In this document: piece by piece, positions 1 to 64,000 of the stretch
How the letters are laid out: the number at the start of each line of letters is the position of its first letter
Numbering within the stretch: position 1 is the first letter of the stretch
Assembly (NCBI RefSeq): GCF_003334785.1
Contig: NZ_QOWV01000007.1
Strand: one strand, 5' to 3'
Source: Escherichia coli
GTDB lineage: Bacteria; Pseudomonadota; Gammaproteobacteria; Enterobacterales; Enterobacteriaceae
Length of the DNA stretch: 64,000 nucleotides
Translations under genes and position numbers: made by a program
The notes under the pieces: model-generated
The model's database searches: none
What the model saw: the letters and a program-made list of their open reading frames with translations, nothing else
Told to the model about the DNA's origin: nothing

Positions 1-755
1 ACCCGCCTCGTGAAGTTCCCGGTGCCGCAGAAACTATCCTGCGCCAGCTGGAACATTACGGTCTGCACTGGGACGGCGATGTTCTCTGGCAATCGCAACG
101 TCACGACGCCTATCGTGAAGCACTCGCCTGGTTACATGAACAAGGACTAAGTTATTACTGCACCTGTACGCGTGCGCGTATTCAAAGCATTGGCGGTATT
201 TACGACGGTCATTGCCGGGTGTTGCATCATGGACCAGACAACGCCGCAGTGCGTATCCGCCAGCAGCATCCGGTCACGCAATTTACTGACCAGCTGCGCG
301 GCATTATTCACGCCGACGAAAAACTGGCACGGGAAGATTTTATCATTCATCGCCGTGATGGGTTGTTCGCCTACAACCTGGCTGTTGTGGTTGATGATCA
401 TTTCCAGGGCGTTACAGAAATAGTGCGTGGGGCTGATCTGATTGAACCAACAGTAAGGCAAATCTCGCTGTACCAGCTTTTTGGCTGGAAAGTGCCAGAT
501 TACATTCATCTGCCGCTGGCGCTTAATCCACAAGGCGCTAAACTTTCCAAGCAGAATCATGCGCCTGCGTTGCCGAAAGGCGATCCACGCCCGGTACTAA
601 TCGCGGCACTTCAATTTCTGGGGCAGCAGGCAGAAGCACACTGGCAGGATTTCAGCGTCGAGCAAATCCTTCAGTCAGCCGTCAAAAACTGGCGGCTTAC
701 CGCCGTGCCCGAGTCGGCAATTGTAAATTCAACATTCTCAAATGCGTCATGCTGA
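1..755 (+). CDS. gluQ: Glutamyl-Q tRNA(Asp) synthetase, 5'-truncated by window edge
   Basis: Open frame from window start to stop at 755; the 178-aa ORF-track segment (219..755) has truncated class I glutamyl-tRNA synthetase-like sequence; sits immediately upstream of pcnB as in K-12. Confidence 0.85.
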
Positions 756-814
756 GCTATGATTAGCCGCTATTTTTTTGTCCTGAATGATGTTTGACAC
801 TACCGAGGTGTACT

Positions 815-2212
815 ATTTTTACCCGAGTCGCTAATTTTTGCCGCAAGGTGCTAAGCCGCGAGGAAAGCGAGGCTGAACAGGCAGTCGCCCGTCCACAGGT
901 GACGGTGATCCCGCGTGAGCAGCATGCTATTTCCCGCAAAGATATCAGTGAAAATGCCCTGAAGGTAATGTACAGGCTCAATAAAGCGGGATACGAAGCC
1001 TGGCTGGTTGGCGGCGGCGTGCGCGACCTGTTACTTGGCAAAAAGCCGAAAGATTTTGACGTAACCACTAACGCCACGCCTGAGCAGGTGCGCAAACTGT
1101 TCCGTAACTGCCGCCTGGTGGGTCGCCGTTTCCGTCTGGCTCATGTAATGTTTGGCCCGGAGATTATCGAAGTTGCGACCTTCCGTGGACACCACGAAGG
1201 TAACGTCAGCGACCGCACGACCTCCCAACGCGGGCAAAACGGCATGTTGCTGCGCGACAACATTTTCGGCTCCATCGAAGAAGACGCCCAGCGCCGCGAT
1301 TTCACTATCAACAGCCTGTATTACAGCGTAGCGGATTTTACCGTCCGTGATTACGTTGGCGGCATGAAGGATCTGAAGGACGGCGTTATCCGTCTGATTG
1401 GTAACCCGGAAACGCGCTACCGTGAAGATCCGGTACGTATGCTGCGCGCGGTACGTTTTGCCGCCAAATTGGGTATGCGCATCAGCCCGGAAACCGCAGA
1501 ACCGATCCCTCGCCTCGCTACCCTGCTGAACGATATCCCACCGGCACGCCTGTTTGAAGAATCGCTTAAACTGCTACAAGCGGGCTACGGTTACGAAACC
1601 TATAAGCTGTTGTGTGAATATCATCTGTTCCAGCCGCTGTTCCCGACCATTACCCGCTACTTCACGGAAAATGGCGACAGCCCGATGGAGCGGATCATTG
1701 AACAGGTGCTGAAGAATACCGATACGCGTATCCATAACGATATGCGCGTGAACCCGGCGTTCCTGTTTGCCGCCATGTTCTGGTACCCACTGCTGGAGAC
1801 GGCACAGAAGATCGCCCAGGAAAGCGGCCTGACCTATCACGACGCTTTCGCGCTGGCGATGAACGACGTGCTGGACGAAGCCTGCCGTTCACTGGCAATC
1901 CCGAAACGTCTGACGACATTAACCCGCGATATCTGGCAGTTGCAGTTGCGTATGTCCCGTCGTCAGGGTAAACGCGCATGGAAACTGCTGGAGCATCCTA
2001 AGTTCCGTGCGGCTTATGACCTGTTGGCCTTGCGAGCTGAAGTTGAGCGTAACGCTGAACTGCAGCGTCTGGTGAAATGGTGGGGTGAGTTCCAGGTTTC
2101 CGCGCCACCAGACCAAAAAGGGATGCTCAACGAGCTGGATGAAGAACCGTCACCGCGTCGTCGTACTCGTCGTCCACGCAAACGCGCACCACGTCGTGAG
2201 GGTACCGCATGA
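815..2212 (+). CDS. pcnB: Poly(A) polymerase I
   Basis: ORF track 794..2212 starts at a TTG; the known protein N-terminus [12 protein letters not shown] corresponds to an AUU codon at 815..817. Nucleotidyltransferase motif [10 protein letters not shown]...DFD present. Confidence 0.9.
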
Positions 2213-2688
2213 CAGTGGCGTATATTGCCATAGGCAGCAATCTGGCCTCTCCGCTGGAGCAGGTCAATGCTGCCCTGAAAGCATTAGGCGATATCCCTGA
2301 AAGCCACATTCTTACCGTTTCTTCGTTTTACCGCACCCCACCGCTGGGGCCGCAAGATCAACCCGATTACTTAAACGCAGCCGTGGCGCTGGAAACCTCT
2401 CTTGCACCTGAAGAGCTACTCAATCACACACAGCGTATTGAATTGCAGCAAGGTCGCGTCCGCAAAGCTGAACGCTGGGGACCACGCACGCTGGATCTCG
2501 ACATCATGCTGTTTGGTAATGAAGTGATAAATACTGAACGCCTGACCGTTCCGCACTACGATATGAAGAATCGTGGATTTATGCTGTGGCCGCTGTTTGA
2601 AATCGCGCCGGAGTTGGTGTTTCCTGATGGGGAGATGTTGCGTCAAATCTTACATACAAGAGCATTTGACAAATTAAACAAATGGTAA
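2209..2688 (+). CDS. folK: 6-hydroxymethyl-7,8-dihydropterin pyrophosphokinase (HPPK)
   Basis: 159-aa ORF, full-length match to HPPK; start overlaps pcnB stop by 4 nt (ATGA). Confidence 0.95.
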
Positions 2689-2690
2689 TT

Positions 2691-2713
2691 TATTTATATT
2701 GCGAATATAAATA
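2691..2713. promoter_or_regulatory. Perfect AT-rich palindrome (10-bp arms, 3-bp centre) just downstream of folK stop
   Basis: tatttatatt-gcg-aatataaata read directly; left arm is the exact reverse complement of the right arm. Confidence 0.4.
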
Positions 2714-2852
2714 TTTTCTGAAAATCATATCTCATCTCTTTCCTTAATTACGATTTTAGTTTAAACATCTCTTTGCGGAAATAATATAACTTCCTATAAA
2801 TAAATATCAATCCCATCTCCATACCCTAACCAATTGCACTTGTGAACTTATT

Positions 2853-2877
2853 TTTACTTAATTTTGAATTAAGTAAA
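2853..2877. promoter_or_regulatory. Perfect AT-rich palindrome (11-bp arms, 3-bp centre) in yadN upstream region
   Basis: tttacttaatt-ttg-aattaagtaaa read directly; lies about 180 bp upstream of the yadN start in a 369-bp AT-rich intergenic region. Confidence 0.4.
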
Positions 2878-3057
2878 TTTAATTTGTTCAAAAGCTTCTA
2901 AAGTGCACAATAGGCGACCTAATGAACAATGGTTGTAAATTTGGGTAACAAATATCATTGCTCATTAATATCTAACATTTGTTTCTCCTATTTGTGTCAT
3001 GAATAGTCATTCTTCAAACATGTAGTCTGACTAATGGAATTTTATTAAAGGATTTTT

Positions 3058-3642
3058 ATGTCTAAAAAATTAGGTTTTGCCCTGTCTGGTCTTATGCTGG
3101 CGATGGTTGCAGGTACTGCTTCTGCTGATATGGACGGCGGTCAGTTAAATATCAGTGGTCTGGTTGTTGATAACACCTGTGAAACCCGCGTTGACGGCGG
3201 TAACAAGGATGGTCTGATCCTGCTGCAAACCGCAACCGTTGGTGAAATCGATGCTGGCGTACTGAATGACACCGTTGGCGCTAAAGCTAAACCTTTCAGC
3301 ATCACCGTTGACTGCAGCAAAGCAAATCCGAATCCAGGTAGCACGGCTAAAATGACCTTCGGTTCTGTTTTCTTTGGTAACAGCAAAGGGACTTTGAACA
3401 ACGACATGTCTATTAACAACCCATCTGACGGCGTTAATATCGCTCTACACAATATTGATGGTTCCACTATCAAACAGGTTCAAATTAACAACCCTGGCGA
3501 TGTGTATACTAAAGCCCTGGATGCAACGACAAAATCTGCTGTTTATGATTTTAAAGCGTCTTACGTTCGTGCCGTCGCAGACCAAACAGCAACTGCTGGT
3601 TATGTAAAAACTAACACTGCATACACCATTACTTATCAGTAA
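3058..3642 (+). CDS. yadN: Fimbrial major subunit (chaperone-usher pilin)
   Basis: 194 aa with signal peptide, conserved Cys pair and C-terminal donor-strand-type tail TAYTITYQ; first gene of a chaperone-usher operon. Confidence 0.9.
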
Positions 3643-3739
3643 GTATTCACCAGTTAAATTGATTGAATGAATATACAGGGAATAATAATTTCTATTTTAT
3701 ATTATTCCCTGTTTTAATTAACTCTATCAGGGATGGTTT

Positions 3740-4480
3740 ATGTTTTTTAACACCAAACATACAACAGCTTTATGCTTCGTAACCTGTATGGCTTTTAGTT
3801 CATCGTCTATTGCGGACATTGTCATTTCGGGTACTCGCGTAATATATAAAAGCGATCAAAAAAGTGTCAACGTACGTCTGGAAAATAAAGGGAATAACCC
3901 GTTGCTTGTCCAGAGTTGGTTAGATACTGGCGATGACAACGCTGAGCCTGGCAGTATTACAGTCCCTTTTACTGCTACGCCGCCAGTATCGCGTATTGAT
4001 GCCAAACGTGGGCAAACAATCAAATTAATGTACACAGCCAGCACCTCACTGCCTAAAGACAGAGAGAGCGTGTTCTGGTTTAACGTACTGGAAGTTCCAC
4101 CAAAACCAGATGCAGAAAAGGTCGCGAATCAAAGCCTGCTGCAACTGGCATTTCGCACACGTATAAAACTTTTCTATCGCCCGGATGGATTGAAGGGAAA
4201 TCCCTCTGAAGCCCCGTTAGCCCTGAAGTGGTTCTGGTCAGGTTCAGAAGGTAAGGCGTCATTACGAGTGACCAATCCAACCCCTTACTACGTCTCTTTT
4301 AGCAGTGGTGATTTAGAAGCTAGCGGTAAACGCTATCCGATTGATGTGAAAATGATTGCACCATTTAGTGATGAGGTCATGAAAGTCAATGGCCTTAATG
4401 GCAAAGCGAATTCTGCAAAAGTGCATTTTTACGCCATTAATGACTTTGGTGGCGCAATTGAAGGTAATGCCAGGCTGTAA
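3740..4480 (+). CDS. yadV: Periplasmic fimbrial chaperone (PapD-like)
   Basis: 246 aa with signal peptide and PapD-family chaperone fold; sits between pilin and usher genes. Confidence 0.9.
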   Translation: MFFNTKHTTALCFVTCMAFSSSSIADIVISGTRVIYKSDQKSVNVRLENKGNNPLLVQSWLDTGDDNAEPGSITVPFTATPPVSRIDAKRGQTIKLMYTASTSLPKDRESVFWFNVLEVPPKPDAEKVANQSLLQLAFRTRIKLFYRPDGLKGNPSEAPLALKWFWSGSEGKASLRVTNPTPYYVSFSSGDLEASGKRYPIDVKMIAPFSDEVMKVNGLNGKANSAKVHFYAINDFGGAIEGNARL

Positions 4481-4514
4481 TCAGGCAAGGATATAATTCC
4501 GCAGGAAGCATAGC

Positions 4515-7112
4515 GTGACTATAGAATATACTAAAAATTATCATCATCTGACCCGTATCGCCACGTTTTGCGCGCTGCTGTATTGCAATACTGCTTTCAG
4601 TGCTGAACTCGTTGAATATGACCATACCTTCCTGATGGGGCAGAATGCATCTAATATTGATCTCAGCCGGTACAGTGAAGGTAACCCCGCTATACCGGGT
4701 GTTTACGACGTCAGTGTTTATGTAAACGACCAACCAATCATTAACCAAAGTATTACATTTGTCGCAATTGAAGGAAAAAAGAACGCCCAGGCTTGTATCA
4801 CATTAAAGAATTTATTGCAGTTTCATATTAATTCTCCCGATATAAATAACGAAAAAGCCGTTCTGCTTGCCAGGGATGAAACGCTCGGCAATTGCCTCAA
4901 TTTGACGGAAATTATCCCTCAGGCTTCTGTTCGTTATGACGTTAACGATCAACGTCTGGATATAGACGTTCCTCAAGCCTGGGTAATGAAAAATTACCAA
5001 AACTATGTTGATCCATCGTTATGGGAAAACGGCATTAATGCGGCCATGTTGTCATACAACCTCAACGGATATCATAGTGAAACCCCTGGTCGAAAAAATG
5101 AAAGCATTTATGCTGCATTTAACGGTGGGATGAATTTAGGTGCATGGCGACTGCGTGCCTCGGGCAACTACAACTGGATGACCGATTCTGGCAGTAATTA
5201 TGATTTTAAGAATCGGTATGTTCAGCGTGATATCGCCTCGCTGCGTTCTCAACTCATTCTTGGTGAGTCTTATACGACGGGCGAAACCTTTGATTCCGTC
5301 AGTATCCGAGGCATTCGTTTATACAGTGACAGCCGCATGTTGCCTCCGACTTTAGCCAGCTTTGCGCCTATCATTCATGGCGTTGCCAATACCAACGCCA
5401 AAGTCACTATTACGCAAGGTGGCTATAAGATTTATGAAACGACGGTGCCGCCAGGCGCTTTCGTCATTGATGATCTGAGTCCGTCAGGGTACGGCAGCGA
5501 TCTTATTGTTACCATCGAAGAATCCGATGGCTCAAAGCGGACATTCTCGCAACCTTTCTCATCCGTTGTTCAAATGTTACGCCCTGGCGTTGGACGTTGG
5601 GATATTAGCGGCGGTCAGGTCTTAAAAGATGATATTCAGGATGAGCCTAATTTATTTCAAGCAAGCTACTACTACGGCCTGAATAACTATCTGACGGGTT
5701 ATACCGGTATTCAGATAACCGATAATAACTATACCGCTGGTTTGTTAGGTCTTGGTCTGAATACTTCAGTTGGTGCATTTTCTTTCGATGTGACTCATTC
5801 CAATGTTCGTATCCCGGATGATAAAACATACCAGGGGCAAAGTTATCGTGTTTCCTGGAACAAGTTATTCGAAGAAACAAGTACTTCACTGAATATCGCG
5901 GCCTATCGCTATTCGACACAGAATTACCTTGGTCTTAATGATGCACTAACTCTAATTGATGAAGTGAAACATCCCGAACAAGATCTTGAACCGAAATCCA
6001 TGCGTAATTACTCACGCATGAAAAATCAGGTTACGGTCAGTATTAACCAACCGTTGAAATTTGAGAAAAAAGATTACGGTTCATTTTATCTTTCCGGAAG
6101 TTGGTCCGATTACTGGGCTTCCGGACAAAATCGTAGCAATTACTCTATTGGCTACAGTAACAGTACATCCTGGGGCAGCTACAGTGTCAGTGCCCAGCGT
6201 TCATGGAATGAAGACGGCGACACTGACGATAGCGTTTATCTTAGTTTCACCATTCCAATTGAAAAATTACTTGGCACTGAACAACGTACTTCAGGTTTCC
6301 AGAGTATTGATACTCAAATAAGCAGTGACTTTAAGGGTAATAACCAACTCAACGTTAGCAGCAGTGGCTATAGCGATAACGCTCGCGTCAGTTATAGCGT
6401 GAATACTGGCTATACGATGAATAAAGCCAGCAAAGATTTGAGTTATGTTGGGGGTTATGCCAGCTATGAGTCACCATGGGGAACGCTGGCAGGTTCAATT
6501 TCTGCAAATAGCGATAACAGCCGTCAAGTTTCTCTCAGCACCGACGGTGGTTTTGTATTGCATAGCGGTGGACTGACTTTCAGTAATGATAGTTTTAGCG
6601 ACTCCGATACACTGGCGGTAGTTCAGGCTCCAGGTGCTCAAGGAGCGCGAATAAATTATGGCAACAGTACTATCGATCGATGGGGTTATGGTGTCACCAG
6701 CGCTCTTTCTCCTTATCATGAAAACCGTATCGCGCTGGATATCAACGATCTTGAGAACGATGTTGAATTAAAAAGTACCAGTGCAGTAGCTGTACCGCGT
6801 CAGGGTTCAGTCGTCTTTGCTGATTTTGAAACCGTGCAAGGGCAATCAGCCATTATGAACATCACACGAAGTGATGGTAAAAATATTCCATTTGCTGCAG
6901 ATATTTATGATGAGCAAGGCAATGTCATTGGTAATGTTGGACAGGGTGGACAAGCATTTGTTCGTGGTATTGAGCAGCAGGGAAATATCAGCATTAAATG
7001 GCTCGAACAAAGTAAACCCGTAAGTTGTCTTGCGCATTATCAACAAAGCCCAGAAGCAGAAAAAATAGCACAATCTATTATTCTGAATGGAATTCGGTGT
7101 CAGATTCAGTAA
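4515..7112 (+). CDS. htrE: Outer-membrane fimbrial usher
   Basis: 865-aa ORF with apparent GTG start; usher-family length and composition. Confidence 0.9.
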   Translation: MTIEYTKNYHHLTRIATFCALLYCNTAFSAELVEYDHTFLMGQNASNIDLSRYSEGNPAIPGVYDVSVYVNDQPIINQSITFVAIEGKKNAQACITLKNLLQFHINSPDINNEKAVLLARDETLGNCLNLTEIIPQASVRYDVNDQRLDIDVPQAWVMKNYQNYVDPSLWENGINAAMLSYNLNGYHSETPGRKNESIYAAFNGGMNLGAWRLRASGNYNWMTDSGSNYDFKNRYVQRDIASLRSQLILGESYTTGETFDSVSIRGIRLYSDSRMLPPTLASFAPIIHGVANTNAKVTITQGGYKIYETTVPPGAFVIDDLSPSGYGSDLIVTIEESDGSKRTFSQPFSSVVQMLRPGVGRWDISGGQVLKDDIQDEPNLFQASYYYGLNNYLTGYTGIQITDNNYTAGLLGLGLNTSVGAFSFDVTHSNVRIPDDKTYQGQSYRVSWNKLFEETSTSLNIAAYRYSTQNYLGLNDALTLIDEVKHPEQDLEPKSMRNYSRMKNQVTVSINQPLKFEKKDYGSFYLSGSWSDYWASGQNRSNYSIGYSNSTSWGSYSVSAQRSWNEDGDTDDSVYLSFTIPIEKLLGTEQRTSGFQSIDTQISSDFKGNNQLNVSSSGYSDNARVSYSVNTGYTMNKASKDLSYVGGYASYESPWGTLAGSISANSDNSRQVSLSTDGGFVLHSGGLTFSNDSFSDSDTLAVVQAPGAQGARINYGNSTIDRWGYGVTSALSPYHENRIALDINDLENDVELKSTSAVAVPRQGSVVFADFETVQGQSAIMNITRSDGKNIPFAADIYDEQGNVIGNVGQGGQAFVRGIEQQGNISIKWLEQSKPVSCLAHYQQSPEAEKIAQSIILNGIRCQIQ

Positions 7113-7128
7113 CTACAAGGGACGTCAA

Positions 7129-7698
7129 ATGATAAAAACAACGCCACATAAAATAGTGATACTGATGGGAATATTATTATCACCCTCAGTATTTGCAACG
7201 GATATTAATGTAGAGTTTACAGCCACTGTCAAAGCGACAACCTGTAACATCACACTTACTGGTAATAACGTCACGAATGATGGCAATAATAACTACACAT
7301 TGAGAATCCCTAAGATGGGTCTGGATAAGATCGCGAATAAAACGACAGAATCTCAGGCTGATTTTAAACTGGTTGCCAGTGGGTGCAGCAGTGGCATCAG
7401 TTGGATTGATACCACTCTGACCGGAAATGCATCATCAAGCTCACCTAAGCTTATTATACCGCAGTCTGGTGATTCATCTTCGACGACAAGTAATATCGGT
7501 ATGGGTTTCAAAAAACGGACTACTGATGATGCCACTTTCCTTAAACCTAACAGTGCGGAAAAGATACGCTGGAGCACAGACGAGATGCAGCCCGATAAGG
7601 GTCTTGAAATGACCGTTGCGCTACGTGAAACAGATGCAGGGCAAGGCGTACCGGGGAATTTTCGTGCACTGGCGACGTTTAATTTCATCTATCAATAA
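7129..7698 (+). CDS. yadM: Fimbrial-like minor subunit
   Basis: ORF track 7087..7698 trimmed to ATG at 7129 (MIKTTPHK..., signal peptide); C-terminal TFNFIYQ pilin tail. Confidence 0.85.
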   Translation: MIKTTPHKIVILMGILLSPSVFATDINVEFTATVKATTCNITLTGNNVTNDGNNNYTLRIPKMGLDKIANKTTESQADFKLVASGCSSGISWIDTTLTGNASSSSPKLIIPQSGDSSSTTSNIGMGFKKRTTDDATFLKPNSAEKIRWSTDEMQPDKGLEMTVALRETDAGQGVPGNFRALATFNFIYQ

Positions 7699-7709
7699 GA
7701 AGGATAATT

Positions 7710-8315
7710 ATGATGACATTTAAAAATTTACGTTATGGATTATCCAGCAGTGTCGTTTTGGCTGCCTCATTGTTCAGCGTACTCTCTTATGCGGCAACAG
7801 ACAGTATTGGACTGACCGTTATTACTACTGTAGAAATGGGTACTTGTACCGCTACATTAGTAAATGACTCTGATCAGGACATTTCTGTTGTTGATTTTGG
7901 TGATGTATATATTTCTGAAATCAATGCCAAGACCAAAGTAAAAACATTCAAACTCAAATTCAAAGACTGTGCGGGTATCCCCAATAAAAAAGCGCAAATA
8001 AAATTAACCAAGCGAGCCACATGCGAGGGAACTGCTAATGACGGTGCGGGGTTTGCAAATGGTTCCACAGCCGCAGATAAAGCAAGTGCTGTCGCCGTTG
8101 AAGTCTGGAGCACTGTAACTCCGGCAACAGGGAGTGCAACACAATTTAGCTGTGTAACACCAGCATCACAAGAGGTAACAATCTCCACTGCAGCCAATGC
8201 GGTCGTTTATTATCCGATGAGTGCACGCCTGGTCGTGGAAAAAAATAAAACCGTAAACAATGTCACTGCGGGTAAGTTTTCTGCACCAGCCACATTTACA
8301 GTAACCTATAACTAA
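7710..8315 (+). CDS. yadL: Fimbrial-like minor subunit
   Basis: 201 aa, signal peptide, C-terminal TFTVTYN pilin tail. Confidence 0.85.
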   Translation: MMTFKNLRYGLSSSVVLAASLFSVLSYAATDSIGLTVITTVEMGTCTATLVNDSDQDISVVDFGDVYISEINAKTKVKTFKLKFKDCAGIPNKKAQIKLTKRATCEGTANDGAGFANGSTAADKASAVAVEVWSTVTPATGSATQFSCVTPASQEVTISTAANAVVYYPMSARLVVEKNKTVNNVTAGKFSAPATFTVTYN

Positions 8316-8341
8316 CAGACTTACAGATTCAGGAACTATAT

Positions 8342-8938
8342 ATGCATCCCACTCAACGTAAGCTGATGAAGAGAATAATTCTGTTTCTGTCATTACTGTT
8401 TTGCATCGCCTGTCCAGCCATTGCTGGACAGGATATTGACCTTGTTGCCAATGTAAAAAACAGCACCTGCAAAAGCGGAATCAGTAACCAGGGTAATATT
8501 GATCTTGGCGTCGTTGGGGTGGGATATTTTTCAGGTAATGTTACTCCTGAAAGTTATCAACCAGGTGGAAAAGAGTTCACTATCACTGTATCCGACTGTG
8601 CATTACAGGGAACTGGCGATGTGCTAAATCAGTTACATATTGATTTTAGAGCCCTTAGCGGTGTCATGGCTGCTGGCTCTAGGCAAATATTTGCTAATGA
8701 AATTTCGTCAGGAGCAAGTAATGTAGGAGTAGTTATATTTTCTACTCAGGATTCGGCGAATACATTCAATGTTCTTAATGCTTCAGGCGGATCTCGTTCC
8801 GTTTATCCAGTAATGTCGGATGACATGAATGGTTCATCCTGGAAATTTAGCACCCGAATGCAAAAAATCGATCCTGCATTGAGTGTTACATCTGGTCAAC
8901 TTATGAGCCATGTGTTAGTGGATATTTACTACGAATAA
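8342..8938 (+). CDS. yadK: Fimbrial-like minor subunit
   Basis: 198 aa, signal peptide, pilin-like C-terminus. Confidence 0.85.
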   Translation: MHPTQRKLMKRIILFLSLLFCIACPAIAGQDIDLVANVKNSTCKSGISNQGNIDLGVVGVGYFSGNVTPESYQPGGKEFTITVSDCALQGTGDVLNQLHIDFRALSGVMAAGSRQIFANEISSGASNVGVVIFSTQDSANTFNVLNASGGSRSVYPVMSDDMNGSSWKFSTRMQKIDPALSVTSGQLMSHVLVDIYYE

Positions 8939-8987
8939 CAAACAAAAACAGCGCAAACCATAACAATAAAGAAACATTGGAGTAAAA

Positions 8988-10226
8988 ATGAAGACTATCT
9001 TCAGGTACATTCTTTTTTTAGCACTGTATTCTTGTTGTAATACAGTCAGTGCATATACAAGTTTTATTGTGGGAAATAATGCAGGAGTTGATAACTATCG
9101 AGGCCCCTCCACTGCCGCACAGATGACCTTTAATTACACATCAACAGCAAGCAACTTGGTTTTTTATAAACCCACGCAGCTCGGCCCGACTGGGGTAAAA
9201 ATGTACTGGTCATACCTGGATACAGGTACCGGTGGTGGTATTCTTTACTGCAATACATCTGGCAGAGCGAATCCTGGTCCAATAACTATTGAAAATGCCA
9301 TGGTCTATTCAGGTAAAGATTATGGCGGACATAAACTATTTAATACATCTGTTCCTGGTCTGTATTACACCATGTTAATATCAAGGGTCTGGTCTGCATA
9401 CGATACAATAACTGACATTCAATCGCCAGGAATCTATATCGGAGATCCTTCCAACCAAGAATTTTTCTTTTCCGTCACAGACAGCGATCTACAAACTAAG
9501 GGTTGCAACAAAGCAGACGACTACGATAAGTTTTGGGCTATTGGTGGTATAGTACACAACATAACTGTTGAATTTTATACAGATACTAATTTCGATCCTA
9601 CACTTAATCAGCAAGTCCAGTTATCCAGTTCATCAAATTACCTTTATTCGTTTAAGGCCTACAGTCCTGGTACAAAAGTTGTAGATCACAGCAACCACAT
9701 TTATGTCAATTTCACACTGAATAATGTCAAATTAACCTTACCAACATGTTTTACCTCCATACTTACCGGGCCATCAGTCAATGGTTCAACGGTTAGAATG
9801 GGAGAATATAGCTCTGGGACAATTAAAAATGGCGCTTCACCTGTTCCCTTTGATATCTCGCTTCAGAATTGTATTCGTGTGCGTAATATTGAAACAAAAC
9901 TCGTCACTGGAAAAGTAGGTACTCAAAACACACAACTGCTTGGTAATACGCTTACTGGAAGCACTGCCGCCAAAGGCGTTGGCGTACTCATTGAAGGTTT
10001 AGCAACCAGTAAAAATCCGCTAATGACATTAAAACCTAATGATACGAATTCTGTTTATATAGATTATGAAACCGAAGATGACACCTCCGATGGGGTTTAC
10101 CCTAATCAAGGTAACGGCACATCACAGCCTCTTCATTTCCAGGCAACATTAAAGCAAGACGGGAATATTGCTATCGAACCCGGCGAATTTAAAGCCACCA
10201 GTACTTTCCAGGTAACCTATCCCTGA
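8988..10226 (+). CDS. yadC: Putative fimbrial tip adhesin (two-domain pilin-like protein)
   Basis: 412 aa, signal peptide, C-terminal TFQVTYP pilin tail with a long N-terminal extension typical of tip adhesins. Confidence 0.85.
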
Positions 10227-10229
10227 TAA

Positions 10230-10266
10230 CGTAGCAGCACTGTCACCTTCTGGCAGTGCTGCTACG
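10230..10266 (+). terminator. Hairpin downstream of yadC (13-bp perfect stem), candidate terminator of the yad operon
   Basis: cgtagcagcactg / cagtgctgctacg inverted repeat read directly; no strong U-run, so intrinsic termination is uncertain. Confidence 0.4.
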
Positions 10267-10339
10267 GATAAATCATTGCCCCCACCAATGTGACTGATAA
10301 AATGCCAGACAGCACAACATCAATTTATCAGGATACGTT

Positions 10340-11134
10340 ATGAAACCGACCACCATCTCCTTACTGCAGAAGTACAAACAGGAAAAAAAACGTTTCGCGA
10401 CCATCACCGCTTATGACTATAGCTTCGCCAAACTCTTTGCTGATGAAGGGCTTAACGTCATGCTGGTGGGCGATTCGCTGGGCATGACGGTTCAGGGGCA
10501 CGACTCCACCCTGCCAGTTACCGTTGCCGATATCGCCTACCACACTGCCGCCGTACGTCGCGGCGCACCAAACTGCCTGCTGCTGGCTGACCTGCCGTTT
10601 ATGGCGTATGCCACGCCGGAACAAGCCTTCGAAAACGCCGCAACGGTTATGCGTGCCGGTGCTAACATGGTCAAAATTGAAGGCGGTGAGTGGCTGGTAG
10701 AAACCGTACAAATGCTGACCGAACGTGCCGTTCCTGTATGTGGTCACTTAGGTTTAACACCACAGTCAGTGAATATTTTCGGTGGCTACAAAGTTCAGGG
10801 GCGCGGCGATGAAGCGGGCGATCAACTGCTCAGCGATGCATTAGCCTTAGAAGCTGCTGGGGCACAGCTGCTGGTGCTGGAATGCGTGCCGGTTGAACTG
10901 GCAAAACGTATTACCGAAGCACTGGCGATCCCGGTTATTGGCATTGGCGCAGGCAACGTCACTGACGGGCAGATCCTCGTGATGCACGACGCCTTTGGTA
11001 TTACCGGCGGTCACATTCCTAAATTCGCTAAAAATTTCCTCGCCGAAACGGGCGACATCCGCGCGGCTGTGCGGCAGTATATGGCTGAAGTGGAGTCCGG
11101 CGTTTATCCGGGCGAAGAACACAGTTTCCATTAA
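10340..11134 (+). CDS. panB: 3-methyl-2-oxobutanoate hydroxymethyltransferase
   Basis: 264 aa, full-length match to PanB. Confidence 0.95.
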
Positions 11135-11145
11135 GGAGTCACGTT

Positions 11146-32353: not shown

Positions 32354-34246
32354 TTACATCACCAGACGGCGAATGTCAGACAGCGTGTTGTTAATGATGG
32401 TAATGAAACGGGCACCATCAGCACCGTCGATCACGCGGTGGTCGAAGGAGAGAGAAATCGGCAGCATCAGACGCGGCACGAACTCTTTACCATTCCACAC
32501 CGGCTCCATCGCGGACTTGGAAACGCCGAGGATAGCCACTTCCGGCGCGTTCACAATCGGCGCGAAGTGGGTAGTACCCAGGCCGCCGATGCTGGAGATG
32601 GTGAAGCAACCGCCCTGCATTTCGCCCGCAGTCAGCTTACCGTCACGCGCTTTCTTAGAAATAGTCATCAGCTCGCGAGACAGCTCGATGATGCCTTTCT
32701 TGTTGACGTCTTTGAATACCGGAACAACCAGACCGTTCGGGGTATCCACCGCCACACCGATGTTGATGTATTTCTTCAGGGTCAGACGCTGACCGTCTTC
32801 CGACAGCGAACTATTGAAGCGAGGCATCTGCTCAAGAGCTGCAGCAACGGCTTTCATGATGAAGACAACCGGGGTGATCTTCACATCCAGCTTACGTTTC
32901 GCCGCTTCTTCGTTCTGCTGTTTACGGAACGCTTCCAACTCGGTGATATCGGTTTTGTCGAAGTGAGTAACATGCGGGATCATTACCCAGTTACGGCTCA
33001 GGTTCGCACCAGAGATTTTCTGGATGCGGCCCAGTTCCACTTCTTCGATTTCACCAAACTTGCTGAAGTCCACCTTCGGCCACGGCAGCATGCCAGGGAT
33101 ACCACCGCCAGTCGCTGCCGGAGCTGCTTCTGCACGTTTGATAGCTTCTTTCACGTAAGCCTGAACGTCTTCGCGCAGGATACGACCTTTACGGCCAGTG
33201 CCCTTCACTTTCGCAAGGTTAACACCAAACTCGCGTGCCAGACGGCGGATCAGCGGAGTCGCGTGAACATAAGCGTCGTTTTCAGCAAATTCAGATTTGC
33301 CTTCCGCTTTCGCAGCTGGTGCTGCTGCCGGGGCTTCAGCTTTTGCTGCCGGTGCCGGCGCTGCCGCTTCCTGTTTCGCAGGAGCTGCCGCAGGCGCTGC
33401 GCCTTCAACTTCGAAGATCATAATCAGCGAGCCAGTTTTCACTTTATCGCCAACGTTGACTTTCAGTTCCTTCACGACGCCTGCAAACGGCGCCGGAACT
33501 TCCATAGAAGCTTTGTCGCCTTCTACGGTGATCAGTGACTGTTCAGCGGCAACTTTGTCGCCCACTTTCACCATCACTTCAGTCACTTCAACTTCGTCAC
33601 CGCCGATATCCGGAACGTTAACTTCTTTCACGCCAGCCGCTGGTGCAGGGGCCGCTGCCGGAGCTGCTTCCTGTTTAGCGGCCGGAGCTGCCGCGCCTGC
33701 TTCACCCGCGACTTCGAAGACCATAATCAGCGAGCCGGTAGACACTTTATCACCCACGTTCACTTTGATCTCTTTCACGGTGCCAGCAAACGGAGCCGGA
33801 ACTTCCATAGAAGCCTTGTCGCCTTCTACGGTGATCAGCGACTGTTCAGCTTCAACTTTATCGCCAACTTTCACCAGGATTTCGGTCACTTCAACTTCGT
33901 CGCTGCCGATATCCGGAACGTTAACGTCTTTTGCCGCCGCAGCCGCTGGTGCTGCTGCCGGAGCTGCTTCTTTCTTCTCTTCTGCCTGAGCAGGTGCAGC
34001 GTCTGCTGCACCGTCGGCGGAATCGAAAATCATAATCAGTGCGCCGGTCTGGGTTTTATCGCCAACAGAGACTTTGATCTCTTTAACGATACCCGCCTGC
34101 GGAGACGGAACTTCCATAGAGGCTTTGTCGCCTTCTACGGTGATCAGCGACTGTTCGGCTTCAACTTTGTCGCCCACTTTGACCAGGATCTCGGTGATTT
34201 CAACTTCATCAGCCCCGATGTCCGGTACTTTGATTTCGATAGCCAT
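32354..34246 (-). CDS. aceF: Pyruvate dehydrogenase E2 (dihydrolipoamide acetyltransferase) with three lipoyl domains
   Basis: 630 aa; three repeats of the lipoyl-lysine motif [13 protein letters not shown] joined by Ala/Pro-rich linkers. Confidence 0.95.
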
Positions 34247-34260
34247 TATTCTTTTACCTC

Positions 34261-36924
34261 TTACGCCAGACGCGGGTTAACTTTATCTGCATCGATGTTG
34301 AATTTGGCGATTGCGTCAGCAACCACTTTCTTATCGATTTCGCCACGTTTAGCCAGTTCGCCCAGCGCCGCAACCACGACATAAGAAGCATCAACTTCGA
34401 AGTGGTGACGCAGGTTCTCACGGCTGTCGGAACGACCGAAGCCATCAGTACCCAGTACGCGGTAGTCGTCAGCCGGTACGTAAGTACGGACCTGCTCAGC
34501 GAACAGTTTCATATAGTCGGTAGATGCCACTGCCGGAGCGTCGTTCATCACCTGAGCGATATACGGAACGCGCGGAGTTTCCAGCGGGTGCAGCATGTTC
34601 CAGCGTTCACAATCCTGACCATCACGCGCCAGCTCGGTGAAGGAGGTCACGCTATAAACGTCAGAACCTACGCCGTAATCTTTCGCCAGGATCTCAGCTG
34701 CTTCACGGACGTGACGCAGGATAGAACCGGAGCCGAGCAGCTGAACTTTACCTTTGCTACCTTCAATAGTTTCGAGTTTGTAGATACCTTTACGGATACC
34801 TTCCTCAGCACCTTCCGGCATTGCCGGCATGTGGTAGTTTTCGTTCAGCGTAGTGATGTAGTAGTAAACGTTCTCTTGTTTTTCACCGTACATACGCTCC
34901 AGACCGTCATGCATGATGACAGCAACTTCGTAAGCGTAAGCCGGGTCGTAAGAGATACAGTTCGGGATAGTCAGCGACTGAATGTGGCTGTGACCATCTT
35001 CGTGCTGCAGACCTTCGCCGTTCAGGGTGGTACGACCGGAAGTACCGCCGATCAGGAAGCCACGCGCTTGCTGGTCGCCAGCCGCCCAGCACAGATCGCC
35101 AATACGCTGGAAGCCGAACATCGAGTAATAGATGTAGAACGGGATCATCGGCAGATTGTTGGTGCTGTAAGAGGTCGCCGCTGCCAGCCAGGAACAACCT
35201 GCGCCCAGCTCGTTGATCCCTTCCTGCAGAATCTGACCTTTCTCGTCTTCTTTATAGTAAGCAACCTGCTCGCGGTCCTGCGGGGTGTACTGCTGACCGT
35301 TCGGGCTGTAAATACCAATCTGACGGAACAGACCTTCCATACCGAAAGTACGCGCTTCGTCGGCGATGATCGGTACCAGACGATCTTTGATCGACTTGTT
35401 CTTCAGCATCACGTTCAGAGCACGAACGAAAGCGATAGTGGTAGAGATCTCTTTGCTCTGCTCTTCCAACAGCGCGCCGAAGTCTTGCAGGCTCGGCAGC
35501 TCAAGCTTCTCGGTGAAGTTCGGCTGACGGCTTGGCAGATAACCGTGCAGTTTCTGACGCTGAGCGTGCAGATAGGTATGCTCTTCAGAACCTTCCGGGA
35601 AGGTGATGTACGGCAGTTTTTCGATATCTGCATCAGACACCGGCACATTGAAACGGTCGCGGATATGACGCACACCGTCCATGTTCATTTTCTTAACCTG
35701 GTGCGCGATGTTTTTACCTTCAGCCGCGTCGCCCATGCCGTAACCTTTAATGGTATGAGCAAGGATTACTGTCGCTTTGCCTTTGGTTTCCTGCGCTTTC
35801 TTGAATGCAGCGTAGATTTTCTTCGGATCGTGACCACCACGGTTCAGTGCCCAGATCTGCTCGTCAGTCCAGTCTGCAACCAGTGCTGCGGTTTCAGGAT
35901 ATTTACCGAAGAAGTGTTCACGAACGTACGCACCATCTTTCGATTTGAAGGTCTGGTAGTCGCCGTCAACGGTTTCGTTCATCAGCTGGATCAGTTTACC
36001 GCTGGTATCCTTACGCAGCAGTTCATCCCAACGGCTACCCCACATCACTTTGATCACGTTCCAGCCAGCACCTTCGAAGATGCCTTCCAGTTCGTTGATG
36101 ATCTTGCCGTTACCGGTGACCGGGCCGTCAAGACGCTGCAGGTTACAGTTGATAACGAAGACCAGGTTATCCAGTTTTTCACGGGTAGCGATGGTGATCG
36201 CACCTTTGGATTCCGGTTCGTCCATTTCACCGTCACCGAGGAACGCGTAAACGGTTTGTTTAGAGGTATCTTTCAGGCCACGGTGTTCCAGATATTTCAG
36301 GAATTTAGCCTGGTAAATAGCACCAATCGGACCCAGACCCATAGATACGGTCGGGAACTGCCAGAATTCCGGCATCAGTTTCGGGTGCGGATAGGAAGAG
36401 AGGCCATTGCCGTGAACTTCCTGACGGAAGTTATCCAGCTGCTCCTGAGTCAGACGACCTTCCAGGAAAGCACGAGCGTACACGCCCGGGGAGATGTGGC
36501 CCTGGAAGTAAACCAGGTCGCCGCCATCCTGCTCGTTGCGTGCACGGAAGAAGTGGTTAAAGCACACATCATAAATGGTTGCGGAAGACTGGAAGGACGC
36601 CATATGGCCGCCCAGTTCGAGGTCTTTTTTCGACGCACGCAGCACCGTCATGATGGCGTTCCAGCGGATAGCTGAACGAATACGGCGTTCCAGTTCCAGA
36701 TTACCCGGATACTCCGGTTGTTCTTCAACGGGGATGGTGTTGATGTAGTTGCTGATACCTGTGCCTGCGGCTACGTTTACACCGCCTTTGCGGGCTTCAG
36801 CAAGCAGTTGGTCGATCAGATACTGAGCACGCTCAACACCTTCTTCACGGATGACCGATTCGATCGCCTGGAGCCAGTCGCGAGTTTCGATCGGATCCAC
36901 GTCATTTGGGAAACGTTCTGACAT
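34261..36924 (-). CDS. aceE: Pyruvate dehydrogenase E1 component
   Basis: 887 aa, full-length match to thiamine-diphosphate-dependent E1. Confidence 0.95.
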
Positions 36925-37084
36925 GGGTTATTCCTTATCTATCTAATAACGTTGAGTTTTCTGGAACCTGTCCCATTGAACTCTCGCCGGAAAGCTCAAT
37001 AAGACAGGTTCTACGTTTAGTTGCCGCGCTTTTATATGCGCTTGATTTACAACATCTTCTGGATAATTTTTACCAGAAAAATCA

Positions 37085-37849
37085 CTAATTCTTTCGTTGC
37101 TCCAGACGACGCAGAGAACGCTCACGGCGGCTCTCTTCACGACTTCTGTCGAGCAAAATTTCTTCGATAAAGGCCAGATGGCGATGCGATGCTTCGCGCG
37201 CTTCTTCCGGCTTACCGGCCATAATCGCTTCAAATATGCGGGTGCGGTGACTACTCACCAGCGGCAGCATCTCGCGACGCGAATAGAGCAATTCGAAGTT
37301 CTGGCGGACATTCTGGGCCAACATCGGCTCCATACACCTTAGCAGATGAAGCAGAACCACATTGTGGGCCGCTTCGGTGACGGCAATCTGATACTGGAGT
37401 ACGGCGTTTGATTCCGCGTCCAGATCGCCAGACTGCTGCGCCAGCTCTATGGCGTGGTGGAGTTCACGGATGCGTTCCTTGTCTTCATCGGTACTACGCA
37501 GCGCGGCGTAATAAGCGGCGATACCTTCCAGGGCGTGTCGTGTTTCGAGCAAGTCATACTGTGACTCAGGATGGTCGGAGAGCAGCTCCACCAGCGGATC
37601 GCTGAAGCTTTGCCATAGGCTGCTCTGGACAAAAGTGCCGCCACCCTGGCGACGAAGCAACAAGCCCTTCGCTTCGAGACGTTGAATCGCCTCACGCAAG
37701 GAGGGACGGGAGACGTCAAACTGTTTTGCCAGTTCGCGTTCCGGTGGGAGTTTTTCGCCCGGGCGGAGAGTGCCTTCGAGGATCAAAAACTCCAGTTGCT
37801 GCTCAATCACATCGGAGAGTTTTGGTTGGCGGATTTTGCTGTAGGCCAT
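37085..37849 (-). CDS. pdhR: GntR-family pyruvate-responsive repressor
   Basis: ORF track trimmed to [14 protein letters not shown]; 254 aa with N-terminal HTH. Confidence 0.93.
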
Positions 37850-37880
37850 GAGTTCCTGTCTTAAGCCACTTGCCGAAGTC

Positions 37881-37897
37881 AATTGGTCTTACCAATT
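37881..37897. promoter_or_regulatory. PdhR operator (GntR-type palindrome AATTGGT-N3-ACCAATT)
   Basis: aattggtcttaccaatt read directly, 32 bp upstream of the pdhR start codon. Confidence 0.75.
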
Positions 37898-38301
37898 TCA
37901 TGTCTGTGACGCTAAAGTAACAAAGTATTCACCTTATGTCCATACAGGTTTTGATTGAAATCATGAAACTGTGCACATTTTAACAACTTGACATATATAA
38001 CGTTTCAAAGTTGTAACTATGCACAAATGTAGACTTTACGTAGGAAAGGAGTTTTTTAACGATTATTAAACTATAAAAATCCGAATTGAACCGATTCACT
38101 TACCAATTTTGTGATTTTTAATTCAATTAAAACGAATTTAAATTCATTCTACATATTGAGAGGGGTTGAGGCTGAGCTTTACAAACGGTTTCTTTTTAAG
38201 CAACTCATCTTCAACCATGCATAAAGCGGGTGCATTCGCTGCCGCATACCATTATTCTTGATCTGACGGAAGTCTTTTTGTAACAATTCAAACTTCTTTG
38301 A

Positions 38302-38319
38302 TGTAAACAAATTAATACA
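38302..38319 (+). promoter_or_regulatory. Candidate TyrR box upstream of aroP
   Basis: tgtaaacaaattaataca partly matches the TGTAAA-N6-TTTACA consensus, about 70 bp upstream of the aroP start. Confidence 0.35.
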
Positions 38320-38389
38320 ACAAACGGAATTGCAAACTTACACACGCATCACTGCGTAGATCAAAAAAACAACCACCGCACGAGGTTTC

Positions 38390-39763
38390 ATGATGGAAGG
38401 TCAACAGCACGGCGAGCAGCTAAAGCGCGGCCTTAAAAACCGCCATATTCAGCTTATCGCGCTGGGTGGCGCGATAGGGACCGGGTTATTCCTGGGTAGC
38501 GCCTCCGTAATACAGTCCGCAGGGCCAGGGATTATCCTGGGTTACGCCATTGCTGGTTTTATCGCCTTTCTGATCATGCGTCAGCTGGGTGAAATGGTGG
38601 TCGAAGAACCTGTCGCAGGCTCCTTTAGCCACTTTGCTTATAAATACTGGGGCAGTTTTGCCGGTTTCGCCTCTGGCTGGAACTACTGGGTACTGTACGT
38701 TTTAGTTGCCATGGCTGAGCTGACTGCCGTGGGTAAATACATTCAGTTCTGGTATCCGGAAATCCCCACCTGGGTTTCTGCCGCCGTATTCTTTGTGGTG
38801 ATTAACGCCATCAACCTGACCAACGTTAAAGTGTTTGGCGAGATGGAGTTCTGGTTTGCCATTATCAAAGTTATCGCGGTGGTAGCGATGATCATCTTCG
38901 GCGGCTGGCTGCTATTCAGTGGCAACGGCGGCCCGCAGGCGACCGTTAGCAACCTGTGGGATCAGGGTGGTTTCCTGCCGCACGGCTTCACCGGGCTGGT
39001 GATGATGATGGCGATTATCATGTTCTCGTTCGGTGGTCTGGAACTGGTGGGGATCACCGCAGCAGAAGCTGATAACCCGGAGCAAAGTATACCGAAAGCA
39101 ACTAACCAGGTTATCTACCGCATCCTGATTTTCTATATTGGTTCGTTAGCCGTTCTGCTCTCACTGATGCCGTGGACCCGCGTTACCGCCGATACCAGTC
39201 CGTTTGTGCTGATCTTCCACGAGTTAGGCGATACCTTTGTGGCGAATGCGCTGAACATCGTGGTACTGACTGCGGCGCTCTCCGTGTACAACAGCTGCGT
39301 ATATTGCAACAGCCGTATGCTGTTTGGTCTGGCACAACAGGGTAATGCGCCAAAAGCGCTGGCGTCTGTCGATAAACGTGGTGTACCAGTAAATACCATT
39401 CTGGTGTCTGCACTGGTAACGGCGTTGTGCGTACTGATTAACTACCTTGCCCCAGAGTCCGCTTTCGGACTGTTAATGGCGCTGGTGGTATCTGCACTGG
39501 TAATCAACTGGGCGATGATTAGCCTGGCGCATATGAAATTCCGTCGCGCCAAGCAGGAACAAGGCGTGGTAACTCGCTTCCCTGCTCTGCTTTATCCGCT
39601 GGGTAACTGGATCTGCCTGCTGTTTATGGCGGCGGTACTGGTGATTATGCTGATGACCCCAGGAATGGCGATTTCGGTATACCTGATCCCGGTATGGCTG
39701 ATCGTGTTAGGTATCGGCTATCTGTTTAAAGAGAAAACCGCCAAAGCCGTAAAAGCGCATTAA
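38390..39763 (+). CDS. aroP: Aromatic amino acid permease (APC family)
   Basis: 457 aa, 12 predicted transmembrane helices. Confidence 0.95.
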   Translation: MMEGQQHGEQLKRGLKNRHIQLIALGGAIGTGLFLGSASVIQSAGPGIILGYAIAGFIAFLIMRQLGEMVVEEPVAGSFSHFAYKYWGSFAGFASGWNYWVLYVLVAMAELTAVGKYIQFWYPEIPTWVSAAVFFVVINAINLTNVKVFGEMEFWFAIIKVIAVVAMIIFGGWLLFSGNGGPQATVSNLWDQGGFLPHGFTGLVMMMAIIMFSFGGLELVGITAAEADNPEQSIPKATNQVIYRILIFYIGSLAVLLSLMPWTRVTADTSPFVLIFHELGDTFVANALNIVVLTAALSVYNSCVYCNSRMLFGLAQQGNAPKALASVDKRGVPVNTILVSALVTALCVLINYLAPESAFGLLMALVVSALVINWAMISLAHMKFRRAKQEQGVVTRFPALLYPLGNWICLLFMAAVLVIMLMTPGMAISVYLIPVWLIVLGIGYLFKEKTAKAVKAH

Positions 39764-39772
39764 TCTCTCTAC

Positions 39773-39797
39773 GCCCTCACCCGTACAGGGTGAGGGC
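39773..39797. terminator. Perfect hairpin between convergent aroP and ampE
   Basis: gccctcaccc-gtaca-gggtgagggc (10-bp stem) read directly. Confidence 0.55.
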
Positions 39798-39805
39798 AAT
39801 AATCT

Positions 39806-40660
39806 TTACACCAACGCCCCGTAAATCGTCAGTAGTGCAATCACCACCACGACTACGAACGAGGTTTTCTTCGCCATTGAAACCGCTGCCTTCGGCGTCT
39901 CCACCTTATCGACATGCGGTTCACGCGCCAGAGAGAACTGCGCCAGACGCGTTAACACCTGATACTGCGAAGTATGGAAATCACCCAGCGAAGCAAACCA
40001 GGCCGGTAACGCTTTCTCACCATGACCGATCAAGGCATATACCACACCCGCAAGACGAACCGGCACCCAATCCAGTACATGAAGCACGGCATCAATGCCG
40101 GACTGTAAACGATGATGCGGCGTCTGATATCGCGCCAGCCAGTATTGCCATGCACGCAAAAACGCATACCCCATCAGCGTAACGGGTCCCCAGGTTCCCC
40201 CCACAATCAGCCAGAACAGCGGTGCAAGATAAAAACGAAAGTTAATCCACAGCAATGCATTTTGCAGCTCACGCAAATACTCACGTTCGTCGCAGCCTGC
40301 CGGGACGCCGTGAATCATGGTGAGTTCGCCAGCCATCGTGGCACGGGCATGGCTATCATTACGTGAAGCAGCTGTCAGATAAGCATGATAATGAAGACGA
40401 ACTTTACCTGCGCCAATACACAGCAAACCAATCAGCAGCCACACCAGTAGCGTGGGAACGTTGAACAATACTCCCTGCAATGCGCGTAACAGTAAAAAAG
40501 TCACGCCCATCGCAATAATGGTCATGCCTAACGTGCGCCCGAGAGAAAAATGTTTCACCCGCCGAAAGAACGCTTCAAGACGATGATCAAGCTGCCAGTG
40601 CTCGCCCAACTTAAACAGGCGCTCGAAAATTAACACCAGTAAGGTTGTAAATAGCGTCAT
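39806..40660 (-). CDS. ampE: Inner-membrane AmpE protein
   Basis: ORF track trimmed to [15 protein letters not shown]; 284 aa; start overlaps ampD stop by 4 nt. Confidence 0.9.
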
Positions 40661-41208
40661 GTTGTCTCCTTGCTGACCAGCACACGAAACCGTGCCCAAT
40701 CAAATGCAGGACCGGGATCGGTTTTCCGATCCGGCGCAATATCACAATGGCCCGTCATGTTTTTAGCGATATCCGGATAGCAATCAATCAGTGCCCGCGT
40801 AACCGCCGCAAGCTGTTGATACTGCGCATCGGTATACGCCAGCGTATCGGTGCCTTCAAGCTCAATCCCAATAGAAAAATCATTGCAGCGTTCGCGCCCC
40901 TGATACTGAGAGACTCCCGCATGCCATGCACGTTTATCGAAAGGAACATACTGGACTATTTCACCATCACGGCGAATCAAACAGTGAGCGGAGACGCGCA
41001 AATGGGCGATCTCAGCAAAGAAAGGATGTGCCTGCGGATCAATAGTTCCAGTGAATAATGCGTCGATCCACGGACCGCCAAACTCGCCTGGCGGCAGGCT
41101 AATATTGTGCACCACCAGCAGGGTGGGTGTTTCGTCATCCGGGCGGCAATCGTAATGTGGTGAGGGAACGCGGCGCGCGCCAACCAGCCACCCCTGTTCT
41201 AACAACAT
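40657..41208 (-). CDS. ampD: 1,6-anhydro-N-acetylmuramyl-L-alanine amidase
   Basis: 183 aa, amidase_2 family, full-length match. Confidence 0.95.
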
Positions 41209-41235
41209 GCAGGATCTCCTTATATGTGGTGCTAA

Positions 41236-42189
<954 letters not shown>

Positions 42190-42391
42190 TAGTTGACAGA
42201 TTTATCCGCTCCATCGCGGGCGGATAATCTCCCCTTCCCCAACTTTCTTCGTAACGCCTCGCAAATTTCTTGTCTTTCGCTGCAACGAAATAAAAAACCT
42301 CGGAATCTGCTTTCCCGTTTCGTTTTTTGCCCCTCGCCTGTGCTGATGGCGTTTGCCAAAGTAGCGCCAACCAAATCAAGGAGCGAAACAG

Positions 42392-42832
42392 ATGGACAAG
42401 CAACGCGGTTTTACACTTATCGAACTGATGGTGGTTATTGGCATCATTGCCATTTTAAGCGCCATTGGTATTCCCGCTTATCAAAACTACCTGCGCAAAG
42501 CCGCACTCACCGACATGCTACAAACCTTTGTGCCTTACCGTACCGCCGTAGAGTTGTGCGCGCTGGAACATGGTGGATTAGATACCTGCGACGGTGGCAG
42601 CAATGGCATTCCCTCGCCTACCACCACCCGCTATGTTTCAGCCATGAGTGTGGCAAAGGGCGTGGTGTCGCTGACCGGGCAAGAAAGTCTCAATGGGCTA
42701 AGCGTCGTCATGACACCGGGTTGGGATAACGCAAACGGCGTCACCGGCTGGACGCGCAACTGCAATATTCAAAGTGACAGCGCATTGCAGCAAGCCTGCG
42801 AAGATGTCTTCCGCTTTGATGACGCCAACTAA
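42392..42832 (+). CDS. ppdD: Type IV prepilin (major pilin-like)
   Basis: 146 aa; N-terminal prepilin motif MDKQRG/FTLIELMVVIGII with the conserved E at +5. Confidence 0.93.
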   Translation: MDKQRGFTLIELMVVIGIIAILSAIGIPAYQNYLRKAALTDMLQTFVPYRTAVELCALEHGGLDTCDGGSNGIPSPTTTRYVSAMSVAKGVVSLTGQESLNGLSVVMTPGWDNANGVTGWTRNCNIQSDSALQQACEDVFRFDDAN

Positions 42833-42841
42833 GGAGCGGCA

Positions 42842-44227
42842 ATGAATATTCCACAGCTCACTGCCCTGTGTCTGCGTTATCATGGAGTCTTGCTGGATGC
42901 CAGCGAAGAGGTGGTTCATGTTGCGGTAGTCGATGCACCTTCGCATGAGCTACTGGACGCATTGCATTTCGCTACCACCAAACGTATTGAGATCACCTGC
43001 TGGACGCGCCAACAAATGGAAGGTCACGCCAGTCGCACACAACAGACATTGCCCGTAGCTGTTCAGGAGAAGCATCAGCCCAAAGCAGAGTTGCTAACTC
43101 GAACGTTACAATCTGCGCTGGAACAACGCGCGTCTGATATTCATATCGAACCAGCGGACAATGCCTACCGCATCCGCTTGCGTATCGACGGCGTATTGCA
43201 TCCTTTACCGGATGTTTCACCGGATGCCGGAGTCGCATTAACCGCCAGATTAAAAGTGCTGGGAAACCTGGATATTGCGGAACATCGCCTGCCGCAGGAC
43301 GGGCAATTCACTGTCGAACTGGCAGGAAACGCCGTCTCATTTCGTATTGCGACCTTACCATGTCGGGGTGGTGAAAAGGTGGTATTAAGGTTGTTACAGC
43401 AGGTGGGTCAGGCACTGGATGTCAACACGCTTGGAATGCAGCCGTTACAACTGGCGGACTTTGCTCATGCCTTGCAACAACCACAGGGACTGGTGCTGGT
43501 AACTGGCCCTACCGGCAGCGGCAAAACGGTCACGCTTTATAGTGCCCTGCAAAAGCTGAATACCGCTGACATTAATATTTGTAGCGTCGAAGATCCAGTT
43601 GAGATCCCCATAGCCGGACTAAACCAGACGCAAATCCATCCGCGTGCCGGACTCACCTTTCAGGGCGTTTTGCGTGCGTTATTGCGCCAGGATCCTGACG
43701 TCATCATGATCGGAGAGATCCGCGATGGCGAAACAGCAGAGATCGCTATTAAAGCGGCGCAAACTGGTCACCTGGTGTTGTCTACCCTACACACTAATTC
43801 CACCTGCGAAACGCTGGTACGTTTACAGCAAATGGGGGTCGCCCGCTGGATGCTATCATCGGCGCTTACGCTGGTAATAGCCCAGCGTCTGGTACGCAAA
43901 CTTTGCCCACATTGTCGCCGGCAGCAAGGGGAGCCCATCCACATTCCAGACAATGTATGGCCATCGCCGCTGCCCCACTGGCAGGCACCCGGTTGTGTAC
44001 ATTGCTACCACGGTTTTTATGGTCGTACGGCCTTATTTGAAGTTCTGCCCATAACGCCGGTCATTCGTCAGCTTATTTCCGCTAATACCGACGTTGAATC
44101 GCTGGAAACGCACGCACGACAGGCGGGTATGCGTACGCTTTTTGAAAACGGCTGCCTGGCCGTAGAGCAAGGCTTAACCACCTTTGAAGAGTTAATCCGC
44201 GTACTGGGGATGCCGCATGGCGAGTAA
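42842..44227 (+). CDS. hofB: Type IV pilus/type II secretion family assembly ATPase (PilB/GspE-like)
   Basis: 461 aa; Walker A GPTGSGKT and C-terminal tetracysteine CPHC...CVHC. Confidence 0.93.
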   Translation: MNIPQLTALCLRYHGVLLDASEEVVHVAVVDAPSHELLDALHFATTKRIEITCWTRQQMEGHASRTQQTLPVAVQEKHQPKAELLTRTLQSALEQRASDIHIEPADNAYRIRLRIDGVLHPLPDVSPDAGVALTARLKVLGNLDIAEHRLPQDGQFTVELAGNAVSFRIATLPCRGGEKVVLRLLQQVGQALDVNTLGMQPLQLADFAHALQQPQGLVLVTGPTGSGKTVTLYSALQKLNTADINICSVEDPVEIPIAGLNQTQIHPRAGLTFQGVLRALLRQDPDVIMIGEIRDGETAEIAIKAAQTGHLVLSTLHTNSTCETLVRLQQMGVARWMLSSALTLVIAQRLVRKLCPHCRRQQGEPIHIPDNVWPSPLPHWQAPGCVHCYHGFYGRTALFEVLPITPVIRQLISANTDVESLETHARQAGMRTLFENGCLAVEQGLTTFEELIRVLGMPHGE

Positions 44228-45419
44228 GCAACTCTGGCGCTGGCATGGCATAACCGGCGACGGCAATGCGCAAGATGGGATGCTATGGGCAGAGAGCCGT
44301 ACTTTACTGCTTATGGCACTACAGCAACAGATGGTTACCCCACTAAGCCTGAAGCGAATCGCCATCAATTCTGCGCAGTGGCGAGGAGATAAAAGCGCGG
44401 AAGTCATTCATCAACTGGCGACGCTACTCAAAGCAGGGTTAACGCTTTCTGAAGGGCTGGCTCTGCTGGCGGAACAGCATCCCAGTAAGCAATGGCAAGC
44501 GTTGCTGCAATCGCTGGCGCACGATCTCGAACAGGGCATTGCTTTTTCCAATGCCTTATTACCCTGGTCAGAGGTATTTCCGCCGCTCTATCAGGCGATG
44601 ATCCGCACGGGTGAACTGACCGGTAAGCTGGATGAATGCTGCTTTGAACTGGCGCGTCAGCAAAAAGCCCAGCGTCAGTTGACCGACAAAGTGAAATCAG
44701 CGTTACGTTATCCCATCATCATTTTAGCGATGGCAATCATGGTGGTTGTGGCAATGCTGCATTTTGTTCTGCCGGAGTTTGCCGCTATCTATAAGACCTT
44801 CAACACCCCACTACCGGCACTAACGCAGGGGATCATGACGCTGGCAGACTTTAGTGGCGAATGGAGCTGGCTGCTGGTGTTGTTCGGCTTTCTGCTGGCG
44901 ATAGCCAATAAGTTGCTGATGCGCCGACCGACCTGGCTTATAGTGCGGCAGAAATTGCTGTTACGCATCCCGATTATGGGTTCACTGATGCGGGGACAAA
45001 AACTCACGCAGATCTTTACGATTCTGGCGCTGACACAAAGTGCAGGCATTACTTTTTTACAGGGCGTAGAGAGCGTCAGAGAAACAATGCGCTGCCCGTA
45101 CTGGGTGCAACTTCTGACACAAATCCAGCACGATATCAGTAACGGTCAACCCATCTGGCTGGCGCTAAAAAATACCGGTGAGTTTAGCCCGCTCTGTTTG
45201 CAATTAGTGAGAACAGGAGAGGCATCCGGCTCTCTGGATCTCATGTTAGACAACCTCGCCCATCATCATCGGGAAAACACAATGGCGCTGGCGGATAACC
45301 TCGCAGCCTTACTGGAACCGGCGTTGCTGATCATAACGGGAGGAATTATTGGTACGCTGGTGGTGGCAATGTATCTGCCAATTTTCCATTTAGGCGATGC
45401 GATGAGTGGGATGGGATAA
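44217..45419 (+). CDS. hofC: Type IV pilus inner-membrane platform protein (PilC/GspF-like)
   Basis: 400 aa; overlaps hofB by 11 nt. Confidence 0.93.
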   Translation: MASKQLWRWHGITGDGNAQDGMLWAESRTLLLMALQQQMVTPLSLKRIAINSAQWRGDKSAEVIHQLATLLKAGLTLSEGLALLAEQHPSKQWQALLQSLAHDLEQGIAFSNALLPWSEVFPPLYQAMIRTGELTGKLDECCFELARQQKAQRQLTDKVKSALRYPIIILAMAIMVVVAMLHFVLPEFAAIYKTFNTPLPALTQGIMTLADFSGEWSWLLVLFGFLLAIANKLLMRRPTWLIVRQKLLLRIPIMGSLMRGQKLTQIFTILALTQSAGITFLQGVESVRETMRCPYWVQLLTQIQHDISNGQPIWLALKNTGEFSPLCLQLVRTGEASGSLDLMLDNLAHHHRENTMALADNLAALLEPALLIITGGIIGTLVVAMYLPIFHLGDAMSGMG

Positions 45420-45453
45420 CGCTGGCGTGTTGCTCCACGCCAGCGTTGGGAGA

Positions 45454-46497
45454 TTACAGGTTGTTGAAGATGCGGTTTTCTTGTTCCTGCACACGAATAA
45501 ACGTGGTGCGCTTGGTCAGCTCTTTCAGGCGTGAAGCCCCAACGTATGTACAAGCTGAACGCAGGCCGCCCAAAATATCTCGCGCGGTATTTTCAACCGG
45601 GCCTCGCAGCGGCAGCTTAACGGTTTTACCTTCTGCTGCGCGATATTCCGCAACGCCGCCAACGTGACGTTTCATCGCAGACTCGGAGCTCATGCCGTAG
45701 AACAGCATAAATTTCTCGCCGTTCTCCTCAACGATGCGACCGCCGCTCTCTTCGTGGCCCGCCAGCATGCCGCCAAGCATGACGAAATCGGCACCGCCGC
45801 CAAAGGCTTTCGCCACATCGCCCGGCGTGGTGCAGCCACCATCGCTGACGATCATTCCGCCCAGACCGTGCGCAGCATCGGCACATTCGATTACCGCAGA
45901 AAGTTGCGGATAACCGACGCCTGTTTTGACGCGAGTTGTACAAACAGAACCTGGGCCAATGCCAACTTTAACGATATCGGCACCTGAGAGGATAAGCTCC
46001 TCACACATTTCACCAGTCACTACGTTACCAGCACAAATGGTTTTGGTCGGCCACGCTTCACGCGCTTTCGCAACGAACTGCACGAAGTGTTCGGAATAAC
46101 CATTCGCCACGTCAATACAAACGAAGTTTAATGCCGGGTTCAGGTCGAGAATCTGTTTAGTTTTTTCGAAATCCGCATCAGACGTACCGGTAGAAACCAT
46201 CACATGTTTCAGCACATCAGCGGAAGAATTGTTGATAAACGCTTGCCACTCTTCGACAGAATAGTGTTTATGCACAGCAGTCAAAATATCAAAAGAAGCC
46301 AGCGCAGAGGCCATAGAAAATGTGCCTACGGTGTCCATATTTGCGGCGATAATCGGCACGCCGGACCAGCTCTGACCTGAATGTTTGAAGGTGAATTGAC
46401 GTTCCAGTTCAACATCGGAACGGCTTTTAAGAGTGGAGCGTTTAGGGCGGATGAGAACGTCTTTAAAACCTAACTTCAGATCTTCTTCAATACGCAT
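45454..46497 (-). CDS. guaC: GMP reductase
   Basis: 347 aa; IMPDH/GMPR catalytic loop [11 protein letters not shown]. Confidence 0.95.
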
Positions 46498-46721
46498 GTG
46501 CGGATTCCTGGGGTTAATGGCTATAAGGGTAAGAGCGCAACTCCAGTGACGCTATCATACGCACTAATCAATGCGGCGCAAGACTGCGAAATTGTCTTTT
46601 TTTACGCTACAATCCCATAAATTTACCTGGTAAATAGTGAGCGAACGTTTCATCAATTTCGCTTTCGTGCACTCATTTTTAACGTTTTGATAATCATGAT
46701 GAATTCCCGGGAATATAAATT

Positions 46722-47342
46722 ATGAGGTATATAGTTGCCTTAACGGGAGGCATTGGCAGTGGCAAGAGTACCGTTGCCAATGCGTTTGCTGATCTCGGAA
46801 TTAACGTCATTGATGCCGATATTATTGCGCGTCAGGTGGTTGAACCAGGTGCACCTGCGCTACATGCCATTGCTGATCACTTTGGCGCTAACATGATTGC
46901 TGCTGATGGAACATTGCAGCGCCGGGCCTTGCGCGAGCGGATCTTCGCCAACCCGGAAGAGAAAAACTGGCTTAACGCCCTGCTGCATCCGCTGATTCAG
47001 CAAGAGACGCAACACCAGATCCAGCAAGCTACTTCCCCCTATGTACTGTGGGTTGTGCCATTGCTGGTAGAAAACTCACTGTATAAAAAAGCGAATCGAG
47101 TGCTTGTGGTGGATGTCAGCCCAGAAACGCAACTTAAGCGCACCATGCAGCGCGATGATGTAACTCGCGAGCATGTCGAACAAATCCTTGCTGCTCAGGC
47201 AACGCGCGAAGCCCGCCTTGCCGTGGCAGATGACGTCATTGATAATAACGGCGCACCGGATGCTATCGCATCGGATGTTGCCCGCCTGCACGCACACTAT
47301 TTGCAGCTTGCGTCGCAGTTTGTCTCACAGGAAAAACCGTAA
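46722..47342 (+). CDS. coaE: Dephospho-CoA kinase
   Basis: 206 aa; P-loop GGIGSGKST. Confidence 0.95.
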
Positions 47343-48085
47343 TGCAGACCCAGGTCCTTTTTGAACATCCACTAAATGAAAAAATGCGTACATGGCTGCG
47401 CATTGAGTTTTTGATTCAGCAACTCACCGTTAATTTACCCATCGTTGACCACGCTGGCGCGCTGCATTTCTTCCGTAATGTCAGTGAATTACTGGATGTT
47501 TTCGAGCGCGGCGAAGTCCGCACTGAGCTGTTGAAAGAACTTGACCGGCAGCAACGTAAACTCCAGACCTGGATTGGCGTGCCTGGCGTGGACCAGAGCC
47601 GTATTGAAGCATTAATTCAGCAGTTAAAAGCGGCGGGGAGCGTATTAATTTCCGCGCCGCGTATCGGGCAATTTCTGCGTGAAGATCGTTTGATTGCTCT
47701 GGTGCGTCAGCGACTGAGCATCCCAGGCGGCTGTTGCAGCTTTGATTTACCTACATTGCACATTTGGCTGCATCTACCCCAGGCGCAGCGCGACAGCCAG
47801 GTAGAAACCTGGATTGCCAGCCTGAACCCGCTCACCCAGGCACTTACCATGGTGCTGGATTTAATTCGCCAGTCGGCCCCCTTCCGTAAACAAACCAGCC
47901 TGAATGGTTTTTATCAGGATAACGGTGGCGATGCCGACTTGCTGCGCCTGAATCTGTCGCTCGATTCACAGCTTTATCCGCAAATTTCCGGACATAAGAG
48001 CCGTTTTGCCATTCGTTTTATGCCGCTGGACACTGAAAACGGACAGGTACCGGAACGTCTGGATTTCGAACTGGCCTGTTGCTAA
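47342..48085 (+). CDS. zapD: Cell division protein ZapD (FtsZ-associated)
   Basis: 247 aa; start overlaps coaE stop by 1 nt (TAATG). Confidence 0.93.
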
Positions 48086-48094
48086 GGAGTAAAA

Positions 48095-48292
48095 ATGTCA
48101 GAAACTATTACGGTGAATTGCCCAACCTGCGGGAAAACGGTGGTGTGGGGTGAAATCAGCCCGTTTCGGCCATTTTGCTCCAAACGTTGTCAGCTGATCG
48201 ACCTCGGAGAATGGGCTGCTGAAGAAAAACGAATCCCCAGCAGTGGCGATCTTTCCGAAAGCGATGACTGGAGCGAAGAACCAAAGCAGTGA
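48095..48292 (+). CDS. yacG: DNA gyrase inhibitor, zinc-ribbon protein
   Basis: 65 aa; CPTC...CSKRC zinc-binding motif. Confidence 0.93.
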
Positions 48293-48304
48293 CATTTGTC
48301 TGAT

Positions 48305-48507
<203 letters not shown>

Positions 48508-48512
<5 letters not shown>

Positions 48513-48897
48513 GACGTTTAAGCTTCGCAATTACCGGTTCATTGGCTGGCGGAAAATCATCGGCATTAAGACCGACCAGCGACATCCACTCACCGGGTTG
48601 CCCTTCTTTACCCCACGGCTCCCCTTCCCAGCGTTCGACCAGCCAAAACCACAGTGTTATATGCCTGTCCGGGAATTCATATTCCAGTTTTTCAAATAGC
48701 GAAAAATGTTGGGGGGTAATCCCGACTTCTTCCTGAAGTTCACGCACCACCGCCTGTTCCGGCGTTTCACCCATTTCAATTTTACCGCCGGGAAACTCCA
48801 GTTTATTCGCCATGTGCGCATCTGCTGCGCGACGCGTTATAAAGATTTCATTGTTCTCGTTGCGAATAATACCTACCGCAATTTGCAGCTTTTTCAT
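48508..48897 (-). CDS. mutT: 8-oxo-dGTP diphosphatase (Nudix hydrolase)
   Basis: 129 aa; Nudix box GGKIEMGETPEQAVVRELQEEVG. Confidence 0.95.
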
Positions 48898-48918
48898 TGT
48901 CTTAAACCTATAAAAAAG

Positions 48919-48936
48919 GCGCAGAATCCTGCGCCT
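48919..48936 (-). terminator. Hairpin with flanking U/A runs between secA and mutT
   Basis: aaaaaa-ggcgca-gaatcc-tgcgcc-tttt read directly. Confidence 0.55.
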
Positions 48937-48956
48937 TTTACTTCAACAGTTAGCTT

Positions 48957-51662
48957 TTATTGCAGGCGGCCATGGCACTGCTTGTATTTTTTACCAGAAC
49001 CGCACGGGCAAGGATCGTTACGTCCTACTTTGCGCTCTCCGGTTTGCGCCGCCAGTGCAGCTGCGGCTGCAGAGTCGTCATCCTGATGGCTAAGCTGCTG
49101 CATTTGCGCTAAACGCTCGGCTTCCATACGACGCTGTTGTTCCAGCTCCTCAACCTCTTCAGGCATACGTACCTGAACTTTGCTCAGCGTACTGATAACT
49201 TCATATTTCAACGACTCCAGCATCGCTGCAAACATGGAGAACGATTCACGTTTGTATTCCTGCTTCGGATCTTTCTGTGCGTAGCCACGCAGGTGGATAC
49301 CCTGACGCAGATAGTCCATCGCTGCCAGGTGCTCTTTCCACAGGGAGTCAAGCGTTTGCAGCATGACGCCTTTCTCGAAGTGACGCATCATCTCAGCACC
49401 AACCACTTCTTCTTTACGCTGATACACTTCGATGGACTGCGCCAGAATGCGCTCACGCAGCGTCTCTTCATGCAGTTCTGGTTCTTTATCCAGCCACTCG
49501 GCAATTGGCAAATCGAGGTCGAAATCGTTCTTCAGACGTTCCTGCAGCCCCGGAATATCCCACATTTCTTCCAGCGACTGTGGTGGAATGTAGGCATCAA
49601 TGGTCGCTTTGAACACATCTTCACGAATGCTGTTAATGGTTTCGCTCACATCGCTGACATCCAACAGTTCGTTACGCTGGGAGTAAATGGCGCGACGCTG
49701 ATCGTTAGCCACGTCATCATATTCCAGCAGTTGCTTACGAATGTCGAAGTTACGGCTTTCAACTTTACGCTGGGCGTTGGCAATCGCTTTAGTCACCCAC
49801 GGGTGTTCAATGGCTTCGCCTGGCTTCATACCCAGTTTACGCATCATGCCGGATACTCGGTCGGAAGCAAAAATACGCATCAGCGCATCTTCCATCGACA
49901 GGTAGAAACGGGAAGAACCAGCATCCCCCTGACGACCAGAACGACCGCGCAACTGGTTATCGATACGACGGGATTCGTGACGCTCGGTACCGATGATATG
50001 CAGGCCACCTGCTTCCAGTACCGCATCGTGACGTACCTGCCAGTCGGCTTTAATTTTTTCAATTTGCTCTGCGGTCGGATTTTCCAGCGCGGCAACTTCT
50101 GCCTGCCAGCTACCACCGAGCACAATATCTGTACCACGACCCGCCATATTGGTCGCGATAGTCACCGCAGCCGGATAACCTGCCTGAGCAACAATCGCCG
50201 CTTCGTTGGCGTGGAATTTGGCGTTCAGGACGTTGTGCTTAATACCGGCTTTGGTCAGTTCGTTTGACACCAGCTCCGATTTTTCGATGGAGATAGTACC
50301 CACCAGCACCGGCTGGCCTTTCGCAGTACGTTCTTTGATATCTTCAATGATCGCCTGAATTTTTTCCGCTTCAGTCATGTAGACCAGGTCCGGCAGATCT
50401 TTACGAATCATTGGACGGTTGGTCGGAACAACGACGGTATCCAGCTTGTAGATTGAGCTAAATTCGAAAGCTTCGGTATCAGCAGTACCGGTCATCCCCG
50501 CCAGTTTTTCATACAGACGGAAGTAGTTCTGGAAGGTGATCGAAGCCAGCGTTTGGTTTTCGTTCTGGATCTGCACACCTTCTTTCGCTTCCACAGCCTG
50601 GTGCAGACCATCGGACCAGCGACGGCCCTGCATGGTACGACCGGTGTGTTCGTCAACGATGATAACTTCACCATCTTTAACGATGTAGTCGACGTCACGG
50701 GTAAACAGCGCATGAGCGCGCAGCGCCGCCGTTACGTGGTGCATCAGCATGATGTTGGCCGGAGAGTACAGAGACTCCCCTTCATCCATGATGCCCTCTT
50801 TCACCAGCAGTTCTTCAATCAGCACCAGACCACGTTCGGTCAGGTTCACCTGGCGAGATTTTTCGTCCACCGAGAAGTGGCCTTCGCCCTGGAAGGTTTC
50901 GGAGTCTTCTTTTTCCTGACGGATCAGGTGCGGAATAATTTTATTCACGCGTTTATACATTTCCGAGCTGTCTTCTGCCGGGCCGGAAATGATCAGCGGT
51001 GTACGCGCTTCATCGATCAGGATGGAGTCCACTTCGTCCACCAGCGCATAGTGCAGTTTACGCTGTACACGTTCTTCAGGGCTGAACGCCATGTTGTCGC
51101 GCAGGTAGTCAAAGCCGTATTCGTTGTTCGTACCGTAAGTGATGTCAGCTGCGTAAGCTTCGCGCTTTGCCGGTGCTGGCATGCCCGGCAGGTTGATACC
51201 GACAGTCAGGCCAAGGAATTCAAACAGCGGACGGTTGTTTTCGGCGTCACGTTGCGCCAGGTAGTCGTTGACGGTAACTACGTGCACGCCTTTACCGGTT
51301 AGTGCGTTCAGGTAAGCAGGCAGCGTTGCGGTCAGGGTTTTTCCTTCACCGGTACGCATTTCGGCGATGCAGCGTTCGTTAAGAACCATACCGCCGAGTA
51401 ACTGAACGTCGAAGTGACGCATACCAAAGACGCGCTTACTTGCCTCACGTACCACGGCGAAAGCTTCCGGGATCAGATTTTCCAGCACTTCGCCTTTTTC
51501 CAGACGTGCACGAAACTCTGCGGTTTTCCCTTTCAGTTCTTCGTCGGAGAGTTTTTCCATCTCCGGTTCCATGGCATTGATGATGTTGACCACTTTGCGC
51601 ATCCGGCGCAGGGTGCGATCGTTACGACTACCGAAAACTTTAGTTAACAATTTGATTAGCAT
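48957..51662 (-). CDS. secA: Preprotein translocase ATPase SecA
   Basis: 901 aa; C-terminal zinc-binding [14 protein letters not shown]. Confidence 0.97.
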
Positions 51663-51723
51663 AATAAAATCTCAAACGCCCCGCGTTGCGGAGTTAATAA
51701 AATGAAGTAAAGGTTTATTGTTG

Positions 51724-52440
<717 letters not shown>

Positions 52441-52466
52441 AATTTTATACGACAGTATAAATGTCG

Positions 52467-53405
<939 letters not shown>

Positions 53406-53484
53406 CTATCCAACCGAAGTGTACTATACATTCGGCGGGCCAGTTTAGCACAAAGAGCCTCGAAACCCAAATTCCAGTCAATTC

Positions 53485-54636
53485 TTAATCAGCTTGCTTA
53501 CGCAGGAATGCTGGGATATCCAGATAATCCGGCTCTTTCGCAGTTTGCGGCGCATTGTCATTCACGACTTTAGCAACCGGCTTCTGCTCCTGGGTCAGCG
53601 GAGCCATCCCATGCTGCTGGTAGCGATCCATCACTGGCTGCTGAACCTGCTTATTGGTCACCAGAGTGATTTCAGGACGTTTGTCCATGCCGATACCTGT
53701 CGCAACAACGGTTACGCGCAGCTCGTCATTCATATCCGGGTCAAGAGAAGTACCGATAACCACAGTCGCGTTGTCGGAAGCAAATGCACGGATGGTGTTA
53801 CCTACCGTTTCGAACTCATCCAGACGCAGGTCGAAGCCCGCCGTGATGTTAACCAGCACGCCGCGCGCGCCAGACAGGTCGATATCTTCCAGCAGCGGAG
53901 AAGAGATAGCCATTTCAGCAGCTTCTTCCGCACGGTCTTCACCGCTCGCCACGCCAGAACCCATCATTGCGTAGCCCATCTCAGACATTACGGTGCGTAC
54001 GTCTGCAAAGTCCACGTTCATCAAACCCGGACGAGTAATCAGTTCAGCGATACCTTGCACAGCGCCTTTCAGTACATCGTTCGCTGCGCCAAACGCATCC
54101 AGCAGGGAGATACCGCGGCCCAGAACTTTCAGCAGTTTGTCGTTCGGGATAGTGATCAGAGAGTCCACATGCTTGGACAGTTCAGTGATCCCCTGCTCCG
54201 CGAATGCCATACGCTTCTTGCCTTCAAAGTTGAAAGGCTTAGTGACGACAGCAACGGTCAGGATACCCAAATCTTTTGCCACTTCAGCGACGACTGGTGC
54301 TGCACCTGTACCGGTACCACCACCCATACCCGCAGCAATAAAGACCATGTCTGCACCTTCCAGCGCCGCACGCAATGCATCGCGATCCTCATCAGCCGCA
54401 TTGCGGCCAACTTCTGGATTAGCGCCAGCGCCCAGTCCTTTGGTGATACCGCTACCGATTTGAATCGTCTGTCCAACCGCTGTTTTACGCAGCGCTTGTG
54501 CATCGGTATTTACCGCGAAGAATTCAACACCTTCAATGCGCTCGCGCACCATGTGTTCAACAGCATTACCGCCGCCGCCGCCGACGCCGATGACTTTAAT
54601 CACCGCGTCATTGGTAAGTTCCATTGGTTCAAACAT
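53485..54636 (-). CDS. ftsZ: Cell division GTPase FtsZ
   Basis: 383 aa; tubulin signature GGGTGTG. Confidence 0.98.
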
Positions 54637-54696
54637 AGTTTCTCTCCGATTTGTGCCTGTCGCCTGAGGCCGTAATCATCGTCGGCCTCATAAAAA

Positions 54697-55959
54697 TTAA
54701 AACTCTTTTCGCAGCCAACTATTGAGTCGCTTGATCCACGAGCCAACTGATGCTGTAACACGTTTTTCTACTTCAGCTTCACCGTTAAGATGTGACTCTT
54801 TCCCATAGTGAAGCAATCCCACCGCCGTCGAATAATACGGCTCCTGAGCATAATCCGTTAAACCGGTAATGTTCAGCGGCGCGCCGATACGCACTTGCGT
54901 ATGAAACACGCGCTGAGCACAGGCTGCAAGACCTTCGATCTGCGCTGCGCCACCGGTTAATACAATGCCTGCCGCCAGGTGATGTTTAACCCCTTGTTGG
55001 CGAAGCTTTTCCTGCAACTGCAATATCTCTTCGTTGACCAGGTTGAGCAGCTCGGTATAGCGCGGCTCGATCACCTCTGCCAGTGTCTGACGTTGCAGAC
55101 TCCGTGGCGGACGACCACCTACGCTCGGCACTTCCACGCTCTCATCTTTTCCAACGATGGAACCCAGCGCACAACCGTGGCGAACTTTAATCGCTTCGGC
55201 GTCGCTTGGCGGCGTGCCAAAGGCGTAAGCGATATCACTGGTCACGACATTGCCAGCATAAGGAATTACCTTAGTGTGGCGCAATGCCCCACCGGTATAA
55301 ACGGCGATATCCATTGTACCACCACCGATATCGACGACGCAGACACCCAGTTCACGTTCATCTTCCGTCAATACCGAATAACTTGATGCCAGTCCGGCAA
55401 ATATCAGTTGGTCAACTTTCAGCCCACAACGTTCAACCGCTTTGACGATGTTTTTCGCCATATCGTTGTGACATGTGATCAGGTGCACTTTTGCCTGCAT
55501 CCGCACGCCCGAAAGTCCTACCGGATTCTTGATCCCTTCCTGATAGTCAATCGCATACTCTTGCGGGATCACATGCAGCACACGATGCTCATCGCGCACA
55601 CGCACCGATTTCGCGGTATGGACGACGTTTTCCACATCTTCTTGCGTCACTTCTTCTTCAGAAATAGGCACCATACCAATTTCATTCTGGCAGCTGATGT
55701 GCTTACCAGAAAGCGCCAGATATACCGAAGAGATCTGACAATCTGCCATCAATTCTGCCTGGTCAATGGCGCGTTGTACGCACTTGACCACGGATTCGAG
55801 GTCGTTCACCCCGCCTTTATCCATACCACGCGACGGGCAGCTGCCCACGCCAATGATATTGACCATACCGTCGGGCAGAACTTCCCCTACTAAAGCGGCA
55901 ACCTTCGCGGTACCAATCTCCAGTCCTACTACCAGTTTTCTGTCCGTCGCCTTGATCAT
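54697..55959 (-). CDS. ftsA: Cell division protein FtsA (actin-like ATPase)
   Basis: 420 aa; 4-nt overlap with ftsQ. Confidence 0.97.
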
Positions 55960-56786
55960 TGTTGTTCTGCCTGTGCCTGATTTTGTTGCTGAGTAGATTC
56001 CTCTGGCGGCAAGGGCGCCCAGCCTACTGCCGCTCCAGAGTCATAACGCAAATCAACGTAGCTAATCCGTTTGCCATCGGTTTGCGCCTGCTGCTGTAAA
56101 ACCGGATAAAGTTCTACAAAGCGAGCCAAACGTTTCATCGTATCGCCCCGGCCAAGATTGAGCTTAATATCGTTATTCAGCGTCAACTGCCAGGAACGCC
56201 GCGCGGTCATCGCCGCTTCCTTCAGAGTAAATCTGTCCTTTGCCAGCATCTGCCCCATTTCGCGATAGCCCTGCAACACTTCATTGGCGCTGCCTTCCGG
56301 GCCATACAGCATTGGAAGCACCTGCTTGCTGGTGCGTTCTGGCGGCACGCTGAAGGTATTTCCTTCCGCGTCTACCATATGTTGATCATTCCACCGCGCA
56401 ATCGGCACATATTCAACCAGATGAATCTTCAATTCATCAGGCCACTGCTTTCTGACGCTCACCTGCTTAATCCACGGCAGGCGTTGTTCTATTTGCGTCT
56501 GGATGATGTTGACATCCTGGGTCATAAAGGTACCCGGCTCACCCAATGCCAGGATCGACTGCCGGATATCGTCATTACGTGTGTAATGGCGTTCACCGGT
56601 CAACACCAGCTTTGAGAGCGGCAGGCGTTGCGCATCTTCCATCCAGCCCAACACGACCCAGCCGCTCACCAACACTGTCGTTAAAACGGTCAGCAGGAAA
56701 AGGATCCCCGCCAGACGCGTTCCATTATTGCGGCGAGAAGAAACCTCTTCTTCGCTGTTTCGCGTGTTCAGAGCAGCCTGCGACAT
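55956..56786 (-). CDS. ftsQ: Cell division protein FtsQ
   Basis: 276 aa, single transmembrane helix followed by POTRA domain. Confidence 0.95.
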
Positions 56787-56787
56787 A

Positions 56788-59176
<2,389 letters not shown>

Positions 59177-59229
59177 TCTTTACGCCATTAACTTCTTAAA
59201 TTCATACGATGCAAAAGGCATCGCTACAA

Positions 59230-60297
59230 TTACGCCCGGGCAACCCGGCTCACTTCATTTGCCACTCGCTCGGTGGCATCCGGAATGGATGCAGCGCGGG
59301 CGCGTTCTGCCATGGTTAATAAGGTTTCTCGCGACCACCCGGCCAGGGTGTTGGCGACAGCATCCACGCTAAGCTGTGGCTGCTCGATAATTTTGGCTGC
59401 GCCCGCTTTTTCCAGCGGTAGCGCATTCCAGTATTGCTGGCGGTCTTTATGTTGAAACGGCACAAACAACGCCGGTAGTCCTGCCGCGGCGATTTCACTC
59501 ACCGTTAACGCACCGGAGCGGCAAACGACGACATCCGCCCACGCATACGCCGCCGCCATATCATCAATAAATTCCGTCACTTTATGCTGCGGTTGCCCCG
59601 CTTCGGCATACGCCTGTTCAACGGATTGTTGCGAACCTTTGCCGCTCTGATGCCAGATAGTGACTGAATCACCCAGTTTCGCAGCAACCTGCGGCATTGT
59701 CTGGTTAAGAATGCGTGCGCCCTGAGAACCACCCACTACCAGCACACGAACCGGACCTTCACGTCCAGCCAAACGTTGCTGCGGCAACGGCAGCGCCAAC
59801 ACATCGGTACGCACCGGGTTACCCACTACTTCCGCATTAGGGAAAGCACCTGGAAACGCCTGCATCACTTTGGTGGCAATCTTCGCCAGCCATTTATTGG
59901 TTAAGCCCGCAATACCGTTTTGTTCATGAAGTACAACCGGAATGCCTAACGACCACGCGGCCAGACCACCTGGACCTGACACGTAGCCTCCCATACCGAG
60001 CACCACGTCAGGTTTGTACGCTTTCATAATCGCCCGCGCCTGACGCCAGGCGTTGAAGATACGCAGCGGGGCAGCTATCAGTGCTTTTATACCTTTTCCA
60101 CGCAGACCAGAGATACGAATGAAATCAATTTCGATGCCATGTTTTGGCACTAAGTCCGCTTCCATACGGTCGGCAGTCCCCAGCCAGCGAACTTGCCAAC
60201 CCTGAGCCATTAGATGGTGCGCAACCGCCAGTCCCGGGAATACATGTCCACCGGTTCCGCCTGCCATCACCATTAATCGCTTTCCTTGACCACTCAT
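59230..60297 (-). CDS. murG: Lipid II synthase (UDP-GlcNAc:undecaprenyl-PP-MurNAc-pentapeptide GlcNAc transferase)
   Basis: 355 aa; G-loop [10 protein letters not shown]. Confidence 0.96.
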
Positions 60298-61538
60298 CGT
60301 GAACCTCGTACAAACGCCTGCGCTTTCTCCAGACGCGTTTCATAATCAATACGCAACAGCATCATGATGGCTGTCGACATAATCAGTAAGCTCGAACCAC
60401 CGTAACTGATCAGCGGCAATGTCAGACCTTTGGTCGGTAACATCCCCGCCGCCGCGCCTACGTTAACCAGCGCCTGGAAGCTAAACCAGATGCCAATAGA
60501 ACAGGCGAGAAAACCGGAAAAACGGTGGTCAATTTCTAATGCTTTACGGCCAATCGACATCGCGCGAAAAGCGACGAAGAATACCATTAAAAGTGCCAGC
60601 ACCACACCGACATACCCCAGTTCTTCGCCGATAATGGCGAAAATAAAGTCAGTGTGCGCTTCCGGCAGATACTCCAGTTTTTGTACCGAGTTACCTAAAC
60701 CTTGCCCCCAAAGTTCGCCGCGACCAAACGCCATCAGCGATTGCGTTAACTGATAGCCGCTGCCAAAGGGATCTTCCCACGGGTTCCAGAATGCGGTAAC
60801 ACGGCGGATACGGTACGGTTCGGCGAGTATCAGCAACACAACCGCTGAAATGCCCATACCGATAATGGCAATGAACTGCCACAATTTCGCTCCCGCCAGG
60901 AACAACATCGCCAGCGTAGTCACAAACAACACCACCACCGTACCAAGGTCTGGCTGTGCCAGCAGTAACACTGCCAACACCAGAATCACGCCCATCGGTT
61001 TCAGGAAGCCGCGCAGGTTATTACGTACTTCGTCGCCTTTACGCACCAGATAGTTGGCGATATAGCAAAACAGCGACAGTTTTGTCAGCTCCGCAGGCTG
61101 GATACGCAGCAAACCGAGATCGATCCAACGCGATGCCCCTTTAACCGAGCTACCCACTACCAGGACGATCATCAGCAGGATGATAGATCCGAGCAGCATC
61201 GTGGCACTGTAGCGTTGCCAGAACTCCATCGGCAGACGCAGCGTAATGATCGCCAGAATAAACGCCAAAATCAGATAGACACCATCACGCTTCGCGAAGA
61301 AGAACGGATCGTTGGTTAAGCGTTGCCCTATGGGCATTGACGCCGAGGTCACCATGATAAAGCCAATCGCCGCGAGGCCGAAGGTCAGCCACAGTAAGGT
61401 GCGATCGTACATGATCAGGCTGTCGGTATCTTTTTCCCGCGAGCCCATCACCCAGCCCTTTAGCGCCGTGGAGATCCAGACCAGGATACTGAATCCTGGC
61501 AGGCGCGGCATTTTCAGGCGAGGGAGAGATAAACGCAT
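60294..61538 (-). CDS. ftsW: Peptidoglycan glycosyltransferase FtsW (SEDS family)
   Basis: ORF track 60294..61541 starts at a TTG; trimmed to ATG at 61538 giving [13 protein letters not shown], 414 aa. Confidence 0.95.

Positions 61539-64000: not shown

Follow-up and report, generated by a model that had tools for sequence, protein, structure and literature searches.

Initiation at AUU is confirmed for two genes of Escherichia coli, infC and pcnB, and for the latter the codon is described as limiting the amount of poly(A) polymerase I (PAP I), according to PMC2939334, PMC3561954, bioRxiv 063800, PMC5499595, PMC9764084, PMC4447247 and PMC4245954. The AUU start of pcnB is credited to Binns & Masters 2002 (Mol Microbiol 44:1287) in PMC2939334, PMC3561954, bioRxiv 063800, PMC5499595 and PMC4447247. 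PMC3561954 attributes to this codon a limitation of PAP I synthesis, regards many proteobacterial homologues as possibly AUU-started, and puts PAP I at about 30–50 molecules per cell, with overproduction leading to polyadenylation of tRNAs and to death. As for the codon itself, AUU gave about 1–2% of AUG-level initiation in reporters (bioRxiv 063800), and in vitro the addition of IF3 brought about a specific repression of an AUU mRNA (PMC5499595).

The stretch of E. coli DNA analysed here (the window, 64,000 nucleotides) carries the pcnB locus. The AUU start of this gene is already known, having been published in 2002 and being present in reference annotations. What goes beyond the published work is a wider survey of species and genomes and the finding of near-invariant synonymous sites in codons 2–9.

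The pcnB locus and its reading frame

Positions 1–2700 of the window correspond to the gluQ–pcnB–folK region of E. coli, an order also met in the RefSeq annotation of identical loci, and the neighbours gluQ and folK are common to the distant loci L084–L087. The segment 600–2300 was 100% identical to K-12-type E. coli genomes; of the 5426 complete genomes of the species, 5425 carried it in a single copy. The coding sequence of pcnB, for poly(A) polymerase I, occupies 815..2212 on the plus strand (465 aa; stop TGA at 2210–2212) and was assigned by profile, cluster and PDB matches. The whole protein scored 997.1 bits with the NCBIfam PcnB equivalog NF008634, against a cutoff of 702, its residues 1–464 aligning to profile positions 1–468 of 469 with residue 1 on profile position 1. 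It was also 100% identical to the E. coli cluster P0002, for which the precomputed Pfam domains are PF01743 (PolyA_pol head), PF12627 (RNA-binding) and PF12626 (Arg-rich C-terminal). The structures PDB 3AQK–3AQN cover residues 28–442, their constructs beginning at residue 28.

A preliminary description of this DNA had the longest open reading frame begin at a TTG, and the list of plus-strand reading frames agrees: it extends from TTG 794 as far as the stop TGA of 2210–2212 (794..2212, 472 aa). The in-frame codons are TTG(794) ACA CTA CCG AGG TGT ACT ATT(815) TTT ACC CGA GTC GCT AAT TTT, and the accepted N-terminus of PcnB, (M)FTRVANF, has its first residue at ATT 815–817. That MFTRVANF begins at this ATT had likewise been proposed, and the codon read, the RefSeq/PGAP start and the comparative alignment described below all bear it out. 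The MG1655 RefSeq gene b0143 (157729..159126, 1398 nt) maps to 815..2212 of the window, and the NCBI PGAP records have the same CDS length (465 aa) with the first codon at window position 815. The supplements of the TRAINSPOTTER N-terminomics work hold no PcnB entry, and the text of the Ribo-RET preprint makes no mention of pcnB.

The codon at 815–817 is neither ATG, GTG nor TTG. The preliminary description had taken the weak start to be directly visible in the lack of an ATG or GTG where the protein begins; there is indeed none at 815–817, but this absence alone does not identify the start, as canonical codons lie in frame on both sides of the ATT, TTG 794 seven codons upstream and GTG 848 eleven codons downstream.

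The downstream gene folK (2209..2688, plus strand; reading-frame list and RefSeq annotation) begins with an ATG that overlaps the pcnB stop, as ATGA at 2209–2212, and this arrangement suggests that the two genes may be translationally coupled. The aligned folK start was ATG in 35 and GTG in 31 of 75 species. The other neighbour, gluQ of MG1655 (b0144; L002 2187–3113, start outside the window), is annotated with 308 aa beginning MLPPYFLFKEM, versus 298 aa in PGAP. Since the first 10 codons of GluQ are not conserved across 76 species while Met11 is (89%), the shorter form of 298 aa is probably the right one.

Conservation of the AUU codon and of its Shine-Dalgarno sequence

As a single genome cannot tell TTG 794, ATT 815 and GTG 848 apart, the pcnB loci of 80 Enterobacteriaceae species, with 86–100% protein identity, were compared, and the three codons could be distinguished because their Shine-Dalgarno geometry and the comparative data differ. 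The ATT is preceded by GAGGTG (805..810, plus strand), which offers a 6-bp pairing to the 3' end of the 16S rRNA and is followed by 4 nt and then the ATT, so that GAGG sits 6 nt from the start. The computed duplex energy for ATT 815 was -9.8 kcal/mol, in comparison with -2.3 for TTG 794, -0.1 for GTG 848 and -4.0 for ATG 968, a further in-frame codon considered below; a value of -8 or stronger is attained by about 5% of the positions in the window. The GAGGTG was invariant at -10..-5, with the 4-nt spacer fixed, in 80/80 species, and was also found in the distant loci L084 and L085. The ribosome binding site of pcnB has been called 'poor' in the literature (PMC3561954), which is at odds with the good and invariant 6-bp match computed here. 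Without a strong Shine-Dalgarno sequence, AUU might not serve as a start.

The codon aligned to 815 was ATT in all of the 80 species, and in 3 more divergent loci (55–67% identity) as well. Within E. coli, the ATT was intact in 5425/5425 genomes with pcnB; the exact 31-mer 800–830 was present in 5421 of these 5425, three carried C->T at -2 and one had GTC->ATC (V5I). All 4 bases directly before the ATT vary among the 80 species, so that its invariance far exceeds chance, and the leader farther upstream varies at every codon position, whereas from ATT to codon 12 (positions 0..35) there are only five variable sites (+8, +17, +23, +29 and +32), all of them third-codon positions and all synonymous (P ~0.002 under random placement among 33 sites). 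As only synonymous third positions vary from the ATT onwards, while the leader varies freely, coding-type constraint begins at this codon. A change of ATT to ATG would leave the protein unchanged, and the retention of ATT across species and strains therefore points to selection for the weak codon.

The arrangement can be followed into more distant relatives. The 62%-identical locus L084, from a 1.08-Mb genome, reads GAGGTG tcct ATT TTT ACC CGA GTT TCT AAT TTT TAC CGA CAC GTC; a relative of 67% identity reads GAGGTG tacc ATT TTT TCC CAG ATC GCA AAC, and one of 55% identity GAGGAT agagtt ATT ATT ACA AAA GTC. The replacements behind the ATT in the distant relatives are conservative (T->S, V->I, R->Q, A->S), and still more distant PcnBs mostly open with a similar short basic/hydrophobic peptide. 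The most distant loci, L087–L089, are called at GTG, with a weak or absent Shine-Dalgarno sequence.

These comparisons establish the position of the pcnB start, its Shine-Dalgarno sequence and its strict conservation. The initiation codon is thus assigned to the ATT (AUU) at 815..817 on the plus strand, on the RefSeq CDS start, the conservation and the profile match from residue 1, and translation of pcnB almost certainly starts there to give a protein of 465 aa, with the AUU limiting the level of PAP I.

Two of the divergent loci showed features of their own. In L089 (286–320), whose PcnB homologue is about 51% identical, the start is called at a GTG directly after AAGGA, and the locus also has AAGGAG, 8 nt and then ATT ATC CGA TTT TTG AAA, which would give a typical M-I-R-F-L-K-K N-terminus; on this sequence, ATT starts may extend well beyond the Enterobacterales. 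In L085 (401–1751; genome CP043324.1), pcnB is called in two pieces, of 316 aa and of at least 150 aa; a frameshift, a pseudogene or a fault in the assembly may lie behind this.

Alternative start codons

One alternative is a minor second product rather than a different main start: a shorter PAP I translated from ATG 968 (Met52; 968..970, plus strand) on transcripts of an internal sigma-S promoter, pS1, besides the AUU-initiated protein. This ATG is presumably the one that Liu & Parkinson 1989 put forward as the start. A proposed AUG start and pS1 are discussed in PMC2939334, where activity of pS1 is reported both in vitro and, for stationary ppGpp0 cells, in vivo, and where two bands in anti-PAP I Western blots are read as possible AUU- and AUG-initiated forms; lowered synonymous diversity in codons 37–48, just upstream of the ATG, also speaks for such a product. 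However, the AUG start is held uncertain by the authors of PMC2939334 themselves, the Shine-Dalgarno pairing of ATG 968 is weak and has 0 spacing, and Met52 is found in only 23/78 species, with Leu in the rest, so a shortened form is not a conserved feature. ATG 968 was rejected as a conserved start on its weak Shine-Dalgarno sequence and the rarity of Met52, and a shorter second product is on balance unlikely.

Synonymous diversity in pcnB is also low at codons 37–48 (window 923–958), the second such stretch of the gene, within which CGC AAA GAT (935–943) is invariant in 78/78 species. The stretch lies just upstream of ATG 968, where the literature places pS1, and its low diversity may reflect the embedded promoter.

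Initiation at the upstream in-frame TTG (794..796, plus strand), the reading of older annotation, would give a protein of 472 aa, which might carry a leader to be removed afterwards. The longest open reading frame has this codon as its first canonical start, Salmonella, Cronobacter and Kosakonia records continue to list a 472-aa PcnB, and the codon at -21 is ATG in two Salmonella subspecies; moreover, older and some recent papers quote UUG, or a protein of 472/473 aa from which a leader of 17 residues is cleaved (PMC3561954 introduction; PMC9764084). Against this, the E. coli start is placed at the ATT, not at the TTG, by both RefSeq curators and PGAP, the 7 codons upstream of the ATT vary at all codon positions with no coding-type pattern, and in 5/80 species there is a stop at or after -21, in some of them at -15. 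As TTG 794 is without a Shine-Dalgarno sequence, as the codon at -21 is canonical in only 28/80 species, and as the reading frame of 43/80 species holds no canonical start before the ATT, it was rejected as the main start, and we consider this reading highly improbable.

In the Salmonella loci L022 and L023, the codon at -21 is ATG instead of TTG; GAGGTG-N4-ATT is intact in both, and the ATG has no Shine-Dalgarno sequence. Many Salmonella enterica records carry an NCBI PcnB of 472 aa (protein P0013), which is either a likely mis-annotation or an N-terminal extension specific to Salmonella.

Initiation at the in-frame GTG (Val12; 848..850, plus strand), with a product of 454 aa and the conserved 815–847 as a non-coding regulatory leader, is hardly credible: although the GTG is kept in 80/80 species and often picked by gene callers (454-aa products in the protein database), although the reported cleavage of a 17-residue leader from the 472-aa form would put the mature N-terminus beside it (PMC9764084), and although the near-invariant 818–841 could in principle reflect non-coding constraint, it has no Shine-Dalgarno sequence at a usable spacing (AAGG abuts the codon), codon 12 is GTC in L084, where ATT and GAGGTG remain, and the region before it behaves as coding sequence, with few changes in codons 3–11, all of them third-position and synonymous among the 80 species, with conservative replacements behind the ATT in distant relatives, as expected for coding sequence, and with a similar basic/hydrophobic N-terminal peptide kept in distant PcnBs. 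GTG 848 was therefore also rejected as the main start, which leaves the AUU at 815 as the preferred one.

Synonymous sites in codons 2–9

The codons that follow the AUU, codons 2–9 (TTT ACC CGA GTC GCT AAT TTT TGC; 818..841, plus strand), are almost invariant even at synonymous sites. Their mean synonymous diversity was 0.013, versus 0.39 for the other fully conserved pcnB codons (78–80 species); so low a value did not occur in any of 100000 random draws, and it was the lowest of 428 sliding windows. A rare codon within the stretch, CGA, was kept in 80/80 species. In the same loci, the folK control had a normal 5' synonymous diversity (0.455 versus 0.474), and gluQ showed no 5' synonymous freeze like that of pcnB codons 2–9.

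From these alignments, the frozen codons suggest that, besides the weak codon, the initiation region behind the AUU is under a constraint at the level of the mRNA or of the sequence. We tentatively raise the possibility, which we consider less likely than not, that the weak start is a fixed module of about 37 nt, composed of GAGGUG, the 4-nt spacer, AUU and codons 2–9 including the rare CGA. If this were true, the module would be an added mRNA-level determinant, one that was not found described in the literature searched, and its role might be to provide the sequence context for measured AUU initiation or a sequence to which a regulator acting in trans could bind, for instance S1, Hfq, an sRNA or PAP I itself.

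A short direct repeat was also seen in this region, CCGAGGT (803–809) and CCGAGTC (822–828), with one copy in the Shine-Dalgarno sequence and the other in codons 3–5. Both copies lie in invariant sequence, and the repeat may be a coincidence.

Promoter and RNA context

A consensus scan revealed a sigma-70-type promoter-like site, TTCTCA-17 nt-TATGAT (735..763, plus strand), that overlaps the end of gluQ, and of which CATTCTCAAA and GCTATGATTAGCCGCT are kept across Enterobacteriaceae genera. This site is probably the pB of the literature, described in PMC2939334 as the major pcnB promoter. When the RNA of 770–900 was folded, its stability was not above that of shuffled sequence (z = +0.72), and the fold therefore gives no support for a structural switch. 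The sequence around the pcnB start is too conserved for a covariation test, and Rfam has no family in the pcnB start region.

Annotation of pcnB starts and other features of the window

Among the best 120 protein matches (P0001–P0120, all Enterobacteriaceae), PcnB is annotated with lengths of 465, 472, 454 and 447–450 aa, and others. Callers unable to use ATT pick the TTG (472 aa), the GTG at codon 12 (454 aa) or a downstream ATG (447 aa), and the signature GAGGTG-N4-ATT could correct pcnB starts in many Enterobacteriaceae annotations.

Elsewhere in the window, the Rfam family PssrA ('plasmid-encoded Shigella sRNA A') was matched over its full length at 54628–54717 on the minus strand, with 105 bits. 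The match lies at the junction of a 420-aa and a 383-aa open reading frame, which we take to be ftsA and ftsZ, and covers the first codons of the 383-aa frame on the same strand. The other Rfam matches in the window, above the gathering score, were to the tp2 sRNA (36927–37040, plus strand), to STnc40 (48912–48981, minus strand, overlapping the 3' end of a 901-aa open reading frame) and to naRNA4, a family of REP-type repeats, in two copies (48315–48508, minus strand).

Discussion

That an AUU start keeps poly(A) polymerase I low, as the preliminary description had also said, is the published and accepted view, and it is supported here; the qualification of the codon as 'deliberately weak' draws on the literature together with conservation. 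In the mechanism proposed, the conserved GAGGUG and its 4-nt spacer would place the 30S subunit on the AUU at 815–817, which would be read by the initiator tRNA as fMet to give MFTRVANF... and a protein of 465 aa. AUU would behave as a near-cognate start that IF3 discriminates against, and initiation would therefore be inefficient; that this discrimination acts on pcnB specifically is presumed. The inefficient initiation would in turn keep PAP I low, the enzyme being toxic when overproduced. The weak start helps to restrict the cell's poly(A) polymerase I to a few dozen molecules, an excess of which polyadenylates tRNAs and is lethal (PMC3561954).

The closest described system is E. coli pcnB itself as reported by Binns & Masters 2002, where gene, codon and interpretation are the same as here, and there is no difference in the finding itself. 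The infC gene, which encodes IF3, resembles pcnB in having a non-canonical AUU start that is kept from species to species and restrains expression, and against which IF3 discriminates (PMC5499595). In contrast to pcnB, the product of infC senses the codon in an autoregulatory loop, whereas the pcnB codon presumably just caps expression. To our knowledge, no feedback has been described for pcnB. Furthermore, infC is still highly expressed, in comparison with the 30–50 or so molecules per cell of PAP I. A third case, ebpA of Enterococcus faecalis, is like pcnB in that a rare ATT start attenuates expression and in that annotators had wrongly set the start on a canonical codon (PMC4447247). Unlike pcnB, ebpA encodes an unrelated pilus tip protein of a Gram-positive bacterium, and its mis-annotated start was downstream of the ATT.

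Follow-up and report, generated by a model that had tools for sequence, protein, structure and literature searches.

A conserved dyad core and a short invariant block in the H-NS-silenced folK-yadN spacer of Escherichia coli

What does the extremely AT-rich DNA between folK and the yad fimbrial genes of Escherichia coli do, and do the two perfect palindromes in it have any function of their own? We addressed this question in a stretch of 64,000 nucleotides (hereafter, the window), in which the RefSeq annotation of the identical stretch places pcnB, folK, yadN, yadV, htrE, yadM, yadL, yadK and yadC, all on the plus strand, with yadN as the first gene of an operon in the order yadN-yadV-htrE-yadMLKC. 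The initial annotation regarded the folK-yadN spacer as the AT-rich, 369-bp control region of a cryptic yad operon silenced by H-NS, and its palindromes as dimeric regulator sites or a switch element. The first part of this description is borne out by the annotation of the two flanking genes and by the base composition, with a GC content of 26.6% in the spacer (2689-3057) versus 0.50-0.57 in the upstream housekeeping genes. As a query, the 369-bp spacer is 100% identical to MG1655-type (K-12) genomes. Yad is reportedly regulated by temperature and ArcA, as Larsonneur et al. are said to have described in 2016.

Published work identifies the spacer as the promoter region of the yad chaperone-usher fimbrial operon and shows its silencing by H-NS. 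It is catalogued as the H-NS-associated promoter island 156927_379 (yadN/folK), one of 78 such islands in K-12 (PMC3661553). In three ChIP datasets yadN is bound by H-NS, and overproduction of SlyA raises yadN expression 2.4-fold (PMC5797941). In a K-12 silencer mutant, yadN is upregulated with a logFC of 1.8, and the downstream yad genes with values of 3-4 (PMC8894471, supplement). A yadN promoter-lux fusion from strain CFT073, carrying a 205-bp fragment, is inducible by serum and repressed by H-NS, its activity being more than 100 times higher in an hns mutant; the serum induction of the yad promoter remains without H-NS and without complement (PMC13245861, 2026). The island listing, the ChIP signals and the derepression in the hns mutant confirm the H-NS-silenced reading of the initial annotation, which is correct, already published and hence not new. 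The spacer is a described case of the promoter islands of cryptic chaperone-usher operons (sfm, elf/ycb, yeh and yad), with which it shares an AT-rich spacer, the H-NS ChIP signal, derepression in hns mutants, counter-silencing by overproduced SlyA and a locus that phylogroups have lost or exchanged for another allele. In these papers, neither palindrome is mentioned.

Both palindromes were found at the coordinates given in the initial annotation, where they were described as two perfect 10-3-10 repeats; this architecture holds for palindrome 1, and the arms of palindrome 2 are 11 nucleotides long (Table 1). We estimated how often such structures arise by chance from 5000 dinucleotide-preserving shuffles of the spacer, counting perfect hairpins with loops of 0-10 nucleotides. 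At least one hairpin appeared in 1.8% of the shuffles for arms of at least 10 nucleotides and in 0.6% for arms of at least 11, and two such hairpins appeared in none of the 5000, in agreement with the earlier claim that perfect arms of this length are unlikely by chance. The whole window contains eight such hairpins; six have a G+C content of 45-72%, and palindromes 1 and 2 are the only almost purely A/T ones. Palindrome 2 is the centre of an extended imperfect palindrome, which folds as DNA with -11.8 kcal/mol (z = -6.1), a value that none of 200 shuffles attained. It occurs as a single copy per genome and is not a dispersed repeat.

Table 1. Features of the folK-yadN region (window coordinates) and forms of the palindrome 2 dyad in different allele types
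Feature	Position	Strand	Sequence or form	Basis
folK coding sequence, upstream neighbour	2209..2688	+		ORF list, RefSeq annotation of identical K-12 DNA
folK-yadN intergenic region, yad operon control region, H-NS-bound 'promoter island'	2689..3057		369 bp	base composition, literature
Palindrome 1, perfect	2691..2713	.	10-3-10, TATTTATATT-GCG-AATATAAATA	repeat search
Invariant block	2704..2724	.	AATATAAATA-WW-TTC-Y-GAAAAT	28-allele conservation
C-rich, G-poor tract on the folK/yadN sense strand	2725..2845	+		composition kept, sequence not
Extended imperfect palindrome around palindrome 2	~2839..2894	.		inverted-repeat search, folding
Palindrome 2, perfect	2853..2877	.	11-3-11, TTTACTTAATT-TTG-AATTAAGTAAA	repeat search
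Conserved block with candidate -10 (predicted)	2904..2913	+	TGCACAATAG, -10 CACAAT (2906-2911)	alignment, PWM scan
Candidate extended -10 (predicted)	2934..2942	+	TG-T-AAATTT	alignment, PWM scan
Invariant ribosome-binding region, directly 5' of the yadN ATG	3034..3057	+	ATGGAAT...AAGGATT.TT	allele alignments
yadN, major Yad fimbrial subunit	3058..3642	+		ORF list, RefSeq annotation
Dyad, BH100N type			16-9-16	shared axis
Dyad, CUVET21 type			15-5-15	shared axis
Dyad, CFT073/EC9682 type			13-9-13	shared axis
Dyad, K-12 type			11-3-11	shared axis
Dyad, B1 type			7-3-7	shared axis
Dyad, B2/ST131 types			6-7-6	shared axis

We compared the locus across strains with a 621-nt query spanning the spacer. 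Of 5426 complete E. coli genomes, 5425 match this query through its folK part, and the spacers fall into identity classes of about 100, 97, 92, 70 and about 50%, in one of which only half of the query aligns. The allele-variable segment already includes the 3'-terminal ~40-90 nt of folK, a gene whose 3' ends are not the same in the different allele classes. Genomes of the O157/O145 type carry a different fimbrial operon at the locus, the O157-type matches ending at about position 2648 of the window, and IS1-mediated deletions also occur. The yad region is, by these observations, a variable and horizontally exchanged locus. A search for YadN in the genome contigs found one E. coli locus only. 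To the first alignment of 11 alleles from complete genomes we added 38 metagenome contigs, retrieved through the invariant pattern of the ribosome-binding site, which served as a neutral anchor. This gave 30 distinct alleles in total; 28 were retained for the analysis of conservation and 13 representatives for that of pairing. The DNA upstream in contig L029 had no match in E. coli genomes. Across the 28 alleles, 22% of the columns of the spacer are invariant, and identity in the sequence around the core of palindrome 2 has fallen to about 50%.

Against this background, the two arms of palindrome 1 behave very differently. None of the ten columns of the left arm TATTTATATT is invariant in the 28 alleles, whereas all ten columns of the right arm AATATAAATA are, and the latter (2704-2713) constitutes the longest invariant run of the spacer. 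The five divergent alleles among the first 11 have each lost 4-6 of the ten base pairs, and palindrome 1 pairs only in alleles of the K-12/B1 type. The right arm opens an invariant block after the folK stop codon, in which 81% of the 21 columns are invariant versus 22% for the whole spacer. Apart from the ribosome-binding region, this block is the strongest footprint in the spacer, and its sequence is unique in the window. As judged from the alignments, palindrome 1 does not appear to be a functional palindrome, the conserved property being the block and not the palindromy. It consists of a hypervariable left arm that happens to be complementary to an invariant 21-nt block in the K-12/B1 lineage only. 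Mutation is the most likely source of this complementarity, perhaps through template switching at a quasi-palindrome. The proposal of the initial annotation that palindrome 1 is a dimeric regulator site is contradicted by a left arm whose conservation ends with the K-12/B1 lineage; the two half-sites of a palindromic operator are not both retained here.

The position of palindrome 1, which begins 3 nt past the folK stop codon and is directly followed by UUUUCU on its 3' side, raises the question of whether it ends the pcnB-folK transcript as an intrinsic, Rho-independent terminator, particularly as no further hairpin resembling a terminator lies between folK and yadN. We consider this improbable. 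The stem lacks any G-C pair, and its RNA form reaches only -4.3 kcal/mol, with 17 of 200 shuffles being as stable. A scan for terminators made no call at palindrome 1, the hairpin is missing in all divergent alleles despite the same folK context, and folds of 13 alleles have no hairpin in common. Nor is folK found in the searched 3'-end tables (Adams 2021), from which yadN is missing as well. Downstream of the invariant block lies the C-rich, G-poor tract, in which C accounts for 19-33% and G for 5-9% in all 28 alleles; the GC skew in 2701-3000 is -0.25. The composition of the tract resembles that of a rut site and may indicate Rho-dependent termination of read-through from folK. Transcription leaving folK would then be stopped by Rho within this tract and not by palindrome 1.

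Other searches of the spacer produced little. A consensus promoter and terminator scan returned no plus-strand promoter and no terminator. Its only match in the spacer, a minus-strand promoter TTGATA-N16-TATATT, is lost in divergent alleles and was discarded. Rfam covariance models compared with both strands of 2300-3500 gave no match at E <= 10. Small open reading frames in the spacer, such as a 21-codon one at 2682-2747 overlapping the folK stop codon, were rejected because indels change the reading frame between alleles.

The picture for palindrome 2 is different. Its half-sites in K-12, ACTTA (2856-2860) and TAAGT (2870-2874), are 9 bp apart, and the corresponding core ACTWA-N9-TWAGT is present in all 28 retained alleles. 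In the CFT073-type lineage the two W positions switch together, from T:A to A:T. Around this core, the alleles carry dyads of different lengths on one shared axis (Table 1), with long perfect arms in four allele classes and outer-arm sequences that differ between classes. A 50-nt query around palindrome 2, compared with the complete genomes, is identical in 1157 genomes and has three mismatches in 1695, the largest class. These three mismatches are the differences from K-12 of the B1-type allele sequenced in AR434, and two of them hit one stem pair of palindrome 2 and convert it into G.A. A perfect palindrome is not required, because the B1-type allele contains this G.A mismatch and the B2/ST131 types retain only a 6-bp perfect core. 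The strain comparison therefore divides the two palindromes: the core of palindrome 2 is kept, the left arm of palindrome 1 is not. Palindrome 1 fails the conservation test, and palindrome 2 passes it in part.

Nine core pairs of palindrome 2 are kept in all 13 representative alleles, and 72% of the cells of the alignment pair, versus at most 55% when the partner strand is slid. Five pairs change on both sides, with a mean of 5.3 among column shuffles, 409 of 500 of which reach five, and the covariation score is reached by 69 of 500 column shuffles (A/T-only columns). Since A/T columns pair by chance, the covariation cannot be told statistically from chance. With 11 of its 25 columns invariant, palindrome 2 exceeds the remaining spacer in conservation only to a moderate degree; 38 of 318 windows of 25 nt attain this level, which places the element in the top 12%.

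These numbers bear on the main rival explanation, according to which both palindromes are mutational by-products in AT-rich, low-complexity, H-NS-coated DNA and the AT-richness is the only functional property. In this view, template switching within one molecule repeatedly 'corrects' quasi-palindromes into perfect ones as the DNA is replicated. Several observations are in line with such a process: perfect versions on one axis that differ between lineages (11-3-11, 15-5-15, 13-9-13 and 16-9-16), the lack of significant covariation, a palindrome 1 that is perfect in one lineage only, and a B1-type variant that breaks palindrome 2 in the largest class without obvious consequence. Relative to K-12, the CUVET21-type allele has two neighbouring substitutions, TT to AA, through which the arms grow from 11 to 15 nucleotides, and such a clustered change fits template switching. 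Lineage-specific perfect arms on one axis and a clustered double substitution are indeed what the yad spacer shares with quasi-palindrome hotspots. A hotspot is a mutational process without function, however, and this account fails on the core of palindrome 2 and on the right arm of palindrome 1. The half-sites ACTWA and TWAGT and their spacing are kept in 28 of 28 alleles despite about 50% identity in the flanks; no invariant run of the spacer is longer than the right arm of palindrome 1, for which mutation bias alone is insufficient; and even the O157-type locus, with its different fimbrial operon, has ACTTAA-N7-TTTAGT at a similar distance from an ATGCAAATAG block. We regard the by-product explanation as somewhat unlikely, and it leaves the invariant core and the invariant block unexplained.

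Where, then, does the palindrome 2 dyad lie with respect to the promoter? The primers of the published CFT073 reporter match locus L007 of our collection exactly and delimit its positions 1462-1666, which correspond to -229 to -25 relative to the yadN start codon. Within the fragment, 15 nt from its 5' end, lies the 13-9-13 homologue of palindrome 2 (-214 to -180); the palindrome 1 region and the invariant block are outside it. Because the block at 2704..2724 is outside this functional reporter, it is dispensable on a plasmid for promoter activity, H-NS repression and serum induction. In K-12, two candidate -10 elements follow palindrome 2 at distances of about 30-85 bp. The invariant columns of the first, CACAAT, are -11A, -9A and -7T, and the block recurs as a candidate across alleles in the PWM scan. 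The second, an extended -10, reads TGTTATACT, TGTTACATT or TGTAATACT in other alleles, with the best PWM score of 8.8 in the BH100N allele, and its invariant positions T2934, G2935, T2936, A2938 and T2942 fit the pattern TGn / -11A / -7T. In alleles of the B2 type, 10 bp are deleted between palindrome 2 and the TGCACAAT block; an indel of 10 bp amounts to one helical turn, and it fits a phase-dependent role of palindrome 2 in the DNA.

The same fragment bears on whether palindrome 2 acts at the level of DNA or of RNA. As a sense-strand RNA hairpin, in a long yadN leader or in read-through from folK, it could affect termination, stability or translation. The RNA of 2845-2885 folds with -8.5 kcal/mol (z = -4.0), an extended 58-nt form with -14.3 kcal/mol, and three stem positions of the B2-type allele change to G.U-compatible pairs on the plus strand only. 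These wobble-compatible substitutions are transitions, the type most frequent under neutrality as well, and the B1 allele has the G.A mismatch in the stem; the absence of an Rfam match at E <= 10 is a further point against the hairpin. The CFT073 fragment starts only 15 nt upstream of the element and still retains regulation. It leaves no room for a promoter upstream of the palindrome 2 homologue, and therefore the element cannot be a fully transcribed hairpin in the reporter, which favours a role at the level of DNA. An RNA hairpin is, in our judgement, very unlikely. Palindrome 2 is most likely a DNA-level candidate regulator site upstream of the core promoter. We infer that it acts on double-stranded DNA, as the K-12 variant of a dyad located at the 5' boundary of the minimal promoter fragment. 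It may be the site of a symmetric protein, which could be an anti-silencer, an activator or a repressor, or alternatively a high-affinity H-NS site for nucleation or bending.

Fimbrial operons often use phase-variation switches, and the initial annotation offered a switch element as the other reading of the palindromes. Like fimS and the pap GATC/Lrp switch, the yad spacer is regulatory DNA with inverted repeats upstream of a major-subunit gene, and inverted repeats of 10-12 nt occur 96-285 nt apart within it. Both an invertible promoter of the fim type and a Dam/Lrp methylation switch of the pap type were rejected, as their defining parts are missing. The neighbours are folK and yadN, with no adjacent gene for a recombinase or a PapI/PapB-like protein. 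Unlike fimS, the yad spacer has no repeats bounding an invertible promoter and no orientation polymorphism among the genomes listed: at least 80% of the spacer lies in one place in 2946 of 3056 matching complete genomes, and each full-length match listed is a single colinear piece, with no inversion-type split among the matches listed. Unlike pap, the regulatory region contains no GATC sites, none being found in 2498-3215. Moreover, Yad is stated not to be phase-variable (PMC13245861). The probability that the palindromes form a phase-variation switch is practically negligible, and this half of the earlier suggestion has to be abandoned.

The other half, dimeric regulator sites, is partly supported for palindrome 2, which has a conserved dyad core inside a functional promoter fragment. 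Its symmetry exceeds chance, and its half-sites and their spacing are conserved, as in the operators of dimeric regulators including SlyA/RovA (MarR) and LeuO (LysR), which are likewise dyads of conserved half-sites at fixed spacing. As with such operators, it is positioned upstream of the probable core promoter. It differs from SlyA operators in lacking an exact TTA-N6-TAA, and the centres of its half-sites are about 14-17 bp apart, beyond the one helical turn that is usual for operators. We also searched the spacer for exact matches to consensus motifs of known regulators. There was no exact match to the SlyA TTA-N6-TAA, the NarL heptamer, CpxR, TyrR, CRP or IHF motifs, nor to the ATC-N9-GAT box of LysR-type regulators. 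Resemblances seen by eye to Lrp, ArcA and H-NS (TCGATAAATT) motifs are loose leads in AT-rich DNA, and we did not count them as evidence.

Our preferred explanation as a whole, namely a silenced yad promoter with palindrome 2 as a dyad DNA element and palindrome 1 as a non-functional palindrome, has in our estimate an even chance of being correct. What is new is modest: a candidate operator and a short invariant block in a mostly known region. The resulting map of the 369 bp distinguishes the constrained parts, which are the dyad core at 2856-2874, the block at 2704-2724 and the two candidate -10 elements, from palindrome 1, which as a palindrome is unconstrained. It suggests no new kind of mechanism and indicates which elements to mutate or to use as baits in pull-downs. 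Recent work links the Yad fimbriae of extraintestinal pathogenic E. coli to infections of the bloodstream and the urinary tract; their promoter responds to serum through a factor that acts in addition to H-NS, and Ellison et al. (2026) postulated a regulator that responds to serum at the yad promoter. That ACTWA-N9-TWAGT is the operator of this serum-factor regulator is an unlikely identification. If it were true, the regulator would respond to a heat-stable component of serum and oppose H-NS at the yad promoter when the bacteria infect the bloodstream, and the variants of the dyad, with perfect arms of 11-16 bp, the mismatched B1 form and the short B2 form, would tune the activation of Yad by lineage.

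The strongest footprint of the folK-yadN spacer lies directly past the folK stop codon, where a short block is almost unchanged across the 28 alleles aligned and both of its flanks have diverged. The published functional promoter fragment, from CFT073 (PMC13245861), excludes this block. The block is followed by a tract whose composition is kept in all alleles despite poor sequence conservation, with 19-33% C and 5-9% G on the sense strand. Such a composition is as expected for a candidate Rho-utilisation region, which would halt read-through from folK.

Taken together, the allele-invariant bases of the two candidate -10 elements coincide with the TG, -11A and -7T positions. The candidate hexamers are weaker in the K-12 and B1 alleles, and the BH100N allele carries TGTTATACT. 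The top consensus promoter match in the spacer is oriented toward folK and away from yadN, and the divergent alleles do not conserve it.

Features of the folK-yadN spacer and of the corresponding loci in other genomes (window coordinates unless a locus is named)
Feature	Position	Strand	Basis or remark
AATATAAATA-WW-TTC-Y-GAAAAT block	2704-2724		allele comparison; directly past folK stop codon
C-rich, G-poor tract	2725-2845	sense	base composition per allele
TTGATA-N16-TATATT promoter match	2783-2810	minus	consensus match, 10/12
Candidate -10 CACAAT	2906-2911		invariant bases across alleles
Candidate extended -10 TG-T-AAATTT	2934-2942		invariant bases across alleles
O157/O145 ACTTAA-TTTACAT-TTTAGT	L012 2686-2750; L013 2740-2810		~50 nt upstream of ATGCAAATAG
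IS1 insertions (L014, L015, L016)	equivalents of ~2740, ~2820, ~2755		

Around palindrome 2, the alignment shows that alleles of the B2/ST131 type are missing 10 bp, or one helical turn, between the palindrome and the conserved TGCACAAT block (window ~2878 to ~2900). In a metagenome contig (SKEN01001486.1; L029 1-1800), the right edge of the palindrome 2 core (…TTAAGT|GGATAT) is the exact point where identity to B2-type alleles sets in. Upstream of this junction lies unrelated AT-rich DNA with ORFs, for which no match was found among 5426 E. coli genomes. Either a chimeric assembly or DNA inserted at the palindrome could account for this junction.

The divergent cassette begins within folK, in its 3' end (window ~2600-2688; loci L009-L013). 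The final 40-90 nt of folK vary by allele class, and the O157-type folK is longer by one codon; this variation by class therefore places a recombination boundary inside a housekeeping gene. The O157/O145 genomes have another fimbrial operon downstream of folK (L012, L013), and their spacer motif together with ATGCAAATAG resembles the palindrome 2 core and the TGCACAATAG block of K-12. This likeness in sequence suggests that the two promoter architectures are distantly homologous.

Within the operon itself, the PMC8894471 supplement lists logFC values of 3.8-4.3 for yadM, yadK and yadC versus 1.8 for yadN in a silencer mutant. Because these distal genes are derepressed more than yadN, the listed values suggest H-NS-masked promoters internal to the yad operon (window 3058-10226).

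Several complete genomes carry IS1 within the spacer, and in two of them the yad operon is also mostly or wholly deleted, yadC or panB marking the far end of the deletion. With its high AT content, the spacer looks like a target for IS1 and a route to the loss of yad.

Follow-up and report, generated by a model that had tools for sequence, protein, structure and literature searches.

Seven intact, co-oriented genes, yadN-yadV-htrE-yadM-yadL-yadK-yadC, occupy positions 3058-10226 on the plus strand of the window, the 64,000-nucleotide stretch of an Escherichia coli contig (NZ_QOWV01000007.1) analysed here, as an open reading frame check showed. The genes are flanked by folK upstream and panB downstream, as in MG1655, and form a compact one-strand cluster with intergenic gaps of 97, 34, 16, 11, 26, and 49 nt in order from yadN through yadC. 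The genes and associated elements are listed below.

2689-3057, plus strand: folK-yadN intergenic region, taken as promoter and leader of yad; 369 nt, AT-rich (26.6% GC)
3058-3642, plus strand: yadN, major pilin, 194 aa, predicted signal peptide 1-23, Cys41-Cys86, C-terminus TITYQ
3675-3715, plus strand: terminator-like hairpin in the yadN-yadV gap, 13-bp stem and 12-nt loop, then TTTT
3740-4480, plus strand: yadV (ecpD in older annotation), periplasmic PapD-like chaperone, 246 aa (NCBIfam NF007398)
4515-7112, plus strand: htrE, outer-membrane usher, 865 aa, GTG start (Pfam and NCBIfam NF007337)
7129-7698, plus strand: yadM, minor pilin, 189 aa, extension TDINVEFTATVKATTC, Cys39-Cys86, C-terminus FIYQ
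7710-8315, plus strand: yadL, minor pilin, 201 aa, extension ATDSIGLTVITTVEMGTC, four Cys, C-terminus TVTYN
8342-8938, plus strand: yadK, minor pilin, 198 aa, extension GQDIDLVANVKNSTC, Cys43-Cys86, C-terminus IYYE
8988-10226, plus strand: yadC, two-domain tip adhesin, 412 aa, domains by Pfam and AF2 models
10230-10266, plus strand: perfect hairpin at the operon 3' end, 16-bp stem (inverted repeat I8), starting 3 nt past the yadC stop

Across 9501 nt, positions 1941-11441 of the window showed 0 mismatches to NC_000913.3 148500-158000 in reverse complement, and the genes are b0141-b0135 of E. coli K-12 MG1655 in the NC_000913.3 annotation, at 100% identity. Only annotation details vary between records: yadC starts at ATG 8988 in MG1655 and at an in-frame ATT (8976) in a PGAP record, and yadM starts at 7129 in RefSeq, with AAGGGA upstream, while the longest open reading frame begins at 7087. 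The GC content of the yad island is 41.7%, compared to 53.7% in the flanking core genes. YadV, HtrE, YadL, YadC, and YadK all scored above curated NCBIfam cut-offs, the first four at near or full length, and the operon is not a chance pattern. The open reading frames, the MG1655 identity, and the profiles thus confirm the original prediction of a seven-gene operon with these gene identities, encoding one chaperone, one usher, and five pilin-like proteins. Our analysis establishes which genes these are, what domains they encode, and that their catalytic and structural motifs are conserved.

Chaperone, usher, and pilin subunits

YadV matched its NCBIfam profile at 472 bits over residues 1-246 of 246 (cut-off 285). 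PDB 5GHU, 'Probable fimbrial chaperone YadV', is an exact match to residues 26-246 of the protein, and the D26 start of that construct fits signal cleavage after A25. The nearest structures after 5GHU were CupB2 of Pseudomonas aeruginosa (E 8e-48), then PapD and FimC, and the subunit-anchoring pair of PapD, R8 and K112, aligns with YadV residues R33 and K143. Mature YadV contains no cysteine, as expected in short-loop (FGS) chaperones, and it scored far higher against CupB2, PapD, and FimC than against Caf1M, which is of the long-loop type. The cluster probably belongs to the gamma-4, short-loop chaperone type, the usher clade being that assigned to Yad in PMC7098969 and in the Nuccio scheme as used in PMC3559732.

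HtrE contains PapC_N (residues 34-185, E 6e-45), Usher (199-771, E 9e-158), and PapC_C (780-844, E 2.5e-19) Pfam domains, matched its NCBIfam profile at 1701 bits over residues 3-865 of 865, and gave full-length matches to solved structures of FimD (E 1e-126 to 1e-128) and PapC (E 4e-79).

The Pfam Fimbrial domain (PF00419) was detected in YadN (residues 31-194, E 9.8e-12), YadM (29-189, E 1.6e-25), YadL (51-201, E 3.6e-10), and YadK (37-197, E 2.6e-5). YadL matched NF011795, 'fimbrial-like protein YadL', at 448 bits (cut-off 392) and YadK matched NF011794 at 311 bits (cut-off 132); the best match of YadN was to StaA (E 2e-35), and those of YadM were to StaD (E 3e-43) and FimF (E 7e-6), all three under the curated cut-offs. 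Pairwise BLASTP among the seven Yad proteins revealed no significant similarity between any two of the five pilin-like proteins (E > 0.06), which leaves profile matches and fold as the evidence for their common origin. At the N-terminus of all seven proteins a hydrophobic core precedes a small-x-small site, a signal-peptide-like arrangement by a heuristic criterion, which supports the predicted signal peptide on each pilin-like protein.

YadN, YadM, YadL, and YadK each carry a 14-17-residue extension with alternating hydrophobics before the first cysteine, a cysteine pair, and a penultimate tyrosine, and the Y-x C-termini of the Yad pilin domains are kept in five other alleles. In chaperone-usher pili such as Pap and Fim, the next subunit supplies its N-terminal extension as the donor strand, while the conserved C-terminal strand with its penultimate tyrosine is part of the acceptor fold, lining the groove and anchoring to chaperone Arg8/Lys112. 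The five C-terminal tails (those of the four pilins, and QVTYP in YadC) had been quoted exactly beforehand but described as donor-strand-type; by the Pap and Fim model the tail is instead the acceptor-groove strand, and the N-terminal extension is the donor.

The pilins had also been called unusually many, which would make yad an atypical, expanded chaperone-usher architecture. Its seven genes do exceed the K-12 mean of ~5.3 per operon (64 genes in 12 operons; PMC8174762), but fim in the same genome combines five pilin-domain genes (fimA, I, F, G, and H) with a chaperone and an usher, the same composition, and yfc also has five subunit genes. The Salmonella counterpart of yad is the Sta cluster, and divergent operons at folK-panB in other strains (L008 and L009) share the seven-gene layout without change. 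The fim and yfc comparisons refute the expanded architecture, which we regard as scarcely credible.

Resemblance to Sta (staABCDEFG) extends to the subunits, as the best non-self NCBIfam matches of YadN, YadM, and YadL were StaA, StaD, and StaE, and Sta has been described as the Salmonella counterpart of Yad, with a core-associated locus and usher clade in common (PMC3559732). Type 1 fimbriae (fimAICDFGH) have the parts list of yad, in which a major pilin and minor pilins are served by a PapD-like chaperone and an usher, and the two-domain tip adhesin is encoded last. Their assembly chemistry is common as well (HtrE-FimD E 1e-126; YadV-FimC E 1e-26), but yad has no fimI-like gene between its major pilin and chaperone, lacks an invertible promoter switch and the fimB/fimE recombinases, and is reported in the literature not to be phase-variable.

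The tip adhesin and variable minor pilins

In YadC the signal peptide (residues 1-22) precedes a receptor-binding (lectin) domain (~23-246), which is followed by a pilin domain (~247-412); the PF00419 match is limited to residues 265-411, and the protein scored 885 bits against its NCBIfam profile. A phmmer search of PDB sequences found no relatives of YadC, YadN, or YadM. Fold searches with AF2 models of YadC gave full-length matches to FimH, PapG, and CupB6, of which the P. aeruginosa CupB6 tip adhesin had the top TM-score (TMq 0.37), and matches to the receptor-binding domains of Abp1D, UclD, AtfE, LpfD, MrkD, and GafD. At ~224 aa the lectin domain is larger than its type 1 counterpart and has at most 12% identity to solved adhesin domains; in the model the N-terminus lies inside the lectin fold, leaving no free extension. 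These results support the two-domain reading of the 412-aa protein. YadC ligands have been published, namely D-xylose-containing glycans and annexin A2 (PMC6921372; PMC13245861), so the earlier description of receptor specificity as not settled is not supported.

YadK, YadL, and YadM were far more variable among strains than the core proteins, with amino acid identities of 71-77% in L003 and 41-49% in L008 and L009; yadK, at 83-85% in two closer alleles, was more variable there than yadN, yadV, htrE, yadM, or yadL. High variability of the minor subunits has been noted previously (PMC13245861). One explanation is that Yad forms a polyadhesive fibre in which at least one of YadK, YadL, and YadM binds a receptor, so that the number of pilins reflects several specificities rather than adaptors. 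Acid stress has been found to induce Yad fimbriae in O157:H7, with adhesion boosted only under acid stress, according to the account of Chingcuanco 2012 in PMC7098969, which would also fit such a fibre. However, all three minor pilins are single-domain proteins of ~170 mature residues with no additional domain, antigenic selection or hitch-hiking with yadC would explain their variability equally well, and the ligand data in the literature we examined concern YadC only. The work of Chingcuanco 2012 reportedly concerned yadK specifically. We consider a polyadhesive fibre distinctly unlikely, and prefer the reading of YadK, YadL, and YadM as adaptors beneath a single YadC adhesin.

Silencing and RNA hairpins

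The AT-rich folK-yadN intergenic region is probably an H-NS nucleation region. When hns is deleted, yad promoter activity rises over 100-fold and YadN appears on the cell surface, and H-NS repression of the yadN promoter region has been demonstrated experimentally (PMC13245861). The operon is cryptic under laboratory conditions (PMC3559732), as originally predicted. Transcription would begin in the AT-rich region upstream of yadN, with H-NS silencing in standard laboratory conditions that may be lifted by environmental or host cues.

Consensus matches to sigma-70-like promoters in the folK-yadN leader were not above chance, so no yad promoter could be assigned, and a consensus promoter and terminator scan of positions 2500-10500 gave match counts at or below shuffle expectation. 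The RfaH ops element (GGCGGTAG) was absent from the leader; the only exact match in the region, at 6614 within htrE, was put down to chance. Rfam gathering and tRNA scans returned nothing within the yad region, and a repeat search revealed just short chance repeats besides the hairpin after yadC.

Two hairpins were detected. The first follows yadN in the 97-nt gap before yadV, and the terminator scan missed it because its loop exceeds 8 nt; the RNA at 3630-3745 folds at -25.6 kcal/mol (z = -2.55). Its stem and T-run are kept in three diverged alleles, where indels alter the loop and one G-C pair becomes G-U, while the divergent L008 and L009 operons have a different GC-rich hairpin and T-run at the equivalent position. 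We suggest that this hairpin may act as a partial terminator or 3'-end stabiliser, and that with its T-run it probably holds major-pilin mRNA in excess over the downstream genes.

Conservation of position despite differing sequence could also point to a regulated rather than passive attenuator, which we find doubtful. If this were the case, host cues such as serum would alter read-through into yadV-htrE-yadMLKC beyond the relief of H-NS, and therefore fibre number, length, or tip composition; it could also account for the uneven induction of individual yad genes that has been noted (PMC13245861).

The second hairpin, after yadC, folds at -31.4 kcal/mol (z = -5.88), and 0 of 200 shuffles folded as well. 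Because no T-tract follows it, this is not a canonical intrinsic terminator, and the terminator scan likewise missed it; it may be a transcript-end or stabiliser structure at the operon 3' end.

Fibre assembly and the standing of the operon

On our reading, all seven Yad proteins would be exported via Sec. The YadV G1 strand would fill the groove left by the incomplete Ig fold of each pilin in the periplasm, with Arg33 and Lys143 anchoring the C-terminal carboxylate of the subunit, and HtrE would recruit the chaperone-subunit complexes at the outer membrane, where the N-terminal extension of an incoming subunit ousts the chaperone strand from the previous one by donor-strand exchange. YadC would enter first and end at the tip because its receptor-binding domain replaces the extension. 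YadK, YadL, and YadM would come next, making up a short stretch of adaptor or tip, before YadN polymerises into a thin, flexible shaft. Gene order, read as in fimF-fimG-fimH, suggests the subunit order YadC-YadK-YadL-YadM-YadN(n).

Such fibres have been observed. Induced Yad expression gave thin, flexible fibres by TEM, likened to those seen in K-12 by Korea 2010 and Larsonneur 2016 (PMC7098969), and constitutive K-12 yad expression, in those two studies as cited in PMC7098969, gave thin, flexible fimbriae by electron microscopy, in contrast to the rigid rods of type 1. YadN, the named major subunit of ~21 kDa, has been detected on the surface, also by ELISA (PMC13245861). The checks that had been proposed as pending have thus all been reported already: electron microscopy after forced expression, derepression in the absence of H-NS, and YadC binding.

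These observations bear on whether yad in K-12 is instead a decaying, non-functional remnant, silent since it no longer works, with its intact frames incidental. Its crypticity in the laboratory (PMC3559732) and the slight growth gain upon yad deletion (PMC8174762) would fit decay, and so would disruptions common in other strains, including IS1, ISVsa5, and IS3 insertions and a frameshifted yadV in strain MB07081. Yet no frame among the seven is broken, curated profiles are matched at full length, the key residues of YadV are conserved, at least 80% of the yad region is present in 3912 of 5426 complete genomes, and the literature records both fibres on forced expression, including from a constitutive promoter in K-12, and infection-model phenotypes. 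We regard decay as highly improbable and a silenced, working operon as the better reading.

Every classical chaperone-usher trait we looked for was found: a chaperone, a three-domain usher, pilins, a two-domain tip adhesin, and a co-oriented cluster. Fibre assembly, H-NS repression, and YadC ligands are documented in the literature (PMC7098969, PMC13245861, PMC6921372). We are very nearly certain that the locus is the classical chaperone-usher fimbrial operon yad of E. coli K-12, with assembly, regulation, and ligands as proposed. None of our results ran counter to this reading. The operon, including its assembly, regulation, and adhesin ligands, is already known and studied experimentally, and because the window holds the K-12 reference copy, locating it brings no new biology; its worth is as a correctly annotated example of yad. 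Minor additions here are the conserved-position hairpin after yadN, the strong hairpin after yadC, and the divergent operons at folK-panB. As an adhesin, Yad fimbriae are widespread in E. coli; the literature ties them to colonisation of the bladder, bloodstream infection, disease in birds, and environmental persistence, and YadC has been put forward as an anti-adhesion drug target.

Identity and layout of the yad operon

The seven plus-strand reading frames of the chaperone–usher fimbrial operon at 3058–10226 were all intact, at the coordinates that the original prediction implied:

3058–3642, plus strand: yadN, pilin gene
3740–4480, plus strand: yadV, chaperone gene
4515–7112, plus strand: htrE, usher gene with a GTG start
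7129–7698, plus strand: yadM, pilin gene
7710–8315, plus strand: yadL, pilin gene
8342–8938, plus strand: yadK, pilin gene
8988–10226, plus strand: yadC, predicted adhesin gene

The gaps between them measured, from yadN to yadC, 97, 34, 16, 11, 26, and 49 nt. Positions 1941–11441 were identical to the reverse complement of MG1655 NC_000913.3 148500–158000 (0 mismatches in 9501 nt), in which RefSeq annotates the yad genes as b0141–b0135. This confirms the prediction and makes the region the reference copy of an operon that is already known, named, and studied by experiment. Using a query that also took in the folK and panB ends, we found at least 80% of the region in 3912 of 5426 complete E. 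coli genomes and a match to at least part of it in 5324.

In the PGAP record of NEBExpress (WP_284729375.1), the yadC start is an ATT at 8976, in frame with the ATG at 8988 and four codons ahead of it. MG1655 uses this ATG, which has a GGAG 6 nt upstream and looks like the better start. The annotated start of pcnB (815–2212) is an ATT codon at 815, which fits the reported non-canonical AUU start of this gene, and the mechanical ORF list begins at TTG 794. Beyond the operon, rpnC (yadD; 12071–12973, minus strand) lies between panC and panD, and its product belongs to the transposase-like Rpn family of recombination-promoting nucleases. Elsewhere outside yad, Rfam families scoring above their gathering threshold were the tp2 sRNA, two adjacent naRNA4 copies, STnc40, and PssrA, located at 36927–37040 (plus), 48315–48508 (minus), 48912–48981 (minus), and 54628–54717 (minus).

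Subunits and fibre assembly

YadN, YadM, YadL, and YadK each matched Pfam PF00419, and each combines a predicted signal peptide, a 14–17-residue alternating-hydrophobic stretch before the first cysteine, a cysteine pair, and a penultimate tyrosine at the C-terminus. In Pap and Fim assembly, the donor strand is the N-terminal extension and the conserved C-terminal strand is part of the acceptor fold, so the description of the Yad C-terminal tails as donor-strand-type had the two ends reversed. Pairwise BLASTP among the five pilin-domain proteins, YadC included, gave no significant pair, and it is profile and fold matches that support their being paralogues. Nor is their number unusually high, as had been claimed: the fim operon of the same genome likewise combines a chaperone and an usher with five genes for pilin-domain proteins (fimA, I, F, G, and H), and the yfc operon also has five subunit genes. 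The Salmonella counterpart of Yad is the Sta cluster (PMC3559732), and YadN, YadM, and YadL match StaA, StaD, and StaE.

The PF00419 match in YadC was confined to residues 265–411. The YadC alignment comprised 30 homologues from the protein search, and the full-length AlphaFold2 model had a mean pLDDT of 84.7. Among PDB structures, Foldseek matched this model best to the two-domain adhesins FimH, PapG, CupB6, FocH, and CfaE, and its C-terminal part reached target-normalised TM-scores of 0.63–0.77 against FimA, FimF, FimG, and FimI; together with the C-terminal PF00419 domain, the adhesin matches of this model support the two-domain YadC predicted originally. YadC has been shown to bind D-xylose and annexin A2 and to matter for bladder colonisation (PMC6921372; also PMC13245861).

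YadV scored 472 bits over its full length against NCBIfam NF007398, and over residues 26–246 it has the same sequence as PDB 5GHU ("Probable fimbrial chaperone YadV"), after which the closest solved structures were CupB2, PapD, and FimC. Its R33 and K143 align with R8 and K112 of mature PapD, the pair that anchors the subunit C-terminal carboxylate in the Pap system. HtrE contains all three usher domains, PapC_N, Usher, and PapC_C, and the FimD and PapC structures align with it end to end. The composition of one chaperone and one usher was as predicted.

The operon almost certainly encodes a standard chaperone–usher fimbria silenced by H-NS. Subunits would be joined by donor-strand complementation and exchange, with YadC at the fibre tip, YadK, YadL, and YadM as adaptors in an order suggested by gene order, and YadN making the shaft, and environmental or host cues would lift the silencing.

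Silencing, expression, and hairpins

The 7.65-kb yad island has 41.7% GC, against a mean of 53.7% in the flanking core genes folK and panB, and the 369-nt folK–yadN spacer has 26.6%. This low GC fits H-NS silencing, which has been demonstrated experimentally: in an hns deletion, the activity of the yad promoter rose more than 100-fold and YadN appeared on the cell surface, and serum induced the operon further (PMC13245861). Induced expression produced thin, flexible fibres in TEM, likened to the K-12 fibres of Korea 2010 and Larsonneur 2016 (PMC7098969). Forced expression with electron microscopy, H-NS derepression, and YadC binding, proposed as tests at the outset, had thus all been reported already. 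Unlikely or already refuted are the readings that rival a standard Yad fimbria, namely that the operon is a dead remnant, that the fibre is polyadhesive, or that the architecture is an expanded one. A consensus promoter scan of the yad region gave matches at chance level, and no RfaH ops element was found in the yad leader.

Inside the yadN–yadV gap, positions 3675–3715 form a 13-bp hairpin with TTTT directly behind it. Three diverged alleles keep the stem and the T-run, and their loops vary by insertions and deletions; the very divergent folK–panB operons have another hairpin, GC-rich and with its own T-run, at the same post-yadN position. We infer a putative partial terminator or stabiliser that may keep the major-pilin message in excess; comparable elements downstream of major-subunit genes have been described in other pilus operons. 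In type 1 fimbriae, whose major pilin is FimA, RefSeq annotates a 35-nt sRNA, FimR2, directly after fimA in the fimA–fimI gap (L006, the K-12 fim region, 1675–1709), which is the same relative position as that of the yadN hairpin. Additionally, a perfect 16-bp hairpin without a T-tract (10230–10266; z = −5.9) begins 3 nt past the yadC stop codon.

Variation between strains

Amino-acid identity to K-12 across three other alleles was 87–100% for YadN, 87–98% for HtrE, 77–99% for YadM, 71–98% for YadL, 77–85% for YadK, and 63–69% for YadC, and 85–93% for YadV in two alleles, the third being frameshifted. Within YadC, the lectin domain was more variable (53–67% identity) than the pilin domain (75–78%), independently reproducing the published pattern (PMC13245861). 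The locus is often inactivated: in several strains (matches H1, H4, and H5 of the complete-genome search), the yad match overlaps annotated IS1, ISVsa5, and IS3-family elements, and the seawater isolate MB07081 has a frameshifted yadV (L005:2646–3375). FolK (2209–2688), encoded on the promoter side of yad, was in K-12 90–92% identical in amino acids to that of four of five other strains and 96% to that of MB07081, against 97–100% for PanB on the other side in the strains compared, a difference that suggests, from sequence comparison, that old, divergent yad-locus haplotypes extend into folK.

Between folK and panB, two genomes carry a seven-gene operon with the K-12 gene order (L008:2916–9881 and L009:10432–17408) and had no nucleotide similarity to K-12 yad detectable by megablast. 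Amino-acid identity to K-12 was 59–60% for the usher, 60–63% for the chaperone, and 41–49% for the pilins, and the 370-aa adhesin was 26–28% identical to YadC. "Yad-positive" strains have been scored by 80% HtrE identity (PMC13245861), and surveys that use this threshold may call strains with such operons negative.

What the first reader, a model, noticed from the sequence alone, without database searches (positions are those of the whole stretch)
33300..34246. Triplicated lipoyl-domain DNA in aceF generates long spurious antisense ORFs
Three approximately 300-bp repeats encode the three lipoyl domains and their Ala/Pro-rich linkers. The repeats are similar enough at nucleotide level to permit homologous recombination that changes domain number, and their GC-rich periodicity produces long open frames on the opposite strand that are artefacts.
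Basis: seen in the sequence. Interest (0 to 1): 0.2.

Follow-up and report, generated by a model that had tools for sequence, protein, structure and literature searches.

The report
Triplicated lipoyl-domain repeat in E. coli aceF
This is the textbook three-fold lipoyl-domain repeat at the start of the E. coli pyruvate dehydrogenase E2 gene aceF; rare natural strains have lost or gained one repeat unit, and the long reading frames on the opposite strand are by-products of codon usage, not genes.

Summary
Window 32354-34246 (- strand) is E. coli aceF, 100% identical to strain FORC 064 and to PDB 7B9K. It sits in the pdhR-aceE-aceF-lpdA operon. Its first ~915 nt are three tandem units of 309, 303 and ~303 nt. 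Each unit encodes a lipoyl domain plus an Ala/Pro linker. Domain cores are 76-86% identical in DNA, with exact shared runs of 32, 26 and 23 nt.

The recombination idea is supported. Of 5,424 complete E. coli genomes, six carry an exact one-unit, in-frame deletion, in at least four different strain backgrounds. One more has an out-of-register 192-bp deletion. Four-domain alleles appear only in draft, metagenome and two Salmonella assemblies, and some of those entries are clear assembly artefacts. Among 70 Enterobacterales species, 62 have three domains, seven have two and one has one. Domains 2 and 3 show a gene-conversion signal.

The antisense ORFs (230 and 409 aa here, 757 aa opposite aceE) are real open frames but spurious as genes. 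They follow from near-absence of TTA/CTA/TCA codons and from a Tyr/His-free composition, not from GC-rich periodicity. The feature is already known and of low interest.

The parts
32354..34246 (-). aceF, dihydrolipoyllysine-residue acetyltransferase (E2p) of the pyruvate dehydrogenase complex, 630 aa
   Evidence: ORF, translation. 100% DNA identity to E. coli FORC 064, annotated aceF. Identical to PDB 7B9K chain A. Pfam 3x PF00364 + PF02817 + PF00198.
33938..34246 (-). Repeat unit 1 (gene nt 1-309): lipoyl domain 1 (aa 3-78 = 34013-34240, lipoyl-Lys41) plus Ala/Pro linker 1 (aa 79-105)
33635..33937 (-). Repeat unit 2 (gene nt 310-612): lipoyl domain 2 (aa 106-181 = 33704-33931, Lys144) plus linker 2 (aa 182-206)
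33332..33634 (-). Repeat unit 3 (gene nt 613-915): lipoyl domain 3 (aa 207-282 = 33401-33628, Lys245) plus first part of linker 3
   Evidence: Domain 3 matches PDB 1QJO.
34125..34156 (-). 32-nt tract (GAACAGTCGCTGATCACCGTAGAAGGCGACAA) identical in unit 1 and unit 2 (partner at 33816-33847). It lies in the conserved core around the lipoyl-lysine; the unit-1/2 breakpoint interval lies just downstream of it.
   Evidence: The 309-bp deletion in strain 01_3327 maps to gene nt 123-141, immediately downstream. The 309-bp duplication junction in P0001 lies in the same conserved core.
33513..33535 (-). 23-nt tract identical in unit 3 and unit 2 (partner at 33816-33838). The observed unit-2/3 deletion and duplication breakpoints lie in or beside this core.
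   Evidence: 303-bp deletions in C4, VTB97379v and Rb-50 map to gene nt 408-461. 303-bp duplications map to nt 735-768.
33297..33989 (+). 230-aa antisense ORF inside the repeats, in the frame shifted by one base from the codon-aligned frame. Spurious.
   Evidence: The simulation gives stop-free runs at least this long in 100% of recoded genes, even with ordinary codon usage. This exact sequence is absent from a 15-billion-protein collection.
32309..33538 (+). 409-aa antisense ORF in the codon-for-codon antisense frame. It ends at the complement of the only TCA codon of aceF (codon 237, 33536-33538). Spurious.
34402..36675 (+). 757-aa antisense ORF opposite aceE, same codon-aligned frame. It shows the effect does not depend on the repeats.
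34261..36924 (-). aceE (E1p), upstream gene of the operon
30605..32029 (-). lpdA (E3), downstream gene

Best explanation
The region is the 5' third of E. coli aceF. An ancient triplication of a ~300-nt unit (lipoyl domain plus Ala/Pro linker) gives each E2p chain three swinging arms. These arms carry acetyl groups between the E1, E2 and E3 active sites.

The units keep 76-86% DNA identity through protein-level constraint, strong shared codon bias and, for units 2 and 3, occasional gene conversion. The identical 23-32-nt cores around the lipoyl-lysine allow in-register misalignment. This could be RecA-mediated unequal exchange or replication slippage; which of the two is inferred, not shown. 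The result removes or adds exactly one unit in frame. Such alleles arise repeatedly but stay rare, about 0.1% of complete E. coli genomes. That fits published engineering work showing that fewer domains lower growth rate and yield.

The long ORFs on the opposite strand are not genes. They are passive consequences of the sense gene avoiding TTA/CTA/TCA, and of a region with no Tyr or His codons.
For: **Identity of the gene**
- 100% DNA match to annotated aceF, in the order pdhR-aceE-aceF-lpdA.
- Full-length identity to PDB 7B9K.
- Pfam architecture of three Biotin_lipoyl domains, E3_binding and 2-oxoacid_dh.

**Repeat structure:**

**Deletions in complete E. coli genomes**
- Junction queries found the dom2N|dom3C junction in four genomes (C4, C2, VTB97379v, Rb-50; 98.0-98.7% identity, then a drop to 93-94%).
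- They found the dom1N|dom2C junction in two genomes (01_3327, 03_3013; 98.3%, then 90.9%).
- The C4, VTB97379v and Rb-50 genes are 1590 nt (529 aa) and the 01_3327 gene is 1584 nt (527 aa). They fit a clean 303- or 309-bp deletion in the identity core; C2 and 03_3013 were identified from the junction match only.
- C4, VTB97379v and Rb-50 differ by 1.0-1.3% in aceE, so they are different backgrounds.
- Other 529-530-aa variants in the protein collection have different breakpoints (P0123, P0124, P0130).

**Duplications:** 731-733-aa alleles have exact tandem copies of 303 or 309 nt, in backgrounds that differ at synonymous sites.

**Between species:** 62 of 70 have three domains, seven have two and one has one. 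The survivors are dom1 plus a dom2/3-like domain, or a dom1N|dom3C hybrid.

**Gene conversion:** within-genome dom2-dom3 identity is 86.5%, against 82.1% between genomes. It is higher in 60 of 62 species. The dom1 comparisons act as a control and differ by only ~1%.

**Antisense ORFs**
- Frames and codon counts.
- With pdh-operon codon usage, the fraction of recoded genes reaching the observed length is 0.70 for the aligned frame and 1.0 for the 230-aa frame.
- TTA+CTA+TCA make up 5 of 1,991 codons in the pdh genes, against 227 of 9,326 in ordinary genes of the window.
- Comparable open frames with shifting boundaries occur in 30 other species. The aligned antisense translation is 69% conserved, against 95% for the sense protein.
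- The literature attributes frame -1 ORFs in E. coli to codon bias (PMC5810103).

**Fitness:** Dave, Guest & Attwood 1995 is cited in PMC10579247.
Against: - No four-domain allele of the two junction types tested exists in 5,424 complete E. coli genomes.
- Public assemblies hold demonstrable artefacts at these repeats. P0040 has the three domains in permuted order, and P0002, P0010, P0015 and P0025 are cross-species chimeras.
- The 32-nt exact core is just long enough to collapse a k=31 assembly graph. The hundreds of short contigs carrying the 527-aa allele are therefore unreliable as counts.
- The mechanism (RecA-dependent or slippage) and the fitness cost in natural backgrounds were not tested here.
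- No raw reads were examined for the six complete genomes.
Confidence: 0.9

Rival explanations
1. The copy-number variants are all assembly or annotation artefacts, and the repeat number in E. coli is effectively invariant.
For: Permuted-order and chimeric AceF entries show that assemblers mis-traverse these repeats. Four-domain alleles are absent from complete E. coli genomes. Most contigs carrying the 527-aa allele are short, and its junction lies beside a 32-nt exact repeat that a k=31 graph cannot resolve.
Against: Six complete chromosomes from different laboratories, hosts and countries carry clean in-frame one-unit deletions. Three of them lie in backgrounds 1.0-1.3% apart. The dom2/dom3 core is only 23 nt in this allele, too short to collapse modern assembly graphs. 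Several distinct breakpoints exist. Fixed two- and one-domain genes in other species look like the same recombinant products.
Confidence: 0.07
2. One or more of the antisense ORFs is a real overlapping gene, as has been claimed for some antiparallel gene pairs in E. coli.
For: The ORFs are long (230, 409 and 757 aa). Antisense open frames persist across Enterobacterales. An Rfam sRNA (tp2) lies on this strand just upstream of aceE, so some antisense transcription near the operon is conceivable.
Against: Their length is expected from the sense protein plus its codon usage: the fraction of recoded genes reaching the observed length is 0.70 and 1.0. ORF boundaries move with the chance positions of TTA/CTA/TCA codons in other species, and the aligned antisense translation is poorly conserved (69% against 95%). 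The exact products are absent from a 15-billion-protein collection. The predicted products are low-complexity (Ala/Ser/Thr-rich or Arg/Cys/Phe-rich).
Confidence: 0.03
3. The DNA similarity of the repeats reflects only protein constraint plus codon bias, with no ongoing exchange between units.
For: Domain orthology is well kept across species (dom1 to dom1 in 62 of 62, dom3 to dom3 in 61 of 62). Within- and between-genome identity for the dom1 comparisons differ by only ~1%.
Against: dom2-dom3 identity is higher within than between genomes in 60 of 62 species (86.5% against 82.1%). The same-codon fraction is 0.72 within genomes and 0.63 between them. In E. coli, 51 of 66 identical residues use the same codon, against 35 expected from codon usage alone. 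In some species the dom2-dom3 exact run reaches 98 nt.
Confidence: 0.15

Closest known systems
E. coli K-12 AceF (UniProt P06959; PDB 7B9K, 1QJO, 4N72), the E2p core of the pyruvate dehydrogenase complex
   Same: Identical protein: three lipoyl domains, peripheral-subunit-binding domain and catalytic domain, in the same operon. PMC8421416 describes the three lipoyl domains as 73% identical and functionally redundant.
   Different: None for this window. The natural two-domain alleles (527 and 529 aa) and four-domain alleles (731-733 aa) found in other strains differ by exactly one unit.
Engineered E. coli PDH complexes with altered lipoyl-domain number (Guest, Perham and co-workers; Dave, Guest & Attwood 1995, Microbiology 141:1839)
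   Same: The natural 529- and 527-aa alleles have the same architecture as the laboratory two-lip constructs: hybrid domains joined in register. That work reports that lowering lipoyl-domain content reduces growth rate and yield (title cited; further details are from my own knowledge).
   Different: The engineered versions were made in vitro on plasmids. The ones here are chromosomal alleles in wild isolates.
E2p of other Gammaproteobacteria with one or two lipoyl domains (for example Yersinia and Erwinia)
   Same: Same gene and operon. The two-domain forms look like dom1 plus a dom2/3-type domain.
   Different: In those species the copy number is the fixed state, not a rare polymorphism.
Long 'frame -1' antisense ORFs in highly expressed bacterial genes
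   Same: The 409-aa and 757-aa ORFs lie in the codon-aligned antisense frame. They are explained by avoidance of TTA/CTA/TCA, the explanation given for E. coli in PMC5810103.
   Different: The 230-aa ORF lies in another antisense frame and depends on amino-acid composition (no Tyr or His) rather than on synonymous codon choice.

Membership tests
AceF / E2p dihydrolipoyllysine-residue acetyltransferase | N-terminal lipoyl domain(s) with the lipoyl-lysine in a DKA motif | tested here: met
   Three PF00364 hits with E-values from 5e-23 to 1e-21. GDKASMEV motif at Lys41, Lys144 and Lys245.
AceF / E2p dihydrolipoyllysine-residue acetyltransferase | Peripheral-subunit-binding domain followed by a 2-oxoacid dehydrogenase acyltransferase catalytic domain with the DHRxxDG motif | tested here: met
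   PF02817 at aa 327-362 and PF00198 at aa 399-629. DHRVIDG is present in the translation.
AceF / E2p dihydrolipoyllysine-residue acetyltransferase | Operon context between E1p (aceE) and E3 (lpdA) | tested here: met
   Annotated order pdhR-aceE-aceF-lpdA in the identical record. Matching ORFs in the window.
AceF / E2p dihydrolipoyllysine-residue acetyltransferase | Sequence identity to the experimentally characterised enzyme | tested here: met
   Residues 1-630 match PDB 7B9K at 1323 bits.
Tandem intragenic repeat subject to homology-driven contraction and expansion | Direct head-to-tail units containing uninterrupted identity of about 20-30 nt or more | tested here: met
   Units of 309, 303 and 303 nt. 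Exact tracts of 32, 26 and 23 nt.
Tandem intragenic repeat subject to homology-driven contraction and expansion | Natural alleles differing by whole units, with breakpoints inside identity tracts | tested here: met
   Deletions of 303 and 309 bp in six complete genomes. Duplications of 303 and 309 bp in draft and metagenome assemblies.
Tandem intragenic repeat subject to homology-driven contraction and expansion | Dependence on RecA, or on replication slippage, and suppression by mismatch repair | not testable with these tools
   Needs genetic rate measurements.
Antiparallel overlapping protein-coding gene | ORF longer than expected from the composition of the sense gene | tested here: not met
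   The simulation keeps the protein sequence and draws codons from the operon's usage. The fraction of recoded genes reaching the observed length is 0.70 and 1.0.
Antiparallel overlapping protein-coding gene | Conservation of the antisense product and of the ORF boundaries across relatives | tested here: not met
   Antisense identity in the aligned frame is 69%, against 95% for the sense protein. Run lengths vary from 198 to 633 codons with the TTA/CTA/TCA count.
Antiparallel overlapping protein-coding gene | Evidence of transcription and translation | not testable with these tools
   No expression data available. The exact products are absent from the protein collection.

The most novel reading that the evidence does not exclude
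Lipoyl-domain number in aceF is a recurrent natural polymorphism in E. coli and Salmonella, ranging from two to four domains. It is generated by exchange within the repeats. In some lineages it is retained because it tunes pyruvate dehydrogenase flux, rather than being a mildly deleterious accident.
Probability: 0.2. Interest if true: 0.4.

Novelty: already known. Interest (0 to 1): 0.15.

Why it matters
The three-domain repeat of AceF and the codon-bias origin of long antisense ORFs are both established, so the finding adds nothing fundamental. Three practical points follow.
- Wild E. coli genomes do carry two-lipoyl-domain aceF alleles, which offers a natural counterpart to the classic engineered constructs for studying why three domains are kept.
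- Annotation pipelines mislabel such alleles. PGAP calls the intact 527-aa gene a pseudogene.
- Public protein collections contain assembly-generated AceF chimeras and permutations, so copy-number surveys from draft assemblies need read-level checks.

Tried and rejected
- **Whole-gene and repeat-region megablast** against complete E. coli genomes. This could not list structural variants directly, because off-diagonal repeat alignments are merged into apparent full coverage. I replaced it with five junction-specific queries.
- **Duplication and double-deletion junctions.** The dom3N|dom2C and dom2N|dom1C duplication junctions and the dom1N|dom3C double-deletion junction gave no complete-genome hit.
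- **Buttiauxella agrestis 'ATCC 33320'.** Two assemblies under this name have two and three domains, which looked like a within-strain difference. I rejected this: the loci differ at 58 of 936 nt, so they are different organisms.
- **Lineage-fixed four-domain alleles in Salmonella.** I rejected this: each of the two proteins occurs on a single contig.
- **Literature searches** for natural aceF domain-number variation or repeat recombination found nothing relevant in the open-access library.
- **'GC-rich periodicity'** as the cause of the antisense ORFs was rejected.

Full report
**What is there**

Window 32354-34246 on the - strand is a 630-codon ORF. Its DNA is 100% identical to aceF of E. 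coli strain FORC 064 and at least 97% identical in nearly all of 5,424 complete E. coli genomes. The annotated gene order is pdhR-aceE-aceF-lpdA. The protein is identical over its full length to PDB 7B9K, the E2p core of the pyruvate dehydrogenase complex. Pfam places three Biotin_lipoyl domains at aa 4-73, 107-176 and 207-277, an E3_binding domain at aa 327-362 and the catalytic domain at aa 399-629.

**The repeats**

- The repeat finder reports three in-register 300-nt copies. Tandem Repeats Finder reports period 303, 2.7 copies, 80% matches and score 917.
- In gene coordinates the units are nt 1-309, 310-612 and 613 to about 915. In window coordinates these are 33938-34246, 33635-33937 and 33332-33634.
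- The 76-codon domain cores are 77%, 76% and 86% identical in DNA. Third-codon-position identity is 0.57-0.71.
- The longest exact shared tracts are 32 nt (units 1/2), 26 nt (1/3) and 23 nt (2/3). All lie around the lipoyl-lysine motif.
The structure itself is textbook; PMC8421416 describes the three lipoyl domains as 73% identical and redundant.

**Do the repeats recombine?**

I built 300-nt queries across each junction that an in-register exchange would create. I searched them against 5,424 complete E. coli genomes that carry the region.

| Junction | Event | Complete genomes with the junction | Next-best identity |
|---|---|---|---|
| dom2N\|dom3C | one-unit deletion | 4 (C4, C2, VTB97379v, Rb-50; 98.0-98.7%) | 93-94% |
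| dom1N\|dom2C | one-unit deletion | 2 (01_3327, 03_3013; 98.3%) | 90.9% |
| dom3N\|dom2C | one-unit duplication | 0 | best 95.0% |
| dom2N\|dom1C | one-unit duplication | 0 | best place 88% coverage at 90.2% |
| dom1N\|dom3C | two-unit deletion | 0 | best 90.6% |

- I retrieved four of the six variant genes (C4, VTB97379v, Rb-50 and 01_3327). They are intact ORFs of 1590 nt (529 aa) or 1584 nt (527 aa). They fit a clean 303- or 309-bp deletion, with the breakpoint interval inside or next to the identity core. C2 and 03_3013 rest on the junction match alone.
- C4, VTB97379v and Rb-50 differ from one another at 1.0-1.3% of aceE sites. The same event therefore sits in different backgrounds.
- One further genome, strain 463, has an out-of-register 192-bp deletion. 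It lies between the two VGDKV-coding half-sites, with only 5 nt of microhomology.
- In the large protein collection, the exact 529-aa and 527-aa proteins occur on 182 and 454 contigs. Other two-domain variants there have different breakpoints (P0123, P0124 and the linker-to-linker P0130).

**Four-domain alleles**

- Proteins of 727-735 aa appear among E. coli isolate drafts and metagenome assemblies. Proteins of 723-731 aa appear in two Salmonella chromosomes and a Citrobacter assembly.
- Their DNA shows exact tandem copies of 303 or 309 nt, in backgrounds that differ at synonymous sites.
- Caution is needed. The same search returned an AceF with the three domains in permuted order (P0040). 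It also returned several cross-species chimeras (P0002, P0010, P0015, P0025). These can only be assembly artefacts.
- The 32-nt core is just long enough to confuse k=31 graphs. This probably inflates the count of short contigs carrying the 527-aa allele.
- I therefore treat deletions as established in complete genomes, at about 0.1%. Duplications are probable but unconfirmed.

**Between species**

- A scan of one genome per species returned 80 Enterobacterales loci, of which 70 contained the whole gene. Of these, 62 have three lipoyl domains and seven have two. The seven are Yersinia thracica, Y. pekkanenii, Erwinia piriflorinigrans, Ca. Erwinia dacicola, Pantoea sp. A4, a Brenneria and Buttiauxella agrestis. 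One, Ca. Symbiopectobacterium, has a single dom1N|dom3C hybrid domain.
- Orthology is largely kept: dom1 to dom1 in 62 of 62, dom3 to dom3 in 61 of 62, and dom2 to dom2 in 55 of 62. The triplication is therefore old.
- Domains 2 and 3 are nonetheless more alike within a genome (86.5%) than between genomes (82.1%), in 60 of 62 species. The dom1 comparisons, which control for shared codon usage, differ by only about 1%. This points to occasional gene conversion between units 2 and 3.
- In E. coli, identical residues share the same codon more often than codon usage alone predicts (51 observed against 35 expected for dom2-dom3).

**Mechanism**

What is shown: tandem direct units, identity tracts of 23-32 nt, whole-unit in-frame variants with breakpoints in those tracts, and a gene-conversion signal. 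What is inferred: that the events arise by in-register misalignment, either RecA-mediated unequal exchange between sister chromosomes or RecA-independent slippage. Established work on short homologies in E. coli makes both plausible (my own knowledge). I could not distinguish them here. The rarity of two-domain alleles fits the report that lowering lipoyl-domain content reduces growth rate and yield (Dave, Guest & Attwood 1995, cited).

**The antisense ORFs**

- On the + strand there are ORFs of 409 aa (32309-33538), 230 aa (33297-33989) and 68 aa. There is also one of 757 aa opposite aceE (34402-36675).
- The 409- and 757-aa ORFs are in the codon-for-codon antisense frame. A stop in that frame requires a sense TTA, CTA or TCA codon.
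- aceF has one such codon in 630, and the 409-aa ORF ends exactly at it (33536-33538). aceE has two in 887.
- Across the three pdh genes the rate is 5 in 1,991 codons, against 227 in 9,326 in ordinary genes of the window.
- The 230-aa ORF is in a different frame. Stops there require a Tyr codon after a pyrimidine-ending codon, or a His or Gln codon after a T-ending codon. The lipoyl domains and linkers contain no Tyr or His, and few such Gln contexts.
- I ran simulations that keep the protein and redraw codons. With the operon's own codon usage, the aligned frame reaches the observed length in 70% of draws. The 230-aa frame reaches it in 100% of draws, even with ordinary codon usage.
- In 30 other species the same frames are open for a median of 383 and 301 codons. 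The boundaries shift with the TTA/CTA/TCA count. The aligned antisense translation is only 69% conserved, against 95% for the sense protein.
- The exact antisense products are absent from a 15-billion-protein collection.
- The region is 55-57% G+C, barely above its surroundings.

The cause is codon bias and amino-acid composition, a known explanation for frame -1 ORFs in E. coli (PMC5810103). GC-rich repeat periodicity is not the cause, and the effect extends well beyond the repeats.

**Verdict**

The feature is already known. The modest new element is that one-unit deletions of the lipoyl repeat occur repeatedly in wild E. coli, and that fixed differences exist among Enterobacterales. I found no report of the within-species polymorphism in the open-access library. 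That library lacks most of the older literature from the Guest and Perham laboratories.

Noticed in passing
window 32059-32205 (aceF-lpdA spacer): An insertion of about 147 nt carries the motif AATCCCCAGGAGCTTACATAAGTAAGTGACTGGGGTGAGGG, which resembles an ERIC/IRU element from memory. It is present in this window, where the spacer is 324 nt. Strain C4 lacks it (spacer 207 nt, shown by alignment); strains Rb-50 and 463 and the metagenome locus L003 have the same 207-nt spacer.
   Followed up: partly
window 36927-37040 (+): Rfam tp2 sRNA model matches at 103 bits (gathering threshold 50) in the pdhR-aceE intergenic region, on the strand opposite to the operon.
   Followed up: no
window 34402-36675 (+); also 26830-27759 (+) and 53611-54675 (+): Other long antisense ORFs lie opposite genes almost free of TTA/CTA/TCA: 757 aa opposite aceE, 309 aa opposite the 916-codon ORF at 25729-28479, and 354 aa opposite the 383-codon ORF at 53485-54636. 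The phenomenon is general in this window, not specific to the repeats.
   Followed up: partly
L009 (NZ_CP074961.1, E. coli 01_3327) 2541-4124: The intact 527-aa two-lipoyl-domain aceF is annotated by PGAP as a pseudogene ('incomplete; missing N-terminus'), although it starts at the normal ATG and reads through to the normal stop.
   Followed up: yes
L002 (NZ_CP183105.1, E. coli 463) 3001-4701; corresponds to window 33566-33757: An out-of-register 192-bp (64-aa) deletion fuses the first 58 residues of lipoyl domain 2 to residue 22 onward of domain 3, with 5-nt microhomology. It would give an abnormal 113-residue hybrid with two lipoyl-lysine motifs. It could be real or an assembly error.
   Followed up: partly
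proteins P0040, P0002, P0010, P0015, P0025, P0032: Public AceF entries show permuted domain order or domains from two different species. These are assembly chimeras formed at the conserved lipoyl-lysine core, and they warn against counting domains from draft or metagenome assemblies.
   Followed up: partly
proteins P0035 (680 aa) and P0038 (668 aa): These E. coli AceF entries carry a 50-aa tandem duplication of the peripheral-subunit-binding domain (P0035) or a 38-aa out-of-register internal duplication within lipoyl domain 2 (P0038).
   Followed up: no
NZ_CP107281.1 (E. coli JCL301, laboratory strain), hit H30: Only the last 96 nt of aceF remain, next to ampE. This is an engineered or laboratory deletion of the pdh region, and it accounts for one of the two complete genomes that lack the repeat region.
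   Followed up: no

Follow-up and report, generated by a model that had tools for sequence, protein, structure and literature searches.

RNase III cuts hairpins in several mRNAs, among them the leaders of rnc, pnp and metY-nusA-infB and the gap between sdhB and sucA. The gap between pdhR and aceE in Escherichia coli shares with these a helix of 20 bp or more, staggered cuts in both arms, a destabilised downstream message and a 5' end that mimics the product of a promoter. No sequence homology connects these hairpins with the aceE leader, and they form an analogous class, not a family. Unlike them, the aceE leader has a helix base whose sequence is invariant across genera and two conserved U·G pairs beside the cut.

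Three other described systems are close to this locus. One comprises the sites far upstream of sucA and aceE that are recognized by the small RNA GlnZ; the aceE leader has an 11-nt match to the GlnZ seed, but this block is conserved beyond the range in which GlnZ represses. Small RNAs derived from 3' UTRs, such as GlnZ, SdhX and CpxQ, likewise occupy a place after a stop codon within an operon and have discrete ends made by an endonuclease. However, the gap does not share their intrinsic terminator, and its first 43 nt are variable or absent. Finally, the Rfam family tp2 matches the same locus over its full length, but it is classed as an sRNA gene, is modeled on the antisense strand, and includes outer helices without covariation. 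The "aceE" RNA motif of Pseudomonas is a further structured candidate upstream of the same gene.

We interpret the gap as a cis-acting leader of the pdhR-aceEF-lpd mRNA in which an RNase III hairpin is combined with a GlnZ docking site and a conserved 5' UTR, and we assign this reading a probability of roughly 0.78. This is a real, functional and strongly conserved element that has already been described, as an aceE leader that is processed by RNase III and targeted by GlnZ. Its anatomy, conservation, covariation, strand asymmetry and complementarity to GlnZ are the results of the present analysis; RNase III cleavage, the effect on half-life, repression by GlnZ, and the 5' and 3' ends are taken from published papers. 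Our additions are comparative evidence for the sense strand, the adjoining of the published ends, and the tolerance of the hairpin apex for large repeat insertions.

The pdhR-aceE gap and its conserved hairpin

The DNA analyzed here ("the window") is a stretch of 64,000 nucleotides from an E. coli genome, in which pdhR (37085..37849) and aceE (34261..36924) are encoded on the minus strand. The open reading frames and the MG1655 annotation delimit between them an intercistronic leader of exactly 160 nt (36925..37084, minus strand), the length given in an initial annotation of this DNA. A sense-strand position p corresponds to window coordinate 37085 - p, and the MG1655 (MG) coordinate is 159941 minus the window coordinate, which places the gap at MG1655 122857..123016. 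The gap had also been called AT-rich and structured, and both descriptions are borne out. Its G+C content is 0.388, compared with 0.558 in pdhR and 0.530 in aceE, and 4% of all 160-nt segments across the 64 kb are as AT-rich. Its sense strand folds with an energy of -52.0 kcal/mol (z = -5.88; none of 200 shuffles is as good), and its antisense strand with -40.1 kcal/mol (z = -3.81 relative to shuffles). We agree as well with its placement inside an operon with read-through, pdhR-aceEF-lpd, which is known to be co-transcribed (PMC2759082).

Within E. coli, the segment 36800..37300 is found at an identity of at least 99% in 5,421 of the 5,424 matching complete genomes. The DH5alpha assembly NZ_CP045741.1 matched only 38% of this 501-nt query, split into two pieces, a sign of possible rearrangement or misassembly at pdhR-aceE. 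Three matches to the same query are on records labeled as plasmids. For comparisons across species, we used 80 pdhR loci, one per species, from Enterobacteriaceae and two Serratia, and extracted from them 77 pdhR-aceE gaps of 119-599 nt.

Conservation along the sense strand is uneven. Positions 1-43 after the pdhR stop codon are variable and can be aligned in about half of the sampled genera. Here, the centroid fold contains a 7-bp hairpin just past the stop codon (37056..37079, minus strand; about 50% alignment occupancy), which is at best a weak terminator. Positions 44-72 are near-invariant in the conservation map and consist of a small hairpin followed by the block GCGCGGCAACUAAACG. The small hairpin, GCGC-N8-GCGC (37026..37041, minus strand), belongs to the centroid fold, lies directly upstream of the GlnZ site, and has both GCGC arms conserved; Serratia and Shimwellia have a different sequence at this site and keep the fold of a small hairpin. 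The near-invariant block (37014..37029, minus strand) contains the complement of the GlnZ seed. It is followed by the main hairpin, at sense positions 74-121 (36964..37011, minus strand), with a 22-bp stem and a 4-nt loop that are identified by folding, covariation and published RNase III cleavage. The remaining 39 nt, 3' of the hairpin (36925..36963, minus strand), form an aceE 5' UTR that is highly conserved in the conservation map and the alignment, and that includes the Shine-Dalgarno sequence AAGGAA (36931..36936, minus strand).

The initial annotation had placed its feature at 36925..37244, and thus also over pdhR codons 202-254, the last 53 of the gene (37085..37244, minus strand). In this half of the interval, we detected nothing extra: no Rfam match was found, and synonymous codon diversity is 0.449, compared with 0.412 in the rest of pdhR (permutation p for lower diversity = 0.87). 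A hidden element in the 3' coding part of pdhR was therefore rejected on the negative outcome of the synonymous-diversity test. A small RNA derived from the pdhR 3' UTR was likewise rejected, with no terminator, no conservation right after the stop codon, and codons 202-254 unconstrained. At the other end of the gene, pdhR codons 1-15 (37805..37849) have about half the average synonymous diversity of the gene (0.20 versus 0.42), as expected from constraints on translation initiation.

The main hairpin is present throughout the sample. Its base, GAACCUGUCUU...GACAGGUUC, occurs in all 77 gaps, and the hairpin ends 34-41 nt before the aceE ATG. The stem has 22 contiguous pairs in the window, and among 70 unique orthologous hairpins, the minimum is 20 bp and the median 22. 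It is thus as long as the substrates of RNase III, which are intramolecular helices of about 20-22 bp or more. When 38 unique hairpins of 48 nt are compared, the 14 basal rungs are almost invariant, and the 8 apical rungs vary by paired changes; 98.4% of the cells are paired, and 7 pairs have changed on both sides. None of 500 shuffles reached either the observed pairing or the observed covariation score, and sliding of the 3' partners lowers pairing to 37-49%. In Serratia, a compensatory change from A-U to G-C occurs in the otherwise invariant base of the hairpin, and both conserved U·G pairs have become U-A.

Because each G·U pair reads as a C·A mismatch on the complementary strand, non-Watson-Crick pairs reveal which strand is functional. 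The 38 unique 48-nt hairpins provide 836 cells for this test. The sense strand has 713 Watson-Crick pairs, 110 G·U pairs and 13 mismatches, and the antisense strand has 713, 8 and 115, respectively. When the two invariant U·G rungs are removed, the G·U counts are 35 and 8, respectively. The hairpin of the window has an energy of -32.7 kcal/mol on the sense strand versus -20.4 kcal/mol on the antisense strand, and in 66 of the 70 unique hairpins, the sense version is more stable than the antisense version. RNAalifold, applied to 50 sequences, yields -35.07 kcal/mol with 22 pairs, 9 of which show compensatory changes, for the sense strand, and -19.93 kcal/mol with 17 pairs, 6 of which show compensatory changes, for the antisense strand of the same sequences. 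The G·U asymmetry, the energies and RNAalifold all favor the sense strand; therefore, the selected structure belongs to the operon mRNA, and it is not on the strand of the Rfam model.

The apex of the hairpin tolerates long insertions. These lie exactly at the apex in 16 of the 77 loci, and each one extends the helix; none destroys it. In 15 loci, the insert is a palindromic repeat of about 120 nt, and the hairpin is extended to as many as 77 bp (L015, L031, L032, L045, L046, L051, L052, L057, L067-L069, L071-L073 and L078; in L071, for example, 2330-2466). One of these, L067, carries a shorter variant of the repeat, in a 121-nt hairpin. The remaining locus, L019, has a longer and different insert, in a hairpin of 231 nt. 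Inserts of this kind are compatible with a double-stranded RNA substrate, and they would split a promoter. The hairpin of Klebsiella pneumoniae (L064) is 66 nt long and has ends that resemble those of a deleted repeat copy. The repeat of about 120 nt occurs in up to 4 unannotated places per E. coli genome. It matches parts of the ERIC1R and ERIC2 primer sequences and appears to resemble ERIC/IRU elements.

The tp2 catalog entry and the antisense strand

The sole curated RNA family that matches at this locus is Rfam tp2 (RF02030), and no other Rfam family was found at E < 1 on either strand of 36400..38400. The match covers 36927..37040 on the plus strand, antisense to the operon, with 103.4 bits (gathering score, 50) and model positions 1-114; on the sense strand, only the palindromic part of the hairpin scores, with 29.5 bits. 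In all 20 other species tested, tp2 matches at this same place between pdhR and aceE, and in the same orientation. Elsewhere in the window, Rfam PssrA (RF02797, "plasmid-encoded Shigella sRNA A") matches 54628..54717 on the minus strand with 105.5 bits, which maps near 105.2 kb of MG1655, in the cell-division gene cluster. The minus-strand segments 48315..48508 and 48912..48981 hold two tandem naRNA4 matches (RF02564, 78 bits each) and one STnc40 match (RF02057, 84 bits).

The initial annotation mentioned a small RNA predicted at the pdhR-aceE junction, and a cataloged RNA of this kind, tp2, has indeed been reported here, but on the strand antisense to the operon. The locus does not appear to be an independent sRNA gene, and the selected structure is on the strand opposite to the Rfam model. 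The accompanying doubt about a discrete RNA was justified, for comparative and published evidence favor a cis-acting mRNA element. The name "tp2" would then be the one that a comparative-genomics screen gave to the conserved structure, with the Rfam model built on the antisense strand. In the literature, Tp2 is traced to the QRNA comparative screen of Rivas et al. (2001). Older K-12 annotation probably placed tp2 at 122697..122857 on the minus strand; the right edge of the initially annotated interval is MG 122697, and these coordinates would account for it. The current MG1655 RefSeq record carries no tp2 annotation, though ncRNAs such as sgrS and glnZ are present in it.

Tp2 might nonetheless be a genuine, independent sRNA that is transcribed from the plus strand and acts either as a fully complementary partner of the aceE leader or as a trans-acting regulator of other mRNAs. 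Rfam types the entry as "Gene; sRNA" and places it on the other strand, which we count against the leader reading, and the plus-strand match is both strong, at 103 bits, and constant in its location across the 20 of 20 species. An RNA from this strand would also carry UUUAGUUGCCG, identical to the seed of GlnZ. The structure itself speaks differently. With 8 G·U pairs versus 110 on the opposite strand, the modeled strand fails as the carrier of the conserved structure, and the energies and RNAalifold agree in favoring the sense strand. The Rfam structure leaves unpaired exactly the C·A positions and adds two outer helices of 4 bp each. On the antisense strand, pairing in these helices is 94-96%, conserved U·G pairs included, which is a point in favor of an antisense RNA, but the helices show no compensatory pairs and are absent from the RNAalifold consensus.

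Signals for transcription of such an RNA are similarly mixed. A relaxed search found, as the best sigma-70-like site, CTGACA (36918..36923) and TCTAAT (36942..36947) with an 18-nt spacer (36918..36947, plus strand), a 10/12 match that could start an RNA near 36954 and that we also count against the leader reading. Its -10 hexamer, however, lacks the A at position 2, its -35 hexamer is the complement of the aceE Met-Ser-Glu codons and so is fixed by them, and 31 of 44 unique orthologs have a spacer of 19-20 nt. By our own estimate, a 10/12 match is expected about 0.2 times by chance in the search space. A stricter promoter scan found no promoter belonging to an sRNA, and no terminator-like site, including any rho-independent terminator with a U tail, was found on either strand of 36925..37084.

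Published observations on Tp2 speak against an independent trans-acting sRNA. Wild-type cells gave 2-9 non-stranded reads across the hairpin apex (PMC5371410), and the Term-seq tables contain no MG1655 minus-strand 3' end here (PMC7815308). The growth defect of a tp2 deletion is a polar effect on aceEF that could not be complemented in trans (PMC9426594), and cells that overexpressed Tp2 showed no phenotype when screened for biofilm, motility and fimbriae. In a 2025 study, Tp2 TPM was low in all 8 of 8 conditions (PMC12266141). Differential expression of Tp2, which would favor an antisense RNA, was described in one report; there, Tp2 decreased in parallel with the aceEF operon, and the report describes no assay that distinguishes the strands. 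In Salmonella Typhi, tp2 lies next to aceE and was scored as "required or ambiguous", which fits polarity. A paper on Hfq (ARN)x motifs lists tp2 as having none. We regard an independent Tp2 sRNA as distinctly unlikely. "Tp2" is probably not an antisense sRNA gene, and the historical Tp2 signal would be a fragment of the operon mRNA. Because the conserved structure is on the sense strand, the Rfam tp2 model is probably inverted, a reading based on comparison of sequences.

RNase III processing, the putative internal promoter and termination

Gordon et al. (2017) identified MG 122961 (window 36980, at the hairpin apex) as the top new RNase III site, with 2-9 reads in the wild type versus 13,954 in the rnc mutant by non-stranded RNA-seq (PMC5371410). 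Cleavage by RNase III occurs in vivo, and cleavage of an in vitro transcript was verified; the half-life of aceEF is about 3 min in the wild type versus about 5 min in rnc, and the rnc mutant has higher pyruvate dehydrogenase activity in early stationary phase (PMC5371410). The main text of a paper on the in vivo rules of RNase III (Altuvia 2018) mentions neither aceE nor pdhR.

Published RNA ends locate the cuts. A 5' end of aceE was mapped by 5' RACE to a G at -48 before the ATG (window 36972; PMC2759082). Term-seq, which is strand-specific, found a 3' end at MG 122968 (window 36973, -49) in two conditions, and another on the 5' arm at MG 122941 (window 37000, position 85; minus strand); both belong to the sense strand, and the opposite strand has no listed end from 122880 to 122999 (Adams et al. 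2021, PMC7815308). The 3'-arm cut thus falls at 36972..36973 on the minus strand, where the 3' end at -49 directly adjoins the 5' end at -48. The two 3' ends (positions 85 and 112) appear to lie 3 bp apart across the helix, whereas the canonical stagger of RNase III is 2, and this difference counts against our reading of the leader.

The 5' end at -48 has long been listed as the start of an internal aceE promoter. Under this explanation, the conserved feature would be mainly DNA, a sigma-70 or sigma-38 promoter, and the hairpin would be incidental. The end at -48/-49 was seen by S1 nuclease mapping as well as by 5' RACE and was called PdhR-independent (PMC2759082 and references cited there), and the authors who described the RNase III site still considered the promoter real (PMC5371410). 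Yet the same cut reproduces the mapped "transcription start", and RNase III makes the same 5' end in vitro (PMC5371410). Adjoining ends at -49 and -48 are the signature of an endonucleolytic cut, and the fact that a sense 3' end abuts the 5' end therefore favors processing over a promoter.

The sequence at the expected promoter positions points the same way. The best pair of hexamers for a start at -48, CTGTCT-16-GAGAGT, matches at 6/12, and shuffled sequence is equally good. The putative -10 element lies in the apical stem, which varies by paired, compensatory changes, and a T at its sixth position is present in just 14 of the 38 unique hairpins. The apex inserts described above (the repeat in 15 of 77 loci and the longer insert of L019) would part the -35 from the -10 while the helix is kept. 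ArcA sites are upstream of pdhR, outside the gap, according to the ArcA paper. We consider it unlikely that the feature is mainly a promoter. What has long been listed as an internal aceE promoter is probably a site of RNase III processing, and we infer that the -48 end is purely a product of processing, although a weak promoter may contribute beside it.

A terminator or attenuator that uncouples pdhR from aceEF, with the short RNA as its terminated product, is very unlikely. It has been proposed that pdhR may end in a terminator (PMC2759082), and the 7-bp hairpin after the pdhR stop codon would be a candidate, but this hairpin lies in the part of the gap that is alignable in about half of the genera, and a search of the gap detected nothing that resembles an intrinsic terminator. 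After the 22-bp hairpin comes CAGAAAAC instead of a U run; an intrinsic terminator or attenuator would have a G+C-rich stem and a U tract, and what stands after the hairpin is CAGAAAACUC. Moreover, the strong 3' ends are inside the arms of the helix, not past a hairpin, and the operon is known to be co-transcribed (PMC2759082). A region of Rho termination has been reported on the sense strand at MG 122909 (window 37032, minus strand), with a modest Rho score of 2.05 (p = 2e-10; PMC7815308), which suggests partial Rho-dependent attenuation between pdhR and aceE. This coordinate falls in the loop of the GCGC hairpin that directly precedes the GlnZ site.

For the RNase III-processed leader, the following mechanism can be proposed. 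RNase III would cut the 22-bp sense-strand hairpin on both arms, at positions 85/86 and 112/113, and so would separate pdhR from aceEF-lpd, shorten the half-life of the latter, and create the -48 end that was historically read as an internal aceE promoter. The conserved 39-nt 5' UTR downstream carries the ribosome-binding site. The single-stranded, invariant block CGGCAACUAAA directly upstream of the hairpin would be the docking site of the Hfq-dependent sRNA GlnZ.

The GlnZ site and consequences for the operon

GlnZ nucleotides 2-12 (UUUAGUUGCCG) are a perfect 11-nt complement of sense-strand 37016..37026 (-102 to -92), for which the chance expectation is 0.007. The complementarity was established by an exact-complement search in place of RNAduplex, which was rejected for this purpose: applied to full-length GlnZ and the leader, it returned meaningless whole-length duplexes that were no better than those of shuffles. 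To repress aceE, GlnZ pairs at C-99, on the 5' side of the RNase III site, as supported by the compensatory mutants G12C and C-99G, and the processed aceE mRNA escapes GlnZ (Miyakoshi et al. 2022, PMC9731577). In the window, C-99 is 37023. As GlnZ would dock upstream of the hairpin that is cut, it would act only on uncut mRNA.

The block complementary to GlnZ is kept in all sampled genera, including Salmonella, with one change from U to C in Serratia. However, GlnZ1 of Salmonella does not repress aceE (PMC9731577). The conservation of the block is thus greater than its known partner GlnZ explains, and because it is conserved in Salmonella without repression by GlnZ1, GlnZ may not be the only or the original partner.

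The pdhR-side fragment left by RNase III, which has the GlnZ block at its 3' end, is the only plausible discrete RNA of the sense strand, and it may once have been seen as "Tp2". A speculative proposal, which we think improbable, is that this fragment serves as a decoy, either for GlnZ or for a different sRNA or protein recognizing GGCAACUAAAC. If it did, expression of pyruvate dehydrogenase would be coupled to nitrogen status across Enterobacteriaceae.

Studies that treat "Tp2" as a trans-acting sRNA probably measure or disrupt the aceE leader, and the data affected would include deletion libraries, differential-expression lists and target predictions. As an RNase III-processed leader, the element would set the survival of the mRNA for pyruvate dehydrogenase E1, E2 and E3 relative to that for the repressor PdhR, at a central metabolic node.

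Follow-up and report, generated by a model that had tools for sequence, protein, structure and literature searches.

The three-gene module studied here is, we are confident, the ppdD-hofB-hofC operon of Escherichia coli K-12, the orthologue of pilA-pilB-pilC in other gammaproteobacteria, and it probably works by the mechanism outlined below. It belongs to the cryptic type IV pilus and DNA-uptake machinery of E. coli and bears on natural competence in this species, on colonisation by EHEC and UPEC, and on the engineered production of pili or nanowires. An earlier note on this DNA was correct in both its observation and its interpretation, but it restates textbook knowledge of K-12 and its content is already known. 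No bacterial genome has been studied more than this one and all of this is in the literature already, so flagging the locus adds nothing new. The modest additions that we can offer are an Enterobacterales-wide break in synteny, with guaC standing in for pilD, that explains the missing peptidase, a positionally conserved CRP-S site and evidence that the genes are maintained by selection.

In the mechanism we favour, the three genes would form one tightly coupled transcription unit behind a weak, activator-dependent promoter, and transcription would need cAMP-CRP on a low-affinity CRP-S site together with the competence regulator Sxy (TfoX). Sxy is scarcely made in the laboratory, and the operon is therefore silent. 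On induction, an unlinked A24 peptidase (probably GspO and/or PppA in vivo, both encoded in type II secretion system (T2SS) clusters) would cleave the prepilin. HofB and HofC would then polymerise the pilin with the aid of the HofMNOP alignment proteins, the HofQ secretin and the minor pilins PpdA, PpdB, YgdB and PpdC. The product would be the pilus that mediates DNA uptake at a low level in K-12 and, under the name HCP, adhesion in EHEC.

Identity and geometry of the three genes

Throughout, 'the window' is the entire 64,000-nucleotide stretch of DNA that was analysed. It is K-12 MG1655 DNA: the MG1655 assembly NZ_CP032667.1 differs from it at 3 of the 64,000 bases, none of them in the module, and over 42100-45500, the region of the module, identity to MG1655 is 100%. 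The locus is core genome: all but one of the 5426 complete E. coli genomes (5425) carry it. According to the open reading frame listing, all three genes are intact and each runs from an ATG start to a TAA stop (Table 1). Only 9 bp (GGAGCGGCA), which include the hofB Shine-Dalgarno sequence, separate ppdD from hofB, and hofC is translationally coupled to hofB through an 11-bp overlap (ATGGCGAGTAA). The outer coordinates of the module, the gap, the overlap and the intact FTLIE motif that the earlier note had listed are exact to the base when compared with this listing and the sequence.

Table 1. Features of the module, its flanks and its unlinked partners. Positions are those of the window, except where the MG1655 record is named.
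Feature	Position	Strand	Description
nadC-ppdD intergenic region	42190..42391	+	Activator-dependent promoter and 5' leader
Candidate CRP site	42245..42266	.	CRP-S type (Sxy-dependent), TTCTTCGTAACGCCTCGCAAAT; core 42248-42263
ppdD	42392-42832	+	Major type IVa prepilin; 146 aa; 6-aa leader, mature 140 aa, 4 Cys
hofB	42842-44227	+	PilB/GspE-family assembly ATPase; 461 aa; N-terminus shortened relative to PilB
hofC	44217-45419	+	PilC/GspF-family inner-membrane platform protein; 400 aa
Hairpin	45418..45447	.	13-bp perfect, in the 34-bp gap of convergent hofC and guaC
guaC	45454..46497	-	GMP reductase, inverted; position held by pilD (prepilin peptidase) in outgroups
hofMNOPQ	360623-363909		Same genome (MG1655 record), unlinked
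ppdA-ppdB-ygdB-ppdC	919198-920934		Same genome (MG1655 record), unlinked
gspO	417155-417832		Same genome (MG1655 record), unlinked
pppA	769023-769832		Same genome (MG1655 record), unlinked
yggR	788295-789275		PilT/PilU family; same genome (MG1655 record), unlinked

The translation of ppdD begins MDKQRG/FTLIELMVV (the slash marks the end of the six-residue leader), with Gly-1, Phe+1 and Glu+5. A short leader ending in glycine and followed by a hydrophobic N-terminal helix, here MDKQRG/FTLIELMVVIGIIAIL, is what is expected of a class III signal peptide. PpdD scores 35.9 bits against TIGR02532 (cut-off 16.3) and 269 bits against the PpdD equivalog NF007862 (cut-off 138). Moreover, its residues 7-146 match the full 140 residues of chain A in the 14-chain pilus filament of PDB entry 6GV9 (E 3e-91), identifying it as a filament subunit, and residues 31-146 match 6GMS (E 1e-75).

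HofB carries a T2SSE domain (PF00437, Pfam E 1e-146), and its translation contains the Walker A motif GPTGSGKT, the Walker B motif DPDVIMIGEIRD, the His box TGHLVLSTLHTN and a CPHC...CVHC tetracysteine arrangement. It reaches 823 bits against NF007755 (cut-off 617), and it is an N-terminally shortened variant of PilB. Its score against the PilB model TIGR02538 is 485.8, below the cut-off of 675.65 for a full-length PilB, and the alignment to that model begins only at position 160 of 564. The annotation pipeline PGAP labels hofB 'type II secretion system protein GspE' ('gspE'). HofC scores 661 bits against NF007861 (cut-off 401), and PF00482 is recorded on its homologues, as expected of a PilC/GspF-family platform protein. 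With each of the three proteins above the cut-off of its curated equivalog (NF007862, NF007755, NF007861), the locus is the pilin, assembly ATPase and platform core of a type IV pilus; these profile scores and the 6GV9 match uphold the same reading in the earlier note.

Unlinked partners and the gene order around the module

The closest known system, the PpdD (HcpA)-HofB-HofC type IVa pilus of K-12 and EHEC ('hemorrhagic coli pilus', 6GV9, 6GMS), is the same locus, with gene order, unlinked partners and Sxy/CRP-S regulation as published and no difference of substance. The earlier note had claimed that partner genes are absent from these 64 kb and that the module relies on unlinked ones, and both points are borne out. 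No peptidase, secretin, alignment or retraction gene appears in the annotation of the matching 64-kb MG1655 stretch. Likewise, tblastn searches of the window with GspO, PppA, HofM/N/O/P/Q, YggR and the orthologous PilD of Utexia gave nothing below E = 0.1, apart from a match of YggR to HofB that is expected paralogy. The secretin, PilMNOP-like alignment proteins, minor pilins, peptidase and PilT-like ATPase are all encoded elsewhere in the same genome (Table 1).

Positional orthologues of the module are found in the pilABCD loci of Utexia brackfieldae (L014) and Salinivibrio (L018). The order pilin-ATPase-platform is the same as in E. coli, with ampD/nadC upstream and coaE-zapD-yacG, then mutT and secA, downstream. 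PpdD shares 50% identity with the pilin of Utexia, which passes the PpdD equivalog, and the Utexia PilB and PilC are 49% and 33.5% identical to their E. coli counterparts. The Salinivibrio PilB has 560 aa and a full MshEN domain, whereas HofB, with 461 aa, shows only a weak and partial MshEN match (Pfam E 3e-5). We take the pilABCD clusters of V. cholerae and H. influenzae, and pilA/pilBCD-coaE of P. aeruginosa, to be of the same kind.

The difference lies downstream of the platform gene. In eight Enterobacterales loci (the record of one locus is cut off) an opposite-strand, IMPDH-family guaC lies between hofC and coaE, whereas in Utexia (Orbales) and Salinivibrio (Vibrionaceae) this slot holds an A24 peptidase gene on the same strand as pilC, giving the order pilin-pilB-pilC-pilD-coaE-zapD-yacG in Orbaceae and Vibrionaceae. 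By annotation and tblastn, the window lacks a linked A24 peptidase and guaC fills the slot; no pilD remnant was detected by tblastn between hofC and coaE. The three-gene architecture itself persists down to 35% HofC identity. The incompleteness of the module is an Enterobacterales-wide trait, and we infer from the two outgroup loci that pilD was lost from this site and that the inverted guaC came in its place, an order and timing of events that those two loci suggest. The outgroups were obtained by an exhaustive search of representatives, the word-indexed protein search having listed only relatives of at least 60% identity. Two other loci, L012 (Hafnia-like) and L016, are on contigs that end at or just past the platform gene. 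L017 was rejected as an orthologous locus; it is a type IV pilus cluster of another kind, in which pilC is followed by a ComP_DUS pilin.

The short gap between the convergent hofC and guaC genes holds a hairpin (CGCTGGCGTG-ttgctc-CACGCCAGCG) without a U-tract, whose fold energy is -28.5 kcal/mol (z = -3.2 relative to shuffles). This hairpin is likely a bidirectional transcript end. A terminator scan gave only chance-level matches and missed it, there being no T-run. Elsewhere in the window are an unrelated chaperone-usher fimbrial operon (3058-10226) and a gene for the pilotin-like YacC (23024-23371). We do not link yacC to the pilus because the GspS-beta pilotin has no tblastn similarity to YacC at E <= 1.

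Activation of the promoter region

The region upstream of ppdD has the character of a Sxy/TfoX regulon promoter, with a CRP-S-like site and no canonical sigma-70 promoter found. Specifically, the sigma-70 consensus scan found none in 41900-46800, where shuffled sequences lead one to expect 3.9, and we take this result only as consistent with activator dependence. Transcription presumably starts within the intergenic region. The core of the candidate site departs from TGCGA-N6-TCGCA at two positions and keeps the C6/G17 hallmark. The window has no excess of matches to this core (29 against 43 expected), and a single match is not above chance. The same simple scan did not recover the published sites of hofM (yrfD), nor did it show a site between thyA and ppdA, upstream of the latter. 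Taken alone, the core is too degenerate a motif in E. coli, and we relied instead on positional conservation. Exactly one CRP-S-like site is present in 8 of 9 orthologous intergenic regions of Enterobacterales, where the chance per region is 0.04-0.11, and in seven of the nine loci its distance to the pilin start downstream is 132-142 nt. The Pectobacterium site is 183 nt upstream, although the called start may differ. In addition, the primer sequences place the EMSA fragment of Cameron & Redfield 2006 (PMC1635313) at 42178-42309, and CRP binding to this fragment, which contains the candidate site, was weak but specific. The CRP-S assignment thus draws on the conserved position of the site and on the published EMSA rather than on motif score.

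In an alignment of four genera, conservation begins at the CRP-S-like site and runs in blocks up to the Shine-Dalgarno sequence. These blocks (~42267-42385) might be one more regulatory element of the leader, not described so far, though we think this unlikely. When the entire window was scanned with Rfam, no RNA family was found in or beside the module.

Published experiments establish how the operon is activated. Sxy (TfoX) with cAMP-CRP induces ppdD 90-fold by qPCR, and induction is abolished in a crp mutant and in a cyaA mutant without cAMP (PMC1635313), requirements that were confirmed again in PMC3330819 and bioRxiv 10.1101/284836. Sxy/CRP-S regulation is common to the pilABCD family (PMC1635313). 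The earlier note described the module as normally silent, which agrees with the failure to detect PpdD in K-12 and in all 72 ECOR strains (PMC3330819) and with the failed earlier attempts to detect the ppdD transcript (PMC1635313). It also called the activating signal incompletely defined. This does not apply to the proximate activator, which is known to be Sxy with cAMP-CRP (PMC1635313), but it does apply to the natural cue of sxy (PMC3330819).

Alternative readings and the natural role of the pilus

It seems appropriate to ask whether a module that is silent and lacks its peptidase gene is still a functional pilus locus. One could regard it as what is left of pilABCD after the loss of pilD, an orphan in decay that has ceased to matter for fitness. 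Its lack of expression under any laboratory condition and in 72 ECOR strains, the departure of pilD from the locus, the shortened HofB, the occasional IS insertion (H1) and E. coli variants in which HofB-HofC is fused or truncated (P0004, P0105, P0107) could all be cited for this. So could the dN of hofB and hofC, which is about 3-fold higher than that of the flanking genes, and this faster evolution is compatible with partly relaxed constraint. However, Escherichia, Salmonella, Citrobacter and Enterobacter all keep the three reading frames intact, and dN/dS is 0.04 for ppdD, 0.09 for hofB and 0.11-0.14 for hofC. Purifying selection of this strength, far below neutrality, means that the genes are not decaying. 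The near-universal presence of the locus in E. coli, its stable architecture in distant relatives and the conserved regulatory site argue in the same direction, and published work has demonstrated both pilus assembly and DNA uptake. The dN/dS values well below 1 and the functional reconstitution largely refute decay, which we reject as very improbable.

Even less credible is the proposal that HofB and HofC are type II secretion components serving protein secretion, with PpdD as a pseudopilin. The GspE name given to hofB by PGAP invites it, the T2SS components are homologous to type IV pilus parts and their models match below threshold, and a study in EMBO J 2000 used the Pul secreton as the machinery. 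The ATPase, platform and (pseudo)pilin families of the E. coli gspC-O T2SS are indeed homologous to HofB, HofC and PpdD, and its GspO peptidase also processes PpdD in published reconstitutions (bioRxiv 10.1101/856302). Yet all three proteins fall short of the T2SS equivalog cut-offs: HofB scores 457.6 against GspE model TIGR02533 (630.25), HofC 263.7 against GspF model TIGR02120 (424) and PpdD 29.1 against GspG model TIGR01710 (88.85). The genome also has a separate, complete gspC-O cluster, whose product is a periplasmic pseudopilus, whereas PpdD forms a surface pilus. The synteny with pilABCD of Vibrionaceae and Orbaceae and the 6GV9 structure, a true type IV pilus of PpdD, complete the case for rejecting a secretion function and for keeping the type IV pilus assignment.

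What the pilus does in nature is a distinct question. Forced expression of sxy yields processed PpdD pilin, and Sxy-induced transformation and DNA uptake depend on hofQ, but uptake by K-12 is barely detectable even then (PMC3330819), and in nature the pilus may therefore serve mainly for something other than DNA uptake. For pilus assembly, hofBC, hofMNOPQ, ppdAB-ygdB-ppdC and gspO have been combined in a synthetic operon (bioRxiv 10.1101/856302). EHEC also assembles PpdD pili, and EHEC ppdD-hofBC in a K-12 strain brought PpdD pilin to the cell surface (PMC2649431). The principal role might accordingly be host adhesion and colonisation, as the EHEC 'hemorrhagic coli pilus' and UPEC kidney persistence suggest, and its place in the competence regulon would then be a habit of regulation that it inherited; this view concerns the role only and leaves gene identity as it is. 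On minimal casein medium, EHEC produces PpdD pili, and these mediate adherence, invasion and hemagglutination (PMC2920817, PMC2649431). In mouse kidney, hofQ mutants of UPEC show poor persistence (PMC2649431), and K-12 uptake is close to the detection limit (PMC3330819). On the other hand, the competence regulator Sxy with CRP is the only defined inducer in the published work considered, and hofQ is needed for Sxy-induced transformation. The CRP-S-like site is kept across commensal, plant-associated and environmental Enterobacterales, and the locus is core genome rather than pathotype-specific. We therefore regard adhesion as a possible but doubtful principal role.

A further idea, which we consider unlikely though less so than decay or a secretion function, is that several peculiarities of the locus have a common origin. 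The displacement of pilD by guaC, the loss of about 100 N-terminal residues of HofB (most of the MshEN-type domain) and the 3-fold faster evolution of HofB and HofC relative to the pilin and flanks might be one linked re-wiring event in Enterobacterales that made the pilus dependent on a peptidase from a T2SS cluster. The T2SS clusters concerned are silenced by H-NS. If this idea is true, piliation would need two independent permissions, Sxy/CRP and T2SS-cluster expression, and the crypticity of the pilus would be explained.

Core operon and its unlinked partners

The three genes form the known PpdD/HofB/HofC type IVa pilus core operon of E. coli, and this operon belongs to the Sxy/CRP-S competence regulon. 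The coordinates given in the earlier note are exact by the six-frame ORF list and direct reading of the sequence, and the latter confirms both the 9-bp gap between ppdD and hofB (GGAGCGGCA), which belongs to an AAGGAG Shine-Dalgarno sequence, and the 11-bp overlap between hofB and hofC (ATGGCGAGTAA). The cleavage motif is likewise intact, and the PpdD N-terminus (MDKQRG/FTLIELMVV) is a textbook class III signal peptide. All three proteins pass the NCBIfam equivalog cut-offs for PpdD, HofB (PRK10436) and HofC; an identity as type II secretion components was rejected, given that all three fail the GspG, GspE and GspF equivalogs. HofB carries a T2SSE domain (E 1e-146), a weak and partial MshEN match and, as read from its translation, Walker A, Walker B, His box and tetracysteine motifs. 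PpdD residues 7-146 align with the whole subunit of the solved EHEC pilus structure 6GV9; for PDB 6GMS the match covers residues 31-146.

The absence of partner genes from the window also held up. The annotation of the 64 kb includes no A24 peptidase, secretin, PilMNOP-like or PilT-like protein; tblastn of GspO, PppA, HofM, HofN, HofO, HofP, HofQ and YggR against the window returned only the expected YggR-HofB paralogy, and an orthologous PilD query had no match there. The proposed dependence on unlinked partners is correct, as all of them reside in the same chromosome, 1.2-1.8 Mb away. The second T2SS cluster is partly degraded, and therefore one of the two candidate PpdD peptidases, PppA, is encoded in a decayed cluster. 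In K-12 the gspL of this cluster is annotated as a pseudogene (MG1655 record 771273-772247; 16274-17248 in L006, the retrieved piece with pppA), and the only cluster remnants near pppA are gspS2, gspC and yghD. The observation and interpretation of the earlier note are right, although their content is established knowledge. The follow-ups it suggested have largely been carried out already, namely induction assays of the reporter type, forced expression of the genes, and their expression together with hofMNOPQ and a peptidase.

Genes of the pilus system and other features of the window
Feature	Position	Strand	Description
yadN-yadV-htrE-yadMLKC	3058-10226	+	complete chaperone-usher fimbrial operon
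yacC	23024-23371	+	'YacC family pilotin-like protein'; NF037975, 197 bits
tp2	36927-37040	+	upstream of aceE; Rfam
ppdD	42392-42832		146 aa; co-directional with hofB, hofC; six-frame ORF list
hofB	42842-44227		461 aa; co-directional with ppdD, hofC; six-frame ORF list
hofC	44217-45419		400 aa; co-directional with ppdD, hofB; six-frame ORF list
naRNA4, two copies	48315-48392, 48432-48508	-	between yacG and mutT; Rfam
STnc40	48912-48981	-	between mutT and secA; Rfam
'PssrA' match	54628-54717	-	spans ftsA-ftsZ junction; Rfam
hofMNOPQ	same chromosome, unlinked
ppdA-ppdB-ygdB-ppdC	same chromosome, unlinked		adjoins recC
gspO	same chromosome, unlinked		end of gspC-O cluster
pppA	same chromosome, unlinked		second, partly degraded T2SS cluster
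yggR	same chromosome, unlinked		PilT/PilU-family ATPase

The pilD position in related lineages

Compared with a generic pilABCD cluster, the E. coli module has no linked pilD and its PilB counterpart, HofB, is shortened; both departures are common to Enterobacterales. A synteny account of this incompleteness is new in the present analysis. The deposited annotation reads ampE-ampD-nadC-ppdD-'gspE'(hofB)-hofC-guaC(-)-yacM-coaE-zapD-yacG-mutT-secA. Orthologous loci were found through HofC homologues and the contigs encoding them, and seven Enterobacterales loci were read besides E. coli. Six of these (Salmonella bongori, Citrobacter freundii, Enterobacter, Pectobacterium-like, Biostraticola-like and one further lineage), extending to HofC identity as low as 35%, have nadC-pilin-ATPase-platform and then an inverted IMPDH-family guaC, with coaE-zapD-yacG wherever the contig runs past guaC (five loci). 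In the seventh, a Buttiauxella-like locus, the contig stops partway through the next gene downstream, which is inverted and for which no Pfam entry is recorded.

Utexia brackfieldae (Orbales) and Salinivibrio (Vibrionaceae) carry at the guaC position a co-directional gene with A24_N_bact and Peptidase_A24 domains, followed by coaE-zapD-yacG in both; Salinivibrio also has nadC upstream and mutT-secA downstream. The Utexia flanking proteins are 47-52% identical to their E. coli counterparts, and its pilin is 50% identical to PpdD and passes the PpdD equivalog. Given these shared flanks and the pilin similarity, pilABC and ppdD-hofB-hofC are positional orthologues, with guaC taking the pilD slot in Enterobacterales. 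Parsimony, with two outgroups only, suggests that the polarity is one of pilD loss. The nadC-pilABCD-coaE arrangement is presumably also that of V. cholerae and P. aeruginosa.

Promoter region and induced expression

A scan across 41900-46800 returned no sigma-70 consensus promoter (3.9 expected by shuffling), which fits an activator-dependent promoter for the ppdD operon. The CRP band-shift fragment of Cameron & Redfield (2006), placed by its primers, is 42178-42309 (PMC1635313), and the only CRP-S-like sequence inside it is TTCTTCGTAACGCCTCGCAAAT (42245-42266), with a perfect TCGCA right half-site and the diagnostic C6 kept in the left half. Across the window the motif match alone is no better than chance, and the assignment is therefore based on conservation. 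In a four-genus alignment, conservation within the otherwise unalignable intergenic region starts precisely at this site. When the whole intergenic region was scanned in eleven loci, allowing at most two mismatches, eight of nine Enterobacterales regions had exactly one match, for a chance of 0.04-0.11 per region. In seven loci the distance from the match to the pilin ATG downstream is 132-142 nt, and in Pectobacterium, where the called start may differ, it is 183 nt; more divergent lineages have better sites, such as TGCGG-N6-TCGCA in Hafnia.

Downstream, at 42267-42385, blocks including TTGTCT, CTGCAAC, CGGAATCnGCnTTCCCGTTT, TTTTTTG..CTCGCC and TTTGCCAAAGTAGCGCCA are conserved in Escherichia, Salmonella, Citrobacter and Enterobacter (and partly visible in a second alignment), the remaining intergenic region having diverged. 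One long block sits just upstream of the ppdD Shine-Dalgarno sequence. Among these blocks must lie the -35 and -10 elements and the start of transcription.

CRP binding at the ppdD fragment is weak but specific, and Sxy induces ppdD 90-fold with absolute dependence on CRP and cAMP (PMC1635313), as later reconfirmed (PMC3330819; bioRxiv 10.1101/284836). The description of the module as normally silent agrees with the absence of PpdD under standard conditions in K-12 and all 72 ECOR strains (PMC3330819). Forced sxy expression yields processed 15-kDa pilin, and therefore an unlinked peptidase acts; transformation is then low and hofQ-dependent, with lambda Red supplying recombination (PMC3330819). 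EHEC produces PpdD pili ('HCP') in minimal casein medium, and PpdD pilin reaches the surface of a K-12 strain when EHEC ppdD-hofBC is expressed there (PMC2649431; PMC2920817). A synthetic operon of hofBC, hofMNOPQ, ppdAB-ygdB-ppdC and gspO has been built for pilus assembly in E. coli (bioRxiv 10.1101/856302). PMC3330819 describes the natural sxy inducer as still undefined.

At the operon end, a perfect 13-bp hairpin (45418-45447; -28.5 kcal/mol, z = -3.2) nearly fills the 34-bp hofC-guaC gap and has no U-tract on either strand. It probably forms the ends of both convergent transcripts, hofC and guaC. The terminator scan missed it.

Selection, variation and neighbouring features

With a G+C of 0.52-0.535, the three pilus genes differ little from the neighbouring genes and from the window as a whole (0.51), and thus show no sign of recent acquisition. 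A decaying module was rejected: in Escherichia, Salmonella, Citrobacter and Enterobacter alike none of the three ORFs is broken, and dN/dS against S. bongori is low (ppdD 0.04, hofB 0.09, hofC 0.135; flanking housekeeping genes 0.03-0.06). PpdD is 90% identical to its S. bongori counterpart, conserved like its neighbours, whereas HofB and HofC are 68-70% identical (neighbours 86-95%) and have a dN of about 0.22, about three times that of the neighbours (0.04-0.08 for PpdD and flanking genes). E. fergusonii HofC is 75% identical to that of E. coli, and the HofB N-terminus is ~100 residues shorter than in the Vibrionaceae orthologue. It seems improbable that pilD loss, HofB shortening and faster HofB/HofC evolution were one re-wiring event tying piliation to a T2SS-encoded peptidase, with a further regulatory element hidden in the leader blocks.

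Of 5426 complete E. coli genomes, 5425 carry the region 42100-45500, and in 5424 one place alone accounts for 80% or more of the query; K-12 MG1655 and several other strains match the region at 100% identity. The whole window has three base differences from MG1655 (NZ_CP032667.1), at 33749, 39854 and 57846, none in the module; by coordinates they sit in aceF, ampE and murC. Occasional natural disruptions are HofB-HofC fusions, HofC truncation and a transposase. Protein records P0004, P0105, P0109 and P0107 from E. coli are fusions of 596-674 aa or have truncated HofC; in the fusions one ORF encodes the MshEN, T2SSE and T2SSF domains together. In strain 74-2, an IS903B-family transposase is annotated inside the matched ppdD-hofC region.

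An Rfam scan of the window gave five matches above gathering thresholds (see the table). The yad operon belongs to another class of pili and has no relation to ppdD-hofBC. No tblastn similarity of YacC to GspS-beta and no link to HofQ were found; the PulS/OutS score of YacC is 38.5, under the cut-off of 75. YacC is related to secretin pilotins, and 19 kb separate its gene from those of the pilus.
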